Positions 1-64,000 of a stretch of DNA of 64,000 nucleotides are shown here, one piece after another. Source of the stretch: Methanoregula sp. PtaB.Bin085 (GTDB taxonomy: Archaea > Halobacteriota > Methanomicrobia > Methanomicrobiales > Methanospirillaceae). A model generated the notes under the pieces. That model was given only the letters and a program-made list of their open reading frames with translations. It was not told where the DNA came from and did not search any database. Numbering within the stretch: the first letter of the stretch is position 1; each line of letters opens with the position of its first letter. The stretch is from NCBI RefSeq assembly GCF_002067035.1, contig NZ_MVQB01000060.1:103499-167498 (forward strand), written 5' to 3'. The translations under genes were made by a program, and so were the position numbers.

Positions 1-63
1 CACCCGGAGTTCGGAGAACGCTGAGGGAGTCTTTTCAATCCCGTACAGGAAAAAAGTGAGAGA

Positions 64-516
64 TCAGTATTCGTACAGCACGGCCTCGTCAATCCGCGTG
101 TACGTCGAAAGTTCTGCCGGTTTGAAGTGAATCCCGATCTCGCGGGCTGCACTCTCCGGTGAATCGGATCCGTGGATGACATTGCGCCCGATATCGAGGC
201 CGTAGTCCCCGCGGATAGTGCCGGGTGCTGCCTCCTGCGGGTTTGTTGCACCGATAATCCTGCGGGCGACCGTCACCGCATTCCGTCCTTCCCACACCAT
301 GAGGAAGACCGGGCCTCCCATAATATACTGCTTGAGGGAGGGGAAGAAGGGTTTGGAGAGGTGTTCCTTATACTGGTCGGTGACACGGGCCTCCGGCAGT
401 TTTTCAAACCGAGCTGCAACGAGTTTCAGCCCCTTCTTCTCAAACCGTGAAACAATATCCCCGACAAGTCCCCGCTGGACACCGTCGGGTTTGATCATGA
501 CGAAGGTGCGGTCCAT
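64..516 (-). CDS. ndk: nucleoside diphosphate kinase
   Basis: 150-aa product from internal ATG ([19 protein letters not shown]...). NDK motifs include active-site NVIHGSD. The 19 extra N-terminal residues in the ORF track look non-coding. Confidence 0.95.
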
Positions 517-526
517 AAAAAAAAGC

Positions 527-721
527 TCACTCCTTCTTGCCGGAGGCTTTCCTTCCGGCAGAAGTCCATTCAACGCGGCGGGGGACCCGGCCGAGCTTCT
601 GGTTGTTCTCGCACTTGGTGCTGCAGAAGTAAAAGATGGTCCCGTCTTTTTTTATGAGCATCTTACCGGTACCCGGCTCAAGCTGGGCGCCACAGAAGGT
701 GCACACGTTTTGTTCAACCAT
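527..721 (-). CDS. rpl24e: 50S ribosomal protein L24e
   Basis: 64 aa, zinc-ribbon CTFCG...FCSTKC typical of L24e. Sits in the conserved archaeal L7Ae-S28e-L24e-ndk order. Confidence 0.95.
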
Positions 722-724
722 TGT

Positions 725-934
725 TTACCTCCTTGACATCTTCTTTGCTTCGCGCTCGGTCTCAAGGAGCATGACGATATCCCCCTCGCGGATCGGGCCG
801 ACCGTGTTGCGCGTGATAATCCGGCCTTTGTTGGTGCCATCGAGGATGCGGCACTTGACCTGCATTGCTTCACCGTGCATGCCGGTGGAGCCAACGACCT
901 CGATTACTTCTGCCGGCGTTGCATCGTCTGCCAT
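725..934 (-). CDS. rps28e: 30S ribosomal protein S28e
   Basis: 69 aa, [24 protein letters not shown]...[18 protein letters not shown] matches S28e. Confidence 0.95.
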
Positions 935-944
935 GGTAATACCC

Positions 945-1313
945 TCACGCCTTCAGCGCGGCAAGCTGCTTTGCAAGCTCATCGATCGTTTCCTTCGCTT
1001 TGCCAGGCTTGATGATGGCTGCAGCCGCGGAGCCGACATCGAGGCCGCTTGCGGCACCGATATCGTTCTGCTTGTTGATGAAGATATACGGGATCTTCTT
1101 CTCGTCACAAAGGGGAGCAAGGTGCATGACGATCTCTTCGGGCTCGACATCTGCACCGATCACGACGAGGGATGCAATTCCGCGTTCAATGGCTTTTGTT
1201 GCCTCATTGGATCCCTTCTTGATCTTTCCGGTGTCTCTTGCAACCTCAAGGGCTTCAAGCGCCTTGTTCTGGAGCTCCTCGGGAGCCTGTGTTTTAACAT
1301 AACCTTTTGCCAT
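945..1313 (-). CDS. rpl7ae: 50S ribosomal protein L7Ae (k-turn binding protein)
   Basis: 122 aa, ...[39 protein letters not shown]... is the canonical L7Ae/L30e fold sequence. Confidence 0.95.
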
Positions 1314-1320
1314 AACTCAC

Positions 1321-1360
1321 CTCATTCAGGAGTTGATCGCTCCTTCATTACTCATCAGTC
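1321..1360 (-). promoter_or_regulatory. candidate k-turn-like element in rpl7ae 5' leader
   Basis: The mRNA strand reads CUGAUGAGUAAUGAAGGAGCGAUCAACUCCUGAAUGAG. C-box-like UGAUGA and D-box-like CUGA flank a GGAG/CUCC hairpin 8-47 nt upstream of the ATG. A canonical k-turn could not be drawn with certainty. Confidence 0.25.
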
Positions 1361-1462
1361 AGCAATGATGTAGCCATATCAATTCAACAGGAACGGAAAT
1401 AAAGGTTTGTGCACAGGTGATCCGGGGGTGACAACGGCACACCGTTTGTTATCCGCAGGGCA

Positions 1463-3502
1463 TCACACGAGCCGGTAGATATCGGTTCCGCGGGATGAAT
1501 ATATTTTCGTCAGTCCATCAGCGGGTAACGCCACCACATACCGCTCGCGTTCGGGAGTGCCGACATAGAGCAGGGTCGCGTTGTATTTTTTCATCAGCGG
1601 TACGGTCATTTCCGGCTGCTCATAGATTGCCCTGATATCTGCCGGGCGCTCCGAGTACCACCCGTCATCGTTGCCTCTCCACATGAACTCGTGGAACGGC
1701 TGGCCGACGATTGAGGGAATTCCCGTGAATGACGAGACCCGGGAATAATACGAATAATCGCCCTTCTCGGCTTCGACAAGGATCTCCCGGCTGTCAAGGG
1801 ACCTGAGGAACGCTATCGCACCGGCATCAGCAGGGTTCTGGATTTCCAGATACGCGAGGCCGTCGAGAGTTCCCGGAGCATAACTGACCGGTGCTACGAT
1901 CACGAACGGGAGGATGAAAAGGATTGTTATGGTGACAACGGTCAGGATCGCAGTTCCTGTCCTTGAAAACTCAGGCAGTCTCAGGGAAACAGCACACCAG
2001 CGTCCTGCCATGACAAACGAAGCAGTTCCAAGCATCAGCCATGCGGGAAGGTAGCACTTGAAGACCGTATTCATCCGGAAAAACGTTTCGCCCATGTTAT
2101 CCTTCATATACACCAGTTCGCATGCGATGAGAATCGCAAGGCCGAATGCGGCAATGATGCCGGGAATATCCCGGTCGGCTTTTGCAACGAGATACACGAA
2201 CGGAATGACCGCGATCGCTGCCGCAACGTACCCGGGGAGGGCAAACGGCAGGCACACAAGCAGGAGCCATGGCTTTTTCCGGATCTCCGGAACAAGGAGT
2301 GCTAACAGGAGGGCGATGAAGATACCGTTCACCCAGAGGAACTGGAGAGGATCCGAGGGGGTTCGGACGAGTGCAATTGCCCCGGTGTGGGTTTTCAGCT
2401 GGAGGTAGAACGGCAGATAACAGAGGATCGATACGGGGGGAATCACAAGCAGAAATGCCCAGGCAGACCGGTCGCTGGAAGACCGGTGTCTCCAGATAAG
2501 GAGAAATGCCGTGATGACCACAAGGGGAGCGTAGAGAAGCACATCCCATGTGTTGAAGAGCGGCATGGACCCGAGACTTATTGCGACAAGTACCATGGTC
2601 CAGCATTTCCCCGCCCGTTCCAGCGTTTCCCAGCGTTTGTATGCATAGATGAGAAGGAAGAGCAGGAAGACCTGGTTGAAGATGGAAACCACATGGGCAT
2701 GAACGTCCCCCCAGACAAACGAGAAGAGAGGATACTCGTTGATGGTGTTGGTTATCGTACGGGTCCCCAGCCATGACAGGGATGAATCATATGCCGGATT
2801 GACTGCCTTTCCCGTGATAATCTGATAGATCAGTGCCGGATTTGGCATTACAAGGGTGACAAGGGGGAGCCAGCGGAGGCGGTCGAGGAGCAGAGTACCG
2901 ATGGCATAGAGGCTGATCGCAGAAAGGGCAAAGATTGTCGGGAGAGACAGGTTGAATGCAATCGTTGACGGGACGCCGGAGACTATCGCAAGACACCCGA
3001 GCATCCAGTAGCCGAGATAATAGTAGACGTTCAGGAAACCCCCGGAGAACCACGGATCGAGCGGGGGGACAACCGGCTCCCGTATCACGGAAGCGAGGAA
3101 ACCGTGGTCCATGAACTTCTCGGCATAGGAGATAGTCGGATTGGCAAAGCGGATATCCAGCATGAAAAAGAAAGCAATGAGGAAAAGAGCTTCCCAGTGC
3201 CAGACGGATTTCAGTTCTTCAGGGGAATAATCTCTATGGTACAGGTGGTATGCCATAAGAGCAAGGAACGGGAGAAGCGCAAGATGGATTGGCAGCCGGA
3301 CAAGTCCGCAGTACCATGAGAGTATGGTGAAAAGAAGGACCGATGCCGGAAACGCAGCAGGGAAAGCAAATTGTCCGAATGTTTTCTTCAGTGACGGGTA
3401 AAGCGAGAGCTGGAGGAGCGTGAGGACAACGAGCCAGCTGATAACACAGAAGGCCTGCTGTTCAGCTGGCAGGCGGTTCCCCCCCTTCGAGTCTGCTGTC
3501 AA
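1463..3502 (-). CDS. YYY-motif polytopic membrane protein (Chlor_Arch_YYY / DUF2298-like, GT-C-like topology, function unknown)
   Basis: 679-aa highly hydrophobic ORF carrying the diagnostic NVYYYLGYW motif. Its start overlaps the upstream gene by 41 nt. Confidence 0.75.
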   Translation of the reverse strand: MTADSKGGNRLPAEQQAFCVISWLVVLTLLQLSLYPSLKKTFGQFAFPAAFPASVLLFTILSWYCGLVRLPIHLALLPFLALMAYHLYHRDYSPEELKSVWHWEALFLIAFFFMLDIRFANPTISYAEKFMDHGFLASVIREPVVPPLDPWFSGGFLNVYYYLGYWMLGCLAIVSGVPSTIAFNLSLPTIFALSAISLYAIGTLLLDRLRWLPLVTLVMPNPALIYQIITGKAVNPAYDSSLSWLGTRTITNTINEYPLFSFVWGDVHAHVVSIFNQVFLLFLLIYAYKRWETLERAGKCWTMVLVAISLGSMPLFNTWDVLLYAPLVVITAFLLIWRHRSSSDRSAWAFLLVIPPVSILCYLPFYLQLKTHTGAIALVRTPSDPLQFLWVNGIFIALLLALLVPEIRKKPWLLLVCLPFALPGYVAAAIAVIPFVYLVAKADRDIPGIIAAFGLAILIACELVYMKDNMGETFFRMNTVFKCYLPAWLMLGTASFVMAGRWCAVSLRLPEFSRTGTAILTVVTITILFILPFVIVAPVSYAPGTLDGLAYLEIQNPADAGAIAFLRSLDSREILVEAEKGDYSYYSRVSSFTGIPSIVGQPFHEFMWRGNDDGWYSERPADIRAIYEQPEMTVPLMKKYNATLLYVGTPERERYVVALPADGLTKIYSSRGTDIYRLV

Positions 3503-4436
3503 GTGCCGTCTTTATCGTGGGAACCACCCAGTCACCGAGGTAATAGATCGAGACAATACCACCAACAAGAGTAACAAGATTCTTGATGAGATGATCGATA
3601 ATTGCAATCAGGATTGCAGCAGAGGCCGACACCCCTCCTGCGAGCCCGAAGGTAAACCAGAGGGCTGCTTCATAGGTACCCATGCCACCCGGCGTGAGCG
3701 GGACCGCTTTGACCAGGTTTCCGATGACAATCCCAAGGACAATGATGACAAAGGGGATCTGCTCATCAAACATCCTTACAACAGCATAACAGACCAGAAC
3801 GTCAAGGAGCCAGATGATAATCGAAGATATGCTCAGGATAATAATGGACCTGATGTTGAGGGATGCCCGACGGATTTCATGGAGCATATTCAGGATAATC
3901 ATGAGATACCTGTTTTCGGAACTGAACCGGCCGATTAAGAGGAGGAAGAGAAAAAACAGCGCACCTGCTGCAAGGGGAACAATGATCAGGGTTGTAAACC
4001 ACGCCGGAGCATTCAAAATAAAAAGGAGTGAGACTGCTCCGAGCAGGGCGACCGTAATAATATCAAAGACGCGTTCGACAACAAGCGAGGATATCCCTTC
4101 CGAGTATGTGGTGCCGTACTCGTGTTTCAGGATGAAGATCCGGACAAAATCACCGAGACGGGCCGGTAGTATCAGGTTCACGGTCTGGCTGACAAAAATA
4201 CAAGCTGTTGAAACGGTGACGCTGACAGTATAATTGAGGCTTTTCAGGATGGAGTGGTAACGCCAGCCCCGGAGCCACCAGGCACACAGGCAGATGGCAA
4301 CGGCGATCGCAAGGTAGAGGGGGATGATATGCCGGATTGCTACGATGAGATCGTCCCGGATGCTGTAGAGCATATAGCCGAGGATCCCGACAGCAATGAG
4401 CGTCGGAATGGCAATGGCGCTAATTTTCCGATACAT
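3462..4436 (-). CDS. flippase-like membrane protein (LPG-synthase-TM / UPF0104 family)
   Basis: About 324 aa, multi-TM, with the conserved PLTPGGMGTYEAAL motif of this family. Start chosen at MYRKISAIAI (ATG 4436), a 17-nt overlap with the GT2 gene. Earlier in-frame ATGs at 4484 and 4517 are possible. Confidence 0.65.
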   Translation of the reverse strand: MYRKISAIAIPTLIAVGILGYMLYSIRDDLIVAIRHIIPLYLAIAVAICLCAWWLRGWRYHSILKSLNYTVSVTVSTACIFVSQTVNLILPARLGDFVRIFILKHEYGTTYSEGISSLVVERVFDIITVALLGAVSLLFILNAPAWFTTLIIVPLAAGALFFLFLLLIGRFSSENRYLMIILNMLHEIRRASLNIRSIIILSISSIIIWLLDVLVCYAVVRMFDEQIPFVIIVLGIVIGNLVKAVPLTPGGMGTYEAALWFTFGLAGGVSASAAILIAIIDHLIKNLVTLVGGIVSIYYLGDWVVPTIKTALDSRLEGGEPPAS

Positions 4437-5136
4437 GAATCTGCCACCACAAACGCAGGATTGCAGTGCCCATCTCGAACACATCCCTGAACCGTACTGT
4501 TGTGCCTTTCCCTGCACGCCACCGTACCGGTAATTCTGAAATCCGGTATCCTTTGCGCTGGGACCGTACCAGGATCTCGGTATCCCAGAACCAGTGATTT
4601 GACCGGATGGCAGGAAGAACAGGGAGAATCCGATCCCGGTTAAATGCTTTGAACCCGCACTGGTGGTCGTATATGCTGCTCCGCAGGATCAGCCTGACGA
4701 GGAGGTTGTATCCCCGGCTCGCGATCTCCCGGTCACCGGAGCGAACGATATCGCTGTCAGGCAGCAGCCTCGAGCCGGTCGATATATCCGAACCGTCACG
4801 GACTGCGGATATCAGGGCCGGGAGGTGTTTCATGTCTGTTGCGAGATCCACATCGTAATAGCAGACGATTGATCCCCGGGCTTCCCGGATAGCCCGGTTC
4901 AGCGCCCTTCCCCGTCCCTGGCGTTCATCGCTGTGGAGGAGGCGGACACGGGGGTCCCGCTTTTCAAACTCACGGACATATTCCGTGCTTCCATCGGTGC
5001 TGCCATCTTCGGCAACAAGGATCTCGAAATCGGGAGTTATTGCAGAGAGTGTATCAACAGAAGTCTCAAGAGCGATCTCGAGCGAGGGGCGGTCGTTAAA
5101 GACCGGAATGATGGCGGTTATCGCCGTCTCAGCCAT
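4420..5136 (-). CDS. family 2 glycosyltransferase (polyprenyl-phosphate hexose synthase-like)
   Basis: AIIPVFNDRPSL, VAEDGSTDGS and YYDVDLATD (DxD) motifs. Start at MAETAIT (ATG 5136) gives an 8-nt overlap with the upstream gene. Confidence 0.85.
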   Translation of the reverse strand: MAETAITAIIPVFNDRPSLEIALETSVDTLSAITPDFEILVAEDGSTDGSTEYVREFEKRDPRVRLLHSDERQGRGRALNRAIREARGSIVCYYDVDLATDMKHLPALISAVRDGSDISTGSRLLPDSDIVRSGDREIASRGYNLLVRLILRSSIYDHQCGFKAFNRDRILPVLPAIRSNHWFWDTEILVRSQRKGYRISELPVRWRAGKGTTVRFRDVFEMGTAILRLWWQIHVSEN

Positions 5137-6361
5137 GGATATTTCCCCCGCTGATGCATGCAGCTGCTTCTCTTCCTGCCCTGACTGACCCCTCCATGCT
5201 GCGTTCAGGATAATTCGTCCGGGAGAACATACCTGCCATGTAGAGGCCCTGCTGCTCATACGAGGGAATCAGCGATTTATAACCGGTAGTGTAGACCGGG
5301 CCGGCGAAGGGATCGACAGCAACCCTGTGCCACCGGATCTCTGCCGGTGCAACAGAAAACCGGGTGCAGAAATCGTCGATCATGACCCTGTCGGCGTTTG
5401 CCGGGAGGTTGCCGGAGAAATACGAGGCAAGATATATGATGTGTTCGCCATACCGTTCACGGGGGATGAAATTTGTATGACTGACGACAGCACCGTAGGG
5501 CGCCCGGTCCTTCATGTTCAGCCAGTAGATGCCGTGGGTCACATCCCGGTCAATCGCGAGCGTAACACACGCAGCACCCTGATAGGGAATCGGAGGAATA
5601 GCAGGTCCGCCGGCTTTCTGCAGTACCTGGGGAGGTATGGTGGATAATACCGCATCATACGTCGTATGGTTGACCGCCCATTTCTCCCCTGTACGGGTGA
5701 GCGAGGTAACCGGAGTCCCTTTCCCGATGATCCCCCCATTCTTTTCTATGGATTTTTCCAGGGAATCAATAAGGCGCTGGAAGCCCCCGTTGAGATACCC
5801 GAGGCGTTCACCCGATACTCCGCGATCAGACCGGATCGCTATCCTGCTGAAAAGCCATGCAGCAGAGACTTCCTTTCTCCGATCCCCGAACTTGCTTTTC
5901 AGGAGCGGCTCGAAAAACGAAGTGTAGACGTTGTCACCGAGATGATCGATAATATAACGCTCCGCCGGGATATCGTCAAGAGCGGCGAGATCCGTTTTTT
6001 TTGCTGTCAGGGTCAGCAATCCGAGCCGGGCTTTCCCCAGAAGAGAGAGTTCGGGATACCGGATAATCTCCGCAGGCGTATTGAGGGGATAGACTGTACC
6101 GCCGGAGTAATACCCGGTTGTCCCGGTCCTCCATTCAAGACTCTCATGGATTCCCAGTTCCCTCATCAGGGCAAACAGGTGGTTATCTCCGGAGAAACAG
6201 TGATGGTAATACCGCTCGATCCAGTATCCATTGACATTATACGAGGACAGGCAGCCACCAAGGTACGGCATCTTCTCGAACAGATGGATCTCGTGTTCAC
6301 CGGCAAGCATATGTGCAGCTGCAAGGCCGGTCAATCCTCCGCCGATGATACAGATCCGCAT
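5129..6361 (-). CDS. NAD(P)/FAD-dependent oxidoreductase (phytoene desaturase / amine oxidase-like)
   Basis: Starts MRICIIGGGLTGLAAAHML...FEKMPYLGG (dinucleotide-binding fold), 410 aa. The ORF-track 5' extension (6362-6838) has no protein-like features. Confidence 0.8.
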   Translation of the reverse strand: MRICIIGGGLTGLAAAHMLAGEHEIHLFEKMPYLGGCLSSYNVNGYWIERYYHHCFSGDNHLFALMRELGIHESLEWRTGTTGYYSGGTVYPLNTPAEIIRYPELSLLGKARLGLLTLTAKKTDLAALDDIPAERYIIDHLGDNVYTSFFEPLLKSKFGDRRKEVSAAWLFSRIAIRSDRGVSGERLGYLNGGFQRLIDSLEKSIEKNGGIIGKGTPVTSLTRTGEKWAVNHTTYDAVLSTIPPQVLQKAGGPAIPPIPYQGAACVTLAIDRDVTHGIYWLNMKDRAPYGAVVSHTNFIPRERYGEHIIYLASYFSGNLPANADRVMIDDFCTRFSVAPAEIRWHRVAVDPFAGPVYTTGYKSLIPSYEQQGLYMAGMFSRTNYPERSMEGSVRAGREAAACISGGNIHG

Positions 6362-6553
6362 GGTTCCTGATCCATAGTATTTTTCATGGCGAAATGAAAA
6401 AGGCTCCGTAATAGAGCGGAAAAGAGCAGTACATCCCCGTAGATACGATAAGAAAGTTTTTGTACTGTTGAATTCAAGTTCATACGAGTAAAAGGTCTTA
6501 AAAGGAATTAAAAGAAAATAATTATCCGTTAGCCCATTGGATGGTGTAACCAG

Positions 6554-7732
6554 ATGCGCGTATTTTTCATAGGGTTTGGTCAAGCGGGCGGCAAAATTGT
6601 CGATATGTTCATCGAACAGGACAGGAAGCTCGGGACCAACAGTTTCCGGGGGATTGCTGTAAATACTGCGCGAACCGACCTGATGGGACTCAAGAACATC
6701 GAGATGAAAGACCGGATCCTGATAGGGCAGACCATGGTCAAGGGGCATGGTGTCGGCACCGATAACGTGACCGGTGCCCGGGTCACCGCTGACGAGATCG
6801 ACAGCATCATCAGCGCCATAGACATACGCGGAACCCATGATGTGGATGCATTCGTTATTGTTGCCGGTCTCGGCGGGGGAACCGGATCCGGAGGTTCACC
6901 GGTCCTTGCCCGCCACCTCAAGCGGATTTACCGGGAGCCGGTATATGCCCTCGGGATCATCCCGGCACCGGAAGAAGGCCGCCTCTATTCCTACAATGCA
7001 GCCCGGAGTCTCACAACCCTCGTGAATGAATGCGACAATACGTTTATTTTTGACAACAGCGCCTGGAAGAACGAGGGGGAGAGTGTCAAGGGTGCATTCC
7101 AGCGCCTGAACAATGAGGTTGTCCGGCGATTCGGTGTCCTCTTCCGTGCCGGTGAAGTGACCCGGATGGGCGTAGGCGAAATGGTCGTCGACTCCAGTGA
7201 GATCATCAACACCCTTCGCGGGGGAGGCATTACTTCCGTGGGATATGCAATCAGCGAAGTGATGAGCAAGCGCACCAAGGACAAGCGGGGGCTTATCGGG
7301 GGTCTCAAGAATAAACTCGGCGGAAGGAAAGAAGCAAATGAAGAGGTTCTTCTCGGGGAAGATCGGTCGGCAAAGATCGTCGCCCTCGTCCGCAGGGCGA
7401 TGCTGGGGAGGCTGACACTACCCTGCGATTATTCGACCGCGGAACGGGCGCTGGTTATCATTGCCGGCCCTCCTGACGAAATGGACCGGAAAGGTGTTGA
7501 AAAAGCGAAGAGCTGGGTCGAGGAGAATATCGCCGGCGTTGAAGTCCGGGGAGGAGACTACCCGGTGCAGAGCGAGTATGTCGCTGCAGTCGTCATGCTG
7601 GCAACAGTCGGCAATGCACCGAGGATCAAGGAACTCCTTGATATCGCAAAGGAGACAAAAGAAGATGTTATTAAATCAAAAGAGAAAAAGAGCAGTATGT
7701 TTGAGGAGGGTATCGACCCCTTATTTGAGTGA
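6554..7732 (+). CDS. cetZ: tubulin/FtsZ-superfamily GTPase, CetZ-like
   Basis: GFGQAGGKIVD N-terminus and tubulin signature AGLGGGTGSGGSP. The 392-aa architecture resembles CetZ rather than FtsZ1/2. Confidence 0.85.
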   Translation: MRVFFIGFGQAGGKIVDMFIEQDRKLGTNSFRGIAVNTARTDLMGLKNIEMKDRILIGQTMVKGHGVGTDNVTGARVTADEIDSIISAIDIRGTHDVDAFVIVAGLGGGTGSGGSPVLARHLKRIYREPVYALGIIPAPEEGRLYSYNAARSLTTLVNECDNTFIFDNSAWKNEGESVKGAFQRLNNEVVRRFGVLFRAGEVTRMGVGEMVVDSSEIINTLRGGGITSVGYAISEVMSKRTKDKRGLIGGLKNKLGGRKEANEEVLLGEDRSAKIVALVRRAMLGRLTLPCDYSTAERALVIIAGPPDEMDRKGVEKAKSWVEENIAGVEVRGGDYPVQSEYVAAVVMLATVGNAPRIKELLDIAKETKEDVIKSKEKKSSMFEEGIDPLFE

Positions 7733-7740
7733 GGTTTCTG

Positions 7741-8871
7741 ATGAAGGGTATAGCTAAGTGTATTGTTCTTGCATTATCGCTGATGTTTTGTTTCCCGGCA
7801 GTATCTGCATTTGCAATGTCATCGGTCACCATCGATCCTCCCGGGCCGCTGACCGCCGGAACTCCCGTAATTATCACATTCAAGATCGACCTGACCGCAT
7901 CCGGGGACGAGACATTCCCTTCAGGAGATGAACTGCAGATGTCAACGGACCTGGACTCGGCCCAGTGGACCTGGTCCCTTGTCCTTGACGGCGTGGATAC
8001 CGTGCAACCCTCAACATCAGGAAGGGTTCTCTCGGTTTCCGGCTGGATTTTGTCCTATCCTTCCTCCATGGAAGAATCGATGAAGGTTACCCTGCAGGGT
8101 AAGGCACCGGCTTCTACCCAGACGACGAACAAGACCATGCTCAAGGTATGTGAATATGACAGTCATGGCAATCTCCTCTCCAGTTCCTGTGTGGAAAAGA
8201 CTCAGATCATCGTGAACCCGGCAGAGATAACGAAGAAAATAGCGGAGATGGAAGCATCCCTCCAGACATACAGGAGCCATATCGATGAGAAGTCCGCCCT
8301 TGGCATCGACACTGCGTCCGGAGAAGCAAAATATTCAGAGGCCGACCAGAAGATCAAGGCTGCAAAAGGCCTGCCATCGACCCAGTATCTCCAGGCATAC
8401 AGCAACCTGGATGCTGCAAAACGATCCATTGAAGACGGGGAGATTGCCCTCGACCGTGCATGGGCAGAGAGCGAGCTTGCCAATGCCCAGATCCCCATCA
8501 ACAAAGTCGACGAGATTATTGCGTGGTTCAGGTCCAATGCAAGCACCAGGGATGACGCACAGCTCGCCACCATCATGACAAAACGCGAGGTTGCCGTGAG
8601 TTACCTCGTTACTGCCCAGGACGAAATCAACAATGGCAACTACAATCAGGCGAGGGTCAAGGCGCAGGATGCCTTCAATAAGGGTAACGAATCCTACACC
8701 GATGCCCTGAACAGGCAGACTGAAATCGGGAAGGGCTTTTTTGCAAACCTGCCCATACCCAAGTTCGGGAAACTCCCGATCGTCCCCATCATCGCAGTTG
8801 TAGTGGTCGTCCTTGTCATTGTCGGTGTTTTCATCTACCGCAAGCGTTCACACTGGGACGAACTCGGATAG
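7741..8871 (+). CDS. type-I membrane-anchored surface protein (hypothetical)
   Basis: Signal peptide MKGIAKCIVLALSLMFCFPAVSAFA, an N-terminal beta-rich domain, a long helical Ala/Gln/Asp-rich region and a C-terminal TM (IIAVVVVVLVIVGVFIY) with a short basic tail. GAGG lies 6 nt before the ATG, which is 8 nt after the cetZ stop. Confidence 0.6.
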   Translation: MKGIAKCIVLALSLMFCFPAVSAFAMSSVTIDPPGPLTAGTPVIITFKIDLTASGDETFPSGDELQMSTDLDSAQWTWSLVLDGVDTVQPSTSGRVLSVSGWILSYPSSMEESMKVTLQGKAPASTQTTNKTMLKVCEYDSHGNLLSSSCVEKTQIIVNPAEITKKIAEMEASLQTYRSHIDEKSALGIDTASGEAKYSEADQKIKAAKGLPSTQYLQAYSNLDAAKRSIEDGEIALDRAWAESELANAQIPINKVDEIIAWFRSNASTRDDAQLATIMTKREVAVSYLVTAQDEINNGNYNQARVKAQDAFNKGNESYTDALNRQTEIGKGFFANLPIPKFGKLPIVPIIAVVVVVLVIVGVFIYRKRSHWDELG

Positions 8872-8944
8872 ATCCCTTCAGAAATCCACTTTTTTCTGCA
8901 CGGTAACCAGATCAAATCATTCCTCCCGGGAATCTTGGGAGAAT

Positions 8945-9425
8945 CCGGATCAATCAATCTTTGATTTTCACTTTCATCAAACCCTGGATGAAAATTGCGG
9001 GTATTCCTGTACCCGCTTGTTGGACTCAGAGTGTCCAGCATTTTTCAGCAGATTTTGATCGAAAAATTTTCAGCAAGGATCGATTAGTGATTTTCAAACG
9101 CGATTACGATCTCGATTGAAATTCTGATTCGGATCAATCAAGCTTTGATTTTCATTTTTCCATCAAACCCTGATTGAAAAATTTTCAGCAGACTTTGATT
9201 GAAAAATCGCAGGTGAACTTTGATTAAAAACCTGCTGCATGATGAAATGCTCCGACGTATTCCCCGGATTGTTGCTGTGGAGGATCAGCTTAACTTTTTG
9301 CAGGCAAACCCTGATTAAATTTTTTTCAGCAGACTTTGATTGAAAAATTTTCTGCAAGGTTTGACTGGTGTTTTTCAAACACGATCATGATCGCGATTGA
9401 AAACGTAAGCCGGATTAATCGAAAC
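8945..9425. repeat. AT-rich degenerate tandem repeat array (about 140-bp unit, about 3 copies)
   Basis: tttcagcaga[c/t]tttgat[c/t]gaaaaat occurs at 9043, 9183 and 9324 (spacing 140 and 141 bp). An 80-nt block at 9041-9120 is about 80% identical to 9322-9402. ccggatcaatcaa...catcaaaccctg[g]at(t)gaaaa occurs at 8945 and 9129, with a partial copy at 9410. Confidence 0.8.
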
Positions 9426-9623
9426 GTGCTTGAAGACAGTCCGCTCTGTCGCGCTCATGCCAATGAAGGCGTTCCCGTGGATTTAGCCTGAAGAAACCGG
9501 AGAATTCTTCCGGAAAGAATCCCCGCTCATGCAACGATTCCTGCCCCGCCGCTCATAACACCCGGGCATCCGCCAGATCTGCAGATCATACTCCTTTTTG
9601 GCAACGGATGACAATCATTCTCT

Positions 9624-10367
9624 ATGCAGGTGACCTTCCTTGGCACCAACGGATGGTTCGATACCCCCACCGGGAACACAGTCTCAATCCTTGTCCGGAC
9701 ACGGGATTTCGACATCCTTTTCGATGCCGGCAACGGGATATACAAGGCTGACCGGTACATATCGCAGGAAAAGCCGGTGTACCTTTTTCTTTCGCACTTC
9801 CATATCGACCATATCGCCGGCCTCCACATCCTCGTCAAGTTCCGGCTGAAAAAAGGTCTGAAAATCTTCTGCATGCCGGGCGGCGCTGCTCTCCTCCATA
9901 CCTTCGCGGGGGAACCGTTCACGGTACCGCTGGAAAAACTCCCGTACCCGGTGACCGTTACCGAGCTTGAAGAGGGATCCCACACCATCCCGTTCCCTGT
10001 CGAGTGCCGGAGACTCGTCCATCCCGCTCCCTGTTATGGCTATCGCGTAGAGATCGACGGGAAGACTGTAACGTTCTGCACGGATACCGGCGTCTGCGAC
10101 AATGCCGTCACGCTTGCCCGGAATGCCGATCTCCTCATCACCGAATGCGGGCTGAAACCCGGCGAAAGCAGCCCGGACTGGCCCCATCTCAACCCGCAGG
10201 ACGCAATCGGGATAGCAAAAAAAGCCGGCGCAAAACGCCTTGTCCTGCAGCACTTCGGTGCGGAAGTGTACAAAACCCTTGACGAGCGCAGGGCAGTTGA
10301 GGAACAGTACCGGGATCTCTGTCCCGGCCTTGTTGCTGCAACTGACGGCCTTACCCTGGAACTCTGA
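9624..10367 (+). CDS. MBL-fold metallo-hydrolase (RNase Z-like)
   Basis: SHFHIDHIAG (HxHxDH) metal motif, 247 aa, beta-lactamase fold pattern. Confidence 0.85.
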   Translation: MQVTFLGTNGWFDTPTGNTVSILVRTRDFDILFDAGNGIYKADRYISQEKPVYLFLSHFHIDHIAGLHILVKFRLKKGLKIFCMPGGAALLHTFAGEPFTVPLEKLPYPVTVTELEEGSHTIPFPVECRRLVHPAPCYGYRVEIDGKTVTFCTDTGVCDNAVTLARNADLLITECGLKPGESSPDWPHLNPQDAIGIAKKAGAKRLVLQHFGAEVYKTLDERRAVEEQYRDLCPGLVAATDGLTLEL

Positions 10368-10713
10368 TCGGCCCCCGGTACCGGATTCAATGCAGGGAGA
10401 TTTTCCAGTGAAAATCAGGCTCGAAGATAAATGATGGGGGCTGATGCCCCCATACCCCCTGCAGGATAGTTGCCACCGCCCCGCGGGGGCGCTCCCGGGC
10501 GGCCTTCAAGTCCCGTTTTCCGGGAAAGTGCTCTTGCACCGCCGTGCCCCGCGAGGCATCGAATCCCGGAGAGATGAGATGTAGGAAGAGCCATCAGGTT
10601 CTTCGAAGGCCATGAGGCGGGGAGCCATCATAATTAACCACGATTCAGGTGATTTCAAGCCTTGAATGTGGGCCTTATCAGGTTCATGCCCGTTTCCAGA
10701 GAGCCAAAAATTG

Positions 10714-11289
10714 TTACTCACCGATCTTCTTCATCAGCCATGCCATGTTCTTCCCGAGCGTCTGCATGGTCATGATCCCTTCCTCGTCGCTCTTCACATC
10801 GCCCGGTGCGAGCCCCAGGCCGATATTCCAGTAGGATGATCCCGGGACAACCATCTGGCTGATGAAGAAGAAATGATTCATGGTGTCAAACGCATGGATG
10901 GCCCCGCCCCGGCGGACTGCCACGACTGCTGCGCCCACCTTGCGCCGGAACATGTCCTGGTTTGCCTTCGCCACGAACCCGGCCCGGTCGATCAGGGCCT
11001 TCATCTCGGTGGAAACATCCGTGAAGTACGTTGGCGATGCAAGGATGATCCCGTCGGCATCCAGCATCTTTTCTATACATTCATTCAGGATATCGCCCTT
11101 CACCGCACACCGCTTGTCCTGGTTGGTAAAACACTTTCCACAGGCTGTGCAACCCCGGATCTTCTTTCCCGAGAGCTGGACAAGTTCGGTTTTTATCCCT
11201 TCCTTCTTCAGTTCCTTAAAAACGGTATTGACAAGGATGGCGGTATTCCCATCCCTGCGTGCGCTGCCATTGAATGCAACTACCTTCAT
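10714..11289 (-). CDS. isf: iron-sulfur flavoprotein / NADPH-dependent FMN reductase family
   Basis: MKVVAFNGSARRDGNT flavodoxin-like N-terminus plus a compact CTACGKCFTNQDKRC (CxxCxxCx7C) cluster motif characteristic of Isf. Confidence 0.8.
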   Translation of the reverse strand: MKVVAFNGSARRDGNTAILVNTVFKELKKEGIKTELVQLSGKKIRGCTACGKCFTNQDKRCAVKGDILNECIEKMLDADGIILASPTYFTDVSTEMKALIDRAGFVAKANQDMFRRKVGAAVVAVRRGGAIHAFDTMNHFFFISQMVVPGSSYWNIGLGLAPGDVKSDEEGIMTMQTLGKNMAWLMKKIGE

Positions 11290-11410
11290 GGTACACCTGT
11301 ACCCTGAATGTGGGAATCAAAGAATAAAAAACCGGGGGATAGTTCCGTATCTGCTGCACCCTGTCTCAGTGCGCCATCTTATGAGCTCGGACGCCAAATG
11401 GTGGTGCAAT

Positions 11411-13024
11411 ATGAATACAAGGATACAGTTTTCCGACTTCAGCCTGTCAAAAGAAGTCGCGAAAGCCATAGAAGATATGGGCTTTGAAGAGCCCTCGCCT
11501 ATCCAGGCACTCGCCATCCCTCTTATCCAGGCCGGGCGCGATGTAACAGCCCAGGCCCAGACCGGTACCGGCAAGACCGCCGCGTTCGGTATCCCTCTCA
11601 TAGAAAAGATTGACCCGGCAAAAAGGGCTGTGCAGGCAATCGTGCTCTGCCCGACCCGGGAACTTGCCATCCAGATCGCTGAAGAGTTCACCGGCCTTCT
11701 CGCACATATCCCCCGGATCACCGTGCTGCCGGTCTATGGCGGCCAGCCTATCGATCGCCAGCTCCGTGCCCTTCACCAGGGGGTTCATATCGTGATCGGT
11801 ACGCCGGGGCGGGTCATGGACCACCTCGAGCGCCGGACACTCGTCCTGAACGATGTCGCAACGGTCGTGCTCGACGAGGCCGACCAGATGCTCGACATGG
11901 GATTCCGCGACGATATCGAATTCATCGTAAAAAAGGTCCCCCAGGACCGGCAGACCCTCCTGTTCTCGGCAACGATGCCGCAGCCGATCATCGATTTCTC
12001 GAAGCGGTTCCAGAACCGGCCGGAGTTTGTCCGCGTCCAGTATACCGAGCTGACCGTCCCCCAGATCGAACAGTCCTATATCGAGGTCAAGGACCGCGAG
12101 AAACTTGATGTACTCTGCCGGGTGATCGACCTGTGGGATCCCCGGCTTGCCATCATCTTCTGCAACACCAAGCGCCGGGCAGAAGAACTGGCCGGCAAAA
12201 TCAAGGCCCGGGGATACCGTGCCGAGGAGCTGCACGGCGACATGAAACAGTCGCAGCGTGACCGGGTCATGGGAGGATTCCGGAAAGGACTGATCGATAT
12301 CCTGATTGCGACTGATGTCGCTGCCCGGGGGATTGACGTGGAAGCAGTTGACATGGTCATCAACTTCGATGTGCCACAGGATGTCGAGTATTACGTGCAC
12401 CGCATTGGCCGGACAGGGCGTGCGGGAAAGAGCGGCAGGGCGGTTACCTTTGTGGCACCCCGGGACTTCACGAAACTCCGGGAGATTCAGCACTATGCGA
12501 AGGTGAAGATCCCGAGGATCCCGGTACCCTCGCAGGGCGATGTGGCCAGGACGCGGACACTTGCAATGCTCGATAAAATCCGGAAAACCATCAGTGAGGG
12601 GGGACTGGAGACCTATACCCGGATAATCGAGCAGGAGGCGGAAGGCGACCTCACGTCCGTTGAGATTGCCGCAGCACTCCTGAAACTCCAGATGGAGCAG
12701 GGAACTGCCGAGTCTCCTGAAATCCGGGACGCGATCACATTTCCGGATACCGGTGCCGAACCCGGCATGGTCAGATTCTTCCTTGGCGTCGGCAGGGAAC
12801 ACAAGGTCCAGCCAAAGGACATCGTCGGAGCAATTGCCGGTGAAACGGGCATCCCGGGAAAAGCCATCGGGGCAATCCGGATCCTGGATTCGTACTCGTT
12901 TGTCGAGATCCCACAGGAACACGCTGCCGAGGTTTATGAGATCATGAAGGAACGGACCATCAGGAACCAGCCGACAAAGATCGAGCCGGCACAGGGACAG
13001 GGCCGGCGATCGTCCCCGCAGTGA
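11411..13024 (+). CDS. DEAD-box ATP-dependent RNA helicase
   Basis: Q-motif PSPIQ, motif I AQTGTGKT, motif II VLDEADQML, SAT, and motif VI HRIGRTGRAG. Start at MNTRIQFSDF. The upstream part of the ORF-track frame is antisense to isf. Confidence 0.92.
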   Translation: MNTRIQFSDFSLSKEVAKAIEDMGFEEPSPIQALAIPLIQAGRDVTAQAQTGTGKTAAFGIPLIEKIDPAKRAVQAIVLCPTRELAIQIAEEFTGLLAHIPRITVLPVYGGQPIDRQLRALHQGVHIVIGTPGRVMDHLERRTLVLNDVATVVLDEADQMLDMGFRDDIEFIVKKVPQDRQTLLFSATMPQPIIDFSKRFQNRPEFVRVQYTELTVPQIEQSYIEVKDREKLDVLCRVIDLWDPRLAIIFCNTKRRAEELAGKIKARGYRAEELHGDMKQSQRDRVMGGFRKGLIDILIATDVAARGIDVEAVDMVINFDVPQDVEYYVHRIGRTGRAGKSGRAVTFVAPRDFTKLREIQHYAKVKIPRIPVPSQGDVARTRTLAMLDKIRKTISEGGLETYTRIIEQEAEGDLTSVEIAAALLKLQMEQGTAESPEIRDAITFPDTGAEPGMVRFFLGVGREHKVQPKDIVGAIAGETGIPGKAIGAIRILDSYSFVEIPQEHAAEVYEIMKERTIRNQPTKIEPAQGQGRRSSPQ

Positions 13025-13077
13025 TGGCGGAACATATCCCATAAACCTCTTATATGTTCCGCGGACACCTTCTGTGC

Positions 13078-13575
13078 ATGAACGCCCGATACGTTACAGG
13101 GAGTTTCCTGGTGATCCTCTCCCTGCTGTTCATTGCAGGGTGCCTGCAGGCAACCCCCCCGGCAACCCCGGCCCCGACAGAGGTTATGACGACAACTGAA
13201 GTCGCAACGCCAGTTCCCACGACACCGTTATCACTGACTCCCGGCCCTACAGAGAAACTTCCTGATATGTGGAGTCTTGATGTGCAGGTTACAGGCAACG
13301 GAGAGGCAATCGATCCGCAGATCACAACGACCATCCGTGGAGGCAAAGGATTGAATTTCATCACGATGGTTGATGTCAGGATCACCCGGGCCGATGGCAA
13401 GGTTGAAACCGGGTATATCAAAAGAGACAGAACGTACCGGGTCGGAGATTCGATTACCCTGCCGGTCACCTCGCAGATGGGCAATGTGAACAGGGTTGAG
13501 GTTTATGCAACAACCCCGCAGGGAAACAGGGTAAAAATCTTCGACGATTATGTGCCGTTCCGCACCTATCACTGA
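13078..13575 (+). CDS. small secreted/lipoprotein-like protein (paralogue of 18453-18914)
   Basis: Hydrophobic leader ending FIAGC (lipobox-like), a Thr/Pro linker, and a C-terminal domain ...RADGKVETG...RVEVYATTPQGNRVKIFDDYVPF shared with the paralogue. TTATAT lies about 25 nt upstream of ATG 13078. Confidence 0.6.
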   Translation: MNARYVTGSFLVILSLLFIAGCLQATPPATPAPTEVMTTTEVATPVPTTPLSLTPGPTEKLPDMWSLDVQVTGNGEAIDPQITTTIRGGKGLNFITMVDVRITRADGKVETGYIKRDRTYRVGDSITLPVTSQMGNVNRVEVYATTPQGNRVKIFDDYVPFRTYH

Positions 13576-13584
13576 TCTTTTTTT

Positions 13585-13770
13585 TCAGGCCTCGCGCTTT
13601 TCATCAATCTGTGCATAATACTGAACAATCGCCGGGATCACAATACCGACAGCAATGATTCCGTACGCCAGAGGTTCGTCGCCGAACGGGGGGGTAAGGA
13701 TTATCCAGATGCCGTTTACGACGATAAACAATCCCAGAAAAATACTTATGATCCTGATGATGATGTGCAT
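13585..13770 (-). CDS. small two-TM membrane protein (hypothetical)
   Basis: 61 aa with two hydrophobic helices and a charged C-terminus. No family recognised. Confidence 0.4.
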   Translation of the reverse strand: MHIIIRIISIFLGLFIVVNGIWIILTPPFGDEPLAYGIIAVGIVIPAIVQYYAQIDEKREA

Positions 13771-13845
13771 TCCCCGGCTCCGGTCCTTATGGGATAGTGT
13801 TCACTGCAGAAAATGAACCTTTGTATCCGGATCAACAAATCCGTA

Positions 13846-14304
13846 TCATTCACCGGCAATCCGCATTGTCTCCCAGCGGACTGCTTTTTGTTCGACGGCG
13901 TTCCTGATAATCCGCTGGGTGCGTGACAACGCTGCTCCGTCTCCTTTCTTCACATCCATGAAAATAATCTGAATCTCACCCTGTTTCTCATCCGCAACCC
14001 GTGTCAGCCCGTCAAAGATGATATAATCCACCGGTGACCCGATAAACCGTGCATCCGACGGAGTATACTGAAAATCCGGGAGGACCGGCGCCATCTGCTC
14101 AGCTATCTTTCCCTTAAGCGTGGAACGCGACCGGTTCACGGAGTCCTTCCGTATCCCCTCGGCAGCCTCCTTCTTCCAGACCTCAAGCTCTGCCCGGGAT
14201 TGTTCCTCGATGACGGGAATCATGGCCCTGACGTACGAATAGCCCAGGATAAATCCGAGGACGAGAGCCAGGACAACCGGGAGTATCAGCTCTTCAAGAG
14301 ACAT
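13846..14304 (-). CDS. membrane-anchored endonuclease related to archaeal Holliday-junction resolvase (COG4741-like)
   Basis: Start at MSLEELILPVVLALVLGFILGY (TM). The C-terminal core has PD-(D/E)xK-like residues (SPVDYIIFDG...IIFMDVKKG). The ORF-track 5' extension was rejected. Confidence 0.55.
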   Translation of the reverse strand: MSLEELILPVVLALVLGFILGYSYVRAMIPVIEEQSRAELEVWKKEAAEGIRKDSVNRSRSTLKGKIAEQMAPVLPDFQYTPSDARFIGSPVDYIIFDGLTRVADEKQGEIQIIFMDVKKGDGAALSRTQRIIRNAVEQKAVRWETMRIAGE

Positions 14305-14407
14305 CAAGAGGGATACGCGGCGATCCCTTAATTTGTTTGAGGATGCGCCATCGGAACCCGGGTAATATACTTGATACTGCAAATCCCATACTGTAAAGAA
14401 TGACGGG

Positions 14408-15157
14408 GTGGAGAGAATTTCCCTGATTCCCATACAGGAGAGAATCATCGCCGCTGAACGCGAATTATCCGATCTGCTGGCATACCCGCAGGAACGTTTT
14501 GAAGAGATAATCAGGGATGTCGGATTTCGTTGCGATTGCTGCAGCAGGTGCTGCACACGGGTGTTCAACGGCCATGTATTTCTTCTTGACCGGGATACCG
14601 CCAGGGCAAGGGAGATCGATCCACAGTCGGTTGAACCAGCTCCCTTCCCCGAGTTCTGCGACCAGAACGGCACGTTCTATGTATCCGGGTATGCCCTCAA
14701 AGCAAAGAACGATGATCGCGGGTCCTGTTATTTCCTTGAGAACACAAGGTGCAGGATATATGACCGGCGCTTTTCGATCTGCCGTGTCTATCCCTATATG
14801 CTCCACCGTGAACCTGACCAGAACGGGAAAATTGACTGGAGGCAGATAGCAGGGCTCAACGAGCACGGGGAGTACCACACCGAGATACCCGACAACCTCT
14901 GTCGTCAGACAGCCGCCGAAACCCGGGAGTACGAGGCTGCCGTCATCAGGCAGGAGATTGCATTCCTCACCTGCATTCGTGACTACTTTTTACAGAACAG
15001 GCTCAGGCATGTCCAGAAGATTCATGATGATCTCATGCGGGAATACGGACGGGGAGGGGAGATCCGTGTCATGGTATACTTCAACGGCCATCTGGAAGAG
15101 CACCGGATCCGCGGAACGGTTACTCCGAAAACGACAGGAACACCGAAGAAAAAATGA
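14408..15157 (+). CDS. YkgJ-family cysteine-cluster protein (CxxCxxCC, UPF0153)
   Basis: CDCCSRCC motif followed by CYFL...RCRIYDRRFSICRVYP, typical of the family. Confidence 0.7.
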   Translation: MERISLIPIQERIIAAERELSDLLAYPQERFEEIIRDVGFRCDCCSRCCTRVFNGHVFLLDRDTARAREIDPQSVEPAPFPEFCDQNGTFYVSGYALKAKNDDRGSCYFLENTRCRIYDRRFSICRVYPYMLHREPDQNGKIDWRQIAGLNEHGEYHTEIPDNLCRQTAAETREYEAAVIRQEIAFLTCIRDYFLQNRLRHVQKIHDDLMREYGRGGEIRVMVYFNGHLEEHRIRGTVTPKTTGTPKKK

Positions 15158-15187
15158 GGGAAATACCGGCCGAAAAACCGGTATGGT

Positions 15188-16627
15188 TCAGGGAACCGTA
15201 CGGATGTTTTCGTGTTGGTTCGCCGTAGATCCGAACCGGTACGATCCTTTCGGGATGAAGAGTTCGAACCGGGCTCCCTGCAGGTAGACGCCGGTTTCGC
15301 GGAGGCCGATACCGGTGATGGAAAGGATTTCACGGGCAAGGAAGAGGCCGAGGCCGGTATTCTTGCCAAACCCGCGCCGGAAAATTTTCTCCTTGTCCTG
15401 CGGGGGTATGCCCACGCCGTCATCTTCTATCGTTATTATCAGGCCGTCATCGGTTTCATGCGCTCCAAGACTGATGCAGGTTTTTTTGGGTCCCCCGTAT
15501 CTCATCGTGTTGTCGATCTGGTTGTAAAAAACACGTTCCAGAAGGGGGTCTGCAAAGATTTCAACGTCTTCCAGATCCGAGCGTACCTGGACCTGTTGCA
15601 GGTCTGCATGGGAACAGGCCCGGAGGAACACCGTCTGCACATTCTGCCAGGATGGTGGGATTACCCCAAGGTTCTGATATAACCGGGTAAACTCGATATG
15701 CTGCGCGATAATCGTGGTTGTCTCCATCAGCTTTTCGACATACATGGAGGCCTGTGTTTTCGGAGGATACTCTTTCAAAAGCGACAGGTATCCCCCCAGA
15801 ACGGTAAGTTTGTTCCGGATATCGTGGCGGGTGATCTCGGCCATGAGGTTCAGCTTCTTGTTTGCCAGCTGCAGGGCCTGTTCCACCTGCTTGCGTTCCG
15901 TGATGTCCCGCGCTGCAGCATACATAAGTTTTTCACCGTAGGGGAACGATCGCCATTCAATCCAGCGGTAGATGCCATCCTTGCACCGGAACCGGTTGAC
16001 AAAATTCACGATCCCTTTTCCGGCCCGCAGATCCTCCATGGCCCTGGCAGTGGCAGGCAGATCATCGGGATGGACCAGGTCAAGGAATTTTTTTCCTTCC
16101 AGCTCGTCAATACGCCACCCAAGGATCATTTCCCAGGCCGGGTTCAGTCTCCTGAAATACCCGTCGGTGTCGGCAATACAGAGGAGATCCAGGGCAAGGG
16201 TAAAGAACTGGTCAAGTTCCCCGGACTTCTCCTGCGGAGCGACCTCGGTTTTTGTCCGGTGAACGGCGATATCGATCTTGCGGCTGAGCTCGCTGAACCG
16301 GGATGCAGGATCGCTTCCCTTCTGGAGATAAAACGTTACACCGAGATTTATTGCCTCGATGACAACTTCTTCCCGCCCTTTACCGGTGAAGATGATAAAC
16401 GGGATGTCCCCGAATTCTGCCCGGACCTGTTTTAAAAAATCAACCCCGTCGGATTCGGGCATAAGATAATCAGAGATGATAACATCAAAACGGCCTGCCC
16501 GGAGCTTCCTGAGCCCTTCCGCCGCAGATTCGGCAGTTTCAACCGTGTTTCTGCCATCCTTTTCAAGGAAAAGCCTGCACAGGGTGAGCAGTTCAGGCTC
16601 ATCATCGACATAGAGGACAGAAGGCAT
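15188..16627 (-). CDS. hybrid sensor: receiver domain-PAS-histidine kinase
   Basis: N-terminal REC (VLYVDDEPELL...DVIISDYLMPESDG...FTGKG), PAS (LDLLCIADTDGYF...RFRCKDGIYRWIEW), H-box EITRHDIRNKL and a HATPase domain (DDGVGIP...GLGLFLAREI). Alternative ATGs at 16642 and 16654. Confidence 0.85.
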   Translation of the reverse strand: MPSVLYVDDEPELLTLCRLFLEKDGRNTVETAESAAEGLRKLRAGRFDVIISDYLMPESDGVDFLKQVRAEFGDIPFIIFTGKGREEVVIEAINLGVTFYLQKGSDPASRFSELSRKIDIAVHRTKTEVAPQEKSGELDQFFTLALDLLCIADTDGYFRRLNPAWEMILGWRIDELEGKKFLDLVHPDDLPATARAMEDLRAGKGIVNFVNRFRCKDGIYRWIEWRSFPYGEKLMYAAARDITERKQVEQALQLANKKLNLMAEITRHDIRNKLTVLGGYLSLLKEYPPKTQASMYVEKLMETTTIIAQHIEFTRLYQNLGVIPPSWQNVQTVFLRACSHADLQQVQVRSDLEDVEIFADPLLERVFYNQIDNTMRYGGPKKTCISLGAHETDDGLIITIEDDGVGIPPQDKEKIFRRGFGKNTGLGLFLAREILSITGIGLRETGVYLQGARFELFIPKGSYRFGSTANQHENIRTVP

Positions 16628-16809
16628 GTGAATAAATGTCATAAATGCCGGCAAAAAAGGTTTTCCCTGTCCGGCCCATCCCCAAATCCCGGTCCGGGTT
16701 GGCCTTATCTATGCCGTTACGAGAGACATATTGCCCGGGAAAAGATCTTCAACATTATACGGTACCTGCAGGATTTTTAACCATCCGGACGAATCATTCA
16801 TGAGTCATC

Positions 16810-18291
16810 ATGAAACAGCCCCGCATGGTCGACCTGAAAGCCATTGCCGTAACAGCAATGGAAAAATATGGTTTTAATCCACAGTTCCCGGAGACGGTTA
16901 TCCAGGAAGTCATGGCACTGACTGACAAGGTATCCGGATATGATACAGGAACGGCAGGGGACCTCCGCTCCCTTCTCTGGTCGTCCATTGATAATTCCGA
17001 TTCAATGGACCTTGACCAGCTCGAGTACTGCGAACGCGTATCCGGCGGGGGGGTCCGGGTTCTGGTTGCAGTAGCCGATGTCGATATCTATGTCCCCCGG
17101 CGTTGCCACGCTGACCGGTATGCCGCGCATAATGGCACCTCAATCTATACCGGGATCGTTACGTTCCCGATGCTGCCGGACAGGCTTTCAAAAGACATCT
17201 CATCTCTCCTGCCGGACAGGGACCGTCTCGCGATCGTTGTTGAATATACTGTTCTCCCCGACGGGGATCTCCGCCCCGGGGTCGTCTCACGCGCCCTTGT
17301 ACGGAACAAGGCAAAACTCGTATACGAGGAACTCGGTGACTGGCTCGAGGGCACGGGGCCGATACCTGCTCCCGTACGCGATATCCCCGGACTCAGGGAT
17401 CAGATCCAGCTCCAGGCCGAGACAGCCCGCAGGCTCCGGAAAAGGCGGATGGACATGGGGGCCCTTGACCTCCAGACCATCGAAGCACAACCAGTTGTCG
17501 AAGGGGACAGGGTCCAGAAGCTTGTTGTCCTGAAACAGAACATGGCACGGATCGTTATCGAGGAGTTCATGGTGGCAGCCAACCGGACCATGGTCTCATT
17601 TCTCGGGGATGCAGGTGTCCCGATGATCCAGAGGGTGGTTAAAGTGCCGAAATACTGGGACGAGATTATCCTGACGGCAGCAGAGTATGGCGTCAGGCTG
17701 CCCAAAACCCCGGATGTCAGGGCGCTCGCATCGTTTCTCAGGAAACAGAAGGAAGCGGATCCGGAACGGTTTCCGGACCTGTCACTCACCATCATCAAGC
17801 TCCTGGGCCCGGGGGAGTATATGCCCCTGGAGCCCGGTGCTCCGCCGACCGGTCATTTCTCGATGGCAGTAACCGATTATACGCATGGTACTGCTCCGAA
17901 CCGGCGGTACGTCGATGTCATCAACCAGCGGCTGATCAAATCGGTCCTCGACAAAACACCAGGCCCCTACACCCTTGATTCCCTTGTCGACCATGCCATA
18001 TGGCTTACCGACCGTGAGAAAGGGTCCAAAAAAGTGGAGCGTTTCATGCGAAAAGCTGCGGCAGCAGTATTGCTGCAGGACCAGATCGGCTCCATGTTCG
18101 AAGCTCTTGTCACCGGCTCTTCCGAGAAAGGAACCTATGTCCGGCTTATCGAACCCCCCGCCGAGGGTCGGGTAGTGCGGGGCGAACGGGGATTATGGGT
18201 GGGACAGAAGGTGCGGGTCCGGCTCCTGAAGACAGATCCCTACAACGGGTTTATCGATTTTGAACGGATCGGAGGTAAAATACGGAAGTGA
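16810..18291 (+). CDS. RNB-domain exoribonuclease (RNase R / RNase II family)
   Basis: RNB core pattern (SIDNSDSMDLDQL...VAVADVDIYV...AAHNGTSIYTG...FPMLP) plus a C-terminal S1-like segment (GTYVRLIEPPAEGRVV). Confidence 0.85.
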   Translation: MKQPRMVDLKAIAVTAMEKYGFNPQFPETVIQEVMALTDKVSGYDTGTAGDLRSLLWSSIDNSDSMDLDQLEYCERVSGGGVRVLVAVADVDIYVPRRCHADRYAAHNGTSIYTGIVTFPMLPDRLSKDISSLLPDRDRLAIVVEYTVLPDGDLRPGVVSRALVRNKAKLVYEELGDWLEGTGPIPAPVRDIPGLRDQIQLQAETARRLRKRRMDMGALDLQTIEAQPVVEGDRVQKLVVLKQNMARIVIEEFMVAANRTMVSFLGDAGVPMIQRVVKVPKYWDEIILTAAEYGVRLPKTPDVRALASFLRKQKEADPERFPDLSLTIIKLLGPGEYMPLEPGAPPTGHFSMAVTDYTHGTAPNRRYVDVINQRLIKSVLDKTPGPYTLDSLVDHAIWLTDREKGSKKVERFMRKAAAAVLLQDQIGSMFEALVTGSSEKGTYVRLIEPPAEGRVVRGERGLWVGQKVRVRLLKTDPYNGFIDFERIGGKIRK

Positions 18292-18452
18292 CGGTGAAGA
18301 ATTACTCTCCTTCTTCCGATCGTTTTCATCGGTTAATCGTCTTATAGCGATTCAATCCAATGTGGAGAGAAAAACACCATGGGATCTGGTCAATTGAAAT
18401 CCTGAACAGATCATTCCATAATGCTGATATGTCCAATCCCCGATGATCAGAT

Positions 18453-18914
18453 ATGCAACAAAAAACCATTCTTTCCGGAATCGTGCTGGTCTGTATCCTT
18501 GTTGTCGTTGCCGGATGCACCGGTACACAGAAACCGGCCGATACTCCCGCTGTAACCTCCGCGGCTGCAATCCCCCCCGCAACCGTTACTGCCGGTGCTG
18601 ATCTCGTCCCGTCTCCGACAGACAGCATCCTCGCGGCAAACAACGTCAACATCAATGTTGAGAAGGATCATCTCGGGAATGTCATCGTAACATTTCAGGG
18701 AGGAAGCGGGCTCCAGCAGGTCAACAGGATCGATGTTACCCTGAACCGGGCCGATGGACAGGTTAAAACCGGGGAAGTCGGGATCCGGGCAGATGATCAG
18801 CTGACGCTGGAAGGAACAAAGAGTACAGATCGTGTCATGGTATATGTTTCCATGAAAGACGGGAAGAGATACAAGCTCGTCGATACCCTGGTGCCATTCA
18901 AAGCGCGGTTGTAA
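18453..18914 (+). CDS. small secreted/lipoprotein-like protein (paralogue of 13078-13575)
   Basis: Leader ending VVAGC, an Ala/Pro/Thr linker, and a C-terminal domain ...RADGQVKTG...RVMVYVSMKDGKRYKLVDTLVPF. Confidence 0.6.
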   Translation: MQQKTILSGIVLVCILVVVAGCTGTQKPADTPAVTSAAAIPPATVTAGADLVPSPTDSILAANNVNINVEKDHLGNVIVTFQGGSGLQQVNRIDVTLNRADGQVKTGEVGIRADDQLTLEGTKSTDRVMVYVSMKDGKRYKLVDTLVPFKARL

Positions 18915-19015
18915 CAGAGATCATTTTTTCTTCCCCGGTTTTTCTGACTTTTCAACGAGACCACGTTCGGGATACCACGAAGTTATTATAAAAGCACGGC
19001 GTGACATTGGATTTG

Positions 19016-20116
19016 ATGATCCGTATCCGGAGATTTCTCAATCTGGCCATAGTCTGCTGTTCCCTTATCATCGTTGTCCATGGCGTTACCGCCTTCAGCG
19101 TGGGGGCGGTCTCAGTCAGCCCTTCCGGTAACCTGTATCCCGGTGACACCGTCAATGTGTCGTATACGGTGTACGCTGCAAGCGGCGCAGCATTTCCATC
19201 GTACGATGACCTGCAGTTCGTTACGGAACTCGACGATCCCAGCTGGCTGTATTCGATTTCCGTGAACGGGGTGAAGAATACCCGGCCGGTCACGGATGGC
19301 AAGACCCTGACGATCAGCGGTTTTGAACTGGCGTACAAACCCCAGTTCGAAGTTGATGTTCAGGTTACACTCCGGGGTACAATCCCTGCGGGAACCGTCC
19401 GGGGGACCAATAAAACCCTCGTAAGGATTCAGGAACTGGATGCGCGGGGATATTCCATCGGGTACTCGGCAGTGAACATCGACCACCTGATCGGGGAACC
19501 CACTCCCCCGCCAACACCGGCGTATGGCAGTATCACCATCACCTCATCACCCTCTGGTGCCGACATCTATGTTGACAATGTATACAAGGGACTCTCTCCG
19601 GGAGTGTTCAGCGCTATCCAGAACGGGGACCACCGGGTGCTGATGAAAATGGATGGATACCTGGATTATGCAAGAACCGTGAAAGTCACCGGTGACAACC
19701 AGTCGCTGCACGCGGTGCTCAATCCAAAGGTATCCACTCCTGCAACCACTCCTGTGCCCGGCCAGACCTCTGCAGCCGGAACGGGATCCCCGTCACCGAC
19801 AACGCCGGCACAAACCCCCGGGTATGGTTCACTCTCGATCACGACCACACCCCCGGGTGCTCTCATCTACGTGGACGGTGCGATGAAGGGAGTGTCCCCG
19901 GCAACAATTCCCATGCTTCCGGAAGGTCCGCATGAAGTGACGCTGATCATGGACGGGTACCAGGATCTTAAAACAACTATTGTCATCAGCGAGGGATCAA
20001 CATCGGAATATATCACCGGGCTTGCGAAAACGACACCGAAGACCCCGGGCTTCCCTGCCGCAACAGCCGTACTGACGCTGGGGCTATTCGCTCTTCTCCG
20101 GAAAACGAGAGATTAA
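19016..20116 (+). CDS. PEGA-domain surface protein with PGF-CTERM-like sorting signal
   Basis: Signal peptide; an N-terminal domain paralogous to that of 7741-8871; two PEGA repeats (YGSITITSSPSGADIYVDN..., YGSLSITTTPPGALIYVDG...); C-terminus TPKTPGFPAATAVLTLGLFALLRKTRD. Confidence 0.75.
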   Translation: MIRIRRFLNLAIVCCSLIIVVHGVTAFSVGAVSVSPSGNLYPGDTVNVSYTVYAASGAAFPSYDDLQFVTELDDPSWLYSISVNGVKNTRPVTDGKTLTISGFELAYKPQFEVDVQVTLRGTIPAGTVRGTNKTLVRIQELDARGYSIGYSAVNIDHLIGEPTPPPTPAYGSITITSSPSGADIYVDNVYKGLSPGVFSAIQNGDHRVLMKMDGYLDYARTVKVTGDNQSLHAVLNPKVSTPATTPVPGQTSAAGTGSPSPTTPAQTPGYGSLSITTTPPGALIYVDGAMKGVSPATIPMLPEGPHEVTLIMDGYQDLKTTIVISEGSTSEYITGLAKTTPKTPGFPAATAVLTLGLFALLRKTRD

Positions 20117-20155
20117 AAAATTCCGGTTCCTCTGACATCCATCACTTCCGGGGAT

Positions 20156-20656
20156 TTATCCCCGTTTGTAGCCAAGTTTCCTGAGCAGGCCGGTCCGCCA
20201 CCGGACACCCTCGGGACCTTCAACTCCCCTTGGCTTTTGCCCGTCAATCACACCCAGGATTCCCCGGCCCTGGTGCGATTCAGCTATGACGATTTCCGCC
20301 GGGTTTGCCGTTGCGCAGTACACGGTGCAGACTTCCTGGAGATTTTTGATTGCGTTCAGGACGTTAACGGGATAACAGTCCCGCAAAAAAAGGATGAACG
20401 AATGCCCTGCCCCGATGACCTTCGCATTGTCACGCGCCAGGGCAATAAGATCCTCATCATTACCATCGATCCGGATGAGACAGTCTCCCGAAGCTTCCGA
20501 GAACGCCAGTCCGAACTTTGCACCGGGAACTGCCCCTACGACCACTTCCGCGATATCCTCGACGGTCTTGATAAAATGAGATTGGCCGAGAATGAAATTC
20601 ACATCTTCCGGTTTGTGAATTTTCACAACCCTGATCTCCACACCTTCACCAGCCAT
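20156..20656 (-). CDS. adenosine-specific kinase family protein (PF04008/COG1839-like)
   Basis: 166 aa. GQSHFIKTVEDI...AGHSFILFLRDCYPVNVLNAIK...CATANPAEIVIAE...GRGILGVIDG matches my memory of this conserved archaeal family. Confidence 0.6.
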   Translation of the reverse strand: MAGEGVEIRVVKIHKPEDVNFILGQSHFIKTVEDIAEVVVGAVPGAKFGLAFSEASGDCLIRIDGNDEDLIALARDNAKVIGAGHSFILFLRDCYPVNVLNAIKNLQEVCTVYCATANPAEIVIAESHQGRGILGVIDGQKPRGVEGPEGVRWRTGLLRKLGYKRG

Positions 20657-20899
20657 GGATACACCGGATGTGAATTGGGTGTTCCGGATAATAAATTGGT
20701 TTTGATGAAAAGACCGGCAGATGGTATATTTTTCCAGGTCCGGTGATCCCCGGGTATGCCCGTACAGTCCCCCGGAAAAAACTGTACGGTACCTTCCGCC
20801 GGATGGCAGACTGCCCCTCCGGAATAACGATACTGCATCCTTTTATCTGTACAGATGAAATCTCAATCCGGTAGAAGTTGTTCGCAACGGGAGTCACTG

Positions 20900-21679
20900 A
20901 TGATGGGGGCCCGGTACACGATCCTGGTAATGATGCTTATCGCCGGTATTTTGTTTTCAATACCACCGGTTTCTGCAGTAAAATCATATGAACAGTCGGT
21001 GGGAGATTCTCTGACACGGGGAGGCAGGTTCACCGTTACCATCACGGCTCTCCCGAATTCATCGTATTACGTATGGATCCCGCACACATCCTCCATGACC
21101 GGCGAACCCCGGGATCAGCCGCCGGTTATTGCCGATAACCAGGCAAATGTTGCCCAGGATCCGGAGAACGGACCGTATACCATCGGATCTTACCGGTATT
21201 CCAACGGGGGCGGGCAGACAATACGGGATGATATCGCTCCGTCCACGGCAGATTTGTCAAATACACGCTACTACGCGCTGGTGACTACGGATCATGCCGG
21301 GCAGGCGACCGTCGAATTCCTCACGTCCGTGAATACCGGTCTCAGGTCATATTCGGTCAGGGTCGAAAATCCCCGGTCGGTCGACAGTGACAACCTGTTT
21401 GTGGAACTCCGTGTCTTTTCAAGGAGAGCCCCCTCACCCGTAGAGATATTCACGGTCCCGGAAACGGAGAGGACAACCGTACAGCAGACAACCGCAGTGG
21501 TGAGCCTGCCTCCGGAAACGACCTCATTCCAGACAACGATACCGGAACCCGTTCAGACAACAGTCCCGCCAACGGTGCCGACAACAAAAAAAGCGCCGAT
21601 AGGGATTGGAACGTGCATCGCAGCCGCAGGAGTGTGCCTCCTCCTGAAGAAAGAATACCGACAATCCTGCGGCAGGTGA
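20900..21679 (+). CDS. secreted protein with Thr/Pro-rich stalk and C-terminal TM anchor (hypothetical)
   Basis: Signal peptide MMGARYTILVMMLIAGILFSIPPVSA, a globular domain, a T/P/V-rich linker, and a hydrophobic C-terminus IGIGTCIAAAGVCLLL followed by KK. Confidence 0.5.
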   Translation: MMGARYTILVMMLIAGILFSIPPVSAVKSYEQSVGDSLTRGGRFTVTITALPNSSYYVWIPHTSSMTGEPRDQPPVIADNQANVAQDPENGPYTIGSYRYSNGGGQTIRDDIAPSTADLSNTRYYALVTTDHAGQATVEFLTSVNTGLRSYSVRVENPRSVDSDNLFVELRVFSRRAPSPVEIFTVPETERTTVQQTTAVVSLPPETTSFQTTIPEPVQTTVPPTVPTTKKAPIGIGTCIAAAGVCLLLKKEYRQSCGR

Positions 21680-21781
21680 ATACACACTCGGGAATAGTGG
21701 GGAGATAGCCGCGAGAGGACAGCATCCCCCCGGGACCATCCCTTACAGACTCCTGGTTCAATTCCGCTCCATTACACAACC

Positions 21782-22285
21782 ATGTCCCGCAACGATGGAA
21801 ACACAGTGACCTGTTCCCATGAACAGGAATCGGATATCCTCCAGCAGTTCTTTTCCCGCCCGCTCTTTCTCAGCATCACGATCGGTATCCCGTTCTGCAT
21901 CTTCAAACTCCTGTTCGGTATCACGCTGATCCGGACTTTATCGGATCTGCCATCCCCGTTTTCATCCGCCGGGTGGATTGTTACGGCATGGGCCCTGACG
22001 GATCTGATCATGAACCTCGGCCGGGAATTCTTCGATATCCTTGGCCGCCCGGCACCCTTCGAATATTGTACAATAGCACAGGCAGGCCGCCTTTTCCACA
22101 TGCCGATGGTGTTTCTTGCGATCGATACCCTGCTCACCTTTATGATCATCTGTGCAATGCTCTGGTCCGGATGGATTGCATCCCTGACCACGTTCGAGAG
22201 TTACCTGTGGTACGGTGCAACGACCCTGAACCTGATCAGCCTTTCCCTTGTCGCACTCTATAACGAGATCCGGTCCCTGCACTGA
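21782..22285 (+). CDS. hypothetical integral membrane protein
   Basis: 167 aa with 4 predicted TM helices. No family recognised. Confidence 0.45.
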   Translation: MSRNDGNTVTCSHEQESDILQQFFSRPLFLSITIGIPFCIFKLLFGITLIRTLSDLPSPFSSAGWIVTAWALTDLIMNLGREFFDILGRPAPFEYCTIAQAGRLFHMPMVFLAIDTLLTFMIICAMLWSGWIASLTTFESYLWYGATTLNLISLSLVALYNEIRSLH

Positions 22286-22336
22286 CAGCCGTGTAAAACA
22301 GACGATTTTTGGAATGCTGCTCCGGGATCTTATCCG

Positions 22337-22822
22337 TTACTTTGCGTCCTCGCCGAGCGCTTCCCTGCTCCGCATCTGGTACAGGACCATCGGATCCATC
22401 TCTTTGTAGGAGTCTTTGCCGGTCCGCATGATGACATTCGATATCCCGCTGTTGACAATCATCTTGGAACAGAGGAAACAGGGCCATATCTGGGTAGTCT
22501 CATCGGTTTCCACGTCGAAACCTGCGAGGTACAGGATGCATCCCCGGGCATGCTTTCCGGCCTGCAGGAGTGCGTTCATCTCGGCATGAACGCTCCGGCA
22601 GCGCTCGTAGTTGGAGCCTGAGGGGATATTATGCTCCTTGCGCCAGCAGCGGTTGAGCTCGGTGCAGTCCATCTGTTTCCGGGGAGCCCCGGTATACCCG
22701 GTTGACACGATGGTATTGAATTCATCGACGATAATTGCACCAAAGTTCCGCCGGAGACAGGTCCCCTGGTGGGCGCACCGCGTTGCCAGGTCGAGAAAGT
22801 ACTGATGCCTGTTGGTCCGCAT
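22337..22822 (-). CDS. dCMP (deoxycytidylate) deaminase
   Basis: Zn motifs HAEMNA and PCFLCSKM. Start chosen at MRTNRHQYFLDLA (161 aa), which leaves 111 bp to the divergent gene. Confidence 0.85.
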   Translation of the reverse strand: MRTNRHQYFLDLATRCAHQGTCLRRNFGAIIVDEFNTIVSTGYTGAPRKQMDCTELNRCWRKEHNIPSGSNYERCRSVHAEMNALLQAGKHARGCILYLAGFDVETDETTQIWPCFLCSKMIVNSGISNVIMRTGKDSYKEMDPMVLYQMRSREALGEDAK

Positions 22823-22933
22823 GTGAGAAAATATGGAAGAGTCCGGTATTAAAGCGGTAGGTTTTGTGAACACAGCACTTTCACGCTGTCCAATCAAAAT
22901 ACCATTCATTACCTCCATTAAAAACCTGAATGT

Positions 22934-23405
22934 ATGACAGAAATCAGCATCATTGAAGTCCCTGCCATGAACGTGCTGGGAACACGAAAGACGGGGTCGT
23001 ATACCCTGATCCCTGAACTCCTCCTGAAGGTTTTTTCCTACGCCCGGAAGAAGAAGCTCAATGTCACCGGTCCACCCTTTTTCATCTGCCACGAGATCTC
23101 ACCGGAGGCAGTCCGGGAGGCGAACGAAAAAGGGACTGCGGTTATTGAAGTCGCTTGGCCGGTTGCCGGTCCTGTCAAAGGAACAAGAGAGATACCGGTA
23201 TATGTCCTCCCGGGAGGGCGTATGGCACACGCGAACCCACAAAGGGCCGTACGAAACCTGTGAATCTACCTATCTCGAACTCTTTGCATCGATAGAGAAA
23301 CAATCCCTGACAATCTGCGGCCCGATCCGTGAGGCGTATCCCAACGATCCCCGTACCGTGCCTCCGGAAGAGATCATCACGGAGATCTTTGTTCCCGTGA
23401 AATAA
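22934..23405 (+). pseudogene. GyrI-like small-molecule-binding protein, interrupted by a +1 frameshift near 23234
   Basis: The N-terminal two-thirds (MTEISIIEVPAMNVLG...VYVLPGGRMAHA) are in one frame. The C-terminal third (THKGPYETCESTYLELF...EAYPNDPRTVPPEEIITEIFVPVK) is in the +1 frame. Skipping one base (a at 23234) restores a full-length GyrI-like protein. Confidence 0.7.
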
Positions 23406-23440
23406 CATCCTGCTTTTTTCGTACAAGCAATTCGGAAATA

Positions 23441-23722
23441 CTACACAGAAGCCCCCGGCCACAACCAGAAGAACAGGAACAGGTGCAGGATACACAGGAA
23501 GGGCACAAGGAGAAATTTCACGTGGCGGTTCTTATGCCGGAATAGAATCATTGCAGCCAGGGCACCCCAGGGTCCGATGGCTGCAGCACCGAGAAGAGAA
23601 TTTTCCGTACTGCGGTACGCCTTCATTTTTGCGCTGAACTTATCGAGAGCAAACGCAAGAAACGCAAGGATATTCAGGCCGGTGTACAGGAGCGGAAAGA
23701 TGCCGGAAAGTGAAACAACCAT
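23441..23722 (-). CDS. DUF1294-family membrane protein
   Basis: 93 aa. ...SENSLLGAAAIGPWGALAAMILFRHKNRH... matches the DUF1294 core. Confidence 0.7.
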   Translation of the reverse strand: MVVSLSGIFPLLYTGLNILAFLAFALDKFSAKMKAYRSTENSLLGAAAIGPWGALAAMILFRHKNRHVKFLLVPFLCILHLFLFFWLWPGASV

Positions 23723-23746
23723 AGTGCAGGATGATACGATGCTGTG

Positions 23747-24298
23747 TTATTCGCAAAGCCGGAAGTGCCACCGGCAGAACATATTTTCCGGGTGCGGATC
23801 CGGCGGTGCAAATTCGCATTCTACCCGGATCCGGGGATCGATCTCACGTGCGAACCCGGTAAATTCTGCCCGGTGCATCTCGCGGCAGACGTACTCCCCC
23901 TGGCCCCGTTTCAGCCGTGCCAGCTGTGTCGGGCAGGCCGGAACCTCGATGATCACTTCATCATCCTTCTCGATGATGGTATACCCGACAATCATTGCCC
24001 AGGGAAAATGCCGCAGGGCACGGACGAATCCCGGAAGGCCCTTCTCAGAGATCCTGAAGCGCCGGATAATGTCCTTTGCCGCCATGCCGGCAACCTTCCC
24101 CCAGACCTGTTCGTTGATCTGTTCAGCAACAGGCTGCCCGAACCGGTCATTGATATTAATGAACCAGAACGCATCGACAACCCGGTAGTGCCAGAGGAGG
24201 AATTCAAGGTACTGGTGCTTGTCGGCGTCATCCATCCGGTCGAACAGCTCAAGGTTCATATCGCTCATGCAGGAGTCACCGGAACAATAGTACACCAT
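23747..24298 (-). CDS. conserved hypothetical Cys-containing cytoplasmic protein (DUF6125-like, unverified)
   Basis: 183 aa. [25 protein letters not shown]...[14 protein letters not shown]...VCREMH...[20 protein letters not shown]. The real start may be ATG 24268 or 24259. Confidence 0.5.
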
Positions 24299-24379
24299 TT
24301 CCCGCGGGGGTTATATCTGCGTTTGGTACGGGAGAACCACCACAATGTTTGCATCATATCCCGGCAAAGATATCGATGG

Positions 24380-24751
24380 ATGAAGAACCTGACCGTTGAG
24401 CAGGTGGAGGCAGTTCACAGGCGACTCATAGAGGAAGCACACGGTGACACCCGTGTTGTGTCGGAGGCCAACCTCTTACAGATGGTGTTCCGGGCAAACA
24501 TGACAGAAAATGGTGTACTGCGGGCATCGCTTGTCTTCTGGTCCCTGTGTGCATTTCCGGCGTTCCGCGAGGGAAATGAAAGGATCGCACTCGCCATGGC
24601 TGAACAGGTTCTTGCGGACAATGGATACTGTATCACTGGCGACAGATCCGCTCTCCTTGTTCTTGCCCGGCGGATCCGGGAGTATTCTGCAGAACCGGAA
24701 GATATCGATCAATGGATGATCGATAACACCCGAATCGTTTTTGAACGATAA
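24380..24751 (+). CDS. Doc/Fic-like protein with degenerate active-site motif
   Basis: 123 aa. The N-terminus LTVEQVEAVHRRLIEE...TRVVSEANLLQMV is Doc-like. The motif region reads FPAFREGNERIALA instead of HxFx(D/N)(A/G)NKR. Only the 3' third of the 335-aa ORF-track frame is judged coding. Confidence 0.6.
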   Translation: MKNLTVEQVEAVHRRLIEEAHGDTRVVSEANLLQMVFRANMTENGVLRASLVFWSLCAFPAFREGNERIALAMAEQVLADNGYCITGDRSALLVLARRIREYSAEPEDIDQWMIDNTRIVFER

Positions 24752-24937
24752 GATACAGACCGATACCCGCCTGCATTCACCAAGATTTAAGGAGCGGTTC
24801 AGCAGAACAACCCGCGCTCCGGGGGATGCTGACCTCATAAAGATACCCGGCAGGGCAATGATCTGATGATATCGGAAAGAAAAAAGGAGATTCGGGAGAT
24901 CCATTTTAGAAGATATCGACACATTTACCGTTCGGGG

Positions 24938-25063
24938 TCAGCCTGAACGTCGAGCCGCAACCCCCTGGTGTTCGTGACAGGAATTGAACATCCCTTCATC
25001 GCCAAGGTCGTCATCGCAGATCAGGGCGTCTTTTTTACCGCAAATGGGACAACTGTGTGTCAT
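24938..25063 (-). CDS. 41-aa zinc-ribbon-like small protein (below ORF-track cutoff)
   Basis: MTHSCPICGKKDALICDDDLGDEGMFNSCHEHQGVAARRSG: CPxC plus a downstream C/CH pair, with genome-typical codons. ATATAT (25093-25098) is centred about 32 nt upstream of the ATG, consistent with a leaderless transcript. Confidence 0.4.
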   Translation of the reverse strand: MTHSCPICGKKDALICDDDLGDEGMFNSCHEHQGVAARRSG

Positions 25064-25328
25064 GTCCCCAGGGAGACTACACTGTCGGTTCCATATATGC
25101 CGGGTTTTCACAGAGTCCGATCGGTCGGAATGCCTGTTATTCCGCCGAACGATGCATCCCGGGAAAGAAACCGGTATTCAGCCTGCCTGACTGTCGTGCA
25201 GGGGGGTCACTCCTCCGGAAAAACCTGGCGGGAGGAGATACCCCTACCCCCTGAATCCCGTACGCTGGGAAACGGATACACCAGTCCCGATGGCAACTGA
25301 TCACAGGTATCGAAACACAGATTCCGCG

Positions 25329-26492
25329 TTACGCGAAGTCACGAAGCGTGCACTGCCGCATCCGGATCGTATCCCGGAGCAGTTCGCCTGATTCAATAAA
25401 CCGGGTTACCGGAAGAGTAAATTTTTGTGAGATGTGTGTGAGCGCTGACTTAATATCCTCGAATTCCTTTGCAGGCTGCTGCATGGCATTCCGCACATTC
25501 TCCCGGACATTGAAGACACCCATGGGCACATACCCGTGGAGCGCCTCCCGCAGGATGATTGCACCGGCCTGTTTCTGCTCCCGCGCGAGTGCTTCGAGGA
25601 CTGCCATCTTGCAGGTATAATAGCATCCCCCGAGTGGAGAATATTCTGTCTTTTTCTTTGATCCTTCATGATCCGAGAAGACCAGTTCCTCGTTATTGAG
25701 GACATGGAGGAAGGCTTCCGACCATTCATACTGCCATCCTGTCGGCATCAGGATAACCGCATAGTTGTTGTGGAGGCTTGAAAATTCATGGACCCGCCAG
25801 GTATCAATAACGGGGAATTTCTTCACCCGAGATAGGAGATGATCCCCGATAGTGGTATCGCAGGCAGTGATAGACCAGCGTGTCGGAACAAGACGGCGTT
25901 TGTTTCCGGACCCCATGGTTCCGGTGGAGAACGCCTTCTGGATACTTGAGAACAGGAGACCATTTCGATGAAGGTTTGTGACAGCCTCCGAAGCTTTCAG
26001 GTCGGTATCGTAAAACACTTTCTCCAGATCCCGGTTCCACCTCCCTGTCTCGATCTCAAACTGTTCAAGAGGGGCACTCGGGCCAAAGGGGATATGTTCT
26101 TCTGAGAACATTGATCCTGTCGGGGTACTGGAAAACACCACATCACTTTCCACGGAAGACTCCGATAGCGAGATGTCCTGGAGCTTCTCGATGAACCGGC
26201 CTTTCAGCTCGCATGCATGAACCCGCTGCTTGCCCCGTATCAGGCTGAGCCGGTATCCCAGTATCTCCTCCTGTGTCTTGTTTTCGGGAATCCAGGATTC
26301 CGGGCTGTCCATAATAGACGTATTCCCGTGTTCGGGTGTGACCAGCGGGCCGGCATACACATCCGGGTAATTCCAGCTGCCGATAAAGACAGATGGCGGA
26401 GAACTGCCGGCAATCTCTTTTGTAAATGGTGCAGATCGCATCAGGACTGTCGATTCCGTCAGTTGCCTGAGGTATGTGCTTTTACTGATCAT
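25329..26492 (-). CDS. Nre-family DNA repair protein (DUF650/DUF651-type)
   Basis: 387 aa. The N-terminal SPPSVFIGSWNYPDVYAGPL and central RLVPTRWSITACD patterns match the archaeal Nre family as I recall it. A C-terminal PIP-like QCTLRDFA is present. Confidence 0.7.
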   Translation of the reverse strand: MISKSTYLRQLTESTVLMRSAPFTKEIAGSSPPSVFIGSWNYPDVYAGPLVTPEHGNTSIMDSPESWIPENKTQEEILGYRLSLIRGKQRVHACELKGRFIEKLQDISLSESSVESDVVFSSTPTGSMFSEEHIPFGPSAPLEQFEIETGRWNRDLEKVFYDTDLKASEAVTNLHRNGLLFSSIQKAFSTGTMGSGNKRRLVPTRWSITACDTTIGDHLLSRVKKFPVIDTWRVHEFSSLHNNYAVILMPTGWQYEWSEAFLHVLNNEELVFSDHEGSKKKTEYSPLGGCYYTCKMAVLEALAREQKQAGAIILREALHGYVPMGVFNVRENVRNAMQQPAKEFEDIKSALTHISQKFTLPVTRFIESGELLRDTIRMRQCTLRDFA

Positions 26493-26599
26493 GACCTGAG
26501 AAAACAGATGAACAGGTGGATATTAATCAGGTTGGTATGCAGGGAGAAAATGAATTGACCTTTTTCAGGTCATGAGAGAAAAGAATTGGTTTTTTGGTA

Positions 26600-26890
26600 T
26601 CAGGAGAACTGGGGGCGTGAGACCTGCGTCACGTCCAGGACCGCTTCACGGATCAGGCGGCCATCCCAGAAAAGGTCGTCATTTTTGAAAAACGTTCGTG
26701 ATGTGGATGCATGGACAACCTGGAGTACCGGGGGTTCAAGGGCAAAGCACCCGTTGTTCCGGAGTTCCCTGATCGCTTCGGGATTGCGGATATCGACTTC
26801 GTGATAGCGTGCCCCGGCTTCGTTCAGGGCATCCTTGAGTTCTTCGCACTGCATGTGTTTGTCTGTGGAATAAACGATCAATTCAGTCAT
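26600..26890 (-). CDS. glutaredoxin-like thioredoxin-fold protein lacking CxxC (hypothetical)
   Basis: Start at MTELIVYSTDKHMQCEELKDALNEAGARYHEVDI. Grx-like beta-alpha-beta spacing but a single Cys. Confidence 0.4.
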   Translation of the reverse strand: MTELIVYSTDKHMQCEELKDALNEAGARYHEVDIRNPEAIRELRNNGCFALEPPVLQVVHASTSRTFFKNDDLFWDGRLIREAVLDVTQVSRPQFS

Positions 26891-27169
26891 ACCTAACCTT
26901 CCTGTGTAATCCATTCCCGATACCGGATCACAAGGGAGTCAGATGTCACCATTCCATCGGTGACGGGATCTGGTCTCGTTCATGTCCGATAGGTTAAGAA
27001 AAAAAGGGAGAGTTTTTGATATATATTGGCCAGATTCCGGCAGTTCAATGGTGCTATACCGGGGGTTCAACAAATTTATATAGCATTACCGGGAGGCTGC
27101 AACCGATGTCACCTGTACGCAAATCCCTTGCAGGGATGATTCCATGCGGATTGGGCAGGTGAATCCGGT

Positions 27170-28231
27170 TCACCGGATACTCTGCCAGATTGCGAGGCCG
27201 AATTCGAGCGCAATGAGGACGATGATGACCCACTCGAGGAAATTGGAATGCTGGATTCGGACCTCGTCCGAGAGCATGGAATAATTCCCCCGGATGACAT
27301 CGATCTTCCGGCTGACGCTCTCGCTCCACAAACCGCTCCGGAGAACCTTCAGGGCAACGGCATAGACCCGTGCGTAATAGACATCCTCCGTGACCTTGAT
27401 GAGGTTATTGACTTTTTCAATGATCTCGGAGATCTCTGCCGAGGTTTCCATCTGTTTTGCCATGATGGCATGGTACTGGCGGCTGCGGCGGAACTGTGAC
27501 AGGCGGTCAGCATGCTCGATGTCATCATACATCTTCTCCATCTCCCGGGTCAGCTCGCGATCATAATACCTGAGCTCGAGTACCTGGACATTGGCAAATT
27601 CAATCAGGTCGATAATATCCGTCGGGCTCTCCGGACTGCAGAGAAGGGCAGAATCCCATGACAGGACGACGATATCGTCAGCTGAATAACTCAGGGAATT
27701 CTTCAGGACATCCTCGCGAATCTGCGGGGAAATTCGGGCCCTTTCACCCAGAAGAAGCGGGACGGGATCGATAGTATCGTCACGGTGATCGGTGACATAC
27801 ACGGTATAATCCTCATAGAAATCCGGGTCAATCGCAAAATTCCTGATGTGAGGTCTGATGATCTCGCCAAGGGTTTTGAGATACTGGACATAAAAATCCC
27901 CCAGCCCTTCCTGCCCGGCGAACAGGAACCCGATCTCCTCGAGGTCTGCATATTGTCCATCCGTCTTTTCCATGAAAAAACAGATACTGATTGCCCCGAT
28001 GCCGTACACGCGGGCGACAACCGAGAATTCGAACGGCTTCCCGTCACGTTCGAGGCGGATAGGGTTCATCTGGATCATGAGCGGGGGCTCCTCGATCATG
28101 ATCGATTTCTGCTTCACCCGTACGAAACTGGTCCTCGCCGTAAAGTAATTCTGGGCAAGGGCCTTTTCGAGCCAGTCAAGGTCGATCTCCCTGCCGATAT
28201 CGTAAATCCGGTAAAAACGAAGCGATATCAT
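27170..28231 (-). CDS. RMD1/DUF155-family protein with C-terminal TM helix
   Basis: Start MISLRFYRIYDIGREIDLDWL. DUF155-like core and terminal helix FLEWVIIVLIALEFGLAIW. The ORF-track 47-aa extension was rejected. Confidence 0.7.
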   Translation of the reverse strand: MISLRFYRIYDIGREIDLDWLEKALAQNYFTARTSFVRVKQKSIMIEEPPLMIQMNPIRLERDGKPFEFSVVARVYGIGAISICFFMEKTDGQYADLEEIGFLFAGQEGLGDFYVQYLKTLGEIIRPHIRNFAIDPDFYEDYTVYVTDHRDDTIDPVPLLLGERARISPQIREDVLKNSLSYSADDIVVLSWDSALLCSPESPTDIIDLIEFANVQVLELRYYDRELTREMEKMYDDIEHADRLSQFRRSRQYHAIMAKQMETSAEISEIIEKVNNLIKVTEDVYYARVYAVALKVLRSGLWSESVSRKIDVIRGNYSMLSDEVRIQHSNFLEWVIIVLIALEFGLAIWQSIR

Positions 28232-28435
28232 GGTTCCCTTCCTCCTTCCGGGCGTTGAAAATTCCTGCAATAATGAATAACCACAGAGATGATAAACCAT
28301 TGCAGGATCCCTGTCCGCAATAAGGAAATCCCGCATCCTTCGGCCGGCCGCATGTATCGGAAAATGGTTCATCGGGTAAATAGTTCATCAAAAGAACTAT
28401 TTGATCATTGAACCAATTCCCCTCCGTGAAGGTTC

Positions 28436-28873
28436 ATGGATGATTCCCTGATGGATAAGGCAGCGGACGGCCTTCTCGCGCTGATGCCCCTCTACCACCG
28501 GCACATATTCCGGATCAACCGGCACATTTCCGGTATGGAGACCGCCGAGTACCGTGTGCTGGGGGTTCTGATGAAATCAGGACCGCAGCCCATCTCGGAG
28601 ATTGGCCGGGCGCTGTATATTTCAAAACCCTACATGACGGTGCTTATCGACAGCCTCATGGAAAAGGGATGGATCGAGAAGAGACATGATCCGGACGACC
28701 GCCGGGTGATCCTTGTCTCTATCACTCCCGACGGGAAGAAACACCTGCACAGGGCGTTTGAAGTCTGCAGGGAAGATGTAAAAACCCTGTTGTCCGGTCT
28801 CGGGAAGAAGGACATCAGCCAGCTCTGTTCTTCTGTGGAACTCCTGAAAAAAATACTTGAAAAACTCCCGTGA
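28436..28873 (+). CDS. MarR-family transcriptional regulator
   Basis: 145 aa with a winged-helix core (YRVLGVLMKSGPQPISEIGRALYISKPYMTVLIDSLMEKGWIEKRHDPDDRRV). Confidence 0.85.
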   Translation: MDDSLMDKAADGLLALMPLYHRHIFRINRHISGMETAEYRVLGVLMKSGPQPISEIGRALYISKPYMTVLIDSLMEKGWIEKRHDPDDRRVILVSITPDGKKHLHRAFEVCREDVKTLLSGLGKKDISQLCSSVELLKKILEKLP

Positions 28874-28882
28874 GGTTCTGGT

Positions 28883-29953
28883 ATGGAGAGCAGCATGATA
28901 CAATTCCGGACCGGTACAACCCTTGCGGATCATACCGCACCGGAGATAACGGGACCGGCCGGACCGATCATTCATATCGAACACATCACGAAGATATTCG
29001 GCGACAGGGTTAAAACCGTAACTGCGGTAGACGACATCTCGTTTGATGTCAATAGGGGAGAGATCTTCGGTCTTCTCGGGCCCAACGGTGCGGGAAAAAG
29101 CACCCTGATCCGTATCCTTACAACGCTTCTGCGACCCACGAACGGGAAGGCATATGTCGACCGGTATGAGGTTACTGCATCACCGGAAAAGATCCGCAGT
29201 ATCATCGGTGTATGCCCGCAGAACAGCACACTCGATGTCGAACTGACCGCGTACGACAACCTCGCTTTTTACGGGAAACTGGTTGATGTTCCCGACGAAC
29301 GGCTCGATACACGGATCTGGGAACTTCTTGAAATGACCGGTCTTGCCGAAAGGGCACACACGCGGGTTGCAACATTCTCCGGGGGAATGCGGCGTAAACT
29401 GGAGATCGTCCGGGCCTTCATCCATCATCCGCTCATCCTTTTCCTTGACGAACCGACAATAGGGCTGGATCCGGAGGCGCGGAGGGAAGTCTGGCAGCAG
29501 ATTGCCACCCTGAACCGTGAAAAGACAACCATCATCCTGACAACGCATTACATGGACGAGGCAGAAAAACTCTGCGACCGGATCGCCTTTGTCGATAAGG
29601 GCAGGCTTATCTCGCTTGATACTACGGATAACCTCCGCAAACAGATTCCTGCCGGCGACCTCATCGAGATCGGGACCGATACCATGAACGACGCAGTACT
29701 GGAGGAGATCAGGGGGACAGGCATGATCATCTCTGTCAGTTTCAGGGGCGGCATCCTGCACATATCGGCAAAGAACGGCAGTACTGTACTGCCGATCATC
29801 GTTTCGGTGCTCGAACGGCACTCGATTGTCATGAAGTCGATAGCTATCCGTCGTCCCTCGCTTGAGGATGTCTTCATCTACCTGACCGGTAAGAATCTCG
29901 ATGACGGGAATACTACCGCAACGGTTTCCGGGCAACGGGGGAACAGGAAATGA
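28883..29953 (+). CDS. ABC transporter ATP-binding protein (ABC-2/DrrA-like)
   Basis: Walker A GPNGAGKST, signature FSGGMRRKL and Walker B ILFLDEPT. GAGG lies 6-7 nt upstream of the ATG. Confidence 0.9.
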   Translation: MESSMIQFRTGTTLADHTAPEITGPAGPIIHIEHITKIFGDRVKTVTAVDDISFDVNRGEIFGLLGPNGAGKSTLIRILTTLLRPTNGKAYVDRYEVTASPEKIRSIIGVCPQNSTLDVELTAYDNLAFYGKLVDVPDERLDTRIWELLEMTGLAERAHTRVATFSGGMRRKLEIVRAFIHHPLILFLDEPTIGLDPEARREVWQQIATLNREKTTIILTTHYMDEAEKLCDRIAFVDKGRLISLDTTDNLRKQIPAGDLIEIGTDTMNDAVLEEIRGTGMIISVSFRGGILHISAKNGSTVLPIIVSVLERHSIVMKSIAIRRPSLEDVFIYLTGKNLDDGNTTATVSGQRGNRK

Positions 29954-31038
29954 TCAAAGGCGCTTTTGCCATCTTCATGAGGGATTTCAAGAAGTTCCTC
30001 AGCAACCCGTTTGTCATCATCATAACCATGTTCATGCCCATCATGTATCTGATTATTTTCGGGAACGCGATGGGCGGCACTATCACCCATATTCCCATTG
30101 CAGTCGTACAGGAGGAGCCGTCGGTAAGCGACACTCCCTTATTCACATCGGCTGTCGGGATTCTCAGGACCCAGGCCCAGCGGGATTACCCCCGGACGTT
30201 TGATCTCACGGTCTATACTGACGAACTCAAGGCCAAGCGCGATCTGAAGGCCGGCATAATCAAAGGCGTTGTTATATTTCCTTCAACAGTTTCAGGAAAC
30301 CGTCCCGTGCGGTTGTACGTAGACAGTTCGGATTACATGACCCCAACCATTATCCAGGCCGGTGTGCAGTCAGCCATGCTCGCAGGAGGTGCGCATAACC
30401 CTGTGATGGTGAACAAGATCTACGGGGATATCAGGTATATCCAGTTTTTCGGGGTCGGTGTCATCGTGATGGCTATCTTCATGTCAACGATGATGGGTGG
30501 GGGCATCGCGCTGATCAAGGATCGCGAGATGGGCATTATCGAGGGGTATCTTGTCACCCCGGTCAAACGGTCCAGTATCATCCTTGGTATGATTGGGAGC
30601 GGCACCATCCGGGCATTCTTTGCCGGATTTATCCTGTTTATCGTGGATATCCTTGTCACCGGCATCGTTATCCAGAGTACCGAAGATTTCCTGCTCATTC
30701 TCTTCGTCCTGTTCATTGCGAGCCTTGGCGTTACAAGCCTCATGGTCTCGGTGGCATCGCGGTTCTCCAACCAGCAGGAATACGCTTCCGTCACCGCATT
30801 CTTCAGCCTCATTCTGTTCATGACAAGCGGGGCATTTTACCCAACGGCAGGGATGCCCGACTGGCTTCGCTGGATAACCGTCATCAATCCGGAATACTAT
30901 ACGGTTGATGCACTCAGGAGTATCATCCTCCGTGGGCAGGGGCTTGATGTGATCGGGATGGATCTCGTGGCACTGCTGCTCTTTTCAACAATAACGATCC
31001 TTATCGGGATCTCCACGTACCGCAGGACACTGGACTAA
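29950..31038 (+). CDS. ABC-2 type transporter permease
   Basis: 362 aa, N-terminal TM, a large loop and then five TM helices. ATGA overlap with the ATPase gene. Confidence 0.85.
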   Translation: MIKGAFAIFMRDFKKFLSNPFVIIITMFMPIMYLIIFGNAMGGTITHIPIAVVQEEPSVSDTPLFTSAVGILRTQAQRDYPRTFDLTVYTDELKAKRDLKAGIIKGVVIFPSTVSGNRPVRLYVDSSDYMTPTIIQAGVQSAMLAGGAHNPVMVNKIYGDIRYIQFFGVGVIVMAIFMSTMMGGGIALIKDREMGIIEGYLVTPVKRSSIILGMIGSGTIRAFFAGFILFIVDILVTGIVIQSTEDFLLILFVLFIASLGVTSLMVSVASRFSNQQEYASVTAFFSLILFMTSGAFYPTAGMPDWLRWITVINPEYYTVDALRSIILRGQGLDVIGMDLVALLLFSTITILIGISTYRRTLD

Positions 31039-31085
31039 CCCTTTTTTCCCAGTGCAAACATGGCAGAGCGCAACCCGAAAAAAAT

Positions 31086-31685
31086 TTACCGGCTGACAGT
31101 TGTCAGAAATTCGGTCTTTGCAATCGTGTGGCCGGATAGTGCCGTATCGATTGCTGTCCGGTCTGCAGTCGGCAGTATAAGAACTTCATCCAGAGCATAG
31201 AGCCGGAAGATATAGCGGTGGGTTGAACCGGGCGGAGGACAGGGATAATAATATCCCCGGGATCCCGGGGTGCTCTCTCCCTGCTGCGCACCGTTCGCGA
31301 TAACCTTGGCGTAGGACTGGCCCTTATCGATTCCGGTGGATTGGGGCGGGATGTTGAAAACCAGCCAGTGAGTGAAAATGCCGGCGGGAGCATCGGGATC
31401 ATCAAGGATAAGGACCAGGCTTTTTGTCCCGTCAGGAACACCGCTCCATGATACCGGTGGGGATTCACCCGCACCCTTACAGGTGTAAGCATCGGGAAGG
31501 ACCGATCCCGGGCCCAGCGATCCGACACGAAGCGCTAGGTTACCTGATGATACGGGGGATTGGACTGGCTGACCTGCCTGTTCCGGCAGCGGCGATGACG
31601 GGGAGGATGGTATTGAAGTGCAACCTCCGAAAGCCAGAAGAACGGACAGGATAAGAGCGGGAAGCACATACCTGCAGGAATACAT
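31086..31685 (-). CDS. YbhB/YbcL (PEBP / Raf-kinase-inhibitor-like) family protein, lipoprotein-type leader
   Basis: Leader ...LLAFGGC; PEBP motifs LDDPDAP...FTHW and GSTHRYIFRLYALD. Confidence 0.85.
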   Translation of the reverse strand: MYSCRYVLPALILSVLLAFGGCTSIPSSPSSPLPEQAGQPVQSPVSSGNLALRVGSLGPGSVLPDAYTCKGAGESPPVSWSGVPDGTKSLVLILDDPDAPAGIFTHWLVFNIPPQSTGIDKGQSYAKVIANGAQQGESTPGSRGYYYPCPPPGSTHRYIFRLYALDEVLILPTADRTAIDTALSGHTIAKTEFLTTVSR

Positions 31686-31826
31686 AACCGGAGAGGAGCA
31701 TGCAGGGTATTAAGCATTCCTGAAATGGAGCCGGACCGTGTCCATCGTTTCCGAAGCCTATCTTTATACACTCCCCGCATCAATAGCTCCTTCACGAGTA
31801 ACCGGCACAACCGGCATATATGAGGA

Positions 31827-32909
31827 ATGGTCATGAAAATGCAGAGTACTCCACAGCCATCCAAAGTGAACGGGCCGGTACCCCTCAGTTTCTGCATCCT
31901 TCTGTATTCCGACGGGAAGATCGAACGGCTGATCGACAGGCCGCTCGACGAATATCTCGCTGTGATCCCGAATGTCAGCCTCGCATGGATCGATTACAGT
32001 ACCAAAGATGACGAGAAGGAGATCGAACAGATCGCCCAGGCTGCCAGGTTTACCAAGATCCCGATTCCGAAACTGACCACGGGTTTTTATTCTGCATACG
32101 AGGATTACGATACCGAACTGGGAATCATGCTGCCTTCAGTGACCGTTAAGGGAGAAAAGACTACCGTTCACCCTCTCTTCATCCTTATTCGGGACAATTA
32201 TATTATCACCGTTCACAGCGATGAAATCAACCGGCTCCTGCGGCTGTCCCGGTACGCACCCCAGTTCTTCAAGCGGATCTCGACCGAATGCACGCCGGAT
32301 AAAATGACCCTGATGCTTGAGCGGATCATTGACGAGAACAATGACCGGAACTTCGAATACCTCCGCGAGATCGAAATGCATGGCGATACCATCAGCAGGT
32401 CCCTGATCGAAGAGAACGTAGCCAAGCGGCAGATTGCCCACGATATTTACCGCATGAAACATGTCCTGATCGATTACCTCAACGTCCTCTGGGCAACCAA
32501 GGATGTGGTTGATTCCCTGCGGTACGGTGATGCCGACATCATCACGAATGATGAAAAACTTCTCGGAAGGATCGGGATACTGTCCGACAACATCGATCGT
32601 CACATCGAGCTTTCCGAGCAGATGTCCAATGTTCTCTCATCAGGCCTCGAGGTGATGCAGAGCATCTACAACAACCAGCTGCAGAACATGAACAACCGTT
32701 TTGCCCTCGTCACCGCATACCTGACTGTTCTTGGCACGGCATTCCTCGTTCCCAATACCATCGCAACCATTGCCGGCAGCGGAATTATGGGGGGGACTAT
32801 GGCACAACAGTGGTGGTACGTACCGCTGCTTGTCATCTCAACGGTTGTCGCAACCCTGTTCTCCTTCCTCTGGGTTCTCCATGTCTGGAGAAAGAAGGAG
32901 GAGTTTTAA
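31827..32909 (+). CDS. CorA-like divalent cation transporter (atypical, no GMN motif)
   Basis: Cytoplasmic alpha/beta domain plus two C-terminal TM helices. The position of the canonical YGMN reads GSGIMGG. Alternative ATGs at 31833 and 31839. Confidence 0.65.
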   Translation: MVMKMQSTPQPSKVNGPVPLSFCILLYSDGKIERLIDRPLDEYLAVIPNVSLAWIDYSTKDDEKEIEQIAQAARFTKIPIPKLTTGFYSAYEDYDTELGIMLPSVTVKGEKTTVHPLFILIRDNYIITVHSDEINRLLRLSRYAPQFFKRISTECTPDKMTLMLERIIDENNDRNFEYLREIEMHGDTISRSLIEENVAKRQIAHDIYRMKHVLIDYLNVLWATKDVVDSLRYGDADIITNDEKLLGRIGILSDNIDRHIELSEQMSNVLSSGLEVMQSIYNNQLQNMNNRFALVTAYLTVLGTAFLVPNTIATIAGSGIMGGTMAQQWWYVPLLVISTVVATLFSFLWVLHVWRKKEEF

Positions 32910-33025
32910 TCACCAGATCTTGACCTTTGTCAGGAAAAACCGTTGGGATAAATATTACTCACCCCGGGAATGATCCGCCAATCAGCAGTCAGGATCAGGA
33001 TAACTGTCGGGAAGGGTACTCTGGA

Positions 33026-33505
33026 ATGACCTTTGAATGCCAGCAATGCGGCGACTGCTGCAGTACGATGGGAGAGATTATCAGGATCCGTGACCGGATC
33101 GGACAATGGGAATTCCGGATAGGATTCACAAACGGGGAGGAGAGGATCGTCTCCATCGATCCGGATAAGCGGGATCTCTTCCGGATTCGGGAAGAGACAG
33201 ATAAAAAAACCATCGCATGCCCGTTTCTCCGGAAGCAACCCCCTGAAAAGCGGATCTGTACAGTCCATTCAAGCCGGCCGGAACTCTGCCGGGCCTACAT
33301 CTGTTCGAGAATCCTCGTACTGAACACGAACGGGAAAAAAGCAGGGCGGGTTCCGGATGGAACCCGCATCTTCGTCACAGAAGACCGGTTCCTTCTCGAT
33401 CTCTGGAATACAACCCTGAGGAATGTCCAGACCCGGGACGAGGAAGAGTGGGAAAGGATAATTGAGGATGTTTTCAAAAAGGAAGGGTACACGGTGATTC
33501 GGTGA
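33026..33505 (+). CDS. YkgJ-family cysteine-cluster protein (CxxCxxCC)
   Basis: Starts MTFECQQCGDCCS, later ACPFL...ICTVHSSRPELCRAYIC. Second member of this family in the window. Confidence 0.65.
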   Translation: MTFECQQCGDCCSTMGEIIRIRDRIGQWEFRIGFTNGEERIVSIDPDKRDLFRIREETDKKTIACPFLRKQPPEKRICTVHSSRPELCRAYICSRILVLNTNGKKAGRVPDGTRIFVTEDRFLLDLWNTTLRNVQTRDEEEWERIIEDVFKKEGYTVIR

Positions 33506-33528
33506 AAAAAACGAATACCGGCAGGTCT

Positions 33529-34497
33529 TCATATCTTCTGCCTGAGTTCCTGTATCAGAGCATCGCCGAATTCACGGGTCCCGGTGGTTCCTCCCAGATC
33601 CCTGGTACGAATTCCCCGGTTCAGTACCTGCAGTACGGATTCCTCAATACACCCGGCACCGTTCGGGTCGCCAAGATGATCGAGGAGCATGGCTGCGCTC
33701 CGGATAGCTGCAACAGGGTTTGCAATATTCCTGCCTGCGATATCGGGAGCGCTCCCGTGGACCGGTTCGAAGAGAGCATAGCGATCCCCGATGTTCGCGC
33801 TTGGCACAACGCCAAGGCCTCCCACGAGGTATGCCGCGACGTCGGAGAGGATATCGCCGAACATGTTCGTTGTGACAACCACATCGTAGCTCTTCGGGTG
33901 CTGGAGCAGGTCAAGGGAGAGCGCGTCAATGAACCTGTCGTTGCAAGCGATATTGGCAGCCTTTGCTTCGGAAAGACAGATATCCCGGAAAAAAACGTCT
34001 GATTTGATGACGTTCGCCTTGTGCCCGATGGTCAGGATACCCTTTCTCTGCCGGGCAAGATCAATTGCTTTTCTGATAATCCGTTCTGTACCCTTCCTGC
34101 TGACAACCCGCAGCGTTGTAGCGCGATCGGGGGTCGTCTCTTCAATGCCCGAGTAAAGCCCTTCCGTGTTCTCACGGACGATCATGATATCGATGCCATC
34201 TCCCCTCACAGGCCGGAGATTGGCATACAGATCGAGCGCTTTACGGATCCGCAGGACAACGCTCTGGTAATCCTTCATCGGGGGTGTGGTTATTGCACCG
34301 AACAGGATAGCATCCGAGTTTTTCAGTTGCGCGATATCCGGGTCCGTGCAGGGACATCCTGTCCTCTCCCACCTGCCGTAGCCAACCTCGACATTGAAAA
34401 AGTCATACTCGGGATGCAGCAGTTCGAGCACGCTGCGGGCAACCGGAATAACTTCATGACCGATCCCGTCACCCTCCACGACTGCTATCCGGGTCAT
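33529..34497 (-). CDS. aksF: homoisocitrate / isopropylmalate dehydrogenase family (probable AksF)
   Basis: [16 protein letters not shown]...LFGAITTP...[14 protein letters not shown]...IVRENTEG...NMFGDILSD. Last gene of the aks operon. The aksF versus leuB assignment rests on context. Confidence 0.8.
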
Positions 34498-35294
34498 CCC
34501 CGCCTCCCGCGCGCTGCCAGGGCCCGGACTGCCTCAAGGATCTTTACCGGTTCTGATCCCCAGTGGACGATAGCGCCGCTTTTCCCGTTCCACGATGACA
34601 CTGCTTCCCGTTCGCTCCGGCAGCAGCGGGCTATGAAAGGTTCTTCCCTGACACATTCAAGCGGGCAGATATTGGTGATGGTAAAATCCGAACCGTAACA
34701 TTCGTTCAGGAACTGGGTGGCAGTCAGACAGCCGGCAACCTGCTCCCCGCCATGCATGGCATCGGCATCGAGGGTCCGGGCAAACCCTCCGGCCCGGCAG
34801 GGGTATACATCCGCGCGAACCTCGGTGATATCCCGGATATGGTGCACGAACTGCACATTAAGGTTGCCAAAAAGCCCGGCATTCTCAAGTTCACGGATAC
34901 CGGACGAAAGGCTTGGCCGTGGCGGGCTCACGTCATAGACATGTATCTTCAGGAAACCTGACAGATCGGGATCGAGAACAAAGGTCATGTGTTCGTCGTG
35001 GCCGGAAAAGATCGTGCAGCGGTATCCCGTGTCGAGAGCCAGTTCAACGAGGCGTGTGCGGTTGTGGAGGTTTACCTTTTCCGGATAGTGATAGACCTCG
35101 TTCTCACGGGCGAGGACCCGACTCGAGACAACCTGCCTCATCATGCCTTTGTGGGTCTGGTCCAGGGTAACTTCGAGCAGCTCGTGTCCACCGGAAGTGT
35201 CCCGCAGCAGCCACCGGCTTAAAAAATAAACCCTTTCGTCGCAGGGTTTTGCCGATGCATGACCGACATGCTTGCAGTGCTCCGGAAAGATCAC
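34494..35294 (-). CDS. uncharacterised Cys-rich protein embedded in the aks operon
   Basis: 266 aa if started at GTG 35294 (GTGA overlap with the aksE stop). The 3' end makes an ATGA overlap with the aksF start. Contains CPLEC...CC and several His. No family recognised. An alternative ATG (MMRQVV) would leave a 145-nt gap. Confidence 0.55.
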   Translation of the reverse strand: MIFPEHCKHVGHASAKPCDERVYFLSRWLLRDTSGGHELLEVTLDQTHKGMMRQVVSSRVLARENEVYHYPEKVNLHNRTRLVELALDTGYRCTIFSGHDEHMTFVLDPDLSGFLKIHVYDVSPPRPSLSSGIRELENAGLFGNLNVQFVHHIRDITEVRADVYPCRAGGFARTLDADAMHGGEQVAGCLTATQFLNECYGSDFTITNICPLECVREEPFIARCCRSEREAVSSWNGKSGAIVHWGSEPVKILEAVRALAARGRRG

Positions 35295-35761
35295 GGACGC
35301 CCCCTCCAGTACCTGATCAGGCCTCCCGCTGCGAGAATGTCCCGCATCCTCGGGGAAAGGGGCCGGATAGAATAGGTATTCCCGCCGGTTTCCACGCATC
35401 CTGCCGCGAGATCGAATTTCACATTCTGCCCTTCCACGCACGGAAGGCTGCATTCTATGGCCGGAAGACCGACATTTATGGCATTCCGGAAAAAGATCCG
35501 GGCAAATGACGGTGCAATTACTGCTGTAACACCAGCTTCCTTCAGCGCCAGCGCTGCCTGTTCACGCGAGGACCCGCAGCCGAAATTCTTTCCGGCTACA
35601 ATGACCGCCCCGTTCATCCGGGCTGCAAGCGAGGGATCGAGATCCTCGAACACATGGGAAACCCATATTCCGTGATCCTTTGTTCTCAGGTAACGCCCGG
35701 CTATGATCAGATCCGTGTCGATGTCCGGACCGAGACAGACCGCATGACCTCCCCCCTGCAT
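35291..35761 (-). CDS. aksE: homoaconitase small subunit (AksE/HacB)
   Basis: LeuD-like swivel domain (DTDLIIAGRYL..., GKNFGCGSSREQAA). The specificity loop reads YLRT with Arg26-Thr27, the homoaconitase-type residues of M. jannaschii HacB. Confidence 0.85.
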   Translation of the reverse strand: MQGGGHAVCLGPDIDTDLIIAGRYLRTKDHGIWVSHVFEDLDPSLAARMNGAVIVAGKNFGCGSSREQAALALKEAGVTAVIAPSFARIFFRNAINVGLPAIECSLPCVEGQNVKFDLAAGCVETGGNTYSIRPLSPRMRDILAAGGLIRYWRGRP

Positions 35762-36970
35762 TCATCCCACCTCCGGTTCGGTGATCTCACCAGTGAGGGC
35801 GCTCGCACCAGCGGTTGCAACGGATGAGAGATATATTTCTCCGCCAACTCCCATCCGGTTCCTGAAATTCCGGTTTGCTGTGGAGAGGCAGACTTCGCCT
35901 TCACCAAGAACCCCCATGTGCGCCCCGAGACACGGCCCGCAGCCGGGCGTACCGATCGTGCATCCCGCCGCCACGAGATCCGCGATAACCCCCGTGCGGA
36001 TCGCTTCTGAAAGGACTGCCCGCGATGCCGGGACAACAATGGTCCGTACTGCAACGTTCTTTCCTTTCAGGATCCCTGCAAGGCGGGCAAGATCGCTGAA
36101 ACGCCCGTTTGTGCAGGCACCGACAAAGACCTGGTCGATAGGGATACCGGCCAGGTCACTGACGGGTTTTACCGTGTCCACCCGTGGCGGCACCGCAATG
36201 AGCGGGACGATATCGCTCAGATCAAATTCCAGTTCCCGGCTGTACATGCAGGAGTCCGGGACCTGGGGCTGAACTTTCTGTCCCTTGCCTGCAAGGTACT
36301 GCAAGGTAATGTGGTCAGCATAGAACATGCCGGTCTTGGCACCGGTCTCCACCGAGAGATTGCAGAGCGTCAGCCGGTCATCCATTCCAAGGTTCTTTAC
36401 CCCGTCTCCAATAAATTCGAGGGCACAGTATGTCCCTCCGTCCATCCCAAGCCTGCTGACATACAGGAGGGCGAGGTCTTTTGCCTCCGCACTACCCTGC
36501 AGCGACCCGGTGAGGCTGATGCCGATGGAGTCCGGGACCCGGAACCAGGTCTCTCCGGTCAGCCATATCGCTGCCATGTCCGTTGCACCGACACCGGTCG
36601 CGAACGCACCGAACGCGCCGGGTGTACAGCTGTGCGAGTCGGCCCCGACAACCACCTCGCCTGGCAACACGACACCTTCACTCATCAGCTGATGGCAGAT
36701 CCCGCCTCCGATATCGGAGAAGTGCATGAACGACCCGCAGGCAAAATCACGGAGTTCGTGCTGGAGGGTGGCCGTGGTGGAGTTGTTCGCCGGGACGATG
36801 TGGTCGAAAAGAACATACAGGTCCGGATCGTCGCTCAACCGGTTGCCCATCTGCTTCCAGGTTTCGAGTGTCAGCACACCGGTCCCGTCGTGGACATAGG
36901 CCCGGTCCACTTTCCTGTCCACATACTCCCCTGCATCTGCTCCGAGGATTCGTTCCGAGAGCGTGCTCAT
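35762..36970 (-). CDS. aksD: homoaconitase large subunit (AksD/HacA)
   Basis: Aconitase-family large subunit (VGADSHSCT, ...GACTNGR..., PGCGPCLG cluster ligands). Start at MSTLSERILG (ATG 36970) forms an ATGA overlap with the aksA stop. Confidence 0.85.
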   Translation of the reverse strand: MSTLSERILGADAGEYVDRKVDRAYVHDGTGVLTLETWKQMGNRLSDDPDLYVLFDHIVPANNSTTATLQHELRDFACGSFMHFSDIGGGICHQLMSEGVVLPGEVVVGADSHSCTPGAFGAFATGVGATDMAAIWLTGETWFRVPDSIGISLTGSLQGSAEAKDLALLYVSRLGMDGGTYCALEFIGDGVKNLGMDDRLTLCNLSVETGAKTGMFYADHITLQYLAGKGQKVQPQVPDSCMYSRELEFDLSDIVPLIAVPPRVDTVKPVSDLAGIPIDQVFVGACTNGRFSDLARLAGILKGKNVAVRTIVVPASRAVLSEAIRTGVIADLVAAGCTIGTPGCGPCLGAHMGVLGEGEVCLSTANRNFRNRMGVGGEIYLSSVATAGASALTGEITEPEVG

Positions 36971-38094
36971 GCAGGAGACTCCTTTACTTTCCGGATCAGC
37001 TTCCTCAGCACCTCCGGCGTTATGTTGCACTTGTGCTCGGAATGGTCCTTGACAAGGTCGAGCACCCTGCAGACCTGCTTCTCCGAAAGCTCACAGCCCA
37101 TTGAGGAGACGACATGTTCGAGTGCCTTCTTCCCGGTGTGTTTCCCGAGGATGAAATGCCGCTCGCTGCCCACGAGATCCGGAGGGAAGTACTCGTACGT
37201 GGCGGGATCGTCGAGAATGGCGGCAATGTGGATTCCGCTCTCGTGCGAGAACGCAAGCTCCCCGGTGACGGGCTTGTTCCGCGGGAGGGAGACACCGGAA
37301 TACTTTTCCACCATGTGCGAGAGTTCCGTAAGGTGCGAGAGGTCGTAGCGGTCGATCCCCTTCTTCATCCGGAGGGCGACGAGAAGCTCCTCGAGCGATG
37401 CGTTCCCCGCCCGCTCCCCGATTCCGTTGACCGTGGTATGGAGCTGGAAGGCACCTGCCTCAGCAGCCGTGATTGTATTAGCCACCGCGCAACCCATGTC
37501 GTTGTGGCAGTGGGCACAGAATGGCCGGTCTACGGATGCGACAAGCTCGGTCATAATCCGCTGCATGTCGGAGGGTATGAGGCAGCCCACGGTATCTGCG
37601 AACGAGAGCAGGACTGCACCGTGCTCTGCAGCCCGCCGGTATACCTCCTTGAGGAAACCGAGATCCGTCCGGGATGCGTCTTCGGCAGCAAACCGTACCT
37701 GGACACCATGGTCACGGGCATAATCGATCATTCTCAGGGAGTCCTCAAGTACCTGATGCCGGGGTTTTTTGAATTTTACACGGACATGGAGTTCCGAGGT
37801 CGGGATGAAGATACTGACCATGTCGACACCACAGTCGATTGCGGTCTGGATATCGGCTTCCTTTGCCCGCGAGAAACCACAGATACGGGCATCGAGCCCG
37901 AGATGTGCTATGGTTTTCACACACTCTTTCTCATTTGCCGACACCGCCGGGAACCCGGCCTCGATGACTTCGATCCCGATCTCGTCGAGTCTGGTTGCGA
38001 TAGCAACCTTCTCCTGGCAGGAGAACGAGACTCCAGGCGTCTGTTCCCCGTCCCGCAGGGTCACATCACAGATCTCAATATGCAACGGTTTCAT
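36967..38094 (-). CDS. aksA: homocitrate synthase-type 2-oxoacid:acetyl-CoA condensing enzyme (probable AksA)
   Basis: DRE-TIM core (ICDVTLRDGEQTPGV...HCHNDMGCAVAN...GIGERAGN). Only 375 aa, so it lacks the LeuA/CimA C-terminal regulatory domain, as AksA does. Confidence 0.8.
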   Translation of the reverse strand: MKPLHIEICDVTLRDGEQTPGVSFSCQEKVAIATRLDEIGIEVIEAGFPAVSANEKECVKTIAHLGLDARICGFSRAKEADIQTAIDCGVDMVSIFIPTSELHVRVKFKKPRHQVLEDSLRMIDYARDHGVQVRFAAEDASRTDLGFLKEVYRRAAEHGAVLLSFADTVGCLIPSDMQRIMTELVASVDRPFCAHCHNDMGCAVANTITAAEAGAFQLHTTVNGIGERAGNASLEELLVALRMKKGIDRYDLSHLTELSHMVEKYSGVSLPRNKPVTGELAFSHESGIHIAAILDDPATYEYFPPDLVGSERHFILGKHTGKKALEHVVSSMGCELSEKQVCRVLDLVKDHSEHKCNITPEVLRKLIRKVKESPA

Positions 38095-39346
38095 GACTGC
38101 ATCCCTCCGGACAAACTCCTTCCACAACAAGTGTTCGCGGCGTGTCCGTCACCACGAGTTCACGTTCAAGCGTCCGGATCTCCCCCGCCCCGCAGACCAC
38201 GGGTGTTGCCCATGACAGGTAAGGGAGGGGATCCGGCACCGGCTGCCCGCCGGTCATGGCCGCACGGGTATTCTTCATAACGATACAGAGCATCGGAAGC
38301 TGTCCGGTATATACATCAATGAGTGCATTCAGGCCGGAATGGAGCAGCGCATAATCACCAATAAGGGCAACCTTTGTGCTCCGTGCAGCGACTGCTATAC
38401 TTGCTCCCATGCCATAACTTGCCATCCCAAGTTCGTACGGGCGGTTCATCGCCAGGATCGAACAGCCGGCATCGCAGATCACCTGCATACCCCGCTCCTT
38501 CAGGATCTTCAGCATCTGGTGATAGGGGCAGTTCCGGCAGAACGTCCGGGAGAAGCCCCTGCCTTCCATTGTTGCAGGTGGCCCCCGGGGTTCCGGAGGC
38601 AGAACTCCCCGATGGTACCGGATGAAGGCACGACCGCACTCATGAACCTCATGGATCCCTGCTGCCTGTGCCGGTACCGGGTTCACGGTCACGATCCGGG
38701 TCGTTCCGGGAGCCGGGCCGGCCCCGGCAGGTCCGCCATGCCAGTGGTTCAGCGGCGAATCGGTTGACCAGTCGGACATCCGGCGGTACAACTCGCCTGC
38801 CGCAGTTGCCCGACCATTCATCGTCCATGCCCGGTTCGCGAGCCGGCCCCGCCGGTCAGCGCGTTGCACGGGGAGATCCTTCGCCTCCGCATCCAGGACG
38901 CCGGGAGTCAGCCGGAGCAGGGTCACCCGTGAGAACTCTTCCGATGCCTGAAACGCAGCTTCGACCGCCGCGTGGAAGCAGGACGGATCCGGTTCGATGA
39001 CCGGTATTTCGGCAAGCTCTCCGTAATACCGCGAATCCTGGGCAGTCTGCGATCCCTTTGCCTCCGGGTCATCGCCGGCCACGAGCACGACTCCGGCGAC
39101 CAGGCCCTGGTTCACGGCCTGGACGAGAGGATCGGCACACGCGTTCACCCCGACATTCTTGACGATGACTGCAGCCCGCCTGCCTGCGATAGAATCGCCA
39201 AGAGCATATTCCAGGGCAGTCTTCTCGTTGATAACGAGCCTGGCTCCGGCAAGGATCGCAAGATCTGTGATCGGGTAGCCCGGAACGGTGTACAGCCGAT
39301 CGGTCGATCGGATAAGTGCATCCGCCACAACCGCTGAACCGTTCAT
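38075..39346 (-). CDS. thiamine-diphosphate enzyme, IorA-like but lacking ferredoxin domain and beta subunit
   Basis: The N-terminal Pyr domain (VPGYPITDL...NEKTALEYALGDSIAGRRAAVIVKNVGVNACADPL) and C-terminal PP domain (FCRNCPYHQ...DAGCS...GMGASIAVA...IGDYALLHSG...NTRAAMTGGQP) resemble indolepyruvate:ferredoxin oxidoreductase alpha. There is no CxxCxxCxxxC module. ATGA overlap with the radical SAM stop. Confidence 0.75.
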   Translation of the reverse strand: MNGSAVVADALIRSTDRLYTVPGYPITDLAILAGARLVINEKTALEYALGDSIAGRRAAVIVKNVGVNACADPLVQAVNQGLVAGVVLVAGDDPEAKGSQTAQDSRYYGELAEIPVIEPDPSCFHAAVEAAFQASEEFSRVTLLRLTPGVLDAEAKDLPVQRADRRGRLANRAWTMNGRATAAGELYRRMSDWSTDSPLNHWHGGPAGAGPAPGTTRIVTVNPVPAQAAGIHEVHECGRAFIRYHRGVLPPEPRGPPATMEGRGFSRTFCRNCPYHQMLKILKERGMQVICDAGCSILAMNRPYELGMASYGMGASIAVAARSTKVALIGDYALLHSGLNALIDVYTGQLPMLCIVMKNTRAAMTGGQPVPDPLPYLSWATPVVCGAGEIRTLERELVVTDTPRTLVVEGVCPEGCSHETVAY

Positions 39347-40311
39347 CCGTCCCTCCCCGGAACGAGATCGCATCCGCAGCAGTTCGTGCACATCGTGACA
39401 GCCTGCCAGGGATCGAGACCTGCTTGTTCAAGTGCGTCTTTGTGGATGGCAAAGATCTTCCTGAGCCGTTCCGCGGTCGGCCGGGGCGTCCCGGCCATCC
39501 CGGCAACCGGGTTGAGGGGTCGAAGGACCGGGATGACCCCATGGGATGTCAGCTGCCGGATGCATGCCTCCATCTCATCATCTGTTTCCCCAAGGCCGAT
39601 GATGACATTGGAAAAGACGCGGTTCTTTCCGAAGAGTTCCACGGATCGATCGAGAACCTGCCAGAGCAGACCGTAATCGAGGCCCGGGCACATCTGTGCA
39701 AAAAGATCAGGGGTCGCTGCCTCGAGATTGAACTTCACTTCCGCAACTCCGAGTGCCTTCAGCCGATCGGGAGTCTGCCCCGTGGGATAGATCGAGACAC
39801 CGATGGGGAGGTTAAAGAATGTGAGGTGTTTTACGACATTCAGCACGTATGCCTCCTCCTCTCCGATGGTCTCAAGGACTCCGCTGGTGACGGAGATCGC
39901 ATGGATTCGGTGCACTGCCGGTTCAACCATCCCCATGATCTCCCCGATGGTCTTACGCCTTCCCCCGAGGGTCGGGACCGGGCAGTACCGGCACCTGAAT
40001 ATACAACTACCGGTGACCGTGATGAACGCCTGGTCGGGGCAGTGGTACCCGGGTTCCAGAAGCCGTCCTGTGGCCTGGTTCCCGTCATAGAAGAGATCCG
40101 CAATCCCGTTCCCGCGGTGGGCGATCTCGATATCTCCCAGAGGGTCCAGCGCGAGCCTGACGCGGTGGCTCCCCATGGCAAAGAAGACTGATCCCTTCCC
40201 ACCGGCTCCCGGGCCGGCAGCTGAACGGGCAATGAACTGGTCCGCCGGCTCACCGCTCAGCCGGGCCGTCCCTGCTTCGAGCAGCCTTGCCTTCAGGTCT
40301 TTCCACTGCAT
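39343..40311 (-). CDS. radical SAM enzyme (BioB/LipA-like core) with C-terminal CxxCCxC motif
   Basis: CIFRCRYC (CxxxCxxC) after an approximately 100-aa N-terminal domain; IIGLGETDDE motif; C-terminus MCTNCCGCDL. Confidence 0.85.
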   Translation of the reverse strand: MQWKDLKARLLEAGTARLSGEPADQFIARSAAGPGAGGKGSVFFAMGSHRVRLALDPLGDIEIAHRGNGIADLFYDGNQATGRLLEPGYHCPDQAFITVTGSCIFRCRYCPVPTLGGRRKTIGEIMGMVEPAVHRIHAISVTSGVLETIGEEEAYVLNVVKHLTFFNLPIGVSIYPTGQTPDRLKALGVAEVKFNLEAATPDLFAQMCPGLDYGLLWQVLDRSVELFGKNRVFSNVIIGLGETDDEMEACIRQLTSHGVIPVLRPLNPVAGMAGTPRPTAERLRKIFAIHKDALEQAGLDPWQAVTMCTNCCGCDLVPGRDG

Positions 40312-41189
40312 AATTCCAGCGCCTCCTCATACCGGGTAAAGAAGGGGATTGCCGCCACAGCCCCCGTAATGCCCCGCCCGTGGATGATAATACGGAGACA
40401 AGGGTCCCGGATCGATGAAATGAGTCCGGAATCGACCTCTCCCCGTTTGACCTTCCTTCCGTATTCAAGCAGATTGTCTGATACGGAAAAACCGGAATAC
40501 ACCGCCATGCCGGTCTTCGTTGAGAGGGTGTATTTCTCCAGCAGCGTACGGAACCTGCTGATGAGGCTTTCCGGATCAGTTGTCGCGAACTCAGCAGCCA
40601 GAGCAACACAGTTCTTGGTGCGGTACGCAACCGGGAAGAGCTGCACAATCGTATGCGACAGGTACACAGTATGTTCATCCTCAACTGAACGGGAGATATT
40701 GTGGACGAGTGTCCATGTCGCTCCCTCATCAGGAGTATCCGTATCATCTACGCCGATCACGATCCGCTGCATCCGTTGCAGCCAGAGGGTGGCCCCGGCA
40801 ACTTTCCCGCCACCGGCAGGATCGCTCCTGCTCCGCAGTACGCCTGTGGCATCGGACCGGCAGGCCGCAGCTCCCACACCTCCGCCACCCATACCGATAT
40901 ACGTCACTGCGATCTCGTCGCCGTCAACAATGCAGGACGAGATTCCGGCAGGAAACCGCGAACCCTCAAGAGCCAGATCGACACTCCCGGCCTTCAGGAG
41001 ATACCGCATGGTGGAACCTACACAGCGGACATCTTCAACAATCGGACTCTGCGCATAGTGCTTTTTCGACCACATTGCCCCGCCGGTACAGTCAAAGAAC
41101 TCGATGAGCTCGACCCGCTTTCCTGCCGAATCGGCCACCGCCGCGATCCGCGGGTAGTGGATCACGTACGGATCAGAGATGCTCTCCAT
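40293..41189 (-). CDS. TiaS-kinase-domain-like protein, paralogue 2
   Basis: 298 aa. The C-terminal half has IVIGVDDTDTPDEGATW...VQLFPVAYRTKNC...IHGRGITGAVAA, resembling the N-terminal kinase module of tRNA agmatidine synthetase TiaS (from memory). N-terminal Gly-rich loop GMGGGGVGAAAC. Paralogous to 41173-42129. Confidence 0.7.
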   Translation of the reverse strand: MESISDPYVIHYPRIAAVADSAGKRVELIEFFDCTGGAMWSKKHYAQSPIVEDVRCVGSTMRYLLKAGSVDLALEGSRFPAGISSCIVDGDEIAVTYIGMGGGGVGAAACRSDATGVLRSRSDPAGGGKVAGATLWLQRMQRIVIGVDDTDTPDEGATWTLVHNISRSVEDEHTVYLSHTIVQLFPVAYRTKNCVALAAEFATTDPESLISRFRTLLEKYTLSTKTGMAVYSGFSVSDNLLEYGRKVKRGEVDSGLISSIRDPCLRIIIHGRGITGAVAAIPFFTRYEEALELCSGKT

Positions 41190-42129
41190 ACAGGCCTGCC
41201 GCCTCGGTTCCCCTATTGCCCCATACTACGGCCCCGAGAGCCCCGATCCGTCCCTTTCCGCCGGTCCGGTCGAGATACTCGATTCCCAGCGTTTCTGCTT
41301 CACGCTCTGCCTCATCCATAGAAAGGATTTCGGTCTTGATCCACTTCGCAACGGGTGCATCGGAAAAATCCCTGATCCCGTGGTAACAGGCTATGCCGGT
41401 CTCCCTGGAGAACGTGTTCTTTTCCACGAATGCCCGGACCGATTCCAGCAGGACCGGGATCCGGGCCGGCTTCACCGCGAAGTTCAGGGAGGTACTGACG
41501 CAGTTCGTGGTTTTGTGCGGGACCGCGGGATTGAGCTGGACGAGCCGCATATTCAAAAACTCGACTCCTTCCATCCTGCAGGCTTCGGCACACTTCAGTG
41601 CCATTACCCACGTCGCCCCGTCTGTCTTCGTGTCCGTGTCATCGATACCGATACAGATTTTCTCGTACCGCGGCGAGACGATACGGACATGGTTGGTCCG
41701 GGCACCGCCAACTTTTAAATCCTCATCAGAAGGATATTCCGTTCTGATGACGCCGGGGGCCTGCGGGAGGCAGGCTGCAACGCCAATACCGGCACCCGCA
41801 ATCCCTGCCCAGCTGGTGATCACCTCGTCTCCCGCGACTTCGACGCCTTCCAGCGCCTGCCCTCCGATATCCCCGGCTGCCGATCCGAAGTTCACCGGGA
41901 ATTTCCCGAGCTTTGCGTGAATGGTCATGGAGGACCCTTCAATCTCGCACCGGACAACTGCACCACCGGCCCTGCGACGGTTCATAGCATCCCATTCAAT
42001 TGTGCCCCGGACCCGGCACTGCTCATGGATCTCGGCAACGCCCGCCCGTTCATCCACCAGTACCAGGAATTTTTGTGCAAAGAGCGGCCCGAACCGCTTT
42101 TTCACGTCGTCAGGAATCAGGGTGATCAT
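41173..42129 (-). CDS. TiaS-kinase-domain-like protein, paralogue 1
   Basis: 318 aa. ICIGIDDTDTKTDGATW...RLVQLNPAVPHKTTNC...GGKGRIGALGAV plus N-terminal GIAGAGIGVAAC. First gene of the operon, with TTTAAATA (42174-42181) upstream. Confidence 0.7.
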   Translation of the reverse strand: MITLIPDDVKKRFGPLFAQKFLVLVDERAGVAEIHEQCRVRGTIEWDAMNRRRAGGAVVRCEIEGSSMTIHAKLGKFPVNFGSAAGDIGGQALEGVEVAGDEVITSWAGIAGAGIGVAACLPQAPGVIRTEYPSDEDLKVGGARTNHVRIVSPRYEKICIGIDDTDTKTDGATWVMALKCAEACRMEGVEFLNMRLVQLNPAVPHKTTNCVSTSLNFAVKPARIPVLLESVRAFVEKNTFSRETGIACYHGIRDFSDAPVAKWIKTEILSMDEAEREAETLGIEYLDRTGGKGRIGALGAVVWGNRGTEAAGLYGEHL

Positions 42130-42173
42130 GTTATCGCCGAAATTTTCGTTAACAAGATAATCGGCAATAACCG

Positions 42174-42181
42174 TATTTAAA
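42174..42181 (-). promoter_or_regulatory. TATA-box-like element upstream of the nine-gene operon
   Basis: The minus strand reads TTTAAATA about 45-52 nt upstream of ATG 42129, within the 87-bp gap after ftr. Confidence 0.35.
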
Positions 42182-42216
42182 AAGATCGATGTGAACCGGA
42201 AAATGAAAAAAAAAGG

Positions 42217-43101
42217 TCAGAGGACTTTGTGCAGATCGATTTTATAGGGACCGAGCGTACCGCCAAAGTTCCCGGCCGAGATAAACCTGACACCGGGTAC
42301 CATGACTGCAGCCCTGATACCAGCGGACATTGCCTCGGCAACCGACTTTTCATCAACCCCATCGATCACAATCTCGTACACTGCCTTAATTCCGGCAGGG
42401 ATCTTGCTGTCGGGGACTTTCTCGCGGAGGGTCGGGCAGTATTTTTCATTGGTGGAAGCAACCATGAATTTGTACTTGTTGCTGCCTACCTTTGAACCGC
42501 TTGCTACAATACCTCCGGGGAAGCTCGTGATGACACCCTTTACCCTGGCAATCGCATCGGATGCAGCCTGTGCACCCATGAGGGCTGCCATCTGGTTCTC
42601 ACCCATAACAAAGAAGTTGCCGCCGGCAACACCCTTGACGATGCCGAACTCTTCCTCACCGACATACTCCCCGTTCATGATCGGGATGACCCAGCACTTG
42701 CGGCCGCCGACTTCTTTCTGGTACTCGTATCCGTCGCCAAAGAAGTGGAGTTTCACCGGTATCTTTTCTTCGGCATTGGTAATGCCGTTGAAGACCGCGG
42801 TGGTTGGTGCCGTAAGAACGCACTCGGCGAGGCGCTCGACAACCTGCTCCTTCAGTTTCTTCTTACCGGCACAGATCAGGATGGCAACACCAGGGCGCCC
42901 GTCAGGAGTTTCTCCAGCCGGAACATCTCCCTCGATTCCTGCCTCGCACGGGCAGCCGATTGCCGATGTGGCAAAGCCGGTTGCCTCAGTTGCTGCTTTC
43001 CTCGCCCATTCAGTAGTGACCGCAGTTATGATAATCCGGCAAACCCATGTCGGGAATGCCTCTGCATACGTATTGTCAATTGTAACGCCATTGATTTCCA
43101 T
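42217..43101 (-). CDS. ftr: formylmethanofuran:tetrahydromethanopterin N-formyltransferase
   Basis: MEINGVTIDNTYAEAFPTW...FFGDGYEYQKE...GGNFFVMGENQ..., 294 aa, full-length Ftr. GGAGGT lies before ATG 43101. Confidence 0.95.
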   Translation of the reverse strand: MEINGVTIDNTYAEAFPTWVCRIIITAVTTEWARKAATEATGFATSAIGCPCEAGIEGDVPAGETPDGRPGVAILICAGKKKLKEQVVERLAECVLTAPTTAVFNGITNAEEKIPVKLHFFGDGYEYQKEVGGRKCWVIPIMNGEYVGEEEFGIVKGVAGGNFFVMGENQMAALMGAQAASDAIARVKGVITSFPGGIVASGSKVGSNKYKFMVASTNEKYCPTLREKVPDSKIPAGIKAVYEIVIDGVDEKSVAEAMSAGIRAAVMVPGVRFISAGNFGGTLGPYKIDLHKVL

Positions 43102-43420
43102 ACAATAACCTCCGGTACTACAAAGGTACCATGATGGTGACTGAATAAATTTTCTAATTTGATTTGGCTGTTTCTGACCGGAACGATAAGAATACAAGAG
43201 CGCAGAAAAAAACGGGAAGAAATGGATGGAAAAGTACACAAGATATCATTAACATAGCGATTTTAACGATTTACTTTTCCGGGAAGTATTTAAACAAGAG
43301 GAAAAGAAAATCGGATAAAAGCTCAGAAATTCTCGTTCAATTTCAGAACATTTATCTACATTCTTTTACCACGTTTTGTTAGTCGATTTTCAGAATCGAT
43401 CTATAGCTGGTGCGTGAAAA

Positions 43421-43519
43421 ATGGCATTTGCAGTGCAAATTATCAAGGAACATTGTACTGGCTGTAATAATTGTGTGGTTGCATGTCCTTATATGAACCG
43501 TGTTGTTTACCCGGTGTAA
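43421..43519 (+). pseudogene. 32-codon ferredoxin-motif mini-ORF (likely polyferredoxin N-terminal remnant)
   Basis: MAFAVQIIKEHCTGCNNCVVACPYMNRVVYPV* carries one perfect CxxCxxCxxxCP motif but is about 37% GC with atypical codons. It lies 57 nt upstream of the polyferredoxin gene on the same strand. Confidence 0.35.
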
Positions 43520-43575
43520 ATCCGTGTTCAAGGAAAGGGCAGGAGTGCAATAAGAAACAACGTGAGGGTTAATTC

Positions 43576-44751
43576 ATGGCATTGTTTCCCAAGTTTTCAA
43601 AAAAGAAAGACGGTGTTAACGTTGTGATGGAGCAGAGACTCCTCCAGAACGTCAACAACCTTATACTCAATGCAGAGACCTGCACGGGATGCGGCATCTG
43701 TGTCGACGCTTGTCCCGAGGAGGCAATCGTCCTCGGGCTTGTCGGTGCATCGCGGAGGGGTGCAATCAACTATGCAGCCCCCATCGATGTCGACGAGACC
43801 AAGTGTTCATACTGTGGTGTCTGTGTCATCATGTGCCCGTTCAATGCACTGACCCTGAAGGTTGACGGACAGGAGCGGCTCCCGATCATCGAGAAGGAAG
43901 GGTTCCCGCAGTACGATATGAAGGCGGAGATCGATGATGAGAAATGCGTGAAGTGCACGATCTGCGAAGAGGTCTGCCCGCGTGATGCCATCGACCGCAA
44001 TGTCCCGGCGTACGAAGGTACGTACAAGGGACCGGTTGCCGGCGCCAAGCCAAAAGCAGCCGCGATGAAGAAGAAGACGACTTTTACCGTAGACAAGGAG
44101 AAGTGTTCCCTGTGCGGCCTGTGTGGTGCGCTCTGCCCGGCCATTACCGTGAAGCACAAGAAATTCACGGCGGAGACCGGTAAAGTTGAGGGTGACGTCA
44201 TCTGGGACGAGACCAAGTGCGATGCCTGCAAGGTGTGTGTTGAGGCATGTCCCGAGGAATGCATCACCGTCGAGCGCGAGATCATCTCCGACAAGGTTGA
44301 CGGCAAGGTCAGCATCATCCAGGACAACTGCTGCACCTGCCGGTGGTGTGCGGTCAACTGCCCGACCGAGGCGATCACTGTCGATAAGATCTTCGAGGGC
44401 GACATCGAGTTCCACGCCGAGAAATGCCCCGGCGGCTGCTCGACCTGCGCGGACATCTGCCCGGCCAACGCGATCTACCTGCCGACTCCCAAAGCCGCAG
44501 CGGAGATGAAGCGTGATGGCAGAGAGCCGACCATCGCGGTCAACAAGGACTACTGTGTCCTGTGCGGCGCCTGTGTCAACGCCTGCCCCGGCGAGGACAT
44601 CATCGTCATGCAGCGTACCGGTGTCCGGATGAAAGGAACCGAGACTGACCTGTTCAAGAAGATCAAGGCCAAGCTCTTCACCAAGAGAACCTCAAAGGTC
44701 AAGGAAGAAGTGCCCGGCCAGGTCAGCATCAAAGTCATGGGGAAGGCATGA
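43576..44751 (+). CDS. polyferredoxin, eight [4Fe-4S] motifs (FwdF/FmdF-like)
   Basis: Eight CxxCxxCxxxCP-type motifs (CTGCGICVDACP, CSYCGVCVIMCP, CVKCTICEEVCP, CSLCGLCGALCP, CDACKVCVEACP, CCTCRWCAVNCP, CPGGCSTCADICP, CVLCGACVNACP). ATGA overlap with hdrC. Confidence 0.9.
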   Translation: MALFPKFSKKKDGVNVVMEQRLLQNVNNLILNAETCTGCGICVDACPEEAIVLGLVGASRRGAINYAAPIDVDETKCSYCGVCVIMCPFNALTLKVDGQERLPIIEKEGFPQYDMKAEIDDEKCVKCTICEEVCPRDAIDRNVPAYEGTYKGPVAGAKPKAAAMKKKTTFTVDKEKCSLCGLCGALCPAITVKHKKFTAETGKVEGDVIWDETKCDACKVCVEACPEECITVEREIISDKVDGKVSIIQDNCCTCRWCAVNCPTEAITVDKIFEGDIEFHAEKCPGGCSTCADICPANAIYLPTPKAAAEMKRDGREPTIAVNKDYCVLCGACVNACPGEDIIVMQRTGVRMKGTETDLFKKIKAKLFTKRTSKVKEEVPGQVSIKVMGKA

Positions 44752-45338
44752 TCATCATGGCACGAACGAAAGGTTACCCGGAAGCGCTGGAGAAGAAACT
44801 CCGCGACCAGCGATATTACCGTGAAGACTCCAATCCGGACTTCACCAAGAACGTCAAGGCAATCTCCCGCACCATCCCCCACATGTGCTACCAGTGCGGT
44901 ACCTGCACCGGCTCCTGCCCCTCGGCACCCCGCAGCTCCTACCGTATCCGCCACTTCATGCGGCGGGCGGTCCTTGGCCTCGAGAACGAGGCGCTCACCG
45001 ACCCCGACCTGTGGCTGTGCACCACCTGTTACAGCTGCTCGGACCGCTGCCCGCGGGACATCATCCCCACGGATGTCATCATGGCAATGAGGAACCTCGC
45101 TTTCAAGAGGGATATCGTCCCGGTCAACTTCCTCAAGACCGTGCAGGCAATCTACTCCTCCGGCCACGGCGTTCCCAACAACGACGTCAACAGGGCGGCC
45201 CGCGAGAAGCTCGGCCTGACCCGCGACCCGCCGACCACCCACATGTACCCCGAATACATCAAGGGTATCCAGAAGATCCTCGACCACTACAAGCTCAAGG
45301 CCAACGCGGACAGGATCGTCAAGGAGAGGGAGGGATAA
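44748..45338 (+). CDS. hdrC: CoB-CoM heterodisulfide reductase subunit C
   Basis: CYQCGTCTGSCP and CTTCYSCSDRCP motifs, 196 aa. Position directly upstream of hdrB. Confidence 0.95.
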   Translation: MIIMARTKGYPEALEKKLRDQRYYREDSNPDFTKNVKAISRTIPHMCYQCGTCTGSCPSAPRSSYRIRHFMRRAVLGLENEALTDPDLWLCTTCYSCSDRCPRDIIPTDVIMAMRNLAFKRDIVPVNFLKTVQAIYSSGHGVPNNDVNRAAREKLGLTRDPPTTHMYPEYIKGIQKILDHYKLKANADRIVKEREG

Positions 45339-45341
45339 GCC

Positions 45342-46265
45342 ATGTCAGAAGCAGGCGCAAACCACAAATTCGCATTCTACCTCGGATGCATCGCCCCCAA
45401 CCGGTACCCCGGTGTCGAATCGGCCTCCATCAAGGCCATGAAGAAACTGGGCGTGGAGCTCGTCCCCCTCAAGGGTGCCAGCTGCTGCCCCGCACCCGGT
45501 GCATTCGGCTCGATCGACCTCAAGGTCTTCTACGCCATGGCCGCACGGAACCTCGTGCTCGCCGAGCAGATGAAGATGGACATCGCCCTTGTCTGCAATG
45601 GCTGCTACAAGTCGATCTGGGAGGTCAACCACAAGCTCAAGCACAACAAGGACCTCCGCGATGACGTGAACGAAGTCCTCAAGGAGATCGACATGGAGTA
45701 CAAGGGGACCATCAACGTGTACCACACCGCGGAACTCCTGTACAACGACAAGTTCATCGGCGTTGAGAAAGTCCGCGACAGCGTGACGAATCCCCTGACC
45801 GGTGCCCGCATCGCCGTCCACTACGGCTGCCACCTGGTCAAGCCCCACAAGGACCGCGAGTTCGAGAAGGAAGTCATGCTCAACACCGAATGCCCGACCT
45901 GGATGGAAGAGCTTGTCGCCGCCCTCGGCGCAACCCCGGTCGAGTACCGCAACAAGATGCAGTGCTGCGGTGCCGGCGGCGGTGTCCGCGGGTACGATAT
46001 CGTCCACGCGCTGGACATCACCAACGAGAAGCTGTACAACCTTGAGGAAGTCAAGGTGGACGCCCTCACCGATATCTGTCCGTTCTGCCAGCTCCAGTTC
46101 GACCGCGGCCAGATCGAGATCCAGGAGAAACTCGGCGCCAGGCACAGCATACCGGTACTTCACTTCGCCGAACTCCTCGGCCTTGCACAGGGAATGAGCC
46201 CGCAGGAACTCGGGCTGGACCTCCACGGTATCAGCTGCGAACCATTCCTGCAGAAGGTGCTGTGA
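45342..46265 (+). CDS. hdrB: CoB-CoM heterodisulfide reductase subunit B
   Basis: Two CCG domains (...ASCCPAPG..., ...MQCCGAGGG...; CPFCQLQ), 307 aa. Confidence 0.95.
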   Translation: MSEAGANHKFAFYLGCIAPNRYPGVESASIKAMKKLGVELVPLKGASCCPAPGAFGSIDLKVFYAMAARNLVLAEQMKMDIALVCNGCYKSIWEVNHKLKHNKDLRDDVNEVLKEIDMEYKGTINVYHTAELLYNDKFIGVEKVRDSVTNPLTGARIAVHYGCHLVKPHKDREFEKEVMLNTECPTWMEELVAALGATPVEYRNKMQCCGAGGGVRGYDIVHALDITNEKLYNLEEVKVDALTDICPFCQLQFDRGQIEIQEKLGARHSIPVLHFAELLGLAQGMSPQELGLDLHGISCEPFLQKVL

Positions 46266-46275
46266 GGTGGTAAAA

Positions 46276-48462
46276 ATGGCAGAAAAGAAGAAAGCAACCA
46301 CCAAGAAAACCGAGTCCAAGAAAGAGGACACCAAGAAGGTAGCTCCCGTGAAACAGGAAGTCAAGAAGCAGGCAGCAGCACCTGCCGCAAAGCCCAAGGC
46401 AGCAGCCGCAAGCGCAGCTGCCCCGGCGAAGGCAACCGTCGGCAGCACTACCAAGCAGGGTGACGCACGCATCGGCGTGTTCATCTGCCACTGCGGTACC
46501 AACATCGCCGGTTCGATGGACATCGAAGCTGTCCAGGCATATGCAAAGACGCTCCCGAACGTTGCCTATGTTGATAACTACAAGTACATGTGCTCGATGC
46601 CCGGGCAGAGTGTCATCAACAAGGCAGTCAAGGAGAACAAGCTGACCGGTGTCGTTGTTGCTGCATGCTCGCCCCGTCTCCACGAGCCGACGTTCAGGAC
46701 CGCAACCAAGGAGTCCGGCCTGAACCCGTTCCGGTTCGAGATGGCCAACATCCGCGAGCAGAACTCGTGGGTGCACATGCACGACCGCGAAGGCTCGACC
46801 GACAAGGCAAAGGACGCAGTAAGGATTGCCGTTGCCAAAGCAGCGCTCCTCCAGGACCTCTTCCCCAAGAGCGTGCCGGTCGAGAAGGCAGCCATGGTCG
46901 TCGGTGCCGGTGTCGCCGGCATGCAGGCAGCCCTTGACCTTGCGGCAGCAGGGATCAAGACCTACCTCATCGAGTCCGACATGAGTATCGGCGGGCGCAT
47001 GTCCCAGCTCGACAAGACCTTCCCGACGCTCGACTGCTCGCAGTGTATCCTGACCCCGAAGATGGTGGATGTCGGCCGGAGCGACAAGATCGAGCTCATG
47101 ACCTGGTCCGAGGTCCACGAAGTCGAAGGGTACATCGGAAACTTCGACGTCACCATCCGGAAGAAGGCCCGCGGTGTCATGACGCCCAAGGAAGCGGAAG
47201 CGAAGGGCATCGTCGGCGGCGGCTGCAACGGCTGCGGTGACTGCGAGGCAGTCTGCCCGGTCGTCAAGCCCAACGAGTTCGAGATCGGCATGAAACCGCG
47301 GAAGGCCATCTACATCAACCACCCGCAGGTCGTGCCCCTGATCTACACCATCGACTTCAACTCCTGCGTCAAGTGCGGCCTCTGCGTGACCGCCTGCGGT
47401 CCCGAGAAGCGGGCAATCGACCTCGAGATGAAGGACGAGTTCGTCAAGGTCAAGGTCGGGACGGCTATCCTCGCGACCGGCTACGACATCTTCCCCATCG
47501 AGAAGAAAGAGGAGTGGGGATACAAGCGGTTCGAGAACGTTATCACGAGCCTCGAGTTCGAGCGGCTTATCTGCGCATCCGGCCCGACCGGCGGCCACCT
47601 GGTCCGCCCGAGCGATGGCCAGACCCCGAAGAGGGTCGCATTCGTGCTCTGTGCAGGCTCCCGTGACAACACCGGCACCGGCAAGCCCTACTGCAGCCGG
47701 TTCTGCTGCATGTACTCGCTCAAGCACGCCCACCAGATCATTGAAAAGATCCCGGGATGCGTTCCCTACATCTTCTATATGGATATCCGTTCCTTCGGCA
47801 AGATGTACGAGGAGTTCTATTACCGCATCCAGGACGAGGGTGCGAAATTCATCCGCGGCCGCGTGGCCAATATCCTCGAGGATCCCAAGACCAAGAACCT
47901 CCATGTCATGACCGACGATACACTCCTGAACCGCCCTGTTGACATGGAAGTCGACATGGTTGTTCTCGCGGCAGCAATCCAGCCCAAAGAAGACACGAAC
48001 CGGACCCGCAAGCTCTTCGGTGTCTCCTGTTCCATGGACGGCTGGCTGCTCGAAGCCCACCCGAAGCTGAACCCGTGCGGAACCACCACGGCCGGTGTCT
48101 TCCTTGCCGGTGTCTGCCAGGGGCCCAAGGATATCCCCGACACGGTAGCATCCGCAGAAGGTGCGGCATCCGCGGCATCCATCCCGATCCACATGGGAGA
48201 AGTCGAGCTCGAGCCCTACTTTGCCTCCTGTATCGAGGAGAAGTGTGCAGGCTGCGGCATGTGTGTCAACCTCTGCCCCTACAGCGCTCTGTCGCTCGTA
48301 GAGAAAGATGGCCGGACCGTGATGCAGGTCACCGAGGCCAAGTGCAAGGGCTGCGGTACCTGCGGCGGATTCTGCCCCGGTGGCGCAATCTGGATGAATC
48401 ACTTTGCAACGCCCCAGATCGTTGCTCAGATCGATGCCTTCCTGCTCGGAGGTGAGCAGTAA
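46276..48462 (+). CDS. hdrA: CoB-CoM heterodisulfide reductase subunit A, with Lys/Ala/Pro-rich N-terminal extension
   Basis: HdrA core from ARIGVFICHCGTNIAG onwards, with an FAD fold (VVGAGVAGMQAAL) and several CxxCxxCxxxCP motifs. ATG 46276 is preceded by GAGGTGG. The ORF track starts at GTG 46267. Confidence 0.95.
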   Translation: MAEKKKATTKKTESKKEDTKKVAPVKQEVKKQAAAPAAKPKAAAASAAAPAKATVGSTTKQGDARIGVFICHCGTNIAGSMDIEAVQAYAKTLPNVAYVDNYKYMCSMPGQSVINKAVKENKLTGVVVAACSPRLHEPTFRTATKESGLNPFRFEMANIREQNSWVHMHDREGSTDKAKDAVRIAVAKAALLQDLFPKSVPVEKAAMVVGAGVAGMQAALDLAAAGIKTYLIESDMSIGGRMSQLDKTFPTLDCSQCILTPKMVDVGRSDKIELMTWSEVHEVEGYIGNFDVTIRKKARGVMTPKEAEAKGIVGGGCNGCGDCEAVCPVVKPNEFEIGMKPRKAIYINHPQVVPLIYTIDFNSCVKCGLCVTACGPEKRAIDLEMKDEFVKVKVGTAILATGYDIFPIEKKEEWGYKRFENVITSLEFERLICASGPTGGHLVRPSDGQTPKRVAFVLCAGSRDNTGTGKPYCSRFCCMYSLKHAHQIIEKIPGCVPYIFYMDIRSFGKMYEEFYYRIQDEGAKFIRGRVANILEDPKTKNLHVMTDDTLLNRPVDMEVDMVVLAAAIQPKEDTNRTRKLFGVSCSMDGWLLEAHPKLNPCGTTTAGVFLAGVCQGPKDIPDTVASAEGAASAASIPIHMGEVELEPYFASCIEEKCAGCGMCVNLCPYSALSLVEKDGRTVMQVTEAKCKGCGTCGGFCPGGAIWMNHFATPQIVAQIDAFLLGGEQ

Positions 48463-48921
48463 ATGTCTGCACCCGGAAACTTCCCGATCCCCGAAAGAGG
48501 CCCCGGCATCTGGCAGCCCAAGATCCAGGGCATCGTCTGCAACTGGTGTTCCTATGCCGGTGCCGACCTTGCCGGTGGTGGCCGTATCCAGTACCCCCCG
48601 GACATCCGGATCGTGCGCGTCATGTGCACGGGCCGTATCGACTCGCTCTTCGTCCTGAAGGCGTTTGCCGACGGGGCGGATGGCGTGCTCGTCTCCGGTT
48701 GTCACTTCGGTGACTGCCACTACCTTGAAGGCAACTACAAGGCAGCCAAGAGGATGTTCATGGTCAAGCGCCTGATGAAGAGCATCGGCCTTGACGACCG
48801 CCGCTTCCGGATGACCTTTGTCTCGGCATCCGAAGGCGCAAAGTGGGGCGCTGTTGTTACGGACGTTGTCAAGACGATCCGCGAACTCGGGCCCAGCCCC
48901 ATCACCGAACTCAAGAAATAA
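48463..48921 (+). CDS. mvhD: MvhD-type iron-sulfur subunit (F420-non-reducing hydrogenase delta / Hdr-associated)
   Basis: VCNWCSYAGADLAG...VMCTGRID...GADGVLVSGCHFGDCHY. The ATG directly abuts the hdrA stop. Confidence 0.95.
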   Translation: MSAPGNFPIPERGPGIWQPKIQGIVCNWCSYAGADLAGGGRIQYPPDIRIVRVMCTGRIDSLFVLKAFADGADGVLVSGCHFGDCHYLEGNYKAAKRMFMVKRLMKSIGLDDRRFRMTFVSASEGAKWGAVVTDVVKTIRELGPSPITELKK

Positions 48922-49119
48922 CCAGGCTGTGGCGGGGGAGATAACTCTCCCGTCGCATAATGTAAAAACCGGACACGCCTATCGCACCAGACGATGCACT
49001 GCAAACCGGTTCCGGGGGTGCCGTATGCCCGGATTGTTCCTGATTCCGGGAATGCACAGCAACCCCTCCCTTTTTATACAGAGCGCACCGGAAAATCGAA
49101 GGATTCATACCATGGAATT

Positions 49120-49413
49120 CGATTTCGTAATAATAATTTTAGTTTTCGTAATACTGCGTAAAACAATGAAACGTGACAAATATGTAGTATTTGAACATTC
49201 CTTCTTTTTTTTGAATTATCGCCTGTGATTAATAAAATGATTTTCCGGGATAAAATCGGAATACTTATATGGCGAAATCTGGAATTATTCAATGTCCCTT
49301 CCTAGGGGACGTGCAATAGCGACTTTCATTCATTACCAGTATCCCCGCTAGGGTATACTCTCGCTCACTGACAGTACTGTATAGCGGTTAAACGACAATT
49401 TGGAGGAATTCAA
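49120..49413 (+). promoter_or_regulatory. AT-rich mcr promoter/leader region with hairpins
   Basis: AT-rich tract with TATA-like ACTTATAT (49263-49270), hairpins at 49294-49310 and 49338-49359, palindrome ACAGTACTGT (49371-49380), and GGAGGA 7 nt before the mcrB ATG. The transcription start is not determinable from sequence. Confidence 0.35.
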
Positions 49414-50727
49414 ATGGCAAAATACAAAGATGCAGTAGACCTTTACGACGATGAGGGTAAGCTCTTAAAGAGCAATGTTACCATCGACAAGGTCAGCCCG
49501 CTGGTCAACAAGGGAACCGCAGGCATCATCGACCTCACCAAGAGGACCGTTGCAGTCAACCTCGCCGGTATCGAGGACGCACTCAAGACCGGTAAGATGG
49601 GTGGCAAGAACAACCAGATCCTCGGCCGCAGCATGAGCTGCAGCTGTGTCAAGGATGCAGATGCACTCGCAGCCAGGATCAAGGACATGGTCCAGGTCAC
49701 CGATGGCGACAACACCAAGATCACCAAGGTCGGCGGCGGCAAGCTGCTCCTTGTTGAGGTCCCGAGCGCCCGTCTCGACGCCGCGGCAACCTACGATGCG
49801 GCGTCCACCGCGGTTGCAGCAGCAACCACCTACGCGGTCATCGACCAGTACAAGGTTGGAATGTTCGACGGTGCATACGTCAAGTCCGCTATCTGGGGTT
49901 CCTACCCGGTAACCATGGACATGGCAGGCGGCAACATCGTCTCCATTATGTCCATCCCCCAGAACAACGAAGGCCTCGGCTACGCACTCCGCAACATCCC
50001 GGCAAACCACGCGGTCATGATGACCCACCGGAATGCAATCCAGGCAGCAGCCCTGATGTCGACCTTTGAACAGGCCGGCGAATTCGAGATGGGCATGGCA
50101 ATCGGCCCGTTCGAGCGCGCCCAGCTCCTGCTCTACGCATACCAGGGACTGAACGCAAACAACATGGTCTACGACCTCGTCAAGAAGAACGGCAAGACCG
50201 GTACCATCGGTACTGTTGTCCAGAGCCTTGTCGAGCGTGCCATTGAGGACAAGGTCATCAAGGCAGGCAAGAAGGGCAAGAGCGGCTACATCTTCTACGA
50301 GACCAAGGACCCCATGCTCTGGAACGCCTACGCATCCGCAGGCACCCTCGCTGCAACCATGGTCAACTGTGGTGCAGGACGGTTCGCCCAGGCAGTCTCC
50401 GCAACCCTGCTCTACTTCAACGACCTGCTCGAGCACGAAACGGGCCTCCCCGGCTCTGACTTCGGCCGTGCAATGGGTGTTGCAGTCGGGTTCTCGTTCT
50501 TCAGCCACTCGATCTACGGTGGCGGCGGCCCCGGTGGATTCAACGGTAACCACGTCGTTACCCGCCACGCAGCCGGTGTCGGTATGCCCTGTATCGCAGC
50601 CGCATGCGCTCTCGATGCAGGCACCCAGATGTTCGGCCCCGAGGCAACCTCGAAGGTCTACCAGGACACCTTCGGCCAGATTGACGCGTTCAAGAGGCCG
50701 ATGCAGACGATCGCAAAGGCTGTATAA
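49414..50727 (+). CDS. mcrB: methyl-coenzyme M reductase beta subunit
   Basis: 437 aa, MAKYKDAVDLYDDEGKLL..., full-length McrB. First gene of mcrBDCGA. Confidence 0.97.
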   Translation: MAKYKDAVDLYDDEGKLLKSNVTIDKVSPLVNKGTAGIIDLTKRTVAVNLAGIEDALKTGKMGGKNNQILGRSMSCSCVKDADALAARIKDMVQVTDGDNTKITKVGGGKLLLVEVPSARLDAAATYDAASTAVAAATTYAVIDQYKVGMFDGAYVKSAIWGSYPVTMDMAGGNIVSIMSIPQNNEGLGYALRNIPANHAVMMTHRNAIQAAALMSTFEQAGEFEMGMAIGPFERAQLLLYAYQGLNANNMVYDLVKKNGKTGTIGTVVQSLVERAIEDKVIKAGKKGKSGYIFYETKDPMLWNAYASAGTLAATMVNCGAGRFAQAVSATLLYFNDLLEHETGLPGSDFGRAMGVAVGFSFFSHSIYGGGGPGGFNGNHVVTRHAAGVGMPCIAAACALDAGTQMFGPEATSKVYQDTFGQIDAFKRPMQTIAKAV

Positions 50728-50741
50728 GCCCCTTTGATAAA

Positions 50742-51212
50742 ATGACAGAAGCCACGTTCCCCCAGTGCAGGATCGATTCCGAGCGGTTCATGAACCCCGA
50801 GACAACCGAGCGCCTGCTGAACCAGATCATATCAGTTCCCGGTGTACGGCGGATGGTCCTCAACGGACCCCGCCTTCCCGCGACTGTTCCCTTCGGTCCC
50901 GCCAAAGGATCTGCCAACCCTCACCCGATGAGGAAGACGATCAAGGTCGGCGACCAGGAGATGGAACTCCAGGTTCATGTAGGCACGGTCCTGCTCGAGC
51001 TCGAGAACTGTGACGTCATCCCTGCACTCAGGGCCGCAATCGAACCGGTGTTCAAGGATTTCTCCTTCCGGATCAAGGAAGGAAGGTTCATGAAGACCGA
51101 ACCGTCACTTGTGGATTACTGCAAATACGGCCCGAACGCGGACAAGGATATGATAGGCCTTGCTGATCCCAACAGCAAGTCCAGACCCGTAATCATTCAG
51201 GGAACCAAATAA
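50742..51212 (+). CDS. mcrD: methyl-coenzyme M reductase operon protein D
   Basis: 156 aa with an McrD-like sequence, located between mcrB and mcrC. Confidence 0.93.
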   Translation: MTEATFPQCRIDSERFMNPETTERLLNQIISVPGVRRMVLNGPRLPATVPFGPAKGSANPHPMRKTIKVGDQEMELQVHVGTVLLELENCDVIPALRAAIEPVFKDFSFRIKEGRFMKTEPSLVDYCKYGPNADKDMIGLADPNSKSRPVIIQGTK

Positions 51213-51847
51213 TGCCGATTGGTCGAGTAACCCAGGTTGTTGACTGCCGCGAGGCGATGGGCATGGGAAAAGGAGGCGGGATTGCCCAGCGGGGCACCAT
51301 CTCCGAATGCCGGTACCCGGACGTCATCGTGGTCGGGATGTCTCCCGGCCGCCGACACGTGACGAAACCGGTATGCGATATCACCTCAGGGCTGCGACAG
51401 CAGGGCGTCGAGTACAGCATCAGCACGCTGGTGCTGTATGCGGGGAGCGGCGTGCCCCCGGATGCACCGAAATTGGCCGGTGGCGTCCTTGGCGCTGCAA
51501 TGGGTATCACCGACAAAGAGATCGCACAGATAGAGAAACACAAGGTTGCCATCCTTCACCACGGGAACGTACGTTCCCATGTTGTTCAGAAGGTCAGGTT
51601 TATTCTCCAGGCCTGCGACGTGAAGGCGATCGTTGTTTCCCAGTGCCCGATCGATTACGAGGACCTCGCAAAGGAAGGCGTCAGGACGCCCTTCGTTATG
51701 CCGCCCGCGGACAGGATCCGTACGAAAGGTACGGTTATGGCCATTGTCAGCGGCGTGACAAGGGGTCAGACCCCCACGCGAGAGAAGATGGCTGAAGTCA
51801 TTTCATCGGTAATGAGAATCGTGAAAAAGAAGGAATCATTGGAGTGA
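51212..51847 (+). CDS. mcrC: methyl-coenzyme M reductase operon protein C
   Basis: 211 aa, MPIGRVTQVVDCREAMGMGKGGGIAQRGT.... TAATG 1-nt overlap with mcrD. Confidence 0.93.
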   Translation: MPIGRVTQVVDCREAMGMGKGGGIAQRGTISECRYPDVIVVGMSPGRRHVTKPVCDITSGLRQQGVEYSISTLVLYAGSGVPPDAPKLAGGVLGAAMGITDKEIAQIEKHKVAILHHGNVRSHVVQKVRFILQACDVKAIVVSQCPIDYEDLAKEGVRTPFVMPPADRIRTKGTVMAIVSGVTRGQTPTREKMAEVISSVMRIVKKKESLE

Positions 51848-51854
51848 TAAAATA

Positions 51855-52622
51855 ATGGCATACAAACCCCAGTATGGTCCCGGACAGACCTCTGTCGCCG
51901 AGAATCGGCGCAAGCAGATGAACCCGGACCACAAGCTTGCGAAGCTTCGGGATGTCTCCGACAAGGACCTCGTCCTCTGTATGGGACACCGTGCACCCGG
52001 CTCGGCATACCCAAGCTGCCACCCGCCGCTCTCCGAGCAGCAGGAGCCCGCATGCCCGATCCGCAAGCTCGTGACCCCGACCGATGGCGCAAAGGCCGGC
52101 GACCGCGTCCGCTACATCCAGTTCTCCGACTCGATGTACAATGCACCCTGCCAGCCCTACCAGAGGTCCTACCTCGAGGCATACCGCTTCCGCGGCATTG
52201 ACCCGGGTACCCTGTCCGGCCGTCAGATCGTCGAGTGCCGTGAGCGCGACCTCGAGAAATATGCAAAGGAACTCGTCGGAACCGAGCTCTTCGATGCAGC
52301 ACTCACCGGCATCCGCGGATGCACTGTCCACGGACACTCCCTCCGTCTCGATGAGAACGGAATGATGTTCGACATGCTCCAGCGCGCTGTCCTCGACAAG
52401 AAGTCAGGCGTTGTCAAGATCGTCAAGGACCAGGTCGGTGTCCCGCTGGACTCCGAGGTCAAGATCGGCAAGCCCATGGATGCAAAGTGGCTCAAGGCAA
52501 ACACCACCATGTACCACTCTGTCTCCGGTATCGGCTTCCGGGACGACCCCGAGTACGTTGAGTACATCCAGCGCATCCACTCGCTCCGTGTCAAGTACGG
52601 CTTCATGCCCAAGGAGGCGTAA
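51855..52622 (+). CDS. mcrG: methyl-coenzyme M reductase gamma subunit
   Basis: 255 aa, [24 protein letters not shown]...[16 protein letters not shown].... Confidence 0.97.
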
Positions 52623-52624
52623 TC

Positions 52625-54313
52625 ATGGCAAAAGCAGCAAAGATCGAGAGGACCCAGAAGCTCTTCCTGAAGGCAATGAAGGAGAAGTTTGCCGAGGACC
52701 CCCAGGCACAGTCAACCGTATTCAAGCGCGAAGGCCTTTCCCAGTCCCCGCGCAAGATGGAGTTCGTCAAGGCCGGTAAGAAGGCCGAGATGGACCGCGG
52801 CATCGCGATGTACGACCCGGCACGCTGCCACTGCGGCGGTATCCCGCTCGGCCAGCGCCAGCTGATGACCTACGAGATCAGCACCACCGGCGTCTTCGTC
52901 GAGGGTGATGACTGCCACTTCGTCAACAACGCTGCCATGCAGCAGATGTGGGACGATATCCGCAGGACCATCATCGTCGGCCTCGACCTCGCCCACGGCA
53001 CCCTCCAGAAGAGGCTGGGCAAGGAAGTCACCCCCGAGACCATCAACGAGTACCTCCACGTGCTGAACCACGCAATGCCCGGTGCAGCCGTCGTGCAGGA
53101 ACACATGGTCGAGACCCACCCGTCACTCGTGGACGACTGTTACGTCAAGGTCTTCACGGGCGACGAGGAAATGACTGACGACCTCGAGCCCCAGTTCGTC
53201 CTGAACGTCGACAAGCTCTTCCCGGCCAAGCAGGCAGCCCAGCTGAAGGCAGCCGTCGGCAAGTCGATGTGGCAGGCAGTGCACATCCCCACCACAGTAT
53301 CCAGGACCTGCGACGGAGGTACGACCTCCCGGTGGTCCGCAATGCAGATCGGTATGTCCTTCATCGGTGCGTACAAGATGTGCGCCGGTGAGGCAGCAGT
53401 CGCCGACCTCGCATTCGCCGCAAAGCACGCCGGCGTTATCCAGATGGGTGAGATTCTCCCCGCACGCCGTGCACGCGGCCCGAACGAGCCCGGTGGCATC
53501 AAGTTCGGTCTGTTCTCCGATATGATCCAGTCCGACCGCAAGTACCCCAACGACCCCGTCAGGGCATCCCTTGAAGTGGTCGCGGGCGGCTGCATGCTGT
53601 TCGACCAGATCTGGCTCGGCAGCTACATGTCCGGCGGTGTCGGGTTCACCCAGTATGCAACCGCTGCATACACCGACAACATCCTTGACGACTTCACCAC
53701 CTACGGTGTCGACTACGTCAAGAAGAAATACGGCGGCCTTGCAAAGACCAAGCCCACCCAGGAGATTGTCAACGACATCGCCTCGGAGGTCACCCTCTAC
53801 GGTATGGAGCAGTACGAGGAGTTCCCGACCACGCTCGAGTCCCACTTCGGCGGCTCCCAGCGTGCAACCGTCCTTGCAGCAGCGTCCGGTGTCACCACCT
53901 CGCTCGCTACCGCGAACTCCAACGCCGGTCTCAACGCATGGTACATGTCCATGCTGATGCACAAGGAAGGCTGGTCACGTCTCGGATTCTTCGGCTACGA
54001 CCTGCAGGACCAGTGCGGTTCCGCAAACTGTATGTCCATCCGGCCCGACGAGGGTTGTGTTGGCGAACTCCGTGGCCCGAACTACCCGAACTATGCAATG
54101 AACGTCGGTCACCAGGGCGGCTACGCAGGTATCGCAGCCTCGGCACACATTGCCCGCGGCGACGCGTGGACCCTCAACCCGCTCATCAAGATCACGTTCG
54201 CAGACCCCTCGCTCAAGTTCGACTTCTCCGAAGTCCGCCGCGAGTTTGCGAAGGGTGCAATCCGCGAGTTCATGCCCGCCGGCGAGCGCTCGCTGATCAT
54301 CCCCGCAAAGTAA
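52625..54313 (+). CDS. mcrA: methyl-coenzyme M reductase alpha subunit
   Basis: 562 aa. Active-site and modification regions are present ([60 protein letters not shown]). Confidence 0.97.
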
Positions 54314-54327
54314 ATCCAATCTTCATC

Positions 54328-54334
54328 TTTTTTT
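54328..54334 (+). terminator. oligo-T tract after mcrA
   Basis: T7 run 15 nt after the mcrA stop codon. Archaeal terminators are typically oligo-T. Confidence 0.45.
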
Positions 54335-54354
54335 CCGAAGGTTATCAGACCCCG

Positions 54355-54729
54355 ATGCTGGAGAAGACCGCGGGAGCGTTCTTTGACATGCGCGAGGGCT
54401 CGAAGATCAGCAAGTCTCCCGCTTGCAAGATCCATACCTGGCCACAATTTGACCAGATATCGCGGGTCGGATCCTACAAAAATAAATTCGACCCCCCACA
54501 GGTATCGCACCCTGCCGATATGCTCCTGTACATCTCTCTTACGTCGGAAAAACACGCCTTAATGTATGAACAGCAACACCCCAAAGGAAAGTGTTCATGG
54601 GGGGGTCGAATTTATTTTTCACACCATTTCCGGAAAATTACCGGTCAGCTGCAGGGACAGGGCCTGCCGGAACGTCGGAACATACCGGCAGGTTCCGGGC
54701 TTTGGGTTTTGACAGCAGAAAAAAAATAA
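54355..54729 (+). other. 124-codon ORF downstream of mcrA with decaying codon bias, interrupted by 20-bp repeats (possible gene remnant)
   Basis: MLEKTAGAFFDMREGSKISKSPACKIHTW... uses genome-typical GC3-rich codons for the first approximately 40 codons, then the bias deteriorates. Repeat copies lie inside the ORF and at its stop. No family recognised. Confidence 0.3.
54478..54619. repeat. inverted pair of a 20-bp repeat (AAAAATAAATTCGACCCCCC)
   Basis: 54478-54497 on the plus strand, with its exact reverse complement at 54600-54619, bracketing 102 bp. Confidence 0.85.
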
Positions 54730-54741
54730 ATCCGACCCCCC
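54722..54741 (+). repeat. third copy of the 20-bp repeat (one mismatch)
   Basis: AAAAATAAATCCGACCCCCC, 19/20 identical to 54478-54497 in direct orientation. Confidence 0.8.
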
Positions 54742-54910
54742 ATTGCCGTCGTCAAACCGACCACCAGGTTTTTCTTGTCAGCACCCGTTGTTGCTAATCA
54801 TAGGAGCCGGACTATTCCCGCCACCATACCAGTACAGGAATGGAATGGACAAACATTAAGAGCGCTGGCTGCTCCGGGAAAACGGTTCCTGACAGAACAC
54901 GAGACATACC

Positions 54911-55483
54911 ATGGCACGTTTCATCGAGAAACCCGGTAAAAAGAGTGCATTCCGGTACCTGAAACATCCATTTTCGGACATCGGGAAATTCGAAGAAATA
55001 GTCCGGGAGATCGTTCTGAAGAATCCCTTTGACTGCACCTCATACATGAAAAAGGGCAGGAACCATCCCCCGGTGGAGAAGGTGCGTGAGAAGTATACTG
55101 CAAAATTCGTGTACGAAGATGCAGATGGAAAACAGGTCGGCAACGGGCTGGACATGTATACATCAGCTGAAGGGTACCAGTACGGTATCGCCGCCGTCAT
55201 CTCCAATATGGCAAATGTCGCCGCCCACGGGGGCAAAGTACGCCATGATCCCGCATCCGACCTTTTTTCCGTCACCCTGCAATGCAACGACCCGGCACCG
55301 GTCTGTTCTTCCTGGACCTATCCCGCGGGAAACTTACGATCTCCTCATACAGGAACGATGCAGTCCTGCACCGTATCCAGGACTGGGCAGATCGTATCCC
55401 TGCACTGGAAGGATCAAGAGCGCCTCCTCACGGTACACGGAAGAGAGGGAGGCCACCTGGCAGGAAATCGTGAAGAAAAAAAA
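54911..55483 (+). pseudogene. hypothetical gene apparently disrupted by two -1 frame changes
   Basis: Good codon bias follows frame 1 (54911 to about 55300; MARFIEKPGKK...SVTLQCNDPAP). It then follows frame +2 (about 55300-55410; GLFFLDLSRGKLTISSYRNDAVLHRIQDWADRIPALE), then frame +1 (about 55413-55480; IKSASSRYTEEREATWQEIVKKKNYF). The long frame-1 continuation is antisense to the next gene. Confidence 0.45.
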
Positions 55484-55969
55484 CTATTTCCTCGTCACTT
55501 CAACCGGGTCGATATTCGCATCGATCAGGCAGTCGAAAGAGATGGTTCCAAGCCATCCGGCCTTCTCGAACATATGCATGAAACAGACACCGATGACCGC
55601 CGCACCGGGATACTTCCCGATAAGAGCCTTCACCTGCTCTGCTTTGACAGGAGCATCCGGCATTGAGAGCCCCCCCATGATAACAACTGCTTTGGGTTTC
55701 AGGGATATGGGGGACACGCGGGCCTGCATGCCGACATCATCGATATAACCGATCTTTTTTGCCCGGGTCTCGTCAAGGTACGGAACAAAAATCTGCTCAG
55801 GCTCAAGCGTCCGGAGCGCAAATGCAAGCAGCTCGACAAACGGGGCGCATGTGCCCGGCATACCGTAATACACTACCTGATCTCCCTTCCTGATATTCTT
55901 TGATGCAATGAATTCCTTGAACGGACGCAGGATACCCGGTACACCGTGGAATACTTCTTTTGTGGCCAT
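55484..55969 (-). CDS. conserved hypothetical cytoplasmic protein (possibly methanogen-restricted DUF2124-type; unverified)
   Basis: 161 aa with good codon bias. MATKEVFHGVPGILRPFKEFIA...VVIMGGLSMPD.... No catalytic motif recognised. Confidence 0.65.
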   Translation of the reverse strand: MATKEVFHGVPGILRPFKEFIASKNIRKGDQVVYYGMPGTCAPFVELLAFALRTLEPEQIFVPYLDETRAKKIGYIDDVGMQARVSPISLKPKAVVIMGGLSMPDAPVKAEQVKALIGKYPGAAVIGVCFMHMFEKAGWLGTISFDCLIDANIDPVEVTRK

Positions 55970-56238
55970 GATAGATAAACAGTCTTGCCCGGATATATTA
56001 ATGGTTACCCGGTCTGCCGGAACGATCGGGCAGGAAGGTTTCTGTCCATCCGGACACGGGTGATTCCGTAAAAATAATAATAGTATTTAAACATACGTAT
56101 GGTTTGGAACGGCCTGATTGACCTCGAAATCGCTTTTTAGTCAATTAAATGATGAGAATTAAATAGGAGTATCACAGATTACCCATCTTACGGGACATAC
56201 ACTCATCTGTATGTGAACTCTGACGGGCTGAAGAAGTT

Positions 56239-56796
56239 ATGACTACAGCAAATCTGAATTACGAACTGCCAACACCGGAAGATATCACGTGGAAAATGTC
56301 GTTCGGAAAACTTGAGATCGTCGTGATTGCGGTGATCTTCCTCCAGTCGCTCCTGGTTGCGTGGTTCCTCTTTTTGATCGCAGGAGGGCTTGATCAGTCG
56401 ATGCCCCTCTTCCGGGTCATAATGGGTGCTGCCATCGTATTTGCCATCCTGATACCGGTCTTCATCCTGATCGAGGGATTCCGCTACAGCTCGATCCTGG
56501 CCGGGTTCTTCACCCCCCTGCTCCTCTATTCCCTGATGTACCCCCTGTTCAACTCGCTCCTGTACCATATCAACCTGTTCCTGAACCCGGCGACCATCGT
56601 TCCCGCCATTGTCGGGGGATTGGGATTCGGGCTGATCGGACTTGGCGCCTATCACATGCGGAGCGGGATTGCGAGGTCGTTTGCCCTGGTGACCACCGGC
56701 CTTACCATCATTTTCCTGAGCTCTCCCATGGTCCTTGCGGTATTCCTGTTTGTGGTTACGGGCGAGCTCATCTCAATCCCCGGCTTTATCTCCTGA
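56239..56796 (+). CDS. hypothetical integral membrane protein
   Basis: 185 aa with 5-6 predicted TM helices. No family recognised. Confidence 0.55.
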   Translation: MTTANLNYELPTPEDITWKMSFGKLEIVVIAVIFLQSLLVAWFLFLIAGGLDQSMPLFRVIMGAAIVFAILIPVFILIEGFRYSSILAGFFTPLLLYSLMYPLFNSLLYHINLFLNPATIVPAIVGGLGFGLIGLGAYHMRSGIARSFALVTTGLTIIFLSSPMVLAVFLFVVTGELISIPGFIS

Positions 56797-56858
56797 ATCC
56801 GACCCTCCTTTTTTCCGGAAGCCTGGCCACGTTCACCGGGTGTACCTTCCGGTTGCCT

Positions 56859-58151
56859 TCACCAGCCTTTGGCTTGTACATGTTCGAGATCCCGGATCAG
56901 ATCGTCAACCGAGGAGTACCGGTCCTCCGGTCGTTTTTCCAGGCACCGGAGAATGATCGATCGCAGATCGTCGTCATGCCGGCCGCCCCACCGGGGGACG
57001 ACCGGTTCATCCTCGGTAATCGCTATCGTGAGATCCAGCATCCCTTCCCGCCAAAACGCCGTTGTGCCGGTCAGGAGCTCGCACATGAGCATGCCGAGCT
57101 GGTAGATGTCGGTGGCAGGCCCGGGACGGCCGAAGCGGTGGGGGGCCAGCTGCTCGGGCGCTGCATACGAAGGCGAGAACCCGATCATGCTGGACTGGCG
57201 GGGATCGTCAAGGGCTTTTGCAAGGCCCCAGTCCGTGATCTTGGGAGTGCCGTCTTCCGAGAGGAGAATGTTCTCCGGCTTGATGTCGCGGTGGACGATC
57301 CCCCGGTCATGGGCATATGCGATCCCCCGGGCAATCCCGAGCACGAGCCCGACAGCCCGTTCTTCGGGCACCGGCATGGCGAGGGACGAGAGGGACGAGG
57401 GGGCGTATTCCATCTCGATGTACGGCACGGGCAGGATATTCGCAGACCAGATGCGGATGATGTTTTTGTGCTCAAGCCCCTGCCAGTTGACGATGTCCCG
57501 GGTGAAGTGGGTGCCGGTCGCCTCATCGTACCGGACCGGTACCTTGACGGCGACCGTCATGCCGGTCTTCGTGTTCGTTGCCCGGAAGACCCGGGCAAGT
57601 CCCCCTTCGCCAACGAACTCGGCATGCGCAAAGCGTTTTGCGAGCGATGGCGGGAACAGGACTGCCGGCCCGGTCGGCAGCAGGGACCCCTCCGGAACCG
57701 GGGGCGACGTGTCCCCGACCAGGGTCGGGTTGCCCGGCAAGGTCGCCGGCTGCTGGTTTTTCCCGGCCGGAATCCCTTTCCACCGGCGGAAAAGGAAATA
57801 CAGGATTGCAAGGAGCCCAATCCCCGCAACTGCGAGAATGAGAAGGAACAGGGCAGACGGGAGGGTCACTTTCGGACGGTCGATCGCCCGGAGCTGCTGG
57901 GCGAGCGATGTACGGTTTCCACGGGCGGGCTCAGCTGTCGGGGGCTGGGTGACTGCGGGTGAGGGAACCAGTGTCGGAGTGCGTATTGAGGCCGGATCAG
58001 GCTGTTTCCGGGGATCAGCCGACGGCCCGGCGAAGACAGCGGGAATGAGAAGCAGGACGGAGAACAGCAGCAGGAGGAAGACCGCGGTTATCCGGCAGGA
58101 CCCGGGGTATACCCTGCCGGAAGATGTCCGTACGTGCGTTCTGCTTCCCAT
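56859..58151 (-). CDS. membrane-bound Hanks-type Ser/Thr protein kinase
   Basis: Two TM helices bracket a Pro/Thr-rich loop. The kinase core has GEGGLARVF, TVAVKVP, HRDIKPENILL, DWG (in place of DFG) and AAPEQ. ATG 58151 is 6 nt after the upstream stop, and the alternative GTG 58160 forms a GTGA overlap. Confidence 0.88.
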   Translation of the reverse strand: MGSRTHVRTSSGRVYPGSCRITAVFLLLLFSVLLLIPAVFAGPSADPRKQPDPASIRTPTLVPSPAVTQPPTAEPARGNRTSLAQQLRAIDRPKVTLPSALFLLILAVAGIGLLAILYFLFRRWKGIPAGKNQQPATLPGNPTLVGDTSPPVPEGSLLPTGPAVLFPPSLAKRFAHAEFVGEGGLARVFRATNTKTGMTVAVKVPVRYDEATGTHFTRDIVNWQGLEHKNIIRIWSANILPVPYIEMEYAPSSLSSLAMPVPEERAVGLVLGIARGIAYAHDRGIVHRDIKPENILLSEDGTPKITDWGLAKALDDPRQSSMIGFSPSYAAPEQLAPHRFGRPGPATDIYQLGMLMCELLTGTTAFWREGMLDLTIAITEDEPVVPRWGGRHDDDLRSIILRCLEKRPEDRYSSVDDLIRDLEHVQAKGW

Positions 58152-58156
58152 ACCTG

Positions 58157-58933
58157 TCACTCGTCCGCGATGAAGAGGAGCCGGGCGCTGTTCGCCCCGA
58201 GCGAGAGATCGATGACATCCCCGCTGTGCACGGGGATGCCCTTCATGGGGTCGAGCCGCCGGGAGTTCAGGAAGGTGCCCCCGGTGCTTGCATTGTCCTC
58301 GATCTGCCAGCCACCGGCCGTCTCAACCAGGAAAGCGTGTGGCCGGGTCACCCGCGTCACGGCACGATAACTGTCCGGCAGGACGACCATCCCGCGGGAG
58401 CCGGCTGGCGGGTGGTCCGGGTCCTCCCTGCCGAGCGCAACCCGATCAGCGTCCAGGATAAAGGTCCGGCCATCTGCAGGGCCACCTATCAGGAAGAGGA
58501 CGGGGCCCGCCTGTCCCTCCGTTGCCGGTAGTTCCGCCCGGACGGCACGGATGCGGTCGCGGATATCGTTGTACCCCATCGGCGATGCGATGCTTGAGAA
58601 GACGCCGAGGGTGGCAGCAAGGTTCTCGAGCGCACCCGGTGCAAGCGTGTACTTCCAGACCGGGGCAACGCCCCGCTCCGTCTCCCGCCCGAACCCGGCT
58701 CCCCGCGTGACGAGCCCGGTGCTGACCAGCCGGTCAAGGTGCTTCTTCGCGTTCTGGTAGGTCATGCCGGTGAACTCTGCGATTGCCGCGGTCTCCCGGG
58801 GCTCCCGCTCGATGAACTTGAGGATCCGGAGCCGCTGGGGGTTGGACAACACCTCGAGATACTCGGACAACTCCTCGAGGAAGACGGGATCCGTTGCAAT
58901 AGCGATGGTCTTCTGTTCTTCCATGCTGATCAC
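58157..58933 (-). CDS. ArsR-like winged-helix DNA-binding protein fused to a C-terminal FHA domain
   Basis: N-terminal HTH (LSNPQRLRILKFIEREPRETAAIAEFTGMTYQNAKKHLDRLVSTGLV). C-terminal FHA pattern (GRTFILDADRVALGRED...RPHAFLVETAGGWQIEDNASTGGTFLNSRRL...GDVIDLS). Confidence 0.85.
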   Translation of the reverse strand: MISMEEQKTIAIATDPVFLEELSEYLEVLSNPQRLRILKFIEREPRETAAIAEFTGMTYQNAKKHLDRLVSTGLVTRGAGFGRETERGVAPVWKYTLAPGALENLAATLGVFSSIASPMGYNDIRDRIRAVRAELPATEGQAGPVLFLIGGPADGRTFILDADRVALGREDPDHPPAGSRGMVVLPDSYRAVTRVTRPHAFLVETAGGWQIEDNASTGGTFLNSRRLDPMKGIPVHSGDVIDLSLGANSARLLFIADE

Positions 58934-59165
58934 TCGGGCCTGCCCTGCAGCGCACAGGGTATCTCAGGGAAGTTTTGTCCTGCCGGGTATAAAAACGACC
59001 GGGGATTCCGGGGGCTGCCCTTCCGGGAAGCATAACCTGCAGGTTCAACGCTGAGCCGGGGGCGTTTACACGCGGGAATGCCCGCATTTTACGAATACAT
59101 AACCCACCGGAGAAAACGATGGATCAGGATGCGGAACAACGCATCAGGAACCAGGTGACCACACC

Positions 59166-59639
59166 ATGCAAAAGAACCTCGTTGCAGGCGCCCTCGTGGC
59201 GCTCTGCGTTATCGGTATGCTGGCGCTGCCGGCATCCGCGGCACCGCTCACGACCACGGGATCACCCGCAAAGATCAGCACCGTGGACCCGGGGCTCAAA
59301 GACGATCTCCGGGCCAGCCATATGCAGTTCCGTCTCGCCCGCTACGACATGAATGTACAGCAGGCGAACGCGGTCATGACGATCCTGCAGAAGTACACCA
59401 TCGACACGACGGCATGCCAGGCAACGCTGACAACCATCGAAGGGAAGCGTGCAGACCTCCAGTCGGCGCTCGGGTCAGAGGACCGGGAGAAGCTTAAGAC
59501 TGTCAACGAGGAACTCAAGACCCTCTGGAAACAGTTCCGCAAGAACCTCCGGGATGCGGTGAAGTCGCACTACGGCAGGGGAAGTGCGGACACTACGGCA
59601 TCGGATGCTCTCGACAGCCCCGGCCTGGGATCGGACTGA
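59166..59639 (+). CDS. secreted helical protein (hypothetical)
   Basis: Signal peptide MQKNLVAGALVALCVIGMLALPASA followed by an approximately 130-aa helical, charged sequence. Confidence 0.55.
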   Translation: MQKNLVAGALVALCVIGMLALPASAAPLTTTGSPAKISTVDPGLKDDLRASHMQFRLARYDMNVQQANAVMTILQKYTIDTTACQATLTTIEGKRADLQSALGSEDREKLKTVNEELKTLWKQFRKNLRDAVKSHYGRGSADTTASDALDSPGLGSD

Positions 59640-59805
59640 GCCTGGAAACACCATACACCCTTTTCTTTGGAAAATTTCCTTACGGGATAATTTCCCTGCT
59701 ACGGACGGAGCCCTGGAATCGACTGGTTCCGCTGGATTTACTGAGTTCGTCAGGCTGAGTGTTTTTGGTAAGCCTCATACCCTCGCACGCGCAACATCAC
59801 ATGCA

Positions 59806-60963
59806 ATGAAAAATCCCTTCCACATCATGATCATCCCGACGCTGGGATGTCCCGGGCGCTGCAGGTACTGCTGGAGCTCGGAGGAAGGGTCGCCGATCAT
59901 GACGATCGACACGGTGAACGACATTGTTGCATGGCTCAGGGATTTCCGGTCCGACCGCGTCACGTTCACGTTCCACGGGGGCGAACCGCTGCTTGCCGGG
60001 GCTGACTTCTACCGGCAGGCGCTGCCGCTGCTTGCCGGGGAACTGAAGGAGCTCACCCCCGATTTTGCCATGCAGACAAATCTCTGGAGGATGACGCCGG
60101 AGATCGCCGCAGTGCTGGCCCAATATCATGTTCCCCTGGGTTCCTCGATCGATGGGCCGGAGGAGATCACCGATTCCCAGCGGGGCGAAGGGTACTATGA
60201 GAAGTGCATGAAGGGATACGAGATCGCGACCGCTGCCGGCCTGCAGGTCCGGTTCATCTGCACCTTCACCAACAAATCCGTGAAACACCGCGACGAGATC
60301 TTTAATTTTTTCAAGGAGAAGGGTTTTGTCCTGAAACTCCATCCGGCCCTGCCCTCGCTCCGTTCGGAGAACCCGAAGGAGTGGGCGCTGGAACCTTCTG
60401 AATATGGCGATCTGCTGGTGTACCTTCTCGACAAGGCGCTCGACAACCTCGGGAAGGTGGAAGTCATGAACATCAACGACCTGTGCCGGTGTGTCTTCAC
60501 CCGCCGGGGGAGCGTCTGCACCTTCGTCAACTGCATGGGCAGCACCTTCGCGATCGGGCCCGACGGCAGCATCTACCCCTGCTACCGTTTCGTCGGCATG
60601 CCGGAATGGGTGATGGCAAACGTCAGGGACAAGCCGACGATGGAGCAGCTGATGCAGTCTGATCCGGGGAGGCGCATGACCGCATTCTCGGAGTATGTGG
60701 ATCTTCACTGCAAAGACTGCTCCCACATCCGGTACTGCCGGGGCGGATGCCCGTACAACGCTATCGCCCCCTCCGGCGGATCTCTCGAGGGCACAGACCC
60801 CCACTGCACCGCCTATAAGCGCATTTTCGATGAGCTCAATGACCGGCTGAACAGCGAAATGTACGATGAGCCGTCATCCGGAACGGGCTCCGGCAGGCCT
60901 GCGGCCGGCAGAAAGAAAAGGCCCGGCGTGATGGCGCTGATGCGGTCGATTGTGACACGGTAA
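59806..60963 (+). CDS. radical SAM / SPASM-domain protein (anaerobic sulfatase-maturase-like)
   Basis: Start MKNPFHIMIIPTLGCPGRCRYC (CxxxCxxC). C-terminal SPASM-type cysteines (CRCVFTRRGSVCTF..., CKDCSHIRYCRGGCPYN). The ORF-track 5' extension overlaps the previous gene and was rejected. Confidence 0.85.
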   Translation: MKNPFHIMIIPTLGCPGRCRYCWSSEEGSPIMTIDTVNDIVAWLRDFRSDRVTFTFHGGEPLLAGADFYRQALPLLAGELKELTPDFAMQTNLWRMTPEIAAVLAQYHVPLGSSIDGPEEITDSQRGEGYYEKCMKGYEIATAAGLQVRFICTFTNKSVKHRDEIFNFFKEKGFVLKLHPALPSLRSENPKEWALEPSEYGDLLVYLLDKALDNLGKVEVMNINDLCRCVFTRRGSVCTFVNCMGSTFAIGPDGSIYPCYRFVGMPEWVMANVRDKPTMEQLMQSDPGRRMTAFSEYVDLHCKDCSHIRYCRGGCPYNAIAPSGGSLEGTDPHCTAYKRIFDELNDRLNSEMYDEPSSGTGSGRPAAGRKKRPGVMALMRSIVTR

Positions 60964-61064
60964 GTACCAGTGCAGGGAGCGGCGGTACCTTTCAGCGTAC
61001 GCATCACCATAATCCTCATTACCCGCGAGCGGGATTTCTCTGTATCAACGGATGTGTCCCTGAC

Positions 61065-62153
61065 ATGACTGCAAAAAAAACCGCATCCTACCGCCCGGTC
61101 AGCCTGAACCGGGAGTTCCTTGCCGGGAACATACTGGAAACCCTCGCCCGCAGGGAAAGAAAAGCATGGGAACTCCTCAGCATGGAGCGGCGCGTTGAAG
61201 TCCGGGAGGTATCCCTGTCCGCCATCACGGCGCTTGAGGAGTCGCTTGCCATCCGGTCCCCCGTATTCCTTGAAGAGGCCGCCCGCTGGACACAGGTACG
61301 CTTCGCGGCGCTGCATTACCCCCAGGGTTTTGCTGCTGCCTTCATATCGTGTCTTGCGGAGGTTATTTCGCGGGACCTTCCCGGGGACTACCGGAAGGAG
61401 GCCGCTGCCTATGCGAAAAGCGCGGCGGCAGCCCTCAGGTCCGCTGCCCGGAACGCTGGCCTGGGAAAAAAACAGGAATCCCTCTCACCGGCTGCCCGGG
61501 CATTCATCAGGGCAGGCCTCTCGGGAGACCTTCCCGGATGCAGGGCGGTCATAAAAAAAGCGCTCGCGGCAAAAAAACCGGTGGCAGAGATCTACACGCG
61601 CATCTTTATACCGGTGCTGTACGAGACCGGCCGGCTCTGGCAGGCGGGGGATGCCACGATCGCACAGGAACATTTCATTTCAGCCATTGTCCGCCAGAGC
61701 ATGGACCGGCTCCATGAACACGTTGCTGACGCGTCCCGGCGGACCAGGCAAAACAAGAGCGTTGTTGCTGCATGCGTCGGGGAGGAACTTCACGACATCG
61801 GGATCCGCATGGTCGGGGACTTTTTCGAGATGGACGGCTGGGATGTCTATTTCCTTGGCGCCAATACACCGCCAAAAAGCATCCTCGCTGCTGTAAGGGA
61901 GCAGGAGCCGGACGTACTCGCACTCTCGGTCACCATGCCGTCCCGGCTCCGCGATGCAGAGTACCTGATCCGGTCGCTCAGGGCGTCCCCGGACACTGCG
62001 AAGGTAAAGATCATTGTCGGGGGCAGCCCGTTCAGGATCCTGCCGGATCTCGGGAAGCGTATTGGAGCCGACGCGGTCACAGGATCTGCTGAGGACGCCG
62101 TCCCTGTTGCACGGAAATTGCTACGGATGAAGGCCGTAGGAAAAAAAGAATAA
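61065..62153 (+). CDS. cobalamin (B12)-binding domain protein with helical N-terminal extension
   Basis: The C-terminal Rossmann-like B12 domain has an ELHDIG (DxHxxG-type) motif and IIVGG. A preceding helical cap resembles B12-binding_2 (IYTRIFIPVLYETGRLWQAGDATIAQEHF). An extra approximately 150-aa N-terminal region is present. Confidence 0.75.
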   Translation: MTAKKTASYRPVSLNREFLAGNILETLARRERKAWELLSMERRVEVREVSLSAITALEESLAIRSPVFLEEAARWTQVRFAALHYPQGFAAAFISCLAEVISRDLPGDYRKEAAAYAKSAAAALRSAARNAGLGKKQESLSPAARAFIRAGLSGDLPGCRAVIKKALAAKKPVAEIYTRIFIPVLYETGRLWQAGDATIAQEHFISAIVRQSMDRLHEHVADASRRTRQNKSVVAACVGEELHDIGIRMVGDFFEMDGWDVYFLGANTPPKSILAAVREQEPDVLALSVTMPSRLRDAEYLIRSLRASPDTAKVKIIVGGSPFRILPDLGKRIGADAVTGSAEDAVPVARKLLRMKAVGKKE

Positions 62154-62217
62154 TCTCCAACTTTTTCATGTAATGCATACACACCAGGGCAACCTGGAAA
62201 ACCTTAACAATCCTTTA

Positions 62218-62493
62218 TCACCAGCTGACCCGGAACCCGTGGAACTCTCCGGTTGCCTGACCTTTTTCCACGGTTATTTCGTCCACGCGGATGACGGGAT
62301 CGTTGCGGGCATGGGCAAGGCGGATGAAGTCGTCGAGGGCCGCAGGGGAGCTTTCGGCTACGATCCGGACCGTACCGTCGGGTTCGTTCTTCACCCAGCC
62401 ATGGATTCCGGTTGCATGCGCGCACTCCGATACATAATACCGGTACCCGACGCCCTGTACCCGGCCCCGCGCAACAGCGGTGACACGTTCCAT
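62218..62493 (-). CDS. acyP: acylphosphatase
   Basis: 91 aa with the signature ARGRVQGVGYRYY and GWVKNEPDGTV. Confidence 0.9.
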   Translation of the reverse strand: MERVTAVARGRVQGVGYRYYVSECAHATGIHGWVKNEPDGTVRIVAESSPAALDDFIRLAHARNDPVIRVDEITVEKGQATGEFHGFRVSW

Positions 62494-62620
62494 GGAATAT
62501 CATCTGACAGCAGGGCGATAAAGGTTCGGAAATGATACCGGAGGATGCCGGATACCTGTACCTGCCTGACCGGAACGAAACGTGAAAATCCCACGGGCGA
62601 CAACACTCCTGGAGATTACT

Positions 62621-63223
62621 ATGGCCACCTTCCAGTATGGAAGCCGCGAGATCGAGTATCTCCGCAGACGAGACGGGCGTCTCGGGCGGGCCATCGACGA
62701 GATCGGGATGATCGAGCGCAAGGTAACACCGGATCTCTTTACCGCACTCGTTGCCAGCGTGGCAGGCCAGCAGGTTTCTGCAAAAGCCGCTGAAACGGTC
62801 TGGCGCCGGCTGGAAAACCTGCTCGGATCCGTTACGCCACAGACCACCTCTGCCGTTTCCCGGGAGGAGATACAACAATGCGGGATGTCGATGAGAAAGG
62901 CCGGGTATATTAAAAGTATTGGAGATGCTGTATTGAACGGCGAGATAGACCTGGACGGGCTTTGGGATCTTTCCGATGACGAAGTAATCGCACGTCTAAC
63001 GGCGCTGGACGGGGTGGGTGTCTGGACGGCAGAGATGCTGCTCATCTTCTCGATGCAAAGGCAGGATGTCGTGAGCTGGGGTGACTTTGCTATCCGGCGG
63101 GGTATGATGCAGCTGTACGGGATCGATACCCTCGACCGGGCACGGTTCGAACGCTACCGGAGACGCTACTCACCATATGGTTCCGTGGCATCCCTGTACC
63201 TCTGGGAGATCTCGCACCGGTAA
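62621..63223 (+). CDS. DNA-3-methyladenine glycosylase II-like (HhH-GPD superfamily)
   Basis: HhH-GPD motif LTALDGVGVWTAEMLLIF plus the catalytic Asp context WGDFAIRRG. Start at MATFQYGS. Confidence 0.85.
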   Translation: MATFQYGSREIEYLRRRDGRLGRAIDEIGMIERKVTPDLFTALVASVAGQQVSAKAAETVWRRLENLLGSVTPQTTSAVSREEIQQCGMSMRKAGYIKSIGDAVLNGEIDLDGLWDLSDDEVIARLTALDGVGVWTAEMLLIFSMQRQDVVSWGDFAIRRGMMQLYGIDTLDRARFERYRRRYSPYGSVASLYLWEISHR

Positions 63224-63354
63224 CGAGGGTGGGGATCATGTGCGGGATACAGAGATCCCCTGACGTTGAGGGTGCCGGTAAAACGCGTCAGAAACGGATA
63301 TCCTGTTCGTATTCGATCCGATACATGACACGGGTATCGGATTATTTCCCGAAG

Positions 63355-64000
63355 TCATGACGGGCCGTTAGCAAGAATCCCGCGGTACCTTCCGGTTACA
63401 GCCATGAAGACGCACCAGATCGCGGTTATGGCGAGCGGGTAGAGGACGGCCCAGCCGACAAAGAGGAATATCGCACCGGTCAGGAGAAGGGAGACGATGC
63501 TGACGGGAACGCCCCACCGGCTGCCTTTCAAGAGGACGATACCGGCTGCACAGCCGCCGACATAGGTGAGAATGAAGGTTCCGCTCGGGACCTGGATGAG
63601 AACCGAAAGCGGGACCGCCCCCGCGTACGAGACGAGAAGGATGACCGCATACGAAGCCGCGAGGAACAGGAGGCCCCCGGCAGGAGAATGGTACGTTGCC
63701 GATCGCCATGCCAGCAGCCGGGGGGCAAACCCGTTCCGTGCAAGCGAGCAGGTGAGACGGGATGCCGCGCCCGTGTACGCGATCGCCGGCGCTATGCAGA
63801 TGAAGAGCGCTGCAATGCCTGCAACAACCGCACCGGCCGGGCCAAACGCAGCCCGGATGATATGGACAAGGGATGTATCCGAGAGCGCAGCGCCATAGCT
63901 CATGGTCCCGATAACAACAATCGCAGAGAGTATGTAAAGGATCGAGACGATGGCAGCAGCGACCAGTGTGCCGCGGACCGTGTCCTTTTGTGGATCGGCA
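63355..64000 (-). CDS. APC-family amino acid permease (C-terminal part; gene runs off the window)
   Basis: A polytopic hydrophobic frame stays open upstream of the ORF-track Met (…KDTVRGTLVAAAIVSILYILSAIVVIGTMSYGA…) to the window edge. Confidence 0.75.
   Translation of the reverse strand, partial: ADPQKDTVRGTLVAAAIVSILYILSAIVVIGTMSYGAALSDTSLVHIIRAAFGPAGAVVAGIAALFICIAPAIAYTGAASRLTCSLARNGFAPRLLAWRSATYHSPAGGLLFLAASYAVILLVSYAGAVPLSVLIQVPSGTFILTYVGGCAAGIVLLKGSRWGVPVSIVSLLLTGAIFLFVGWAVLYPLAITAIWCVFMAVTGRYRGILANGPS

Follow-up and report, generated by a model that had tools for sequence, protein, structure and literature searches.

The 64,000-nucleotide stretch of the Methanoregula sp. PtaB.Bin085 genome analysed here (the window) raises the question of why a kinase fold that, to our knowledge, has so far been seen only in a tRNA enzyme, TiaS, should be encoded by two overlapping genes at the head of an operon for cofactor synthesis. 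The cofactor in question appears to be coenzyme B (CoB), which donates electrons to methyl-coenzyme M reductase and is therefore required by all methanogens and by the anaerobic oxidisers of methane and alkanes. As far as we know, the genes for the last steps of its synthesis, namely, decarboxylation of 2-oxosuberate, acquisition of the thiol, formation of the threonine amide and phosphorylation, have remained unassigned ever since labelling studies established the pathway around 1990.

The two open reading frames overlap by 17 nt on the minus strand and lie exactly where the first-pass annotation had placed them (Table 1). By the curated TIGR03280 profile, the 298-aa product is a full-length member of the methanogenesis marker protein 11 (Mmp11) family, scoring 323.7 bits (cut-off 255.8) in an alignment that spans positions 1-291 of the 292 in the profile. 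The 318-aa product stays under this cut-off, at 185.3 bits, and so does the rest of its clade (156-234 bits), which forms a separate branch in a neighbour-joining tree. The two products are paralogues by sequence comparison (32% identity across 200 aa, E 6e-22, BLASTP), and they share the two-domain plan that had been proposed for both: a family-specific N-terminal domain (residues ~1-144 of the 318-aa protein and ~1-130 of Mmp11) is followed by a TiaS-type kinase domain, or TCKD (~145-318 and ~131-298, respectively). All motifs quoted in the original description were found in both proteins at the mapped residues. Some NCBI records label the 318-aa protein 'tRNA(Ile2) 2-agmatinylcytidine synthetase', and one Methanobacterium homologue of Mmp11 is named 'putative protein MJ0921' at source.

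Table 1. Coordinates of the features in the window.
Feature	Position	Strand	Remarks
Putative promoter, TATA-like TTTTTAAATA	42174..42183	-	by eye; 45-54 nt upstream of the 318-aa ATG
318-aa gene, divergent Mmp11 paralogue ('imperfect marker 11')	41173..42129	-	ORF
Gly-rich loop GIAGAGIGVAAC, 318-aa protein residues 109-120	41770..41805	-	strand-loop-helix in AF2 model
DDTD, 318-aa protein residues 163-166	41632..41643	-	aligns with TiaS D8-D9-T10-D11
GATW, 318-aa protein residues 171-174	41608..41619	-	Thr173 opposite TiaS Thr18 (HMMER alignments)
298-aa gene, methanogenesis marker protein 11 (Mmp11; MJ0921 family; TIGR03280)	40293..41189	-	ORF
Gly-rich loop GMGGGGVGAAAC, Mmp11 residues 99-110	40860..40895	-	AF2 model, clade alignment
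DDTD, Mmp11 residues 148-151	40737..40748	-	family profile alignment
GATW, Mmp11 residues 156-159	40713..40724	-	Thr158 opposite TiaS Thr18
Radical SAM protein, 322 aa, distantly LipS2/BioB-like	39343..40311	-	overlaps Mmp11 stop
TPP enzyme, 438 aa, IOR-alpha-like; candidate 2-oxosuberate decarboxylase	38075..39391	-	
AksA-type homocitrate synthase, 387 aa	36967..38130	-	Pfam HMGL-like and HCS_D2 only
HacA-type homoaconitase large subunit	35762..37030	-	
HacB-type small subunit with YLRT loop	35291..35761	-	
DUF7714 protein	34494..35453	-	PF24830, 291 bits; real start probably downstream of the listed one
AksF-type homoisocitrate dehydrogenase	33529..34497	-	final operon gene

The C-terminal halves of both proteins are genuine TiaS-type kinase domains, with a resemblance far beyond chance, given that four independent routes, through Pfam, searches and profiles on PDB sequences, and Foldseek on confident AF2 models, agree. 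The Pfam model of the domain (PF22641, TiaS_TCKD) matches the 318-aa and 298-aa proteins with 58.3 and 45.6 bits, respectively (cut-off 27), the match covering only about the first 60 model positions; the full-domain alignment comes from the PDB sequences and structures. A phmmer search with the 318-aa protein matched the A. fulgidus TiaS chains across the entire kinase domain (E 2e-5), and the family profile retrieved the P. furiosus (9e-25) and A. fulgidus (1e-14) enzymes, with TiaS residues 1-151 aligned. When the AF2 models (pLDDT 93.5 for Mmp11 and 95.8 for the 318-aa protein) were compared with known structures using Foldseek, TiaS ranked first for both (3amt, E 5e-8 and 3e-9, respectively), with an rmsd of 2.5-2.7 A over ~150 aligned columns, the TiaS chains being 402-420 residues long. 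Both proteins, as well as all four clades of the family, retain the DDTD motif, the KT and GxGxxGA motifs, and the threonine equivalent to Thr18 of TiaS, which we take to be the autophosphorylated residue; DDTD is near-invariant across the four clades and GATW is near-invariant in Mmp11. Further motifs are KTTNC and GKGRIGAL in the 318-aa protein and RTKNC and GRGITGAV in Mmp11. Thus, the likeness to the TiaS kinase motifs that the first-pass annotation had drawn held up, both in the comparison with TiaS structures and in the conservation of DDTD and GATW that it had proposed to examine.

The Gly-rich loop of the N-terminal domain is kept in the Mmp11 and paralogue clades, with G99 and G102 invariant in Mmp11, and is degenerate in the remaining two. 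Neither a profile of this domain compared with PDB sequences nor 23 members run singly against Pfam revealed a relative (best E 1.5, in the GxGxxG region of a flavoprotein), and the Foldseek matches, of ferredoxin-like, ACT-like or PII-like type, were all weak (E > 1e-3), so we do not claim kinship with ACT or Rossmann domains. Because the domain has no recognisable relative, a role in substrate binding is a guess.

The paralogue and Mmp11 are the first two of nine tightly packed, overlapping genes, followed, in this order, by those for the radical SAM protein, the TPP enzyme, AksA, HacA, HacB, the DUF7714 protein and AksF. We assign these genes to the aks type because the synthase is AksA-like, with no domains other than HMGL-like and HCS_D2, and because HacB contains the YLRT loop, which is presumably tied to substrate specificity. 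The DUF7714 protein is weakly related to XcbA (NF052538, 57 bits, below the cut-off), and mtxX was not found within the 64-kb window. A biotin operon, with a pimeloyl route and a BioB-like radical SAM enzyme, was considered and rejected because the BioB scores (22-54 bits) are far below the cut-off of 225 and the family appears confined to methanogens. In a genome scan in which only the best-scoring loci were retained, so that the best 80 all come from Methanomicrobiales, the block from Mmp11 through radical SAM, TPP enzyme and AksA to HacA is present in 80 of the 80 as far as the contigs reach, and HacB-DUF7714-AksF follows in all 63-64 loci whose contigs extend that far.

The family is small, with 328 clusters among 1.84 billion representatives, and appears confined to methanogen-type archaea; among the matches listed, the named ones belong to Methanomicrobiales, Methanobacteriales, Methanomethylicia and Methanofastidiosa. 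Two odd MAG labels among the matches, Deferrimicrobium and Undinarchaeales, are probably binning errors. Across lineages, Mmp11 is linked to aksA, hacAB and aksF. The gene order is AksA-MtxX-HacA-HacB-TPP-Mmp11 in Methanomethylicaceae (locus L082), Mmp11-AksA-TPP in Methanofastidiosum (L083) and AksA-Mmp11 in L091; at L090, an MtxX-TPP-rSAM-AksA-AksF cluster is divergent from Mmp11, and in Methanobacterium lacus, HacAB-AksF lies ~3.5 kb from it. At L085, the order is Mmp11-rSAM-DUF7714, so the DUF7714 family again occurs 3' of the mmp11-rSAM pair; orthologues of the radical SAM protein (34-37% identity) adjoin mmp11 there and belong to the L090 cluster. An acetolactate-synthase-like TPP enzyme replaces the IOR-alpha-like one in L082, L083 and L090, and, from lineage to lineage, the types of TPP enzyme and redox partner vary, whereas Mmp11 is constant. 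Three of the nine Mmp11 contexts outside Methanomicrobiales are loose or uninformative (L081, L089, L092), and nothing informative was seen around the distant paralogue (L087), the HTH-fused clade (L086) or the fourth clade (L088). Apart from Mmp11, the aks-linked clusters contain no conserved candidate for an enzyme that uses ATP. The operon and the aks linkage in distant lineages make the connection with CoB much stronger than the first-pass annotation could see.

Taking the homology, fold, motifs, operon and cross-lineage synteny together, we infer, with a probability of about 0.5, that Mmp11 catalyses an ATP-dependent late step of CoB synthesis, most likely phosphorylation of the carboxyl group of 7-mercaptoheptanoate for formation of the threonine amide; Mmp11 and its paralogue would then be the best available candidates for one ATP-dependent last step of the pathway. 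Under this scheme, AksA, HacAB and AksF would make 2-oxosuberate, the TPP enzyme, the radical SAM protein and the DUF7714 protein would be candidates for its decarboxylation and thiolation, and Mmp11 would phosphorylate a carboxylate oxygen of 7-mercaptoheptanoate to yield an acyl phosphate, which the amino group of L-threonine would capture, either on the enzyme or with the aid of a second protein, for which MtxX/Mmp4, which resembles phosphotransacetylases, is one candidate. Conceivably, the threonine hydroxyl, too, might be phosphorylated in this active site. By its distribution and sequence, the 318-aa protein is a Methanomicrobiales-centred duplicate with intact catalytic motifs; because many relatives dispense with it (see below) and the aks-linked clusters of other lineages do not include it, a universal step cannot depend on this protein alone, and it would have an accessory or partly redundant function or serve as a partner in a hetero-oligomer. 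Solow and White are said to have reported, in 1997, an acyl-phosphate route to the CoB amide bond.

The most relevant precedent is TiaS itself (PDB 3AMT, 3AMU, 3AU7, 4RVZ and 5XOB; 3U02 from P. furiosus), in which the full-length TCKD is homologous to that of both window proteins, with 20-27% identity. The domain is N-terminal in TiaS, whereas in the window proteins it is C-terminal, behind an unrelated domain. TiaS uses ATP to phosphorylate a carbonyl oxygen, after which an amine attacks; by analogy, chemistry of the same type is likely in the window proteins, but given that their genes belong to a cofactor operon, they presumably act on a small molecule, unlike TiaS, whose substrate is tRNA. 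The YcaO enzymes, which phosphorylate a carbonyl oxygen so that a nucleophile displaces the phosphate, follow a logic similar to that proposed here, although no relation in sequence or fold between these activators and the window proteins was found.

The gene for MtxX, a protein with the PTA fold (PMC12978539), lies beside Mmp11-family genes in three contexts (L082, L084, L090), which suggests a partnership between the two. A working analogy is the Ack-Pta pair, in which the acyl phosphate made by a kinase serves as the acyl donor for a protein of the PTA fold. Perhaps, then, Mmp11 makes the acyl phosphate, MtxX/Mmp4 passes the acyl group to threonine, and Mmp11 or the paralogue subsequently phosphorylates the threonine moiety, a sequence of events that we regard as possible but doubtful. 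If it is correct, two universal 'methanogenesis markers' would between them account for the last part of the pathway that still lacks assigned enzymes, by an Ack-Pta-like scheme assembled from unrelated or re-purposed folds. The analogy is not complete, as the kinase fold of Mmp11 is unrelated to acetate kinase and the acceptor would be an amine, that of threonine, rather than CoA.

In the openly searchable full-text literature, we found nothing that ties Mmp11, MJ0921, DUF1743 or TiaS to CoB, although subscription journals may contain a published assignment; in articles of 2025 and 2026, neither the late CoB steps nor MtxX had yet received an assignment. The first-pass annotation had held that its proposal would fall if the family proved to be a known marker family with a different demonstrated activity; a known marker family it is (Mmp11, TIGR03280), but no such activity was found in that literature. 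The locus and its relatives yield a short list of CoB candidates, namely, Mmp11, the paralogue, the radical SAM protein, the DUF7714 protein, the TPP enzyme and MtxX. Should Mmp11 indeed be the activating enzyme, the known roles of the TiaS kinase fold would extend to a small molecule, a function could be given to at least one 'marker' protein, and Mmp11 would become a methanogen-specific target for methane-mitigation inhibitors.

Among the alternatives, it is unlikely that Mmp11 is solely the threonine-hydroxyl kinase of 7-mercaptoheptanoylthreonine, with the amide formed by an enzyme encoded elsewhere. The protein target of TiaS is its own Thr18, so phosphorylation of a threonine hydroxyl is within the repertoire of the fold, and the Thr18-type threonine is conserved in the family. 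However, none of the clusters contains a conserved ligase gene, whether of the ATP-grasp, ANL or another type, and the hallmark of TiaS is the carbonyl-oxygen phosphorylation followed by amine attack.

A rather unlikely scenario is the division of labour originally proposed, with one paralogue acting as the 7-mercaptoheptanoate:threonine ligase and the other as the 7-mercaptoheptanoylthreonine kinase. CoB synthesis includes two ATP-dependent steps without an assigned enzyme, and the two gene copies, with intact catalytic motifs, are translationally coupled at the operon head; furthermore, the paralogue, with 61-86% identity from locus to locus, matches its neighbours roughly in degree of conservation. 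Against one paralogue per reaction, ftr and mmp11 have no 318-aa gene between them in 20 of the 79 informative Methanomicrobiales loci, in five of which N- or C-terminal fragments remain, implying deletions; the paralogue-clade genes at L084 and L087 lie outside aks clusters; and the clusters of Methanomethylicia, Methanofastidiosa, L085, L090 and L091 contain a single family member each.

It seems improbable that Mmp11, together with the radical SAM protein and, perhaps, the DUF7714 protein, installs the C7 thiol, for instance, by exchanging an ATP-activated oxygen for sulfur. The recurrent radical SAM linkage (in Methanomicrobiales, L085 and L090) is left unexplained by a ligase role, which counts against that role, and could indicate a sulfur step; the distant similarity of the radical SAM protein to LipS2/BioB and that of the DUF7714 protein to XcbA, from a bacterial coenzyme M cluster, point in the same direction. 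The clusters of Methanomethylicia and Methanofastidiosa, however, have Mmp11 without that radical SAM protein, and the 2025 Mmp16 preprint describes aldehyde-to-thiol conversions as sulfur transfer with electron input, in passages that name no requirement for ATP.

Equally improbable is some other methanogen-specific role, such as a part in modifying or maturing methyl-coenzyme M reductase or in making another cofactor, with the aks linkage reflecting mere co-regulation. This would fit a 'marker' family without an assigned function, the contexts that lack aks genes and the two additional clades, one of them HTH-fused, that lie outside aks clusters; nevertheless, linkage to aksA or the TPP enzyme in at least five lineages, with differing gene orders and partner types, would be difficult to account for if the genes did not act in one pathway.

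As had been claimed, neither protein has the OB fold or the zinc ribbon, with both chains ending with the kinase domain, within ~20 residues of GxGxxGA, and the kinase domains stand outside any tRNA-modification architecture, C-terminally placed and encoded among CoB genes. The NCBIfam TiaS model (NF040849, cut-off 600) gives 42 bits on the 318-aa protein and no match at E <= 0.01 on the 298-aa protein; PF08489 (TiaS_FLD) has a borderline 28-bit match to residues 173-239 of the latter, inside the region aligned with the TiaS kinase, and none in the former. A TiaS-like modification of tRNA or another RNA, to which the common kinase domain and the database names might point, is therefore very improbable, all the more so as the family appears limited to methanogen-type archaea, whereas TiaS is archaea-wide.

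Upstream of the operon, the TATA-like element, judged by its sequence, is the probable promoter; an oligo-T run after ftr precedes it.

The two minus-strand ORFs, which overlap by 17 nt, coincide exactly with the coordinates of the first-pass annotation, and all the motifs quoted there are found at the positions given. The 298-aa product can be identified as methanogenesis marker protein 11 (Mmp11; 323.7 bits against TIGR03280, cut-off 255.8), a marker family that is already known and that we tie to the M. jannaschii gene MJ0921 because one Methanobacterium homologue bears the source name 'putative protein MJ0921'. The 318-aa product, at 185 bits, falls under this cut-off and, together with relatives scoring 156-234 bits, comprises a separate clade; the two proteins share 32% identity across 200 residues (E 6e-22) and are paralogues, and no further gene of the family was found in the window. 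Among 1.84 billion representative proteins, the family numbers 328 clusters at E <= 1e-3, and a neighbor-joining tree of 57 full-length representatives contains four clades, namely, Mmp11 proper, the 318-aa type, a ~375-aa HTH type and a divergent fourth type. The ~375-aa proteins (e.g. P0366, Methanoplanus endosymbiosus WP_257742565) combine an N-terminal TrmB-like HTH with retained DDTD, GAT and GxGxxGA motifs, are annotated as sugar-specific transcriptional regulators, and may be regulators based on a kinase domain. Database labels that place some family members in Candidatus Deferrimicrobium, a bacterium, or in Undinarchaeales probably reflect binning errors.

The resemblance to the kinase domain of TiaS, proposed in the first-pass annotation, is borne out by both sequence and structure comparisons. 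The Pfam TiaS_TCKD model (TiaS-type kinase domain) matches the 318-aa and 298-aa proteins at 58.3 and 45.6 bits, respectively (gathering cut-off 27), over its first 60 or so positions; phmmer aligns the 318-aa protein with A. fulgidus TiaS chains across the full kinase domain (E 2e-5); and the profile of the 57 family sequences aligns with TiaS residues 1-151 (E 9e-25 for P. furiosus TiaS and 1e-14 for A. fulgidus TiaS). Both AlphaFold2 models, for which 57 and 53 diverse relatives were aligned, are of high confidence (pLDDT 93.5 for the 298-aa and 95.8 for the 318-aa protein, pTM 0.92) and contain the secondary-structure elements in identical order; in Foldseek searches, TiaS structures rank first for both (E 5e-8 and 3e-9, respectively), with an rmsd of 2.5-2.7 Å over ~150 columns. 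The family DDTD motif aligns with D8-D9-T10-D11 of TiaS, the threonine of GATW with Thr18, KTxNC with K52-T53, and GxGxxGA with G139-A145. All of these positions vary little or not at all among the 57 family members, and they are retained in all four clades. TiaS itself reportedly phosphorylates the carbonyl oxygen of C34 and autophosphorylates Thr18, as Terasaka et al. 2011 and Osawa et al. 2011 are said to have found.

Neither protein, however, appears to be a TiaS: the 318-aa protein scores 42 bits against the NCBIfam TiaS equivalog model, for which the cut-off is 600, and the OB fold and zinc ribbon are missing, as anticipated, because both chains terminate just past the kinase domain. The name 'tRNA(Ile2) 2-agmatinylcytidine synthetase', given to the 318-aa protein in several NCBI MAG records, is a misnomer, an over-annotation via the common domain; the homology to TiaS is not new, being already present in Pfam and in database names. 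In the 130-145 or so residues that precede the kinase domain, a GxGGxGVG loop connects a strand to a helix, and a second GG pair is also invariant. No relative of this domain was found among PDB sequences using its profile or in Pfam using the member sequences, and a structure search yielded weak ferredoxin-like, ACT-like or PII-like matches, nothing stronger; we treat the domain as family-specific. Judging solely by the strand-loop-helix shape, the Gly-rich loop might bind phosphate or carboxylate.

In this organism, which stands close to Methanoregula, the pair heads a series of nine tightly packed or overlapping minus-strand genes downstream of a TATA-like box, ahead of which an oligo-T run follows ftr. 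The gene order is the 318-aa paralogue, Mmp11, a radical SAM protein (rSAM), an IOR-alpha-like TPP enzyme, an AksA-type homocitrate synthase, HacA, HacB, DUF7714 and an AksF-type dehydrogenase. Since the synthase consists of HMGL-like and HCS_D2 domains only, and HacB contains YLRT in the loop that presumably marks substrate specificity, the 2-oxosuberate branch of coenzyme B (CoB) biosynthesis is favored over leucine synthesis. The rSAM gene overlaps the Mmp11 stop codon; its product is distantly LipS2-, BioB- or variant-rSAM-like and is a candidate for the sulfur step, or a redox step, in CoB biosynthesis. The DUF7714 gene, located between HacB and AksF here and in 64 related loci, encodes a weak relative of XcbA, a product of the coenzyme M gene cluster of bacteria (57 and 119 bits against a cut-off of 150); because the listed start overlaps hacB by 163 nt, the true start probably lies further downstream. 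Directly upstream of the operon, ftr lies on the same strand and a divergent polyferredoxin-hdrC-hdrB-hdrA cluster adjoins, an arrangement kept across the best 80 related loci; the Hdr reductase regenerates CoB from the CoB heterodisulfide.

Features of the window and of related loci outside it (L numbers), with gene orders where these define the context
Locus	Feature	Position	Strand	Basis or remark
Window	TATA-like TTTTTAAATA	45-54 nt upstream of 318-aa gene	-	from sequence
Window	318-aa paralogue gene	41173..42129	-	ORF
Window	Mmp11 gene (298 aa)	40293..41189	-	ORF
Window	rSAM gene	39343-40311	-
Window	TPP enzyme gene	38075-39391	-	IOR-alpha-like, with Cys motifs
Window	DUF7714 gene	34494-35453	-
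Window	ftr and hdr genes	42217-48462
L020, L023, L027, L049, L059	318-aa gene fragments	ftr-mmp11 spacer
L081	HacAB-AksF	about 3.5 kb from Mmp11		Methanobacterium lacus
L082	AksA-MtxX-HacA-HacB-TPP(ALS-like)-Mmp11-GMC/FAD oxidoreductase			Methanomethylicaceae
L082	MtxX-family gene	3721-4548		in aks/mmp11 cluster; TIGR03270 186 bits, cut-off 190
L082	TPP enzyme gene	6351-7955		acetolactate-synthase-like
L082	GMC/FAD-type oxidoreductase gene	8920-10146
L083	Mmp11-AksA-TPP, oxidoreductase of L082's family alongside			Methanofastidiosum
L083	TPP enzyme gene	2551-4143		acetolactate-synthase-like
L083	GMC/FAD-type oxidoreductase gene	4129-5358
L084	MtxX-family gene	7126-7986		directly upstream of 318-aa-clade gene; TIGR03270 203 bits, cut-off 190
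L085	Mmp11-rSAM-DUF7714
L085	rSAM gene	8888-9853
L085	DUF7714-family gene	9856-10767		after mmp11-rSAM
L086	~375-aa HTH-type gene	7001-8122
L090	MtxX-TPP-rSAM-AksA-AksF			divergent from Mmp11
L090	rSAM gene	4568-5593
L090	TPP enzyme gene	5580-7106		acetolactate-synthase-like
L090	MtxX-family gene	7099-7968		in aks/mmp11 cluster; TIGR03270 174 bits, cut-off 190
L091	AksA-Mmp11
L091	lipoate-protein-ligase C-terminal-like and rSAM genes	8977-10165		downstream of AksA-Mmp11

The Mmp11-rSAM-TPP-AksA-HacA block is found in the best 80 Methanomicrobiales loci (Methanoregula, Methanoculleus, Methanolinea) wherever the contig extends, and HacB-DUF7714-AksF comes next in 63-64 of them. From one lineage to another, TPP enzyme and redox partner are of differing types, whereas Mmp11 is constant and is the sole conserved candidate ATP-using enzyme in the compared clusters; the Mmp11 contexts in two further loci, L089 and L092, gave no informative neighbors. 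That Mmp11 sits so consistently among CoB genes in different phyla appears to be a new observation. The window, L085 and L090 encode orthologous rSAM proteins, with 34-37% identity over the full length. The IOR-alpha-like TPP enzyme of Methanomicrobiales gives way to acetolactate-synthase-like forms in the other lineages, which looks as though a non-orthologous enzyme had replaced the presumed 2-oxosuberate decarboxylase. In the clusters of Methanomethylicia and Methanofastidiosa, the rSAM and DUF7714 genes are missing, and mmp11 has as a neighbor a GMC/FAD-type oxidoreductase with a ferredoxin-like Cys motif (35% identity between the two copies); this enzyme may offer another way from the aldehyde to the thiol. 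The L091 pair, a 112-aa ligase-like protein and a 282-aa rSAM with no similarity to that of the window, may belong to lipoate metabolism.

TiaS chemistry involves phosphorylation of a carbonyl oxygen and subsequent displacement of the phosphate by an amine; moved to a carboxylate, it would yield an acyl phosphate that threonine could attack. Since the equivalent of Thr18 is conserved, a further kinase activity, directed at a hydroxyl, is conceivable. The amide bond of CoB is said to form via an acyl-phosphate-type intermediate, a result attributed to Solow and White 1997, and the list of late CoB steps reportedly goes back in part to White's labelling work. Enzymes have yet to be assigned for decarboxylating 2-oxosuberate, for converting the aldehyde to the thiol, for making the amide bond to threonine at the expense of ATP and for phosphorylating the threonine (PMC3087415; 2025 Mmp16 preprint); in the preprint, CoB thiol formation is still treated as open. 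Taking sequence, structure prediction and gene context together, as for all the roles suggested here, we give a probability of about one half to Mmp11 performing the ATP-dependent activation step of late CoB synthesis. The list of candidates for the missing steps appears to be new; the literature accessible without subscription yielded no link of Mmp11, MtxX or the candidate genes to CoB.

The proteins of L082, L090 and L084 annotated as "hypothetical" belong to the Mmp4/MtxX family, as indicated by TIGR03270 and a PDB match (9NZY, MTH_231; E 1e-26); the window encodes no mtxX gene. The structure of MtxX is phosphotransacetylase-like, with the function left unresolved (February 2026, PMC12978539), and searching its text for terms turned up neither coenzyme B nor Mmp11. 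The presence of a kinase beside a protein of the phosphotransacylase fold suggests that Mmp11 and MtxX might carry out acyl-phosphate formation and then acyl transfer; this possible pairing appears to be new.

Most of the remaining probability falls jointly to four alternatives to an activating role of Mmp11. Under one alternative, Mmp11 would be purely a threonine-hydroxyl kinase; under others, it would act with the rSAM in a sulfur step or have an unrelated, methanogen-specific role. The strict division of labor envisaged in the first-pass annotation, with one paralogue for each of two CoB reactions, is disfavored because the 318-aa gene, present in 59 of the 79 informative loci, has been lost repeatedly from the other 20, and the aks-linked clusters of other lineages contain a single family member each. 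In five of these 20 loci, the ftr-mmp11 spacer still encodes fragments of 35-71 residues, which points to repeated deletions that, by these remnants, are recent and independent. Possibly, the 318-aa paralogue specializes in, or assists, one reaction where it is kept.
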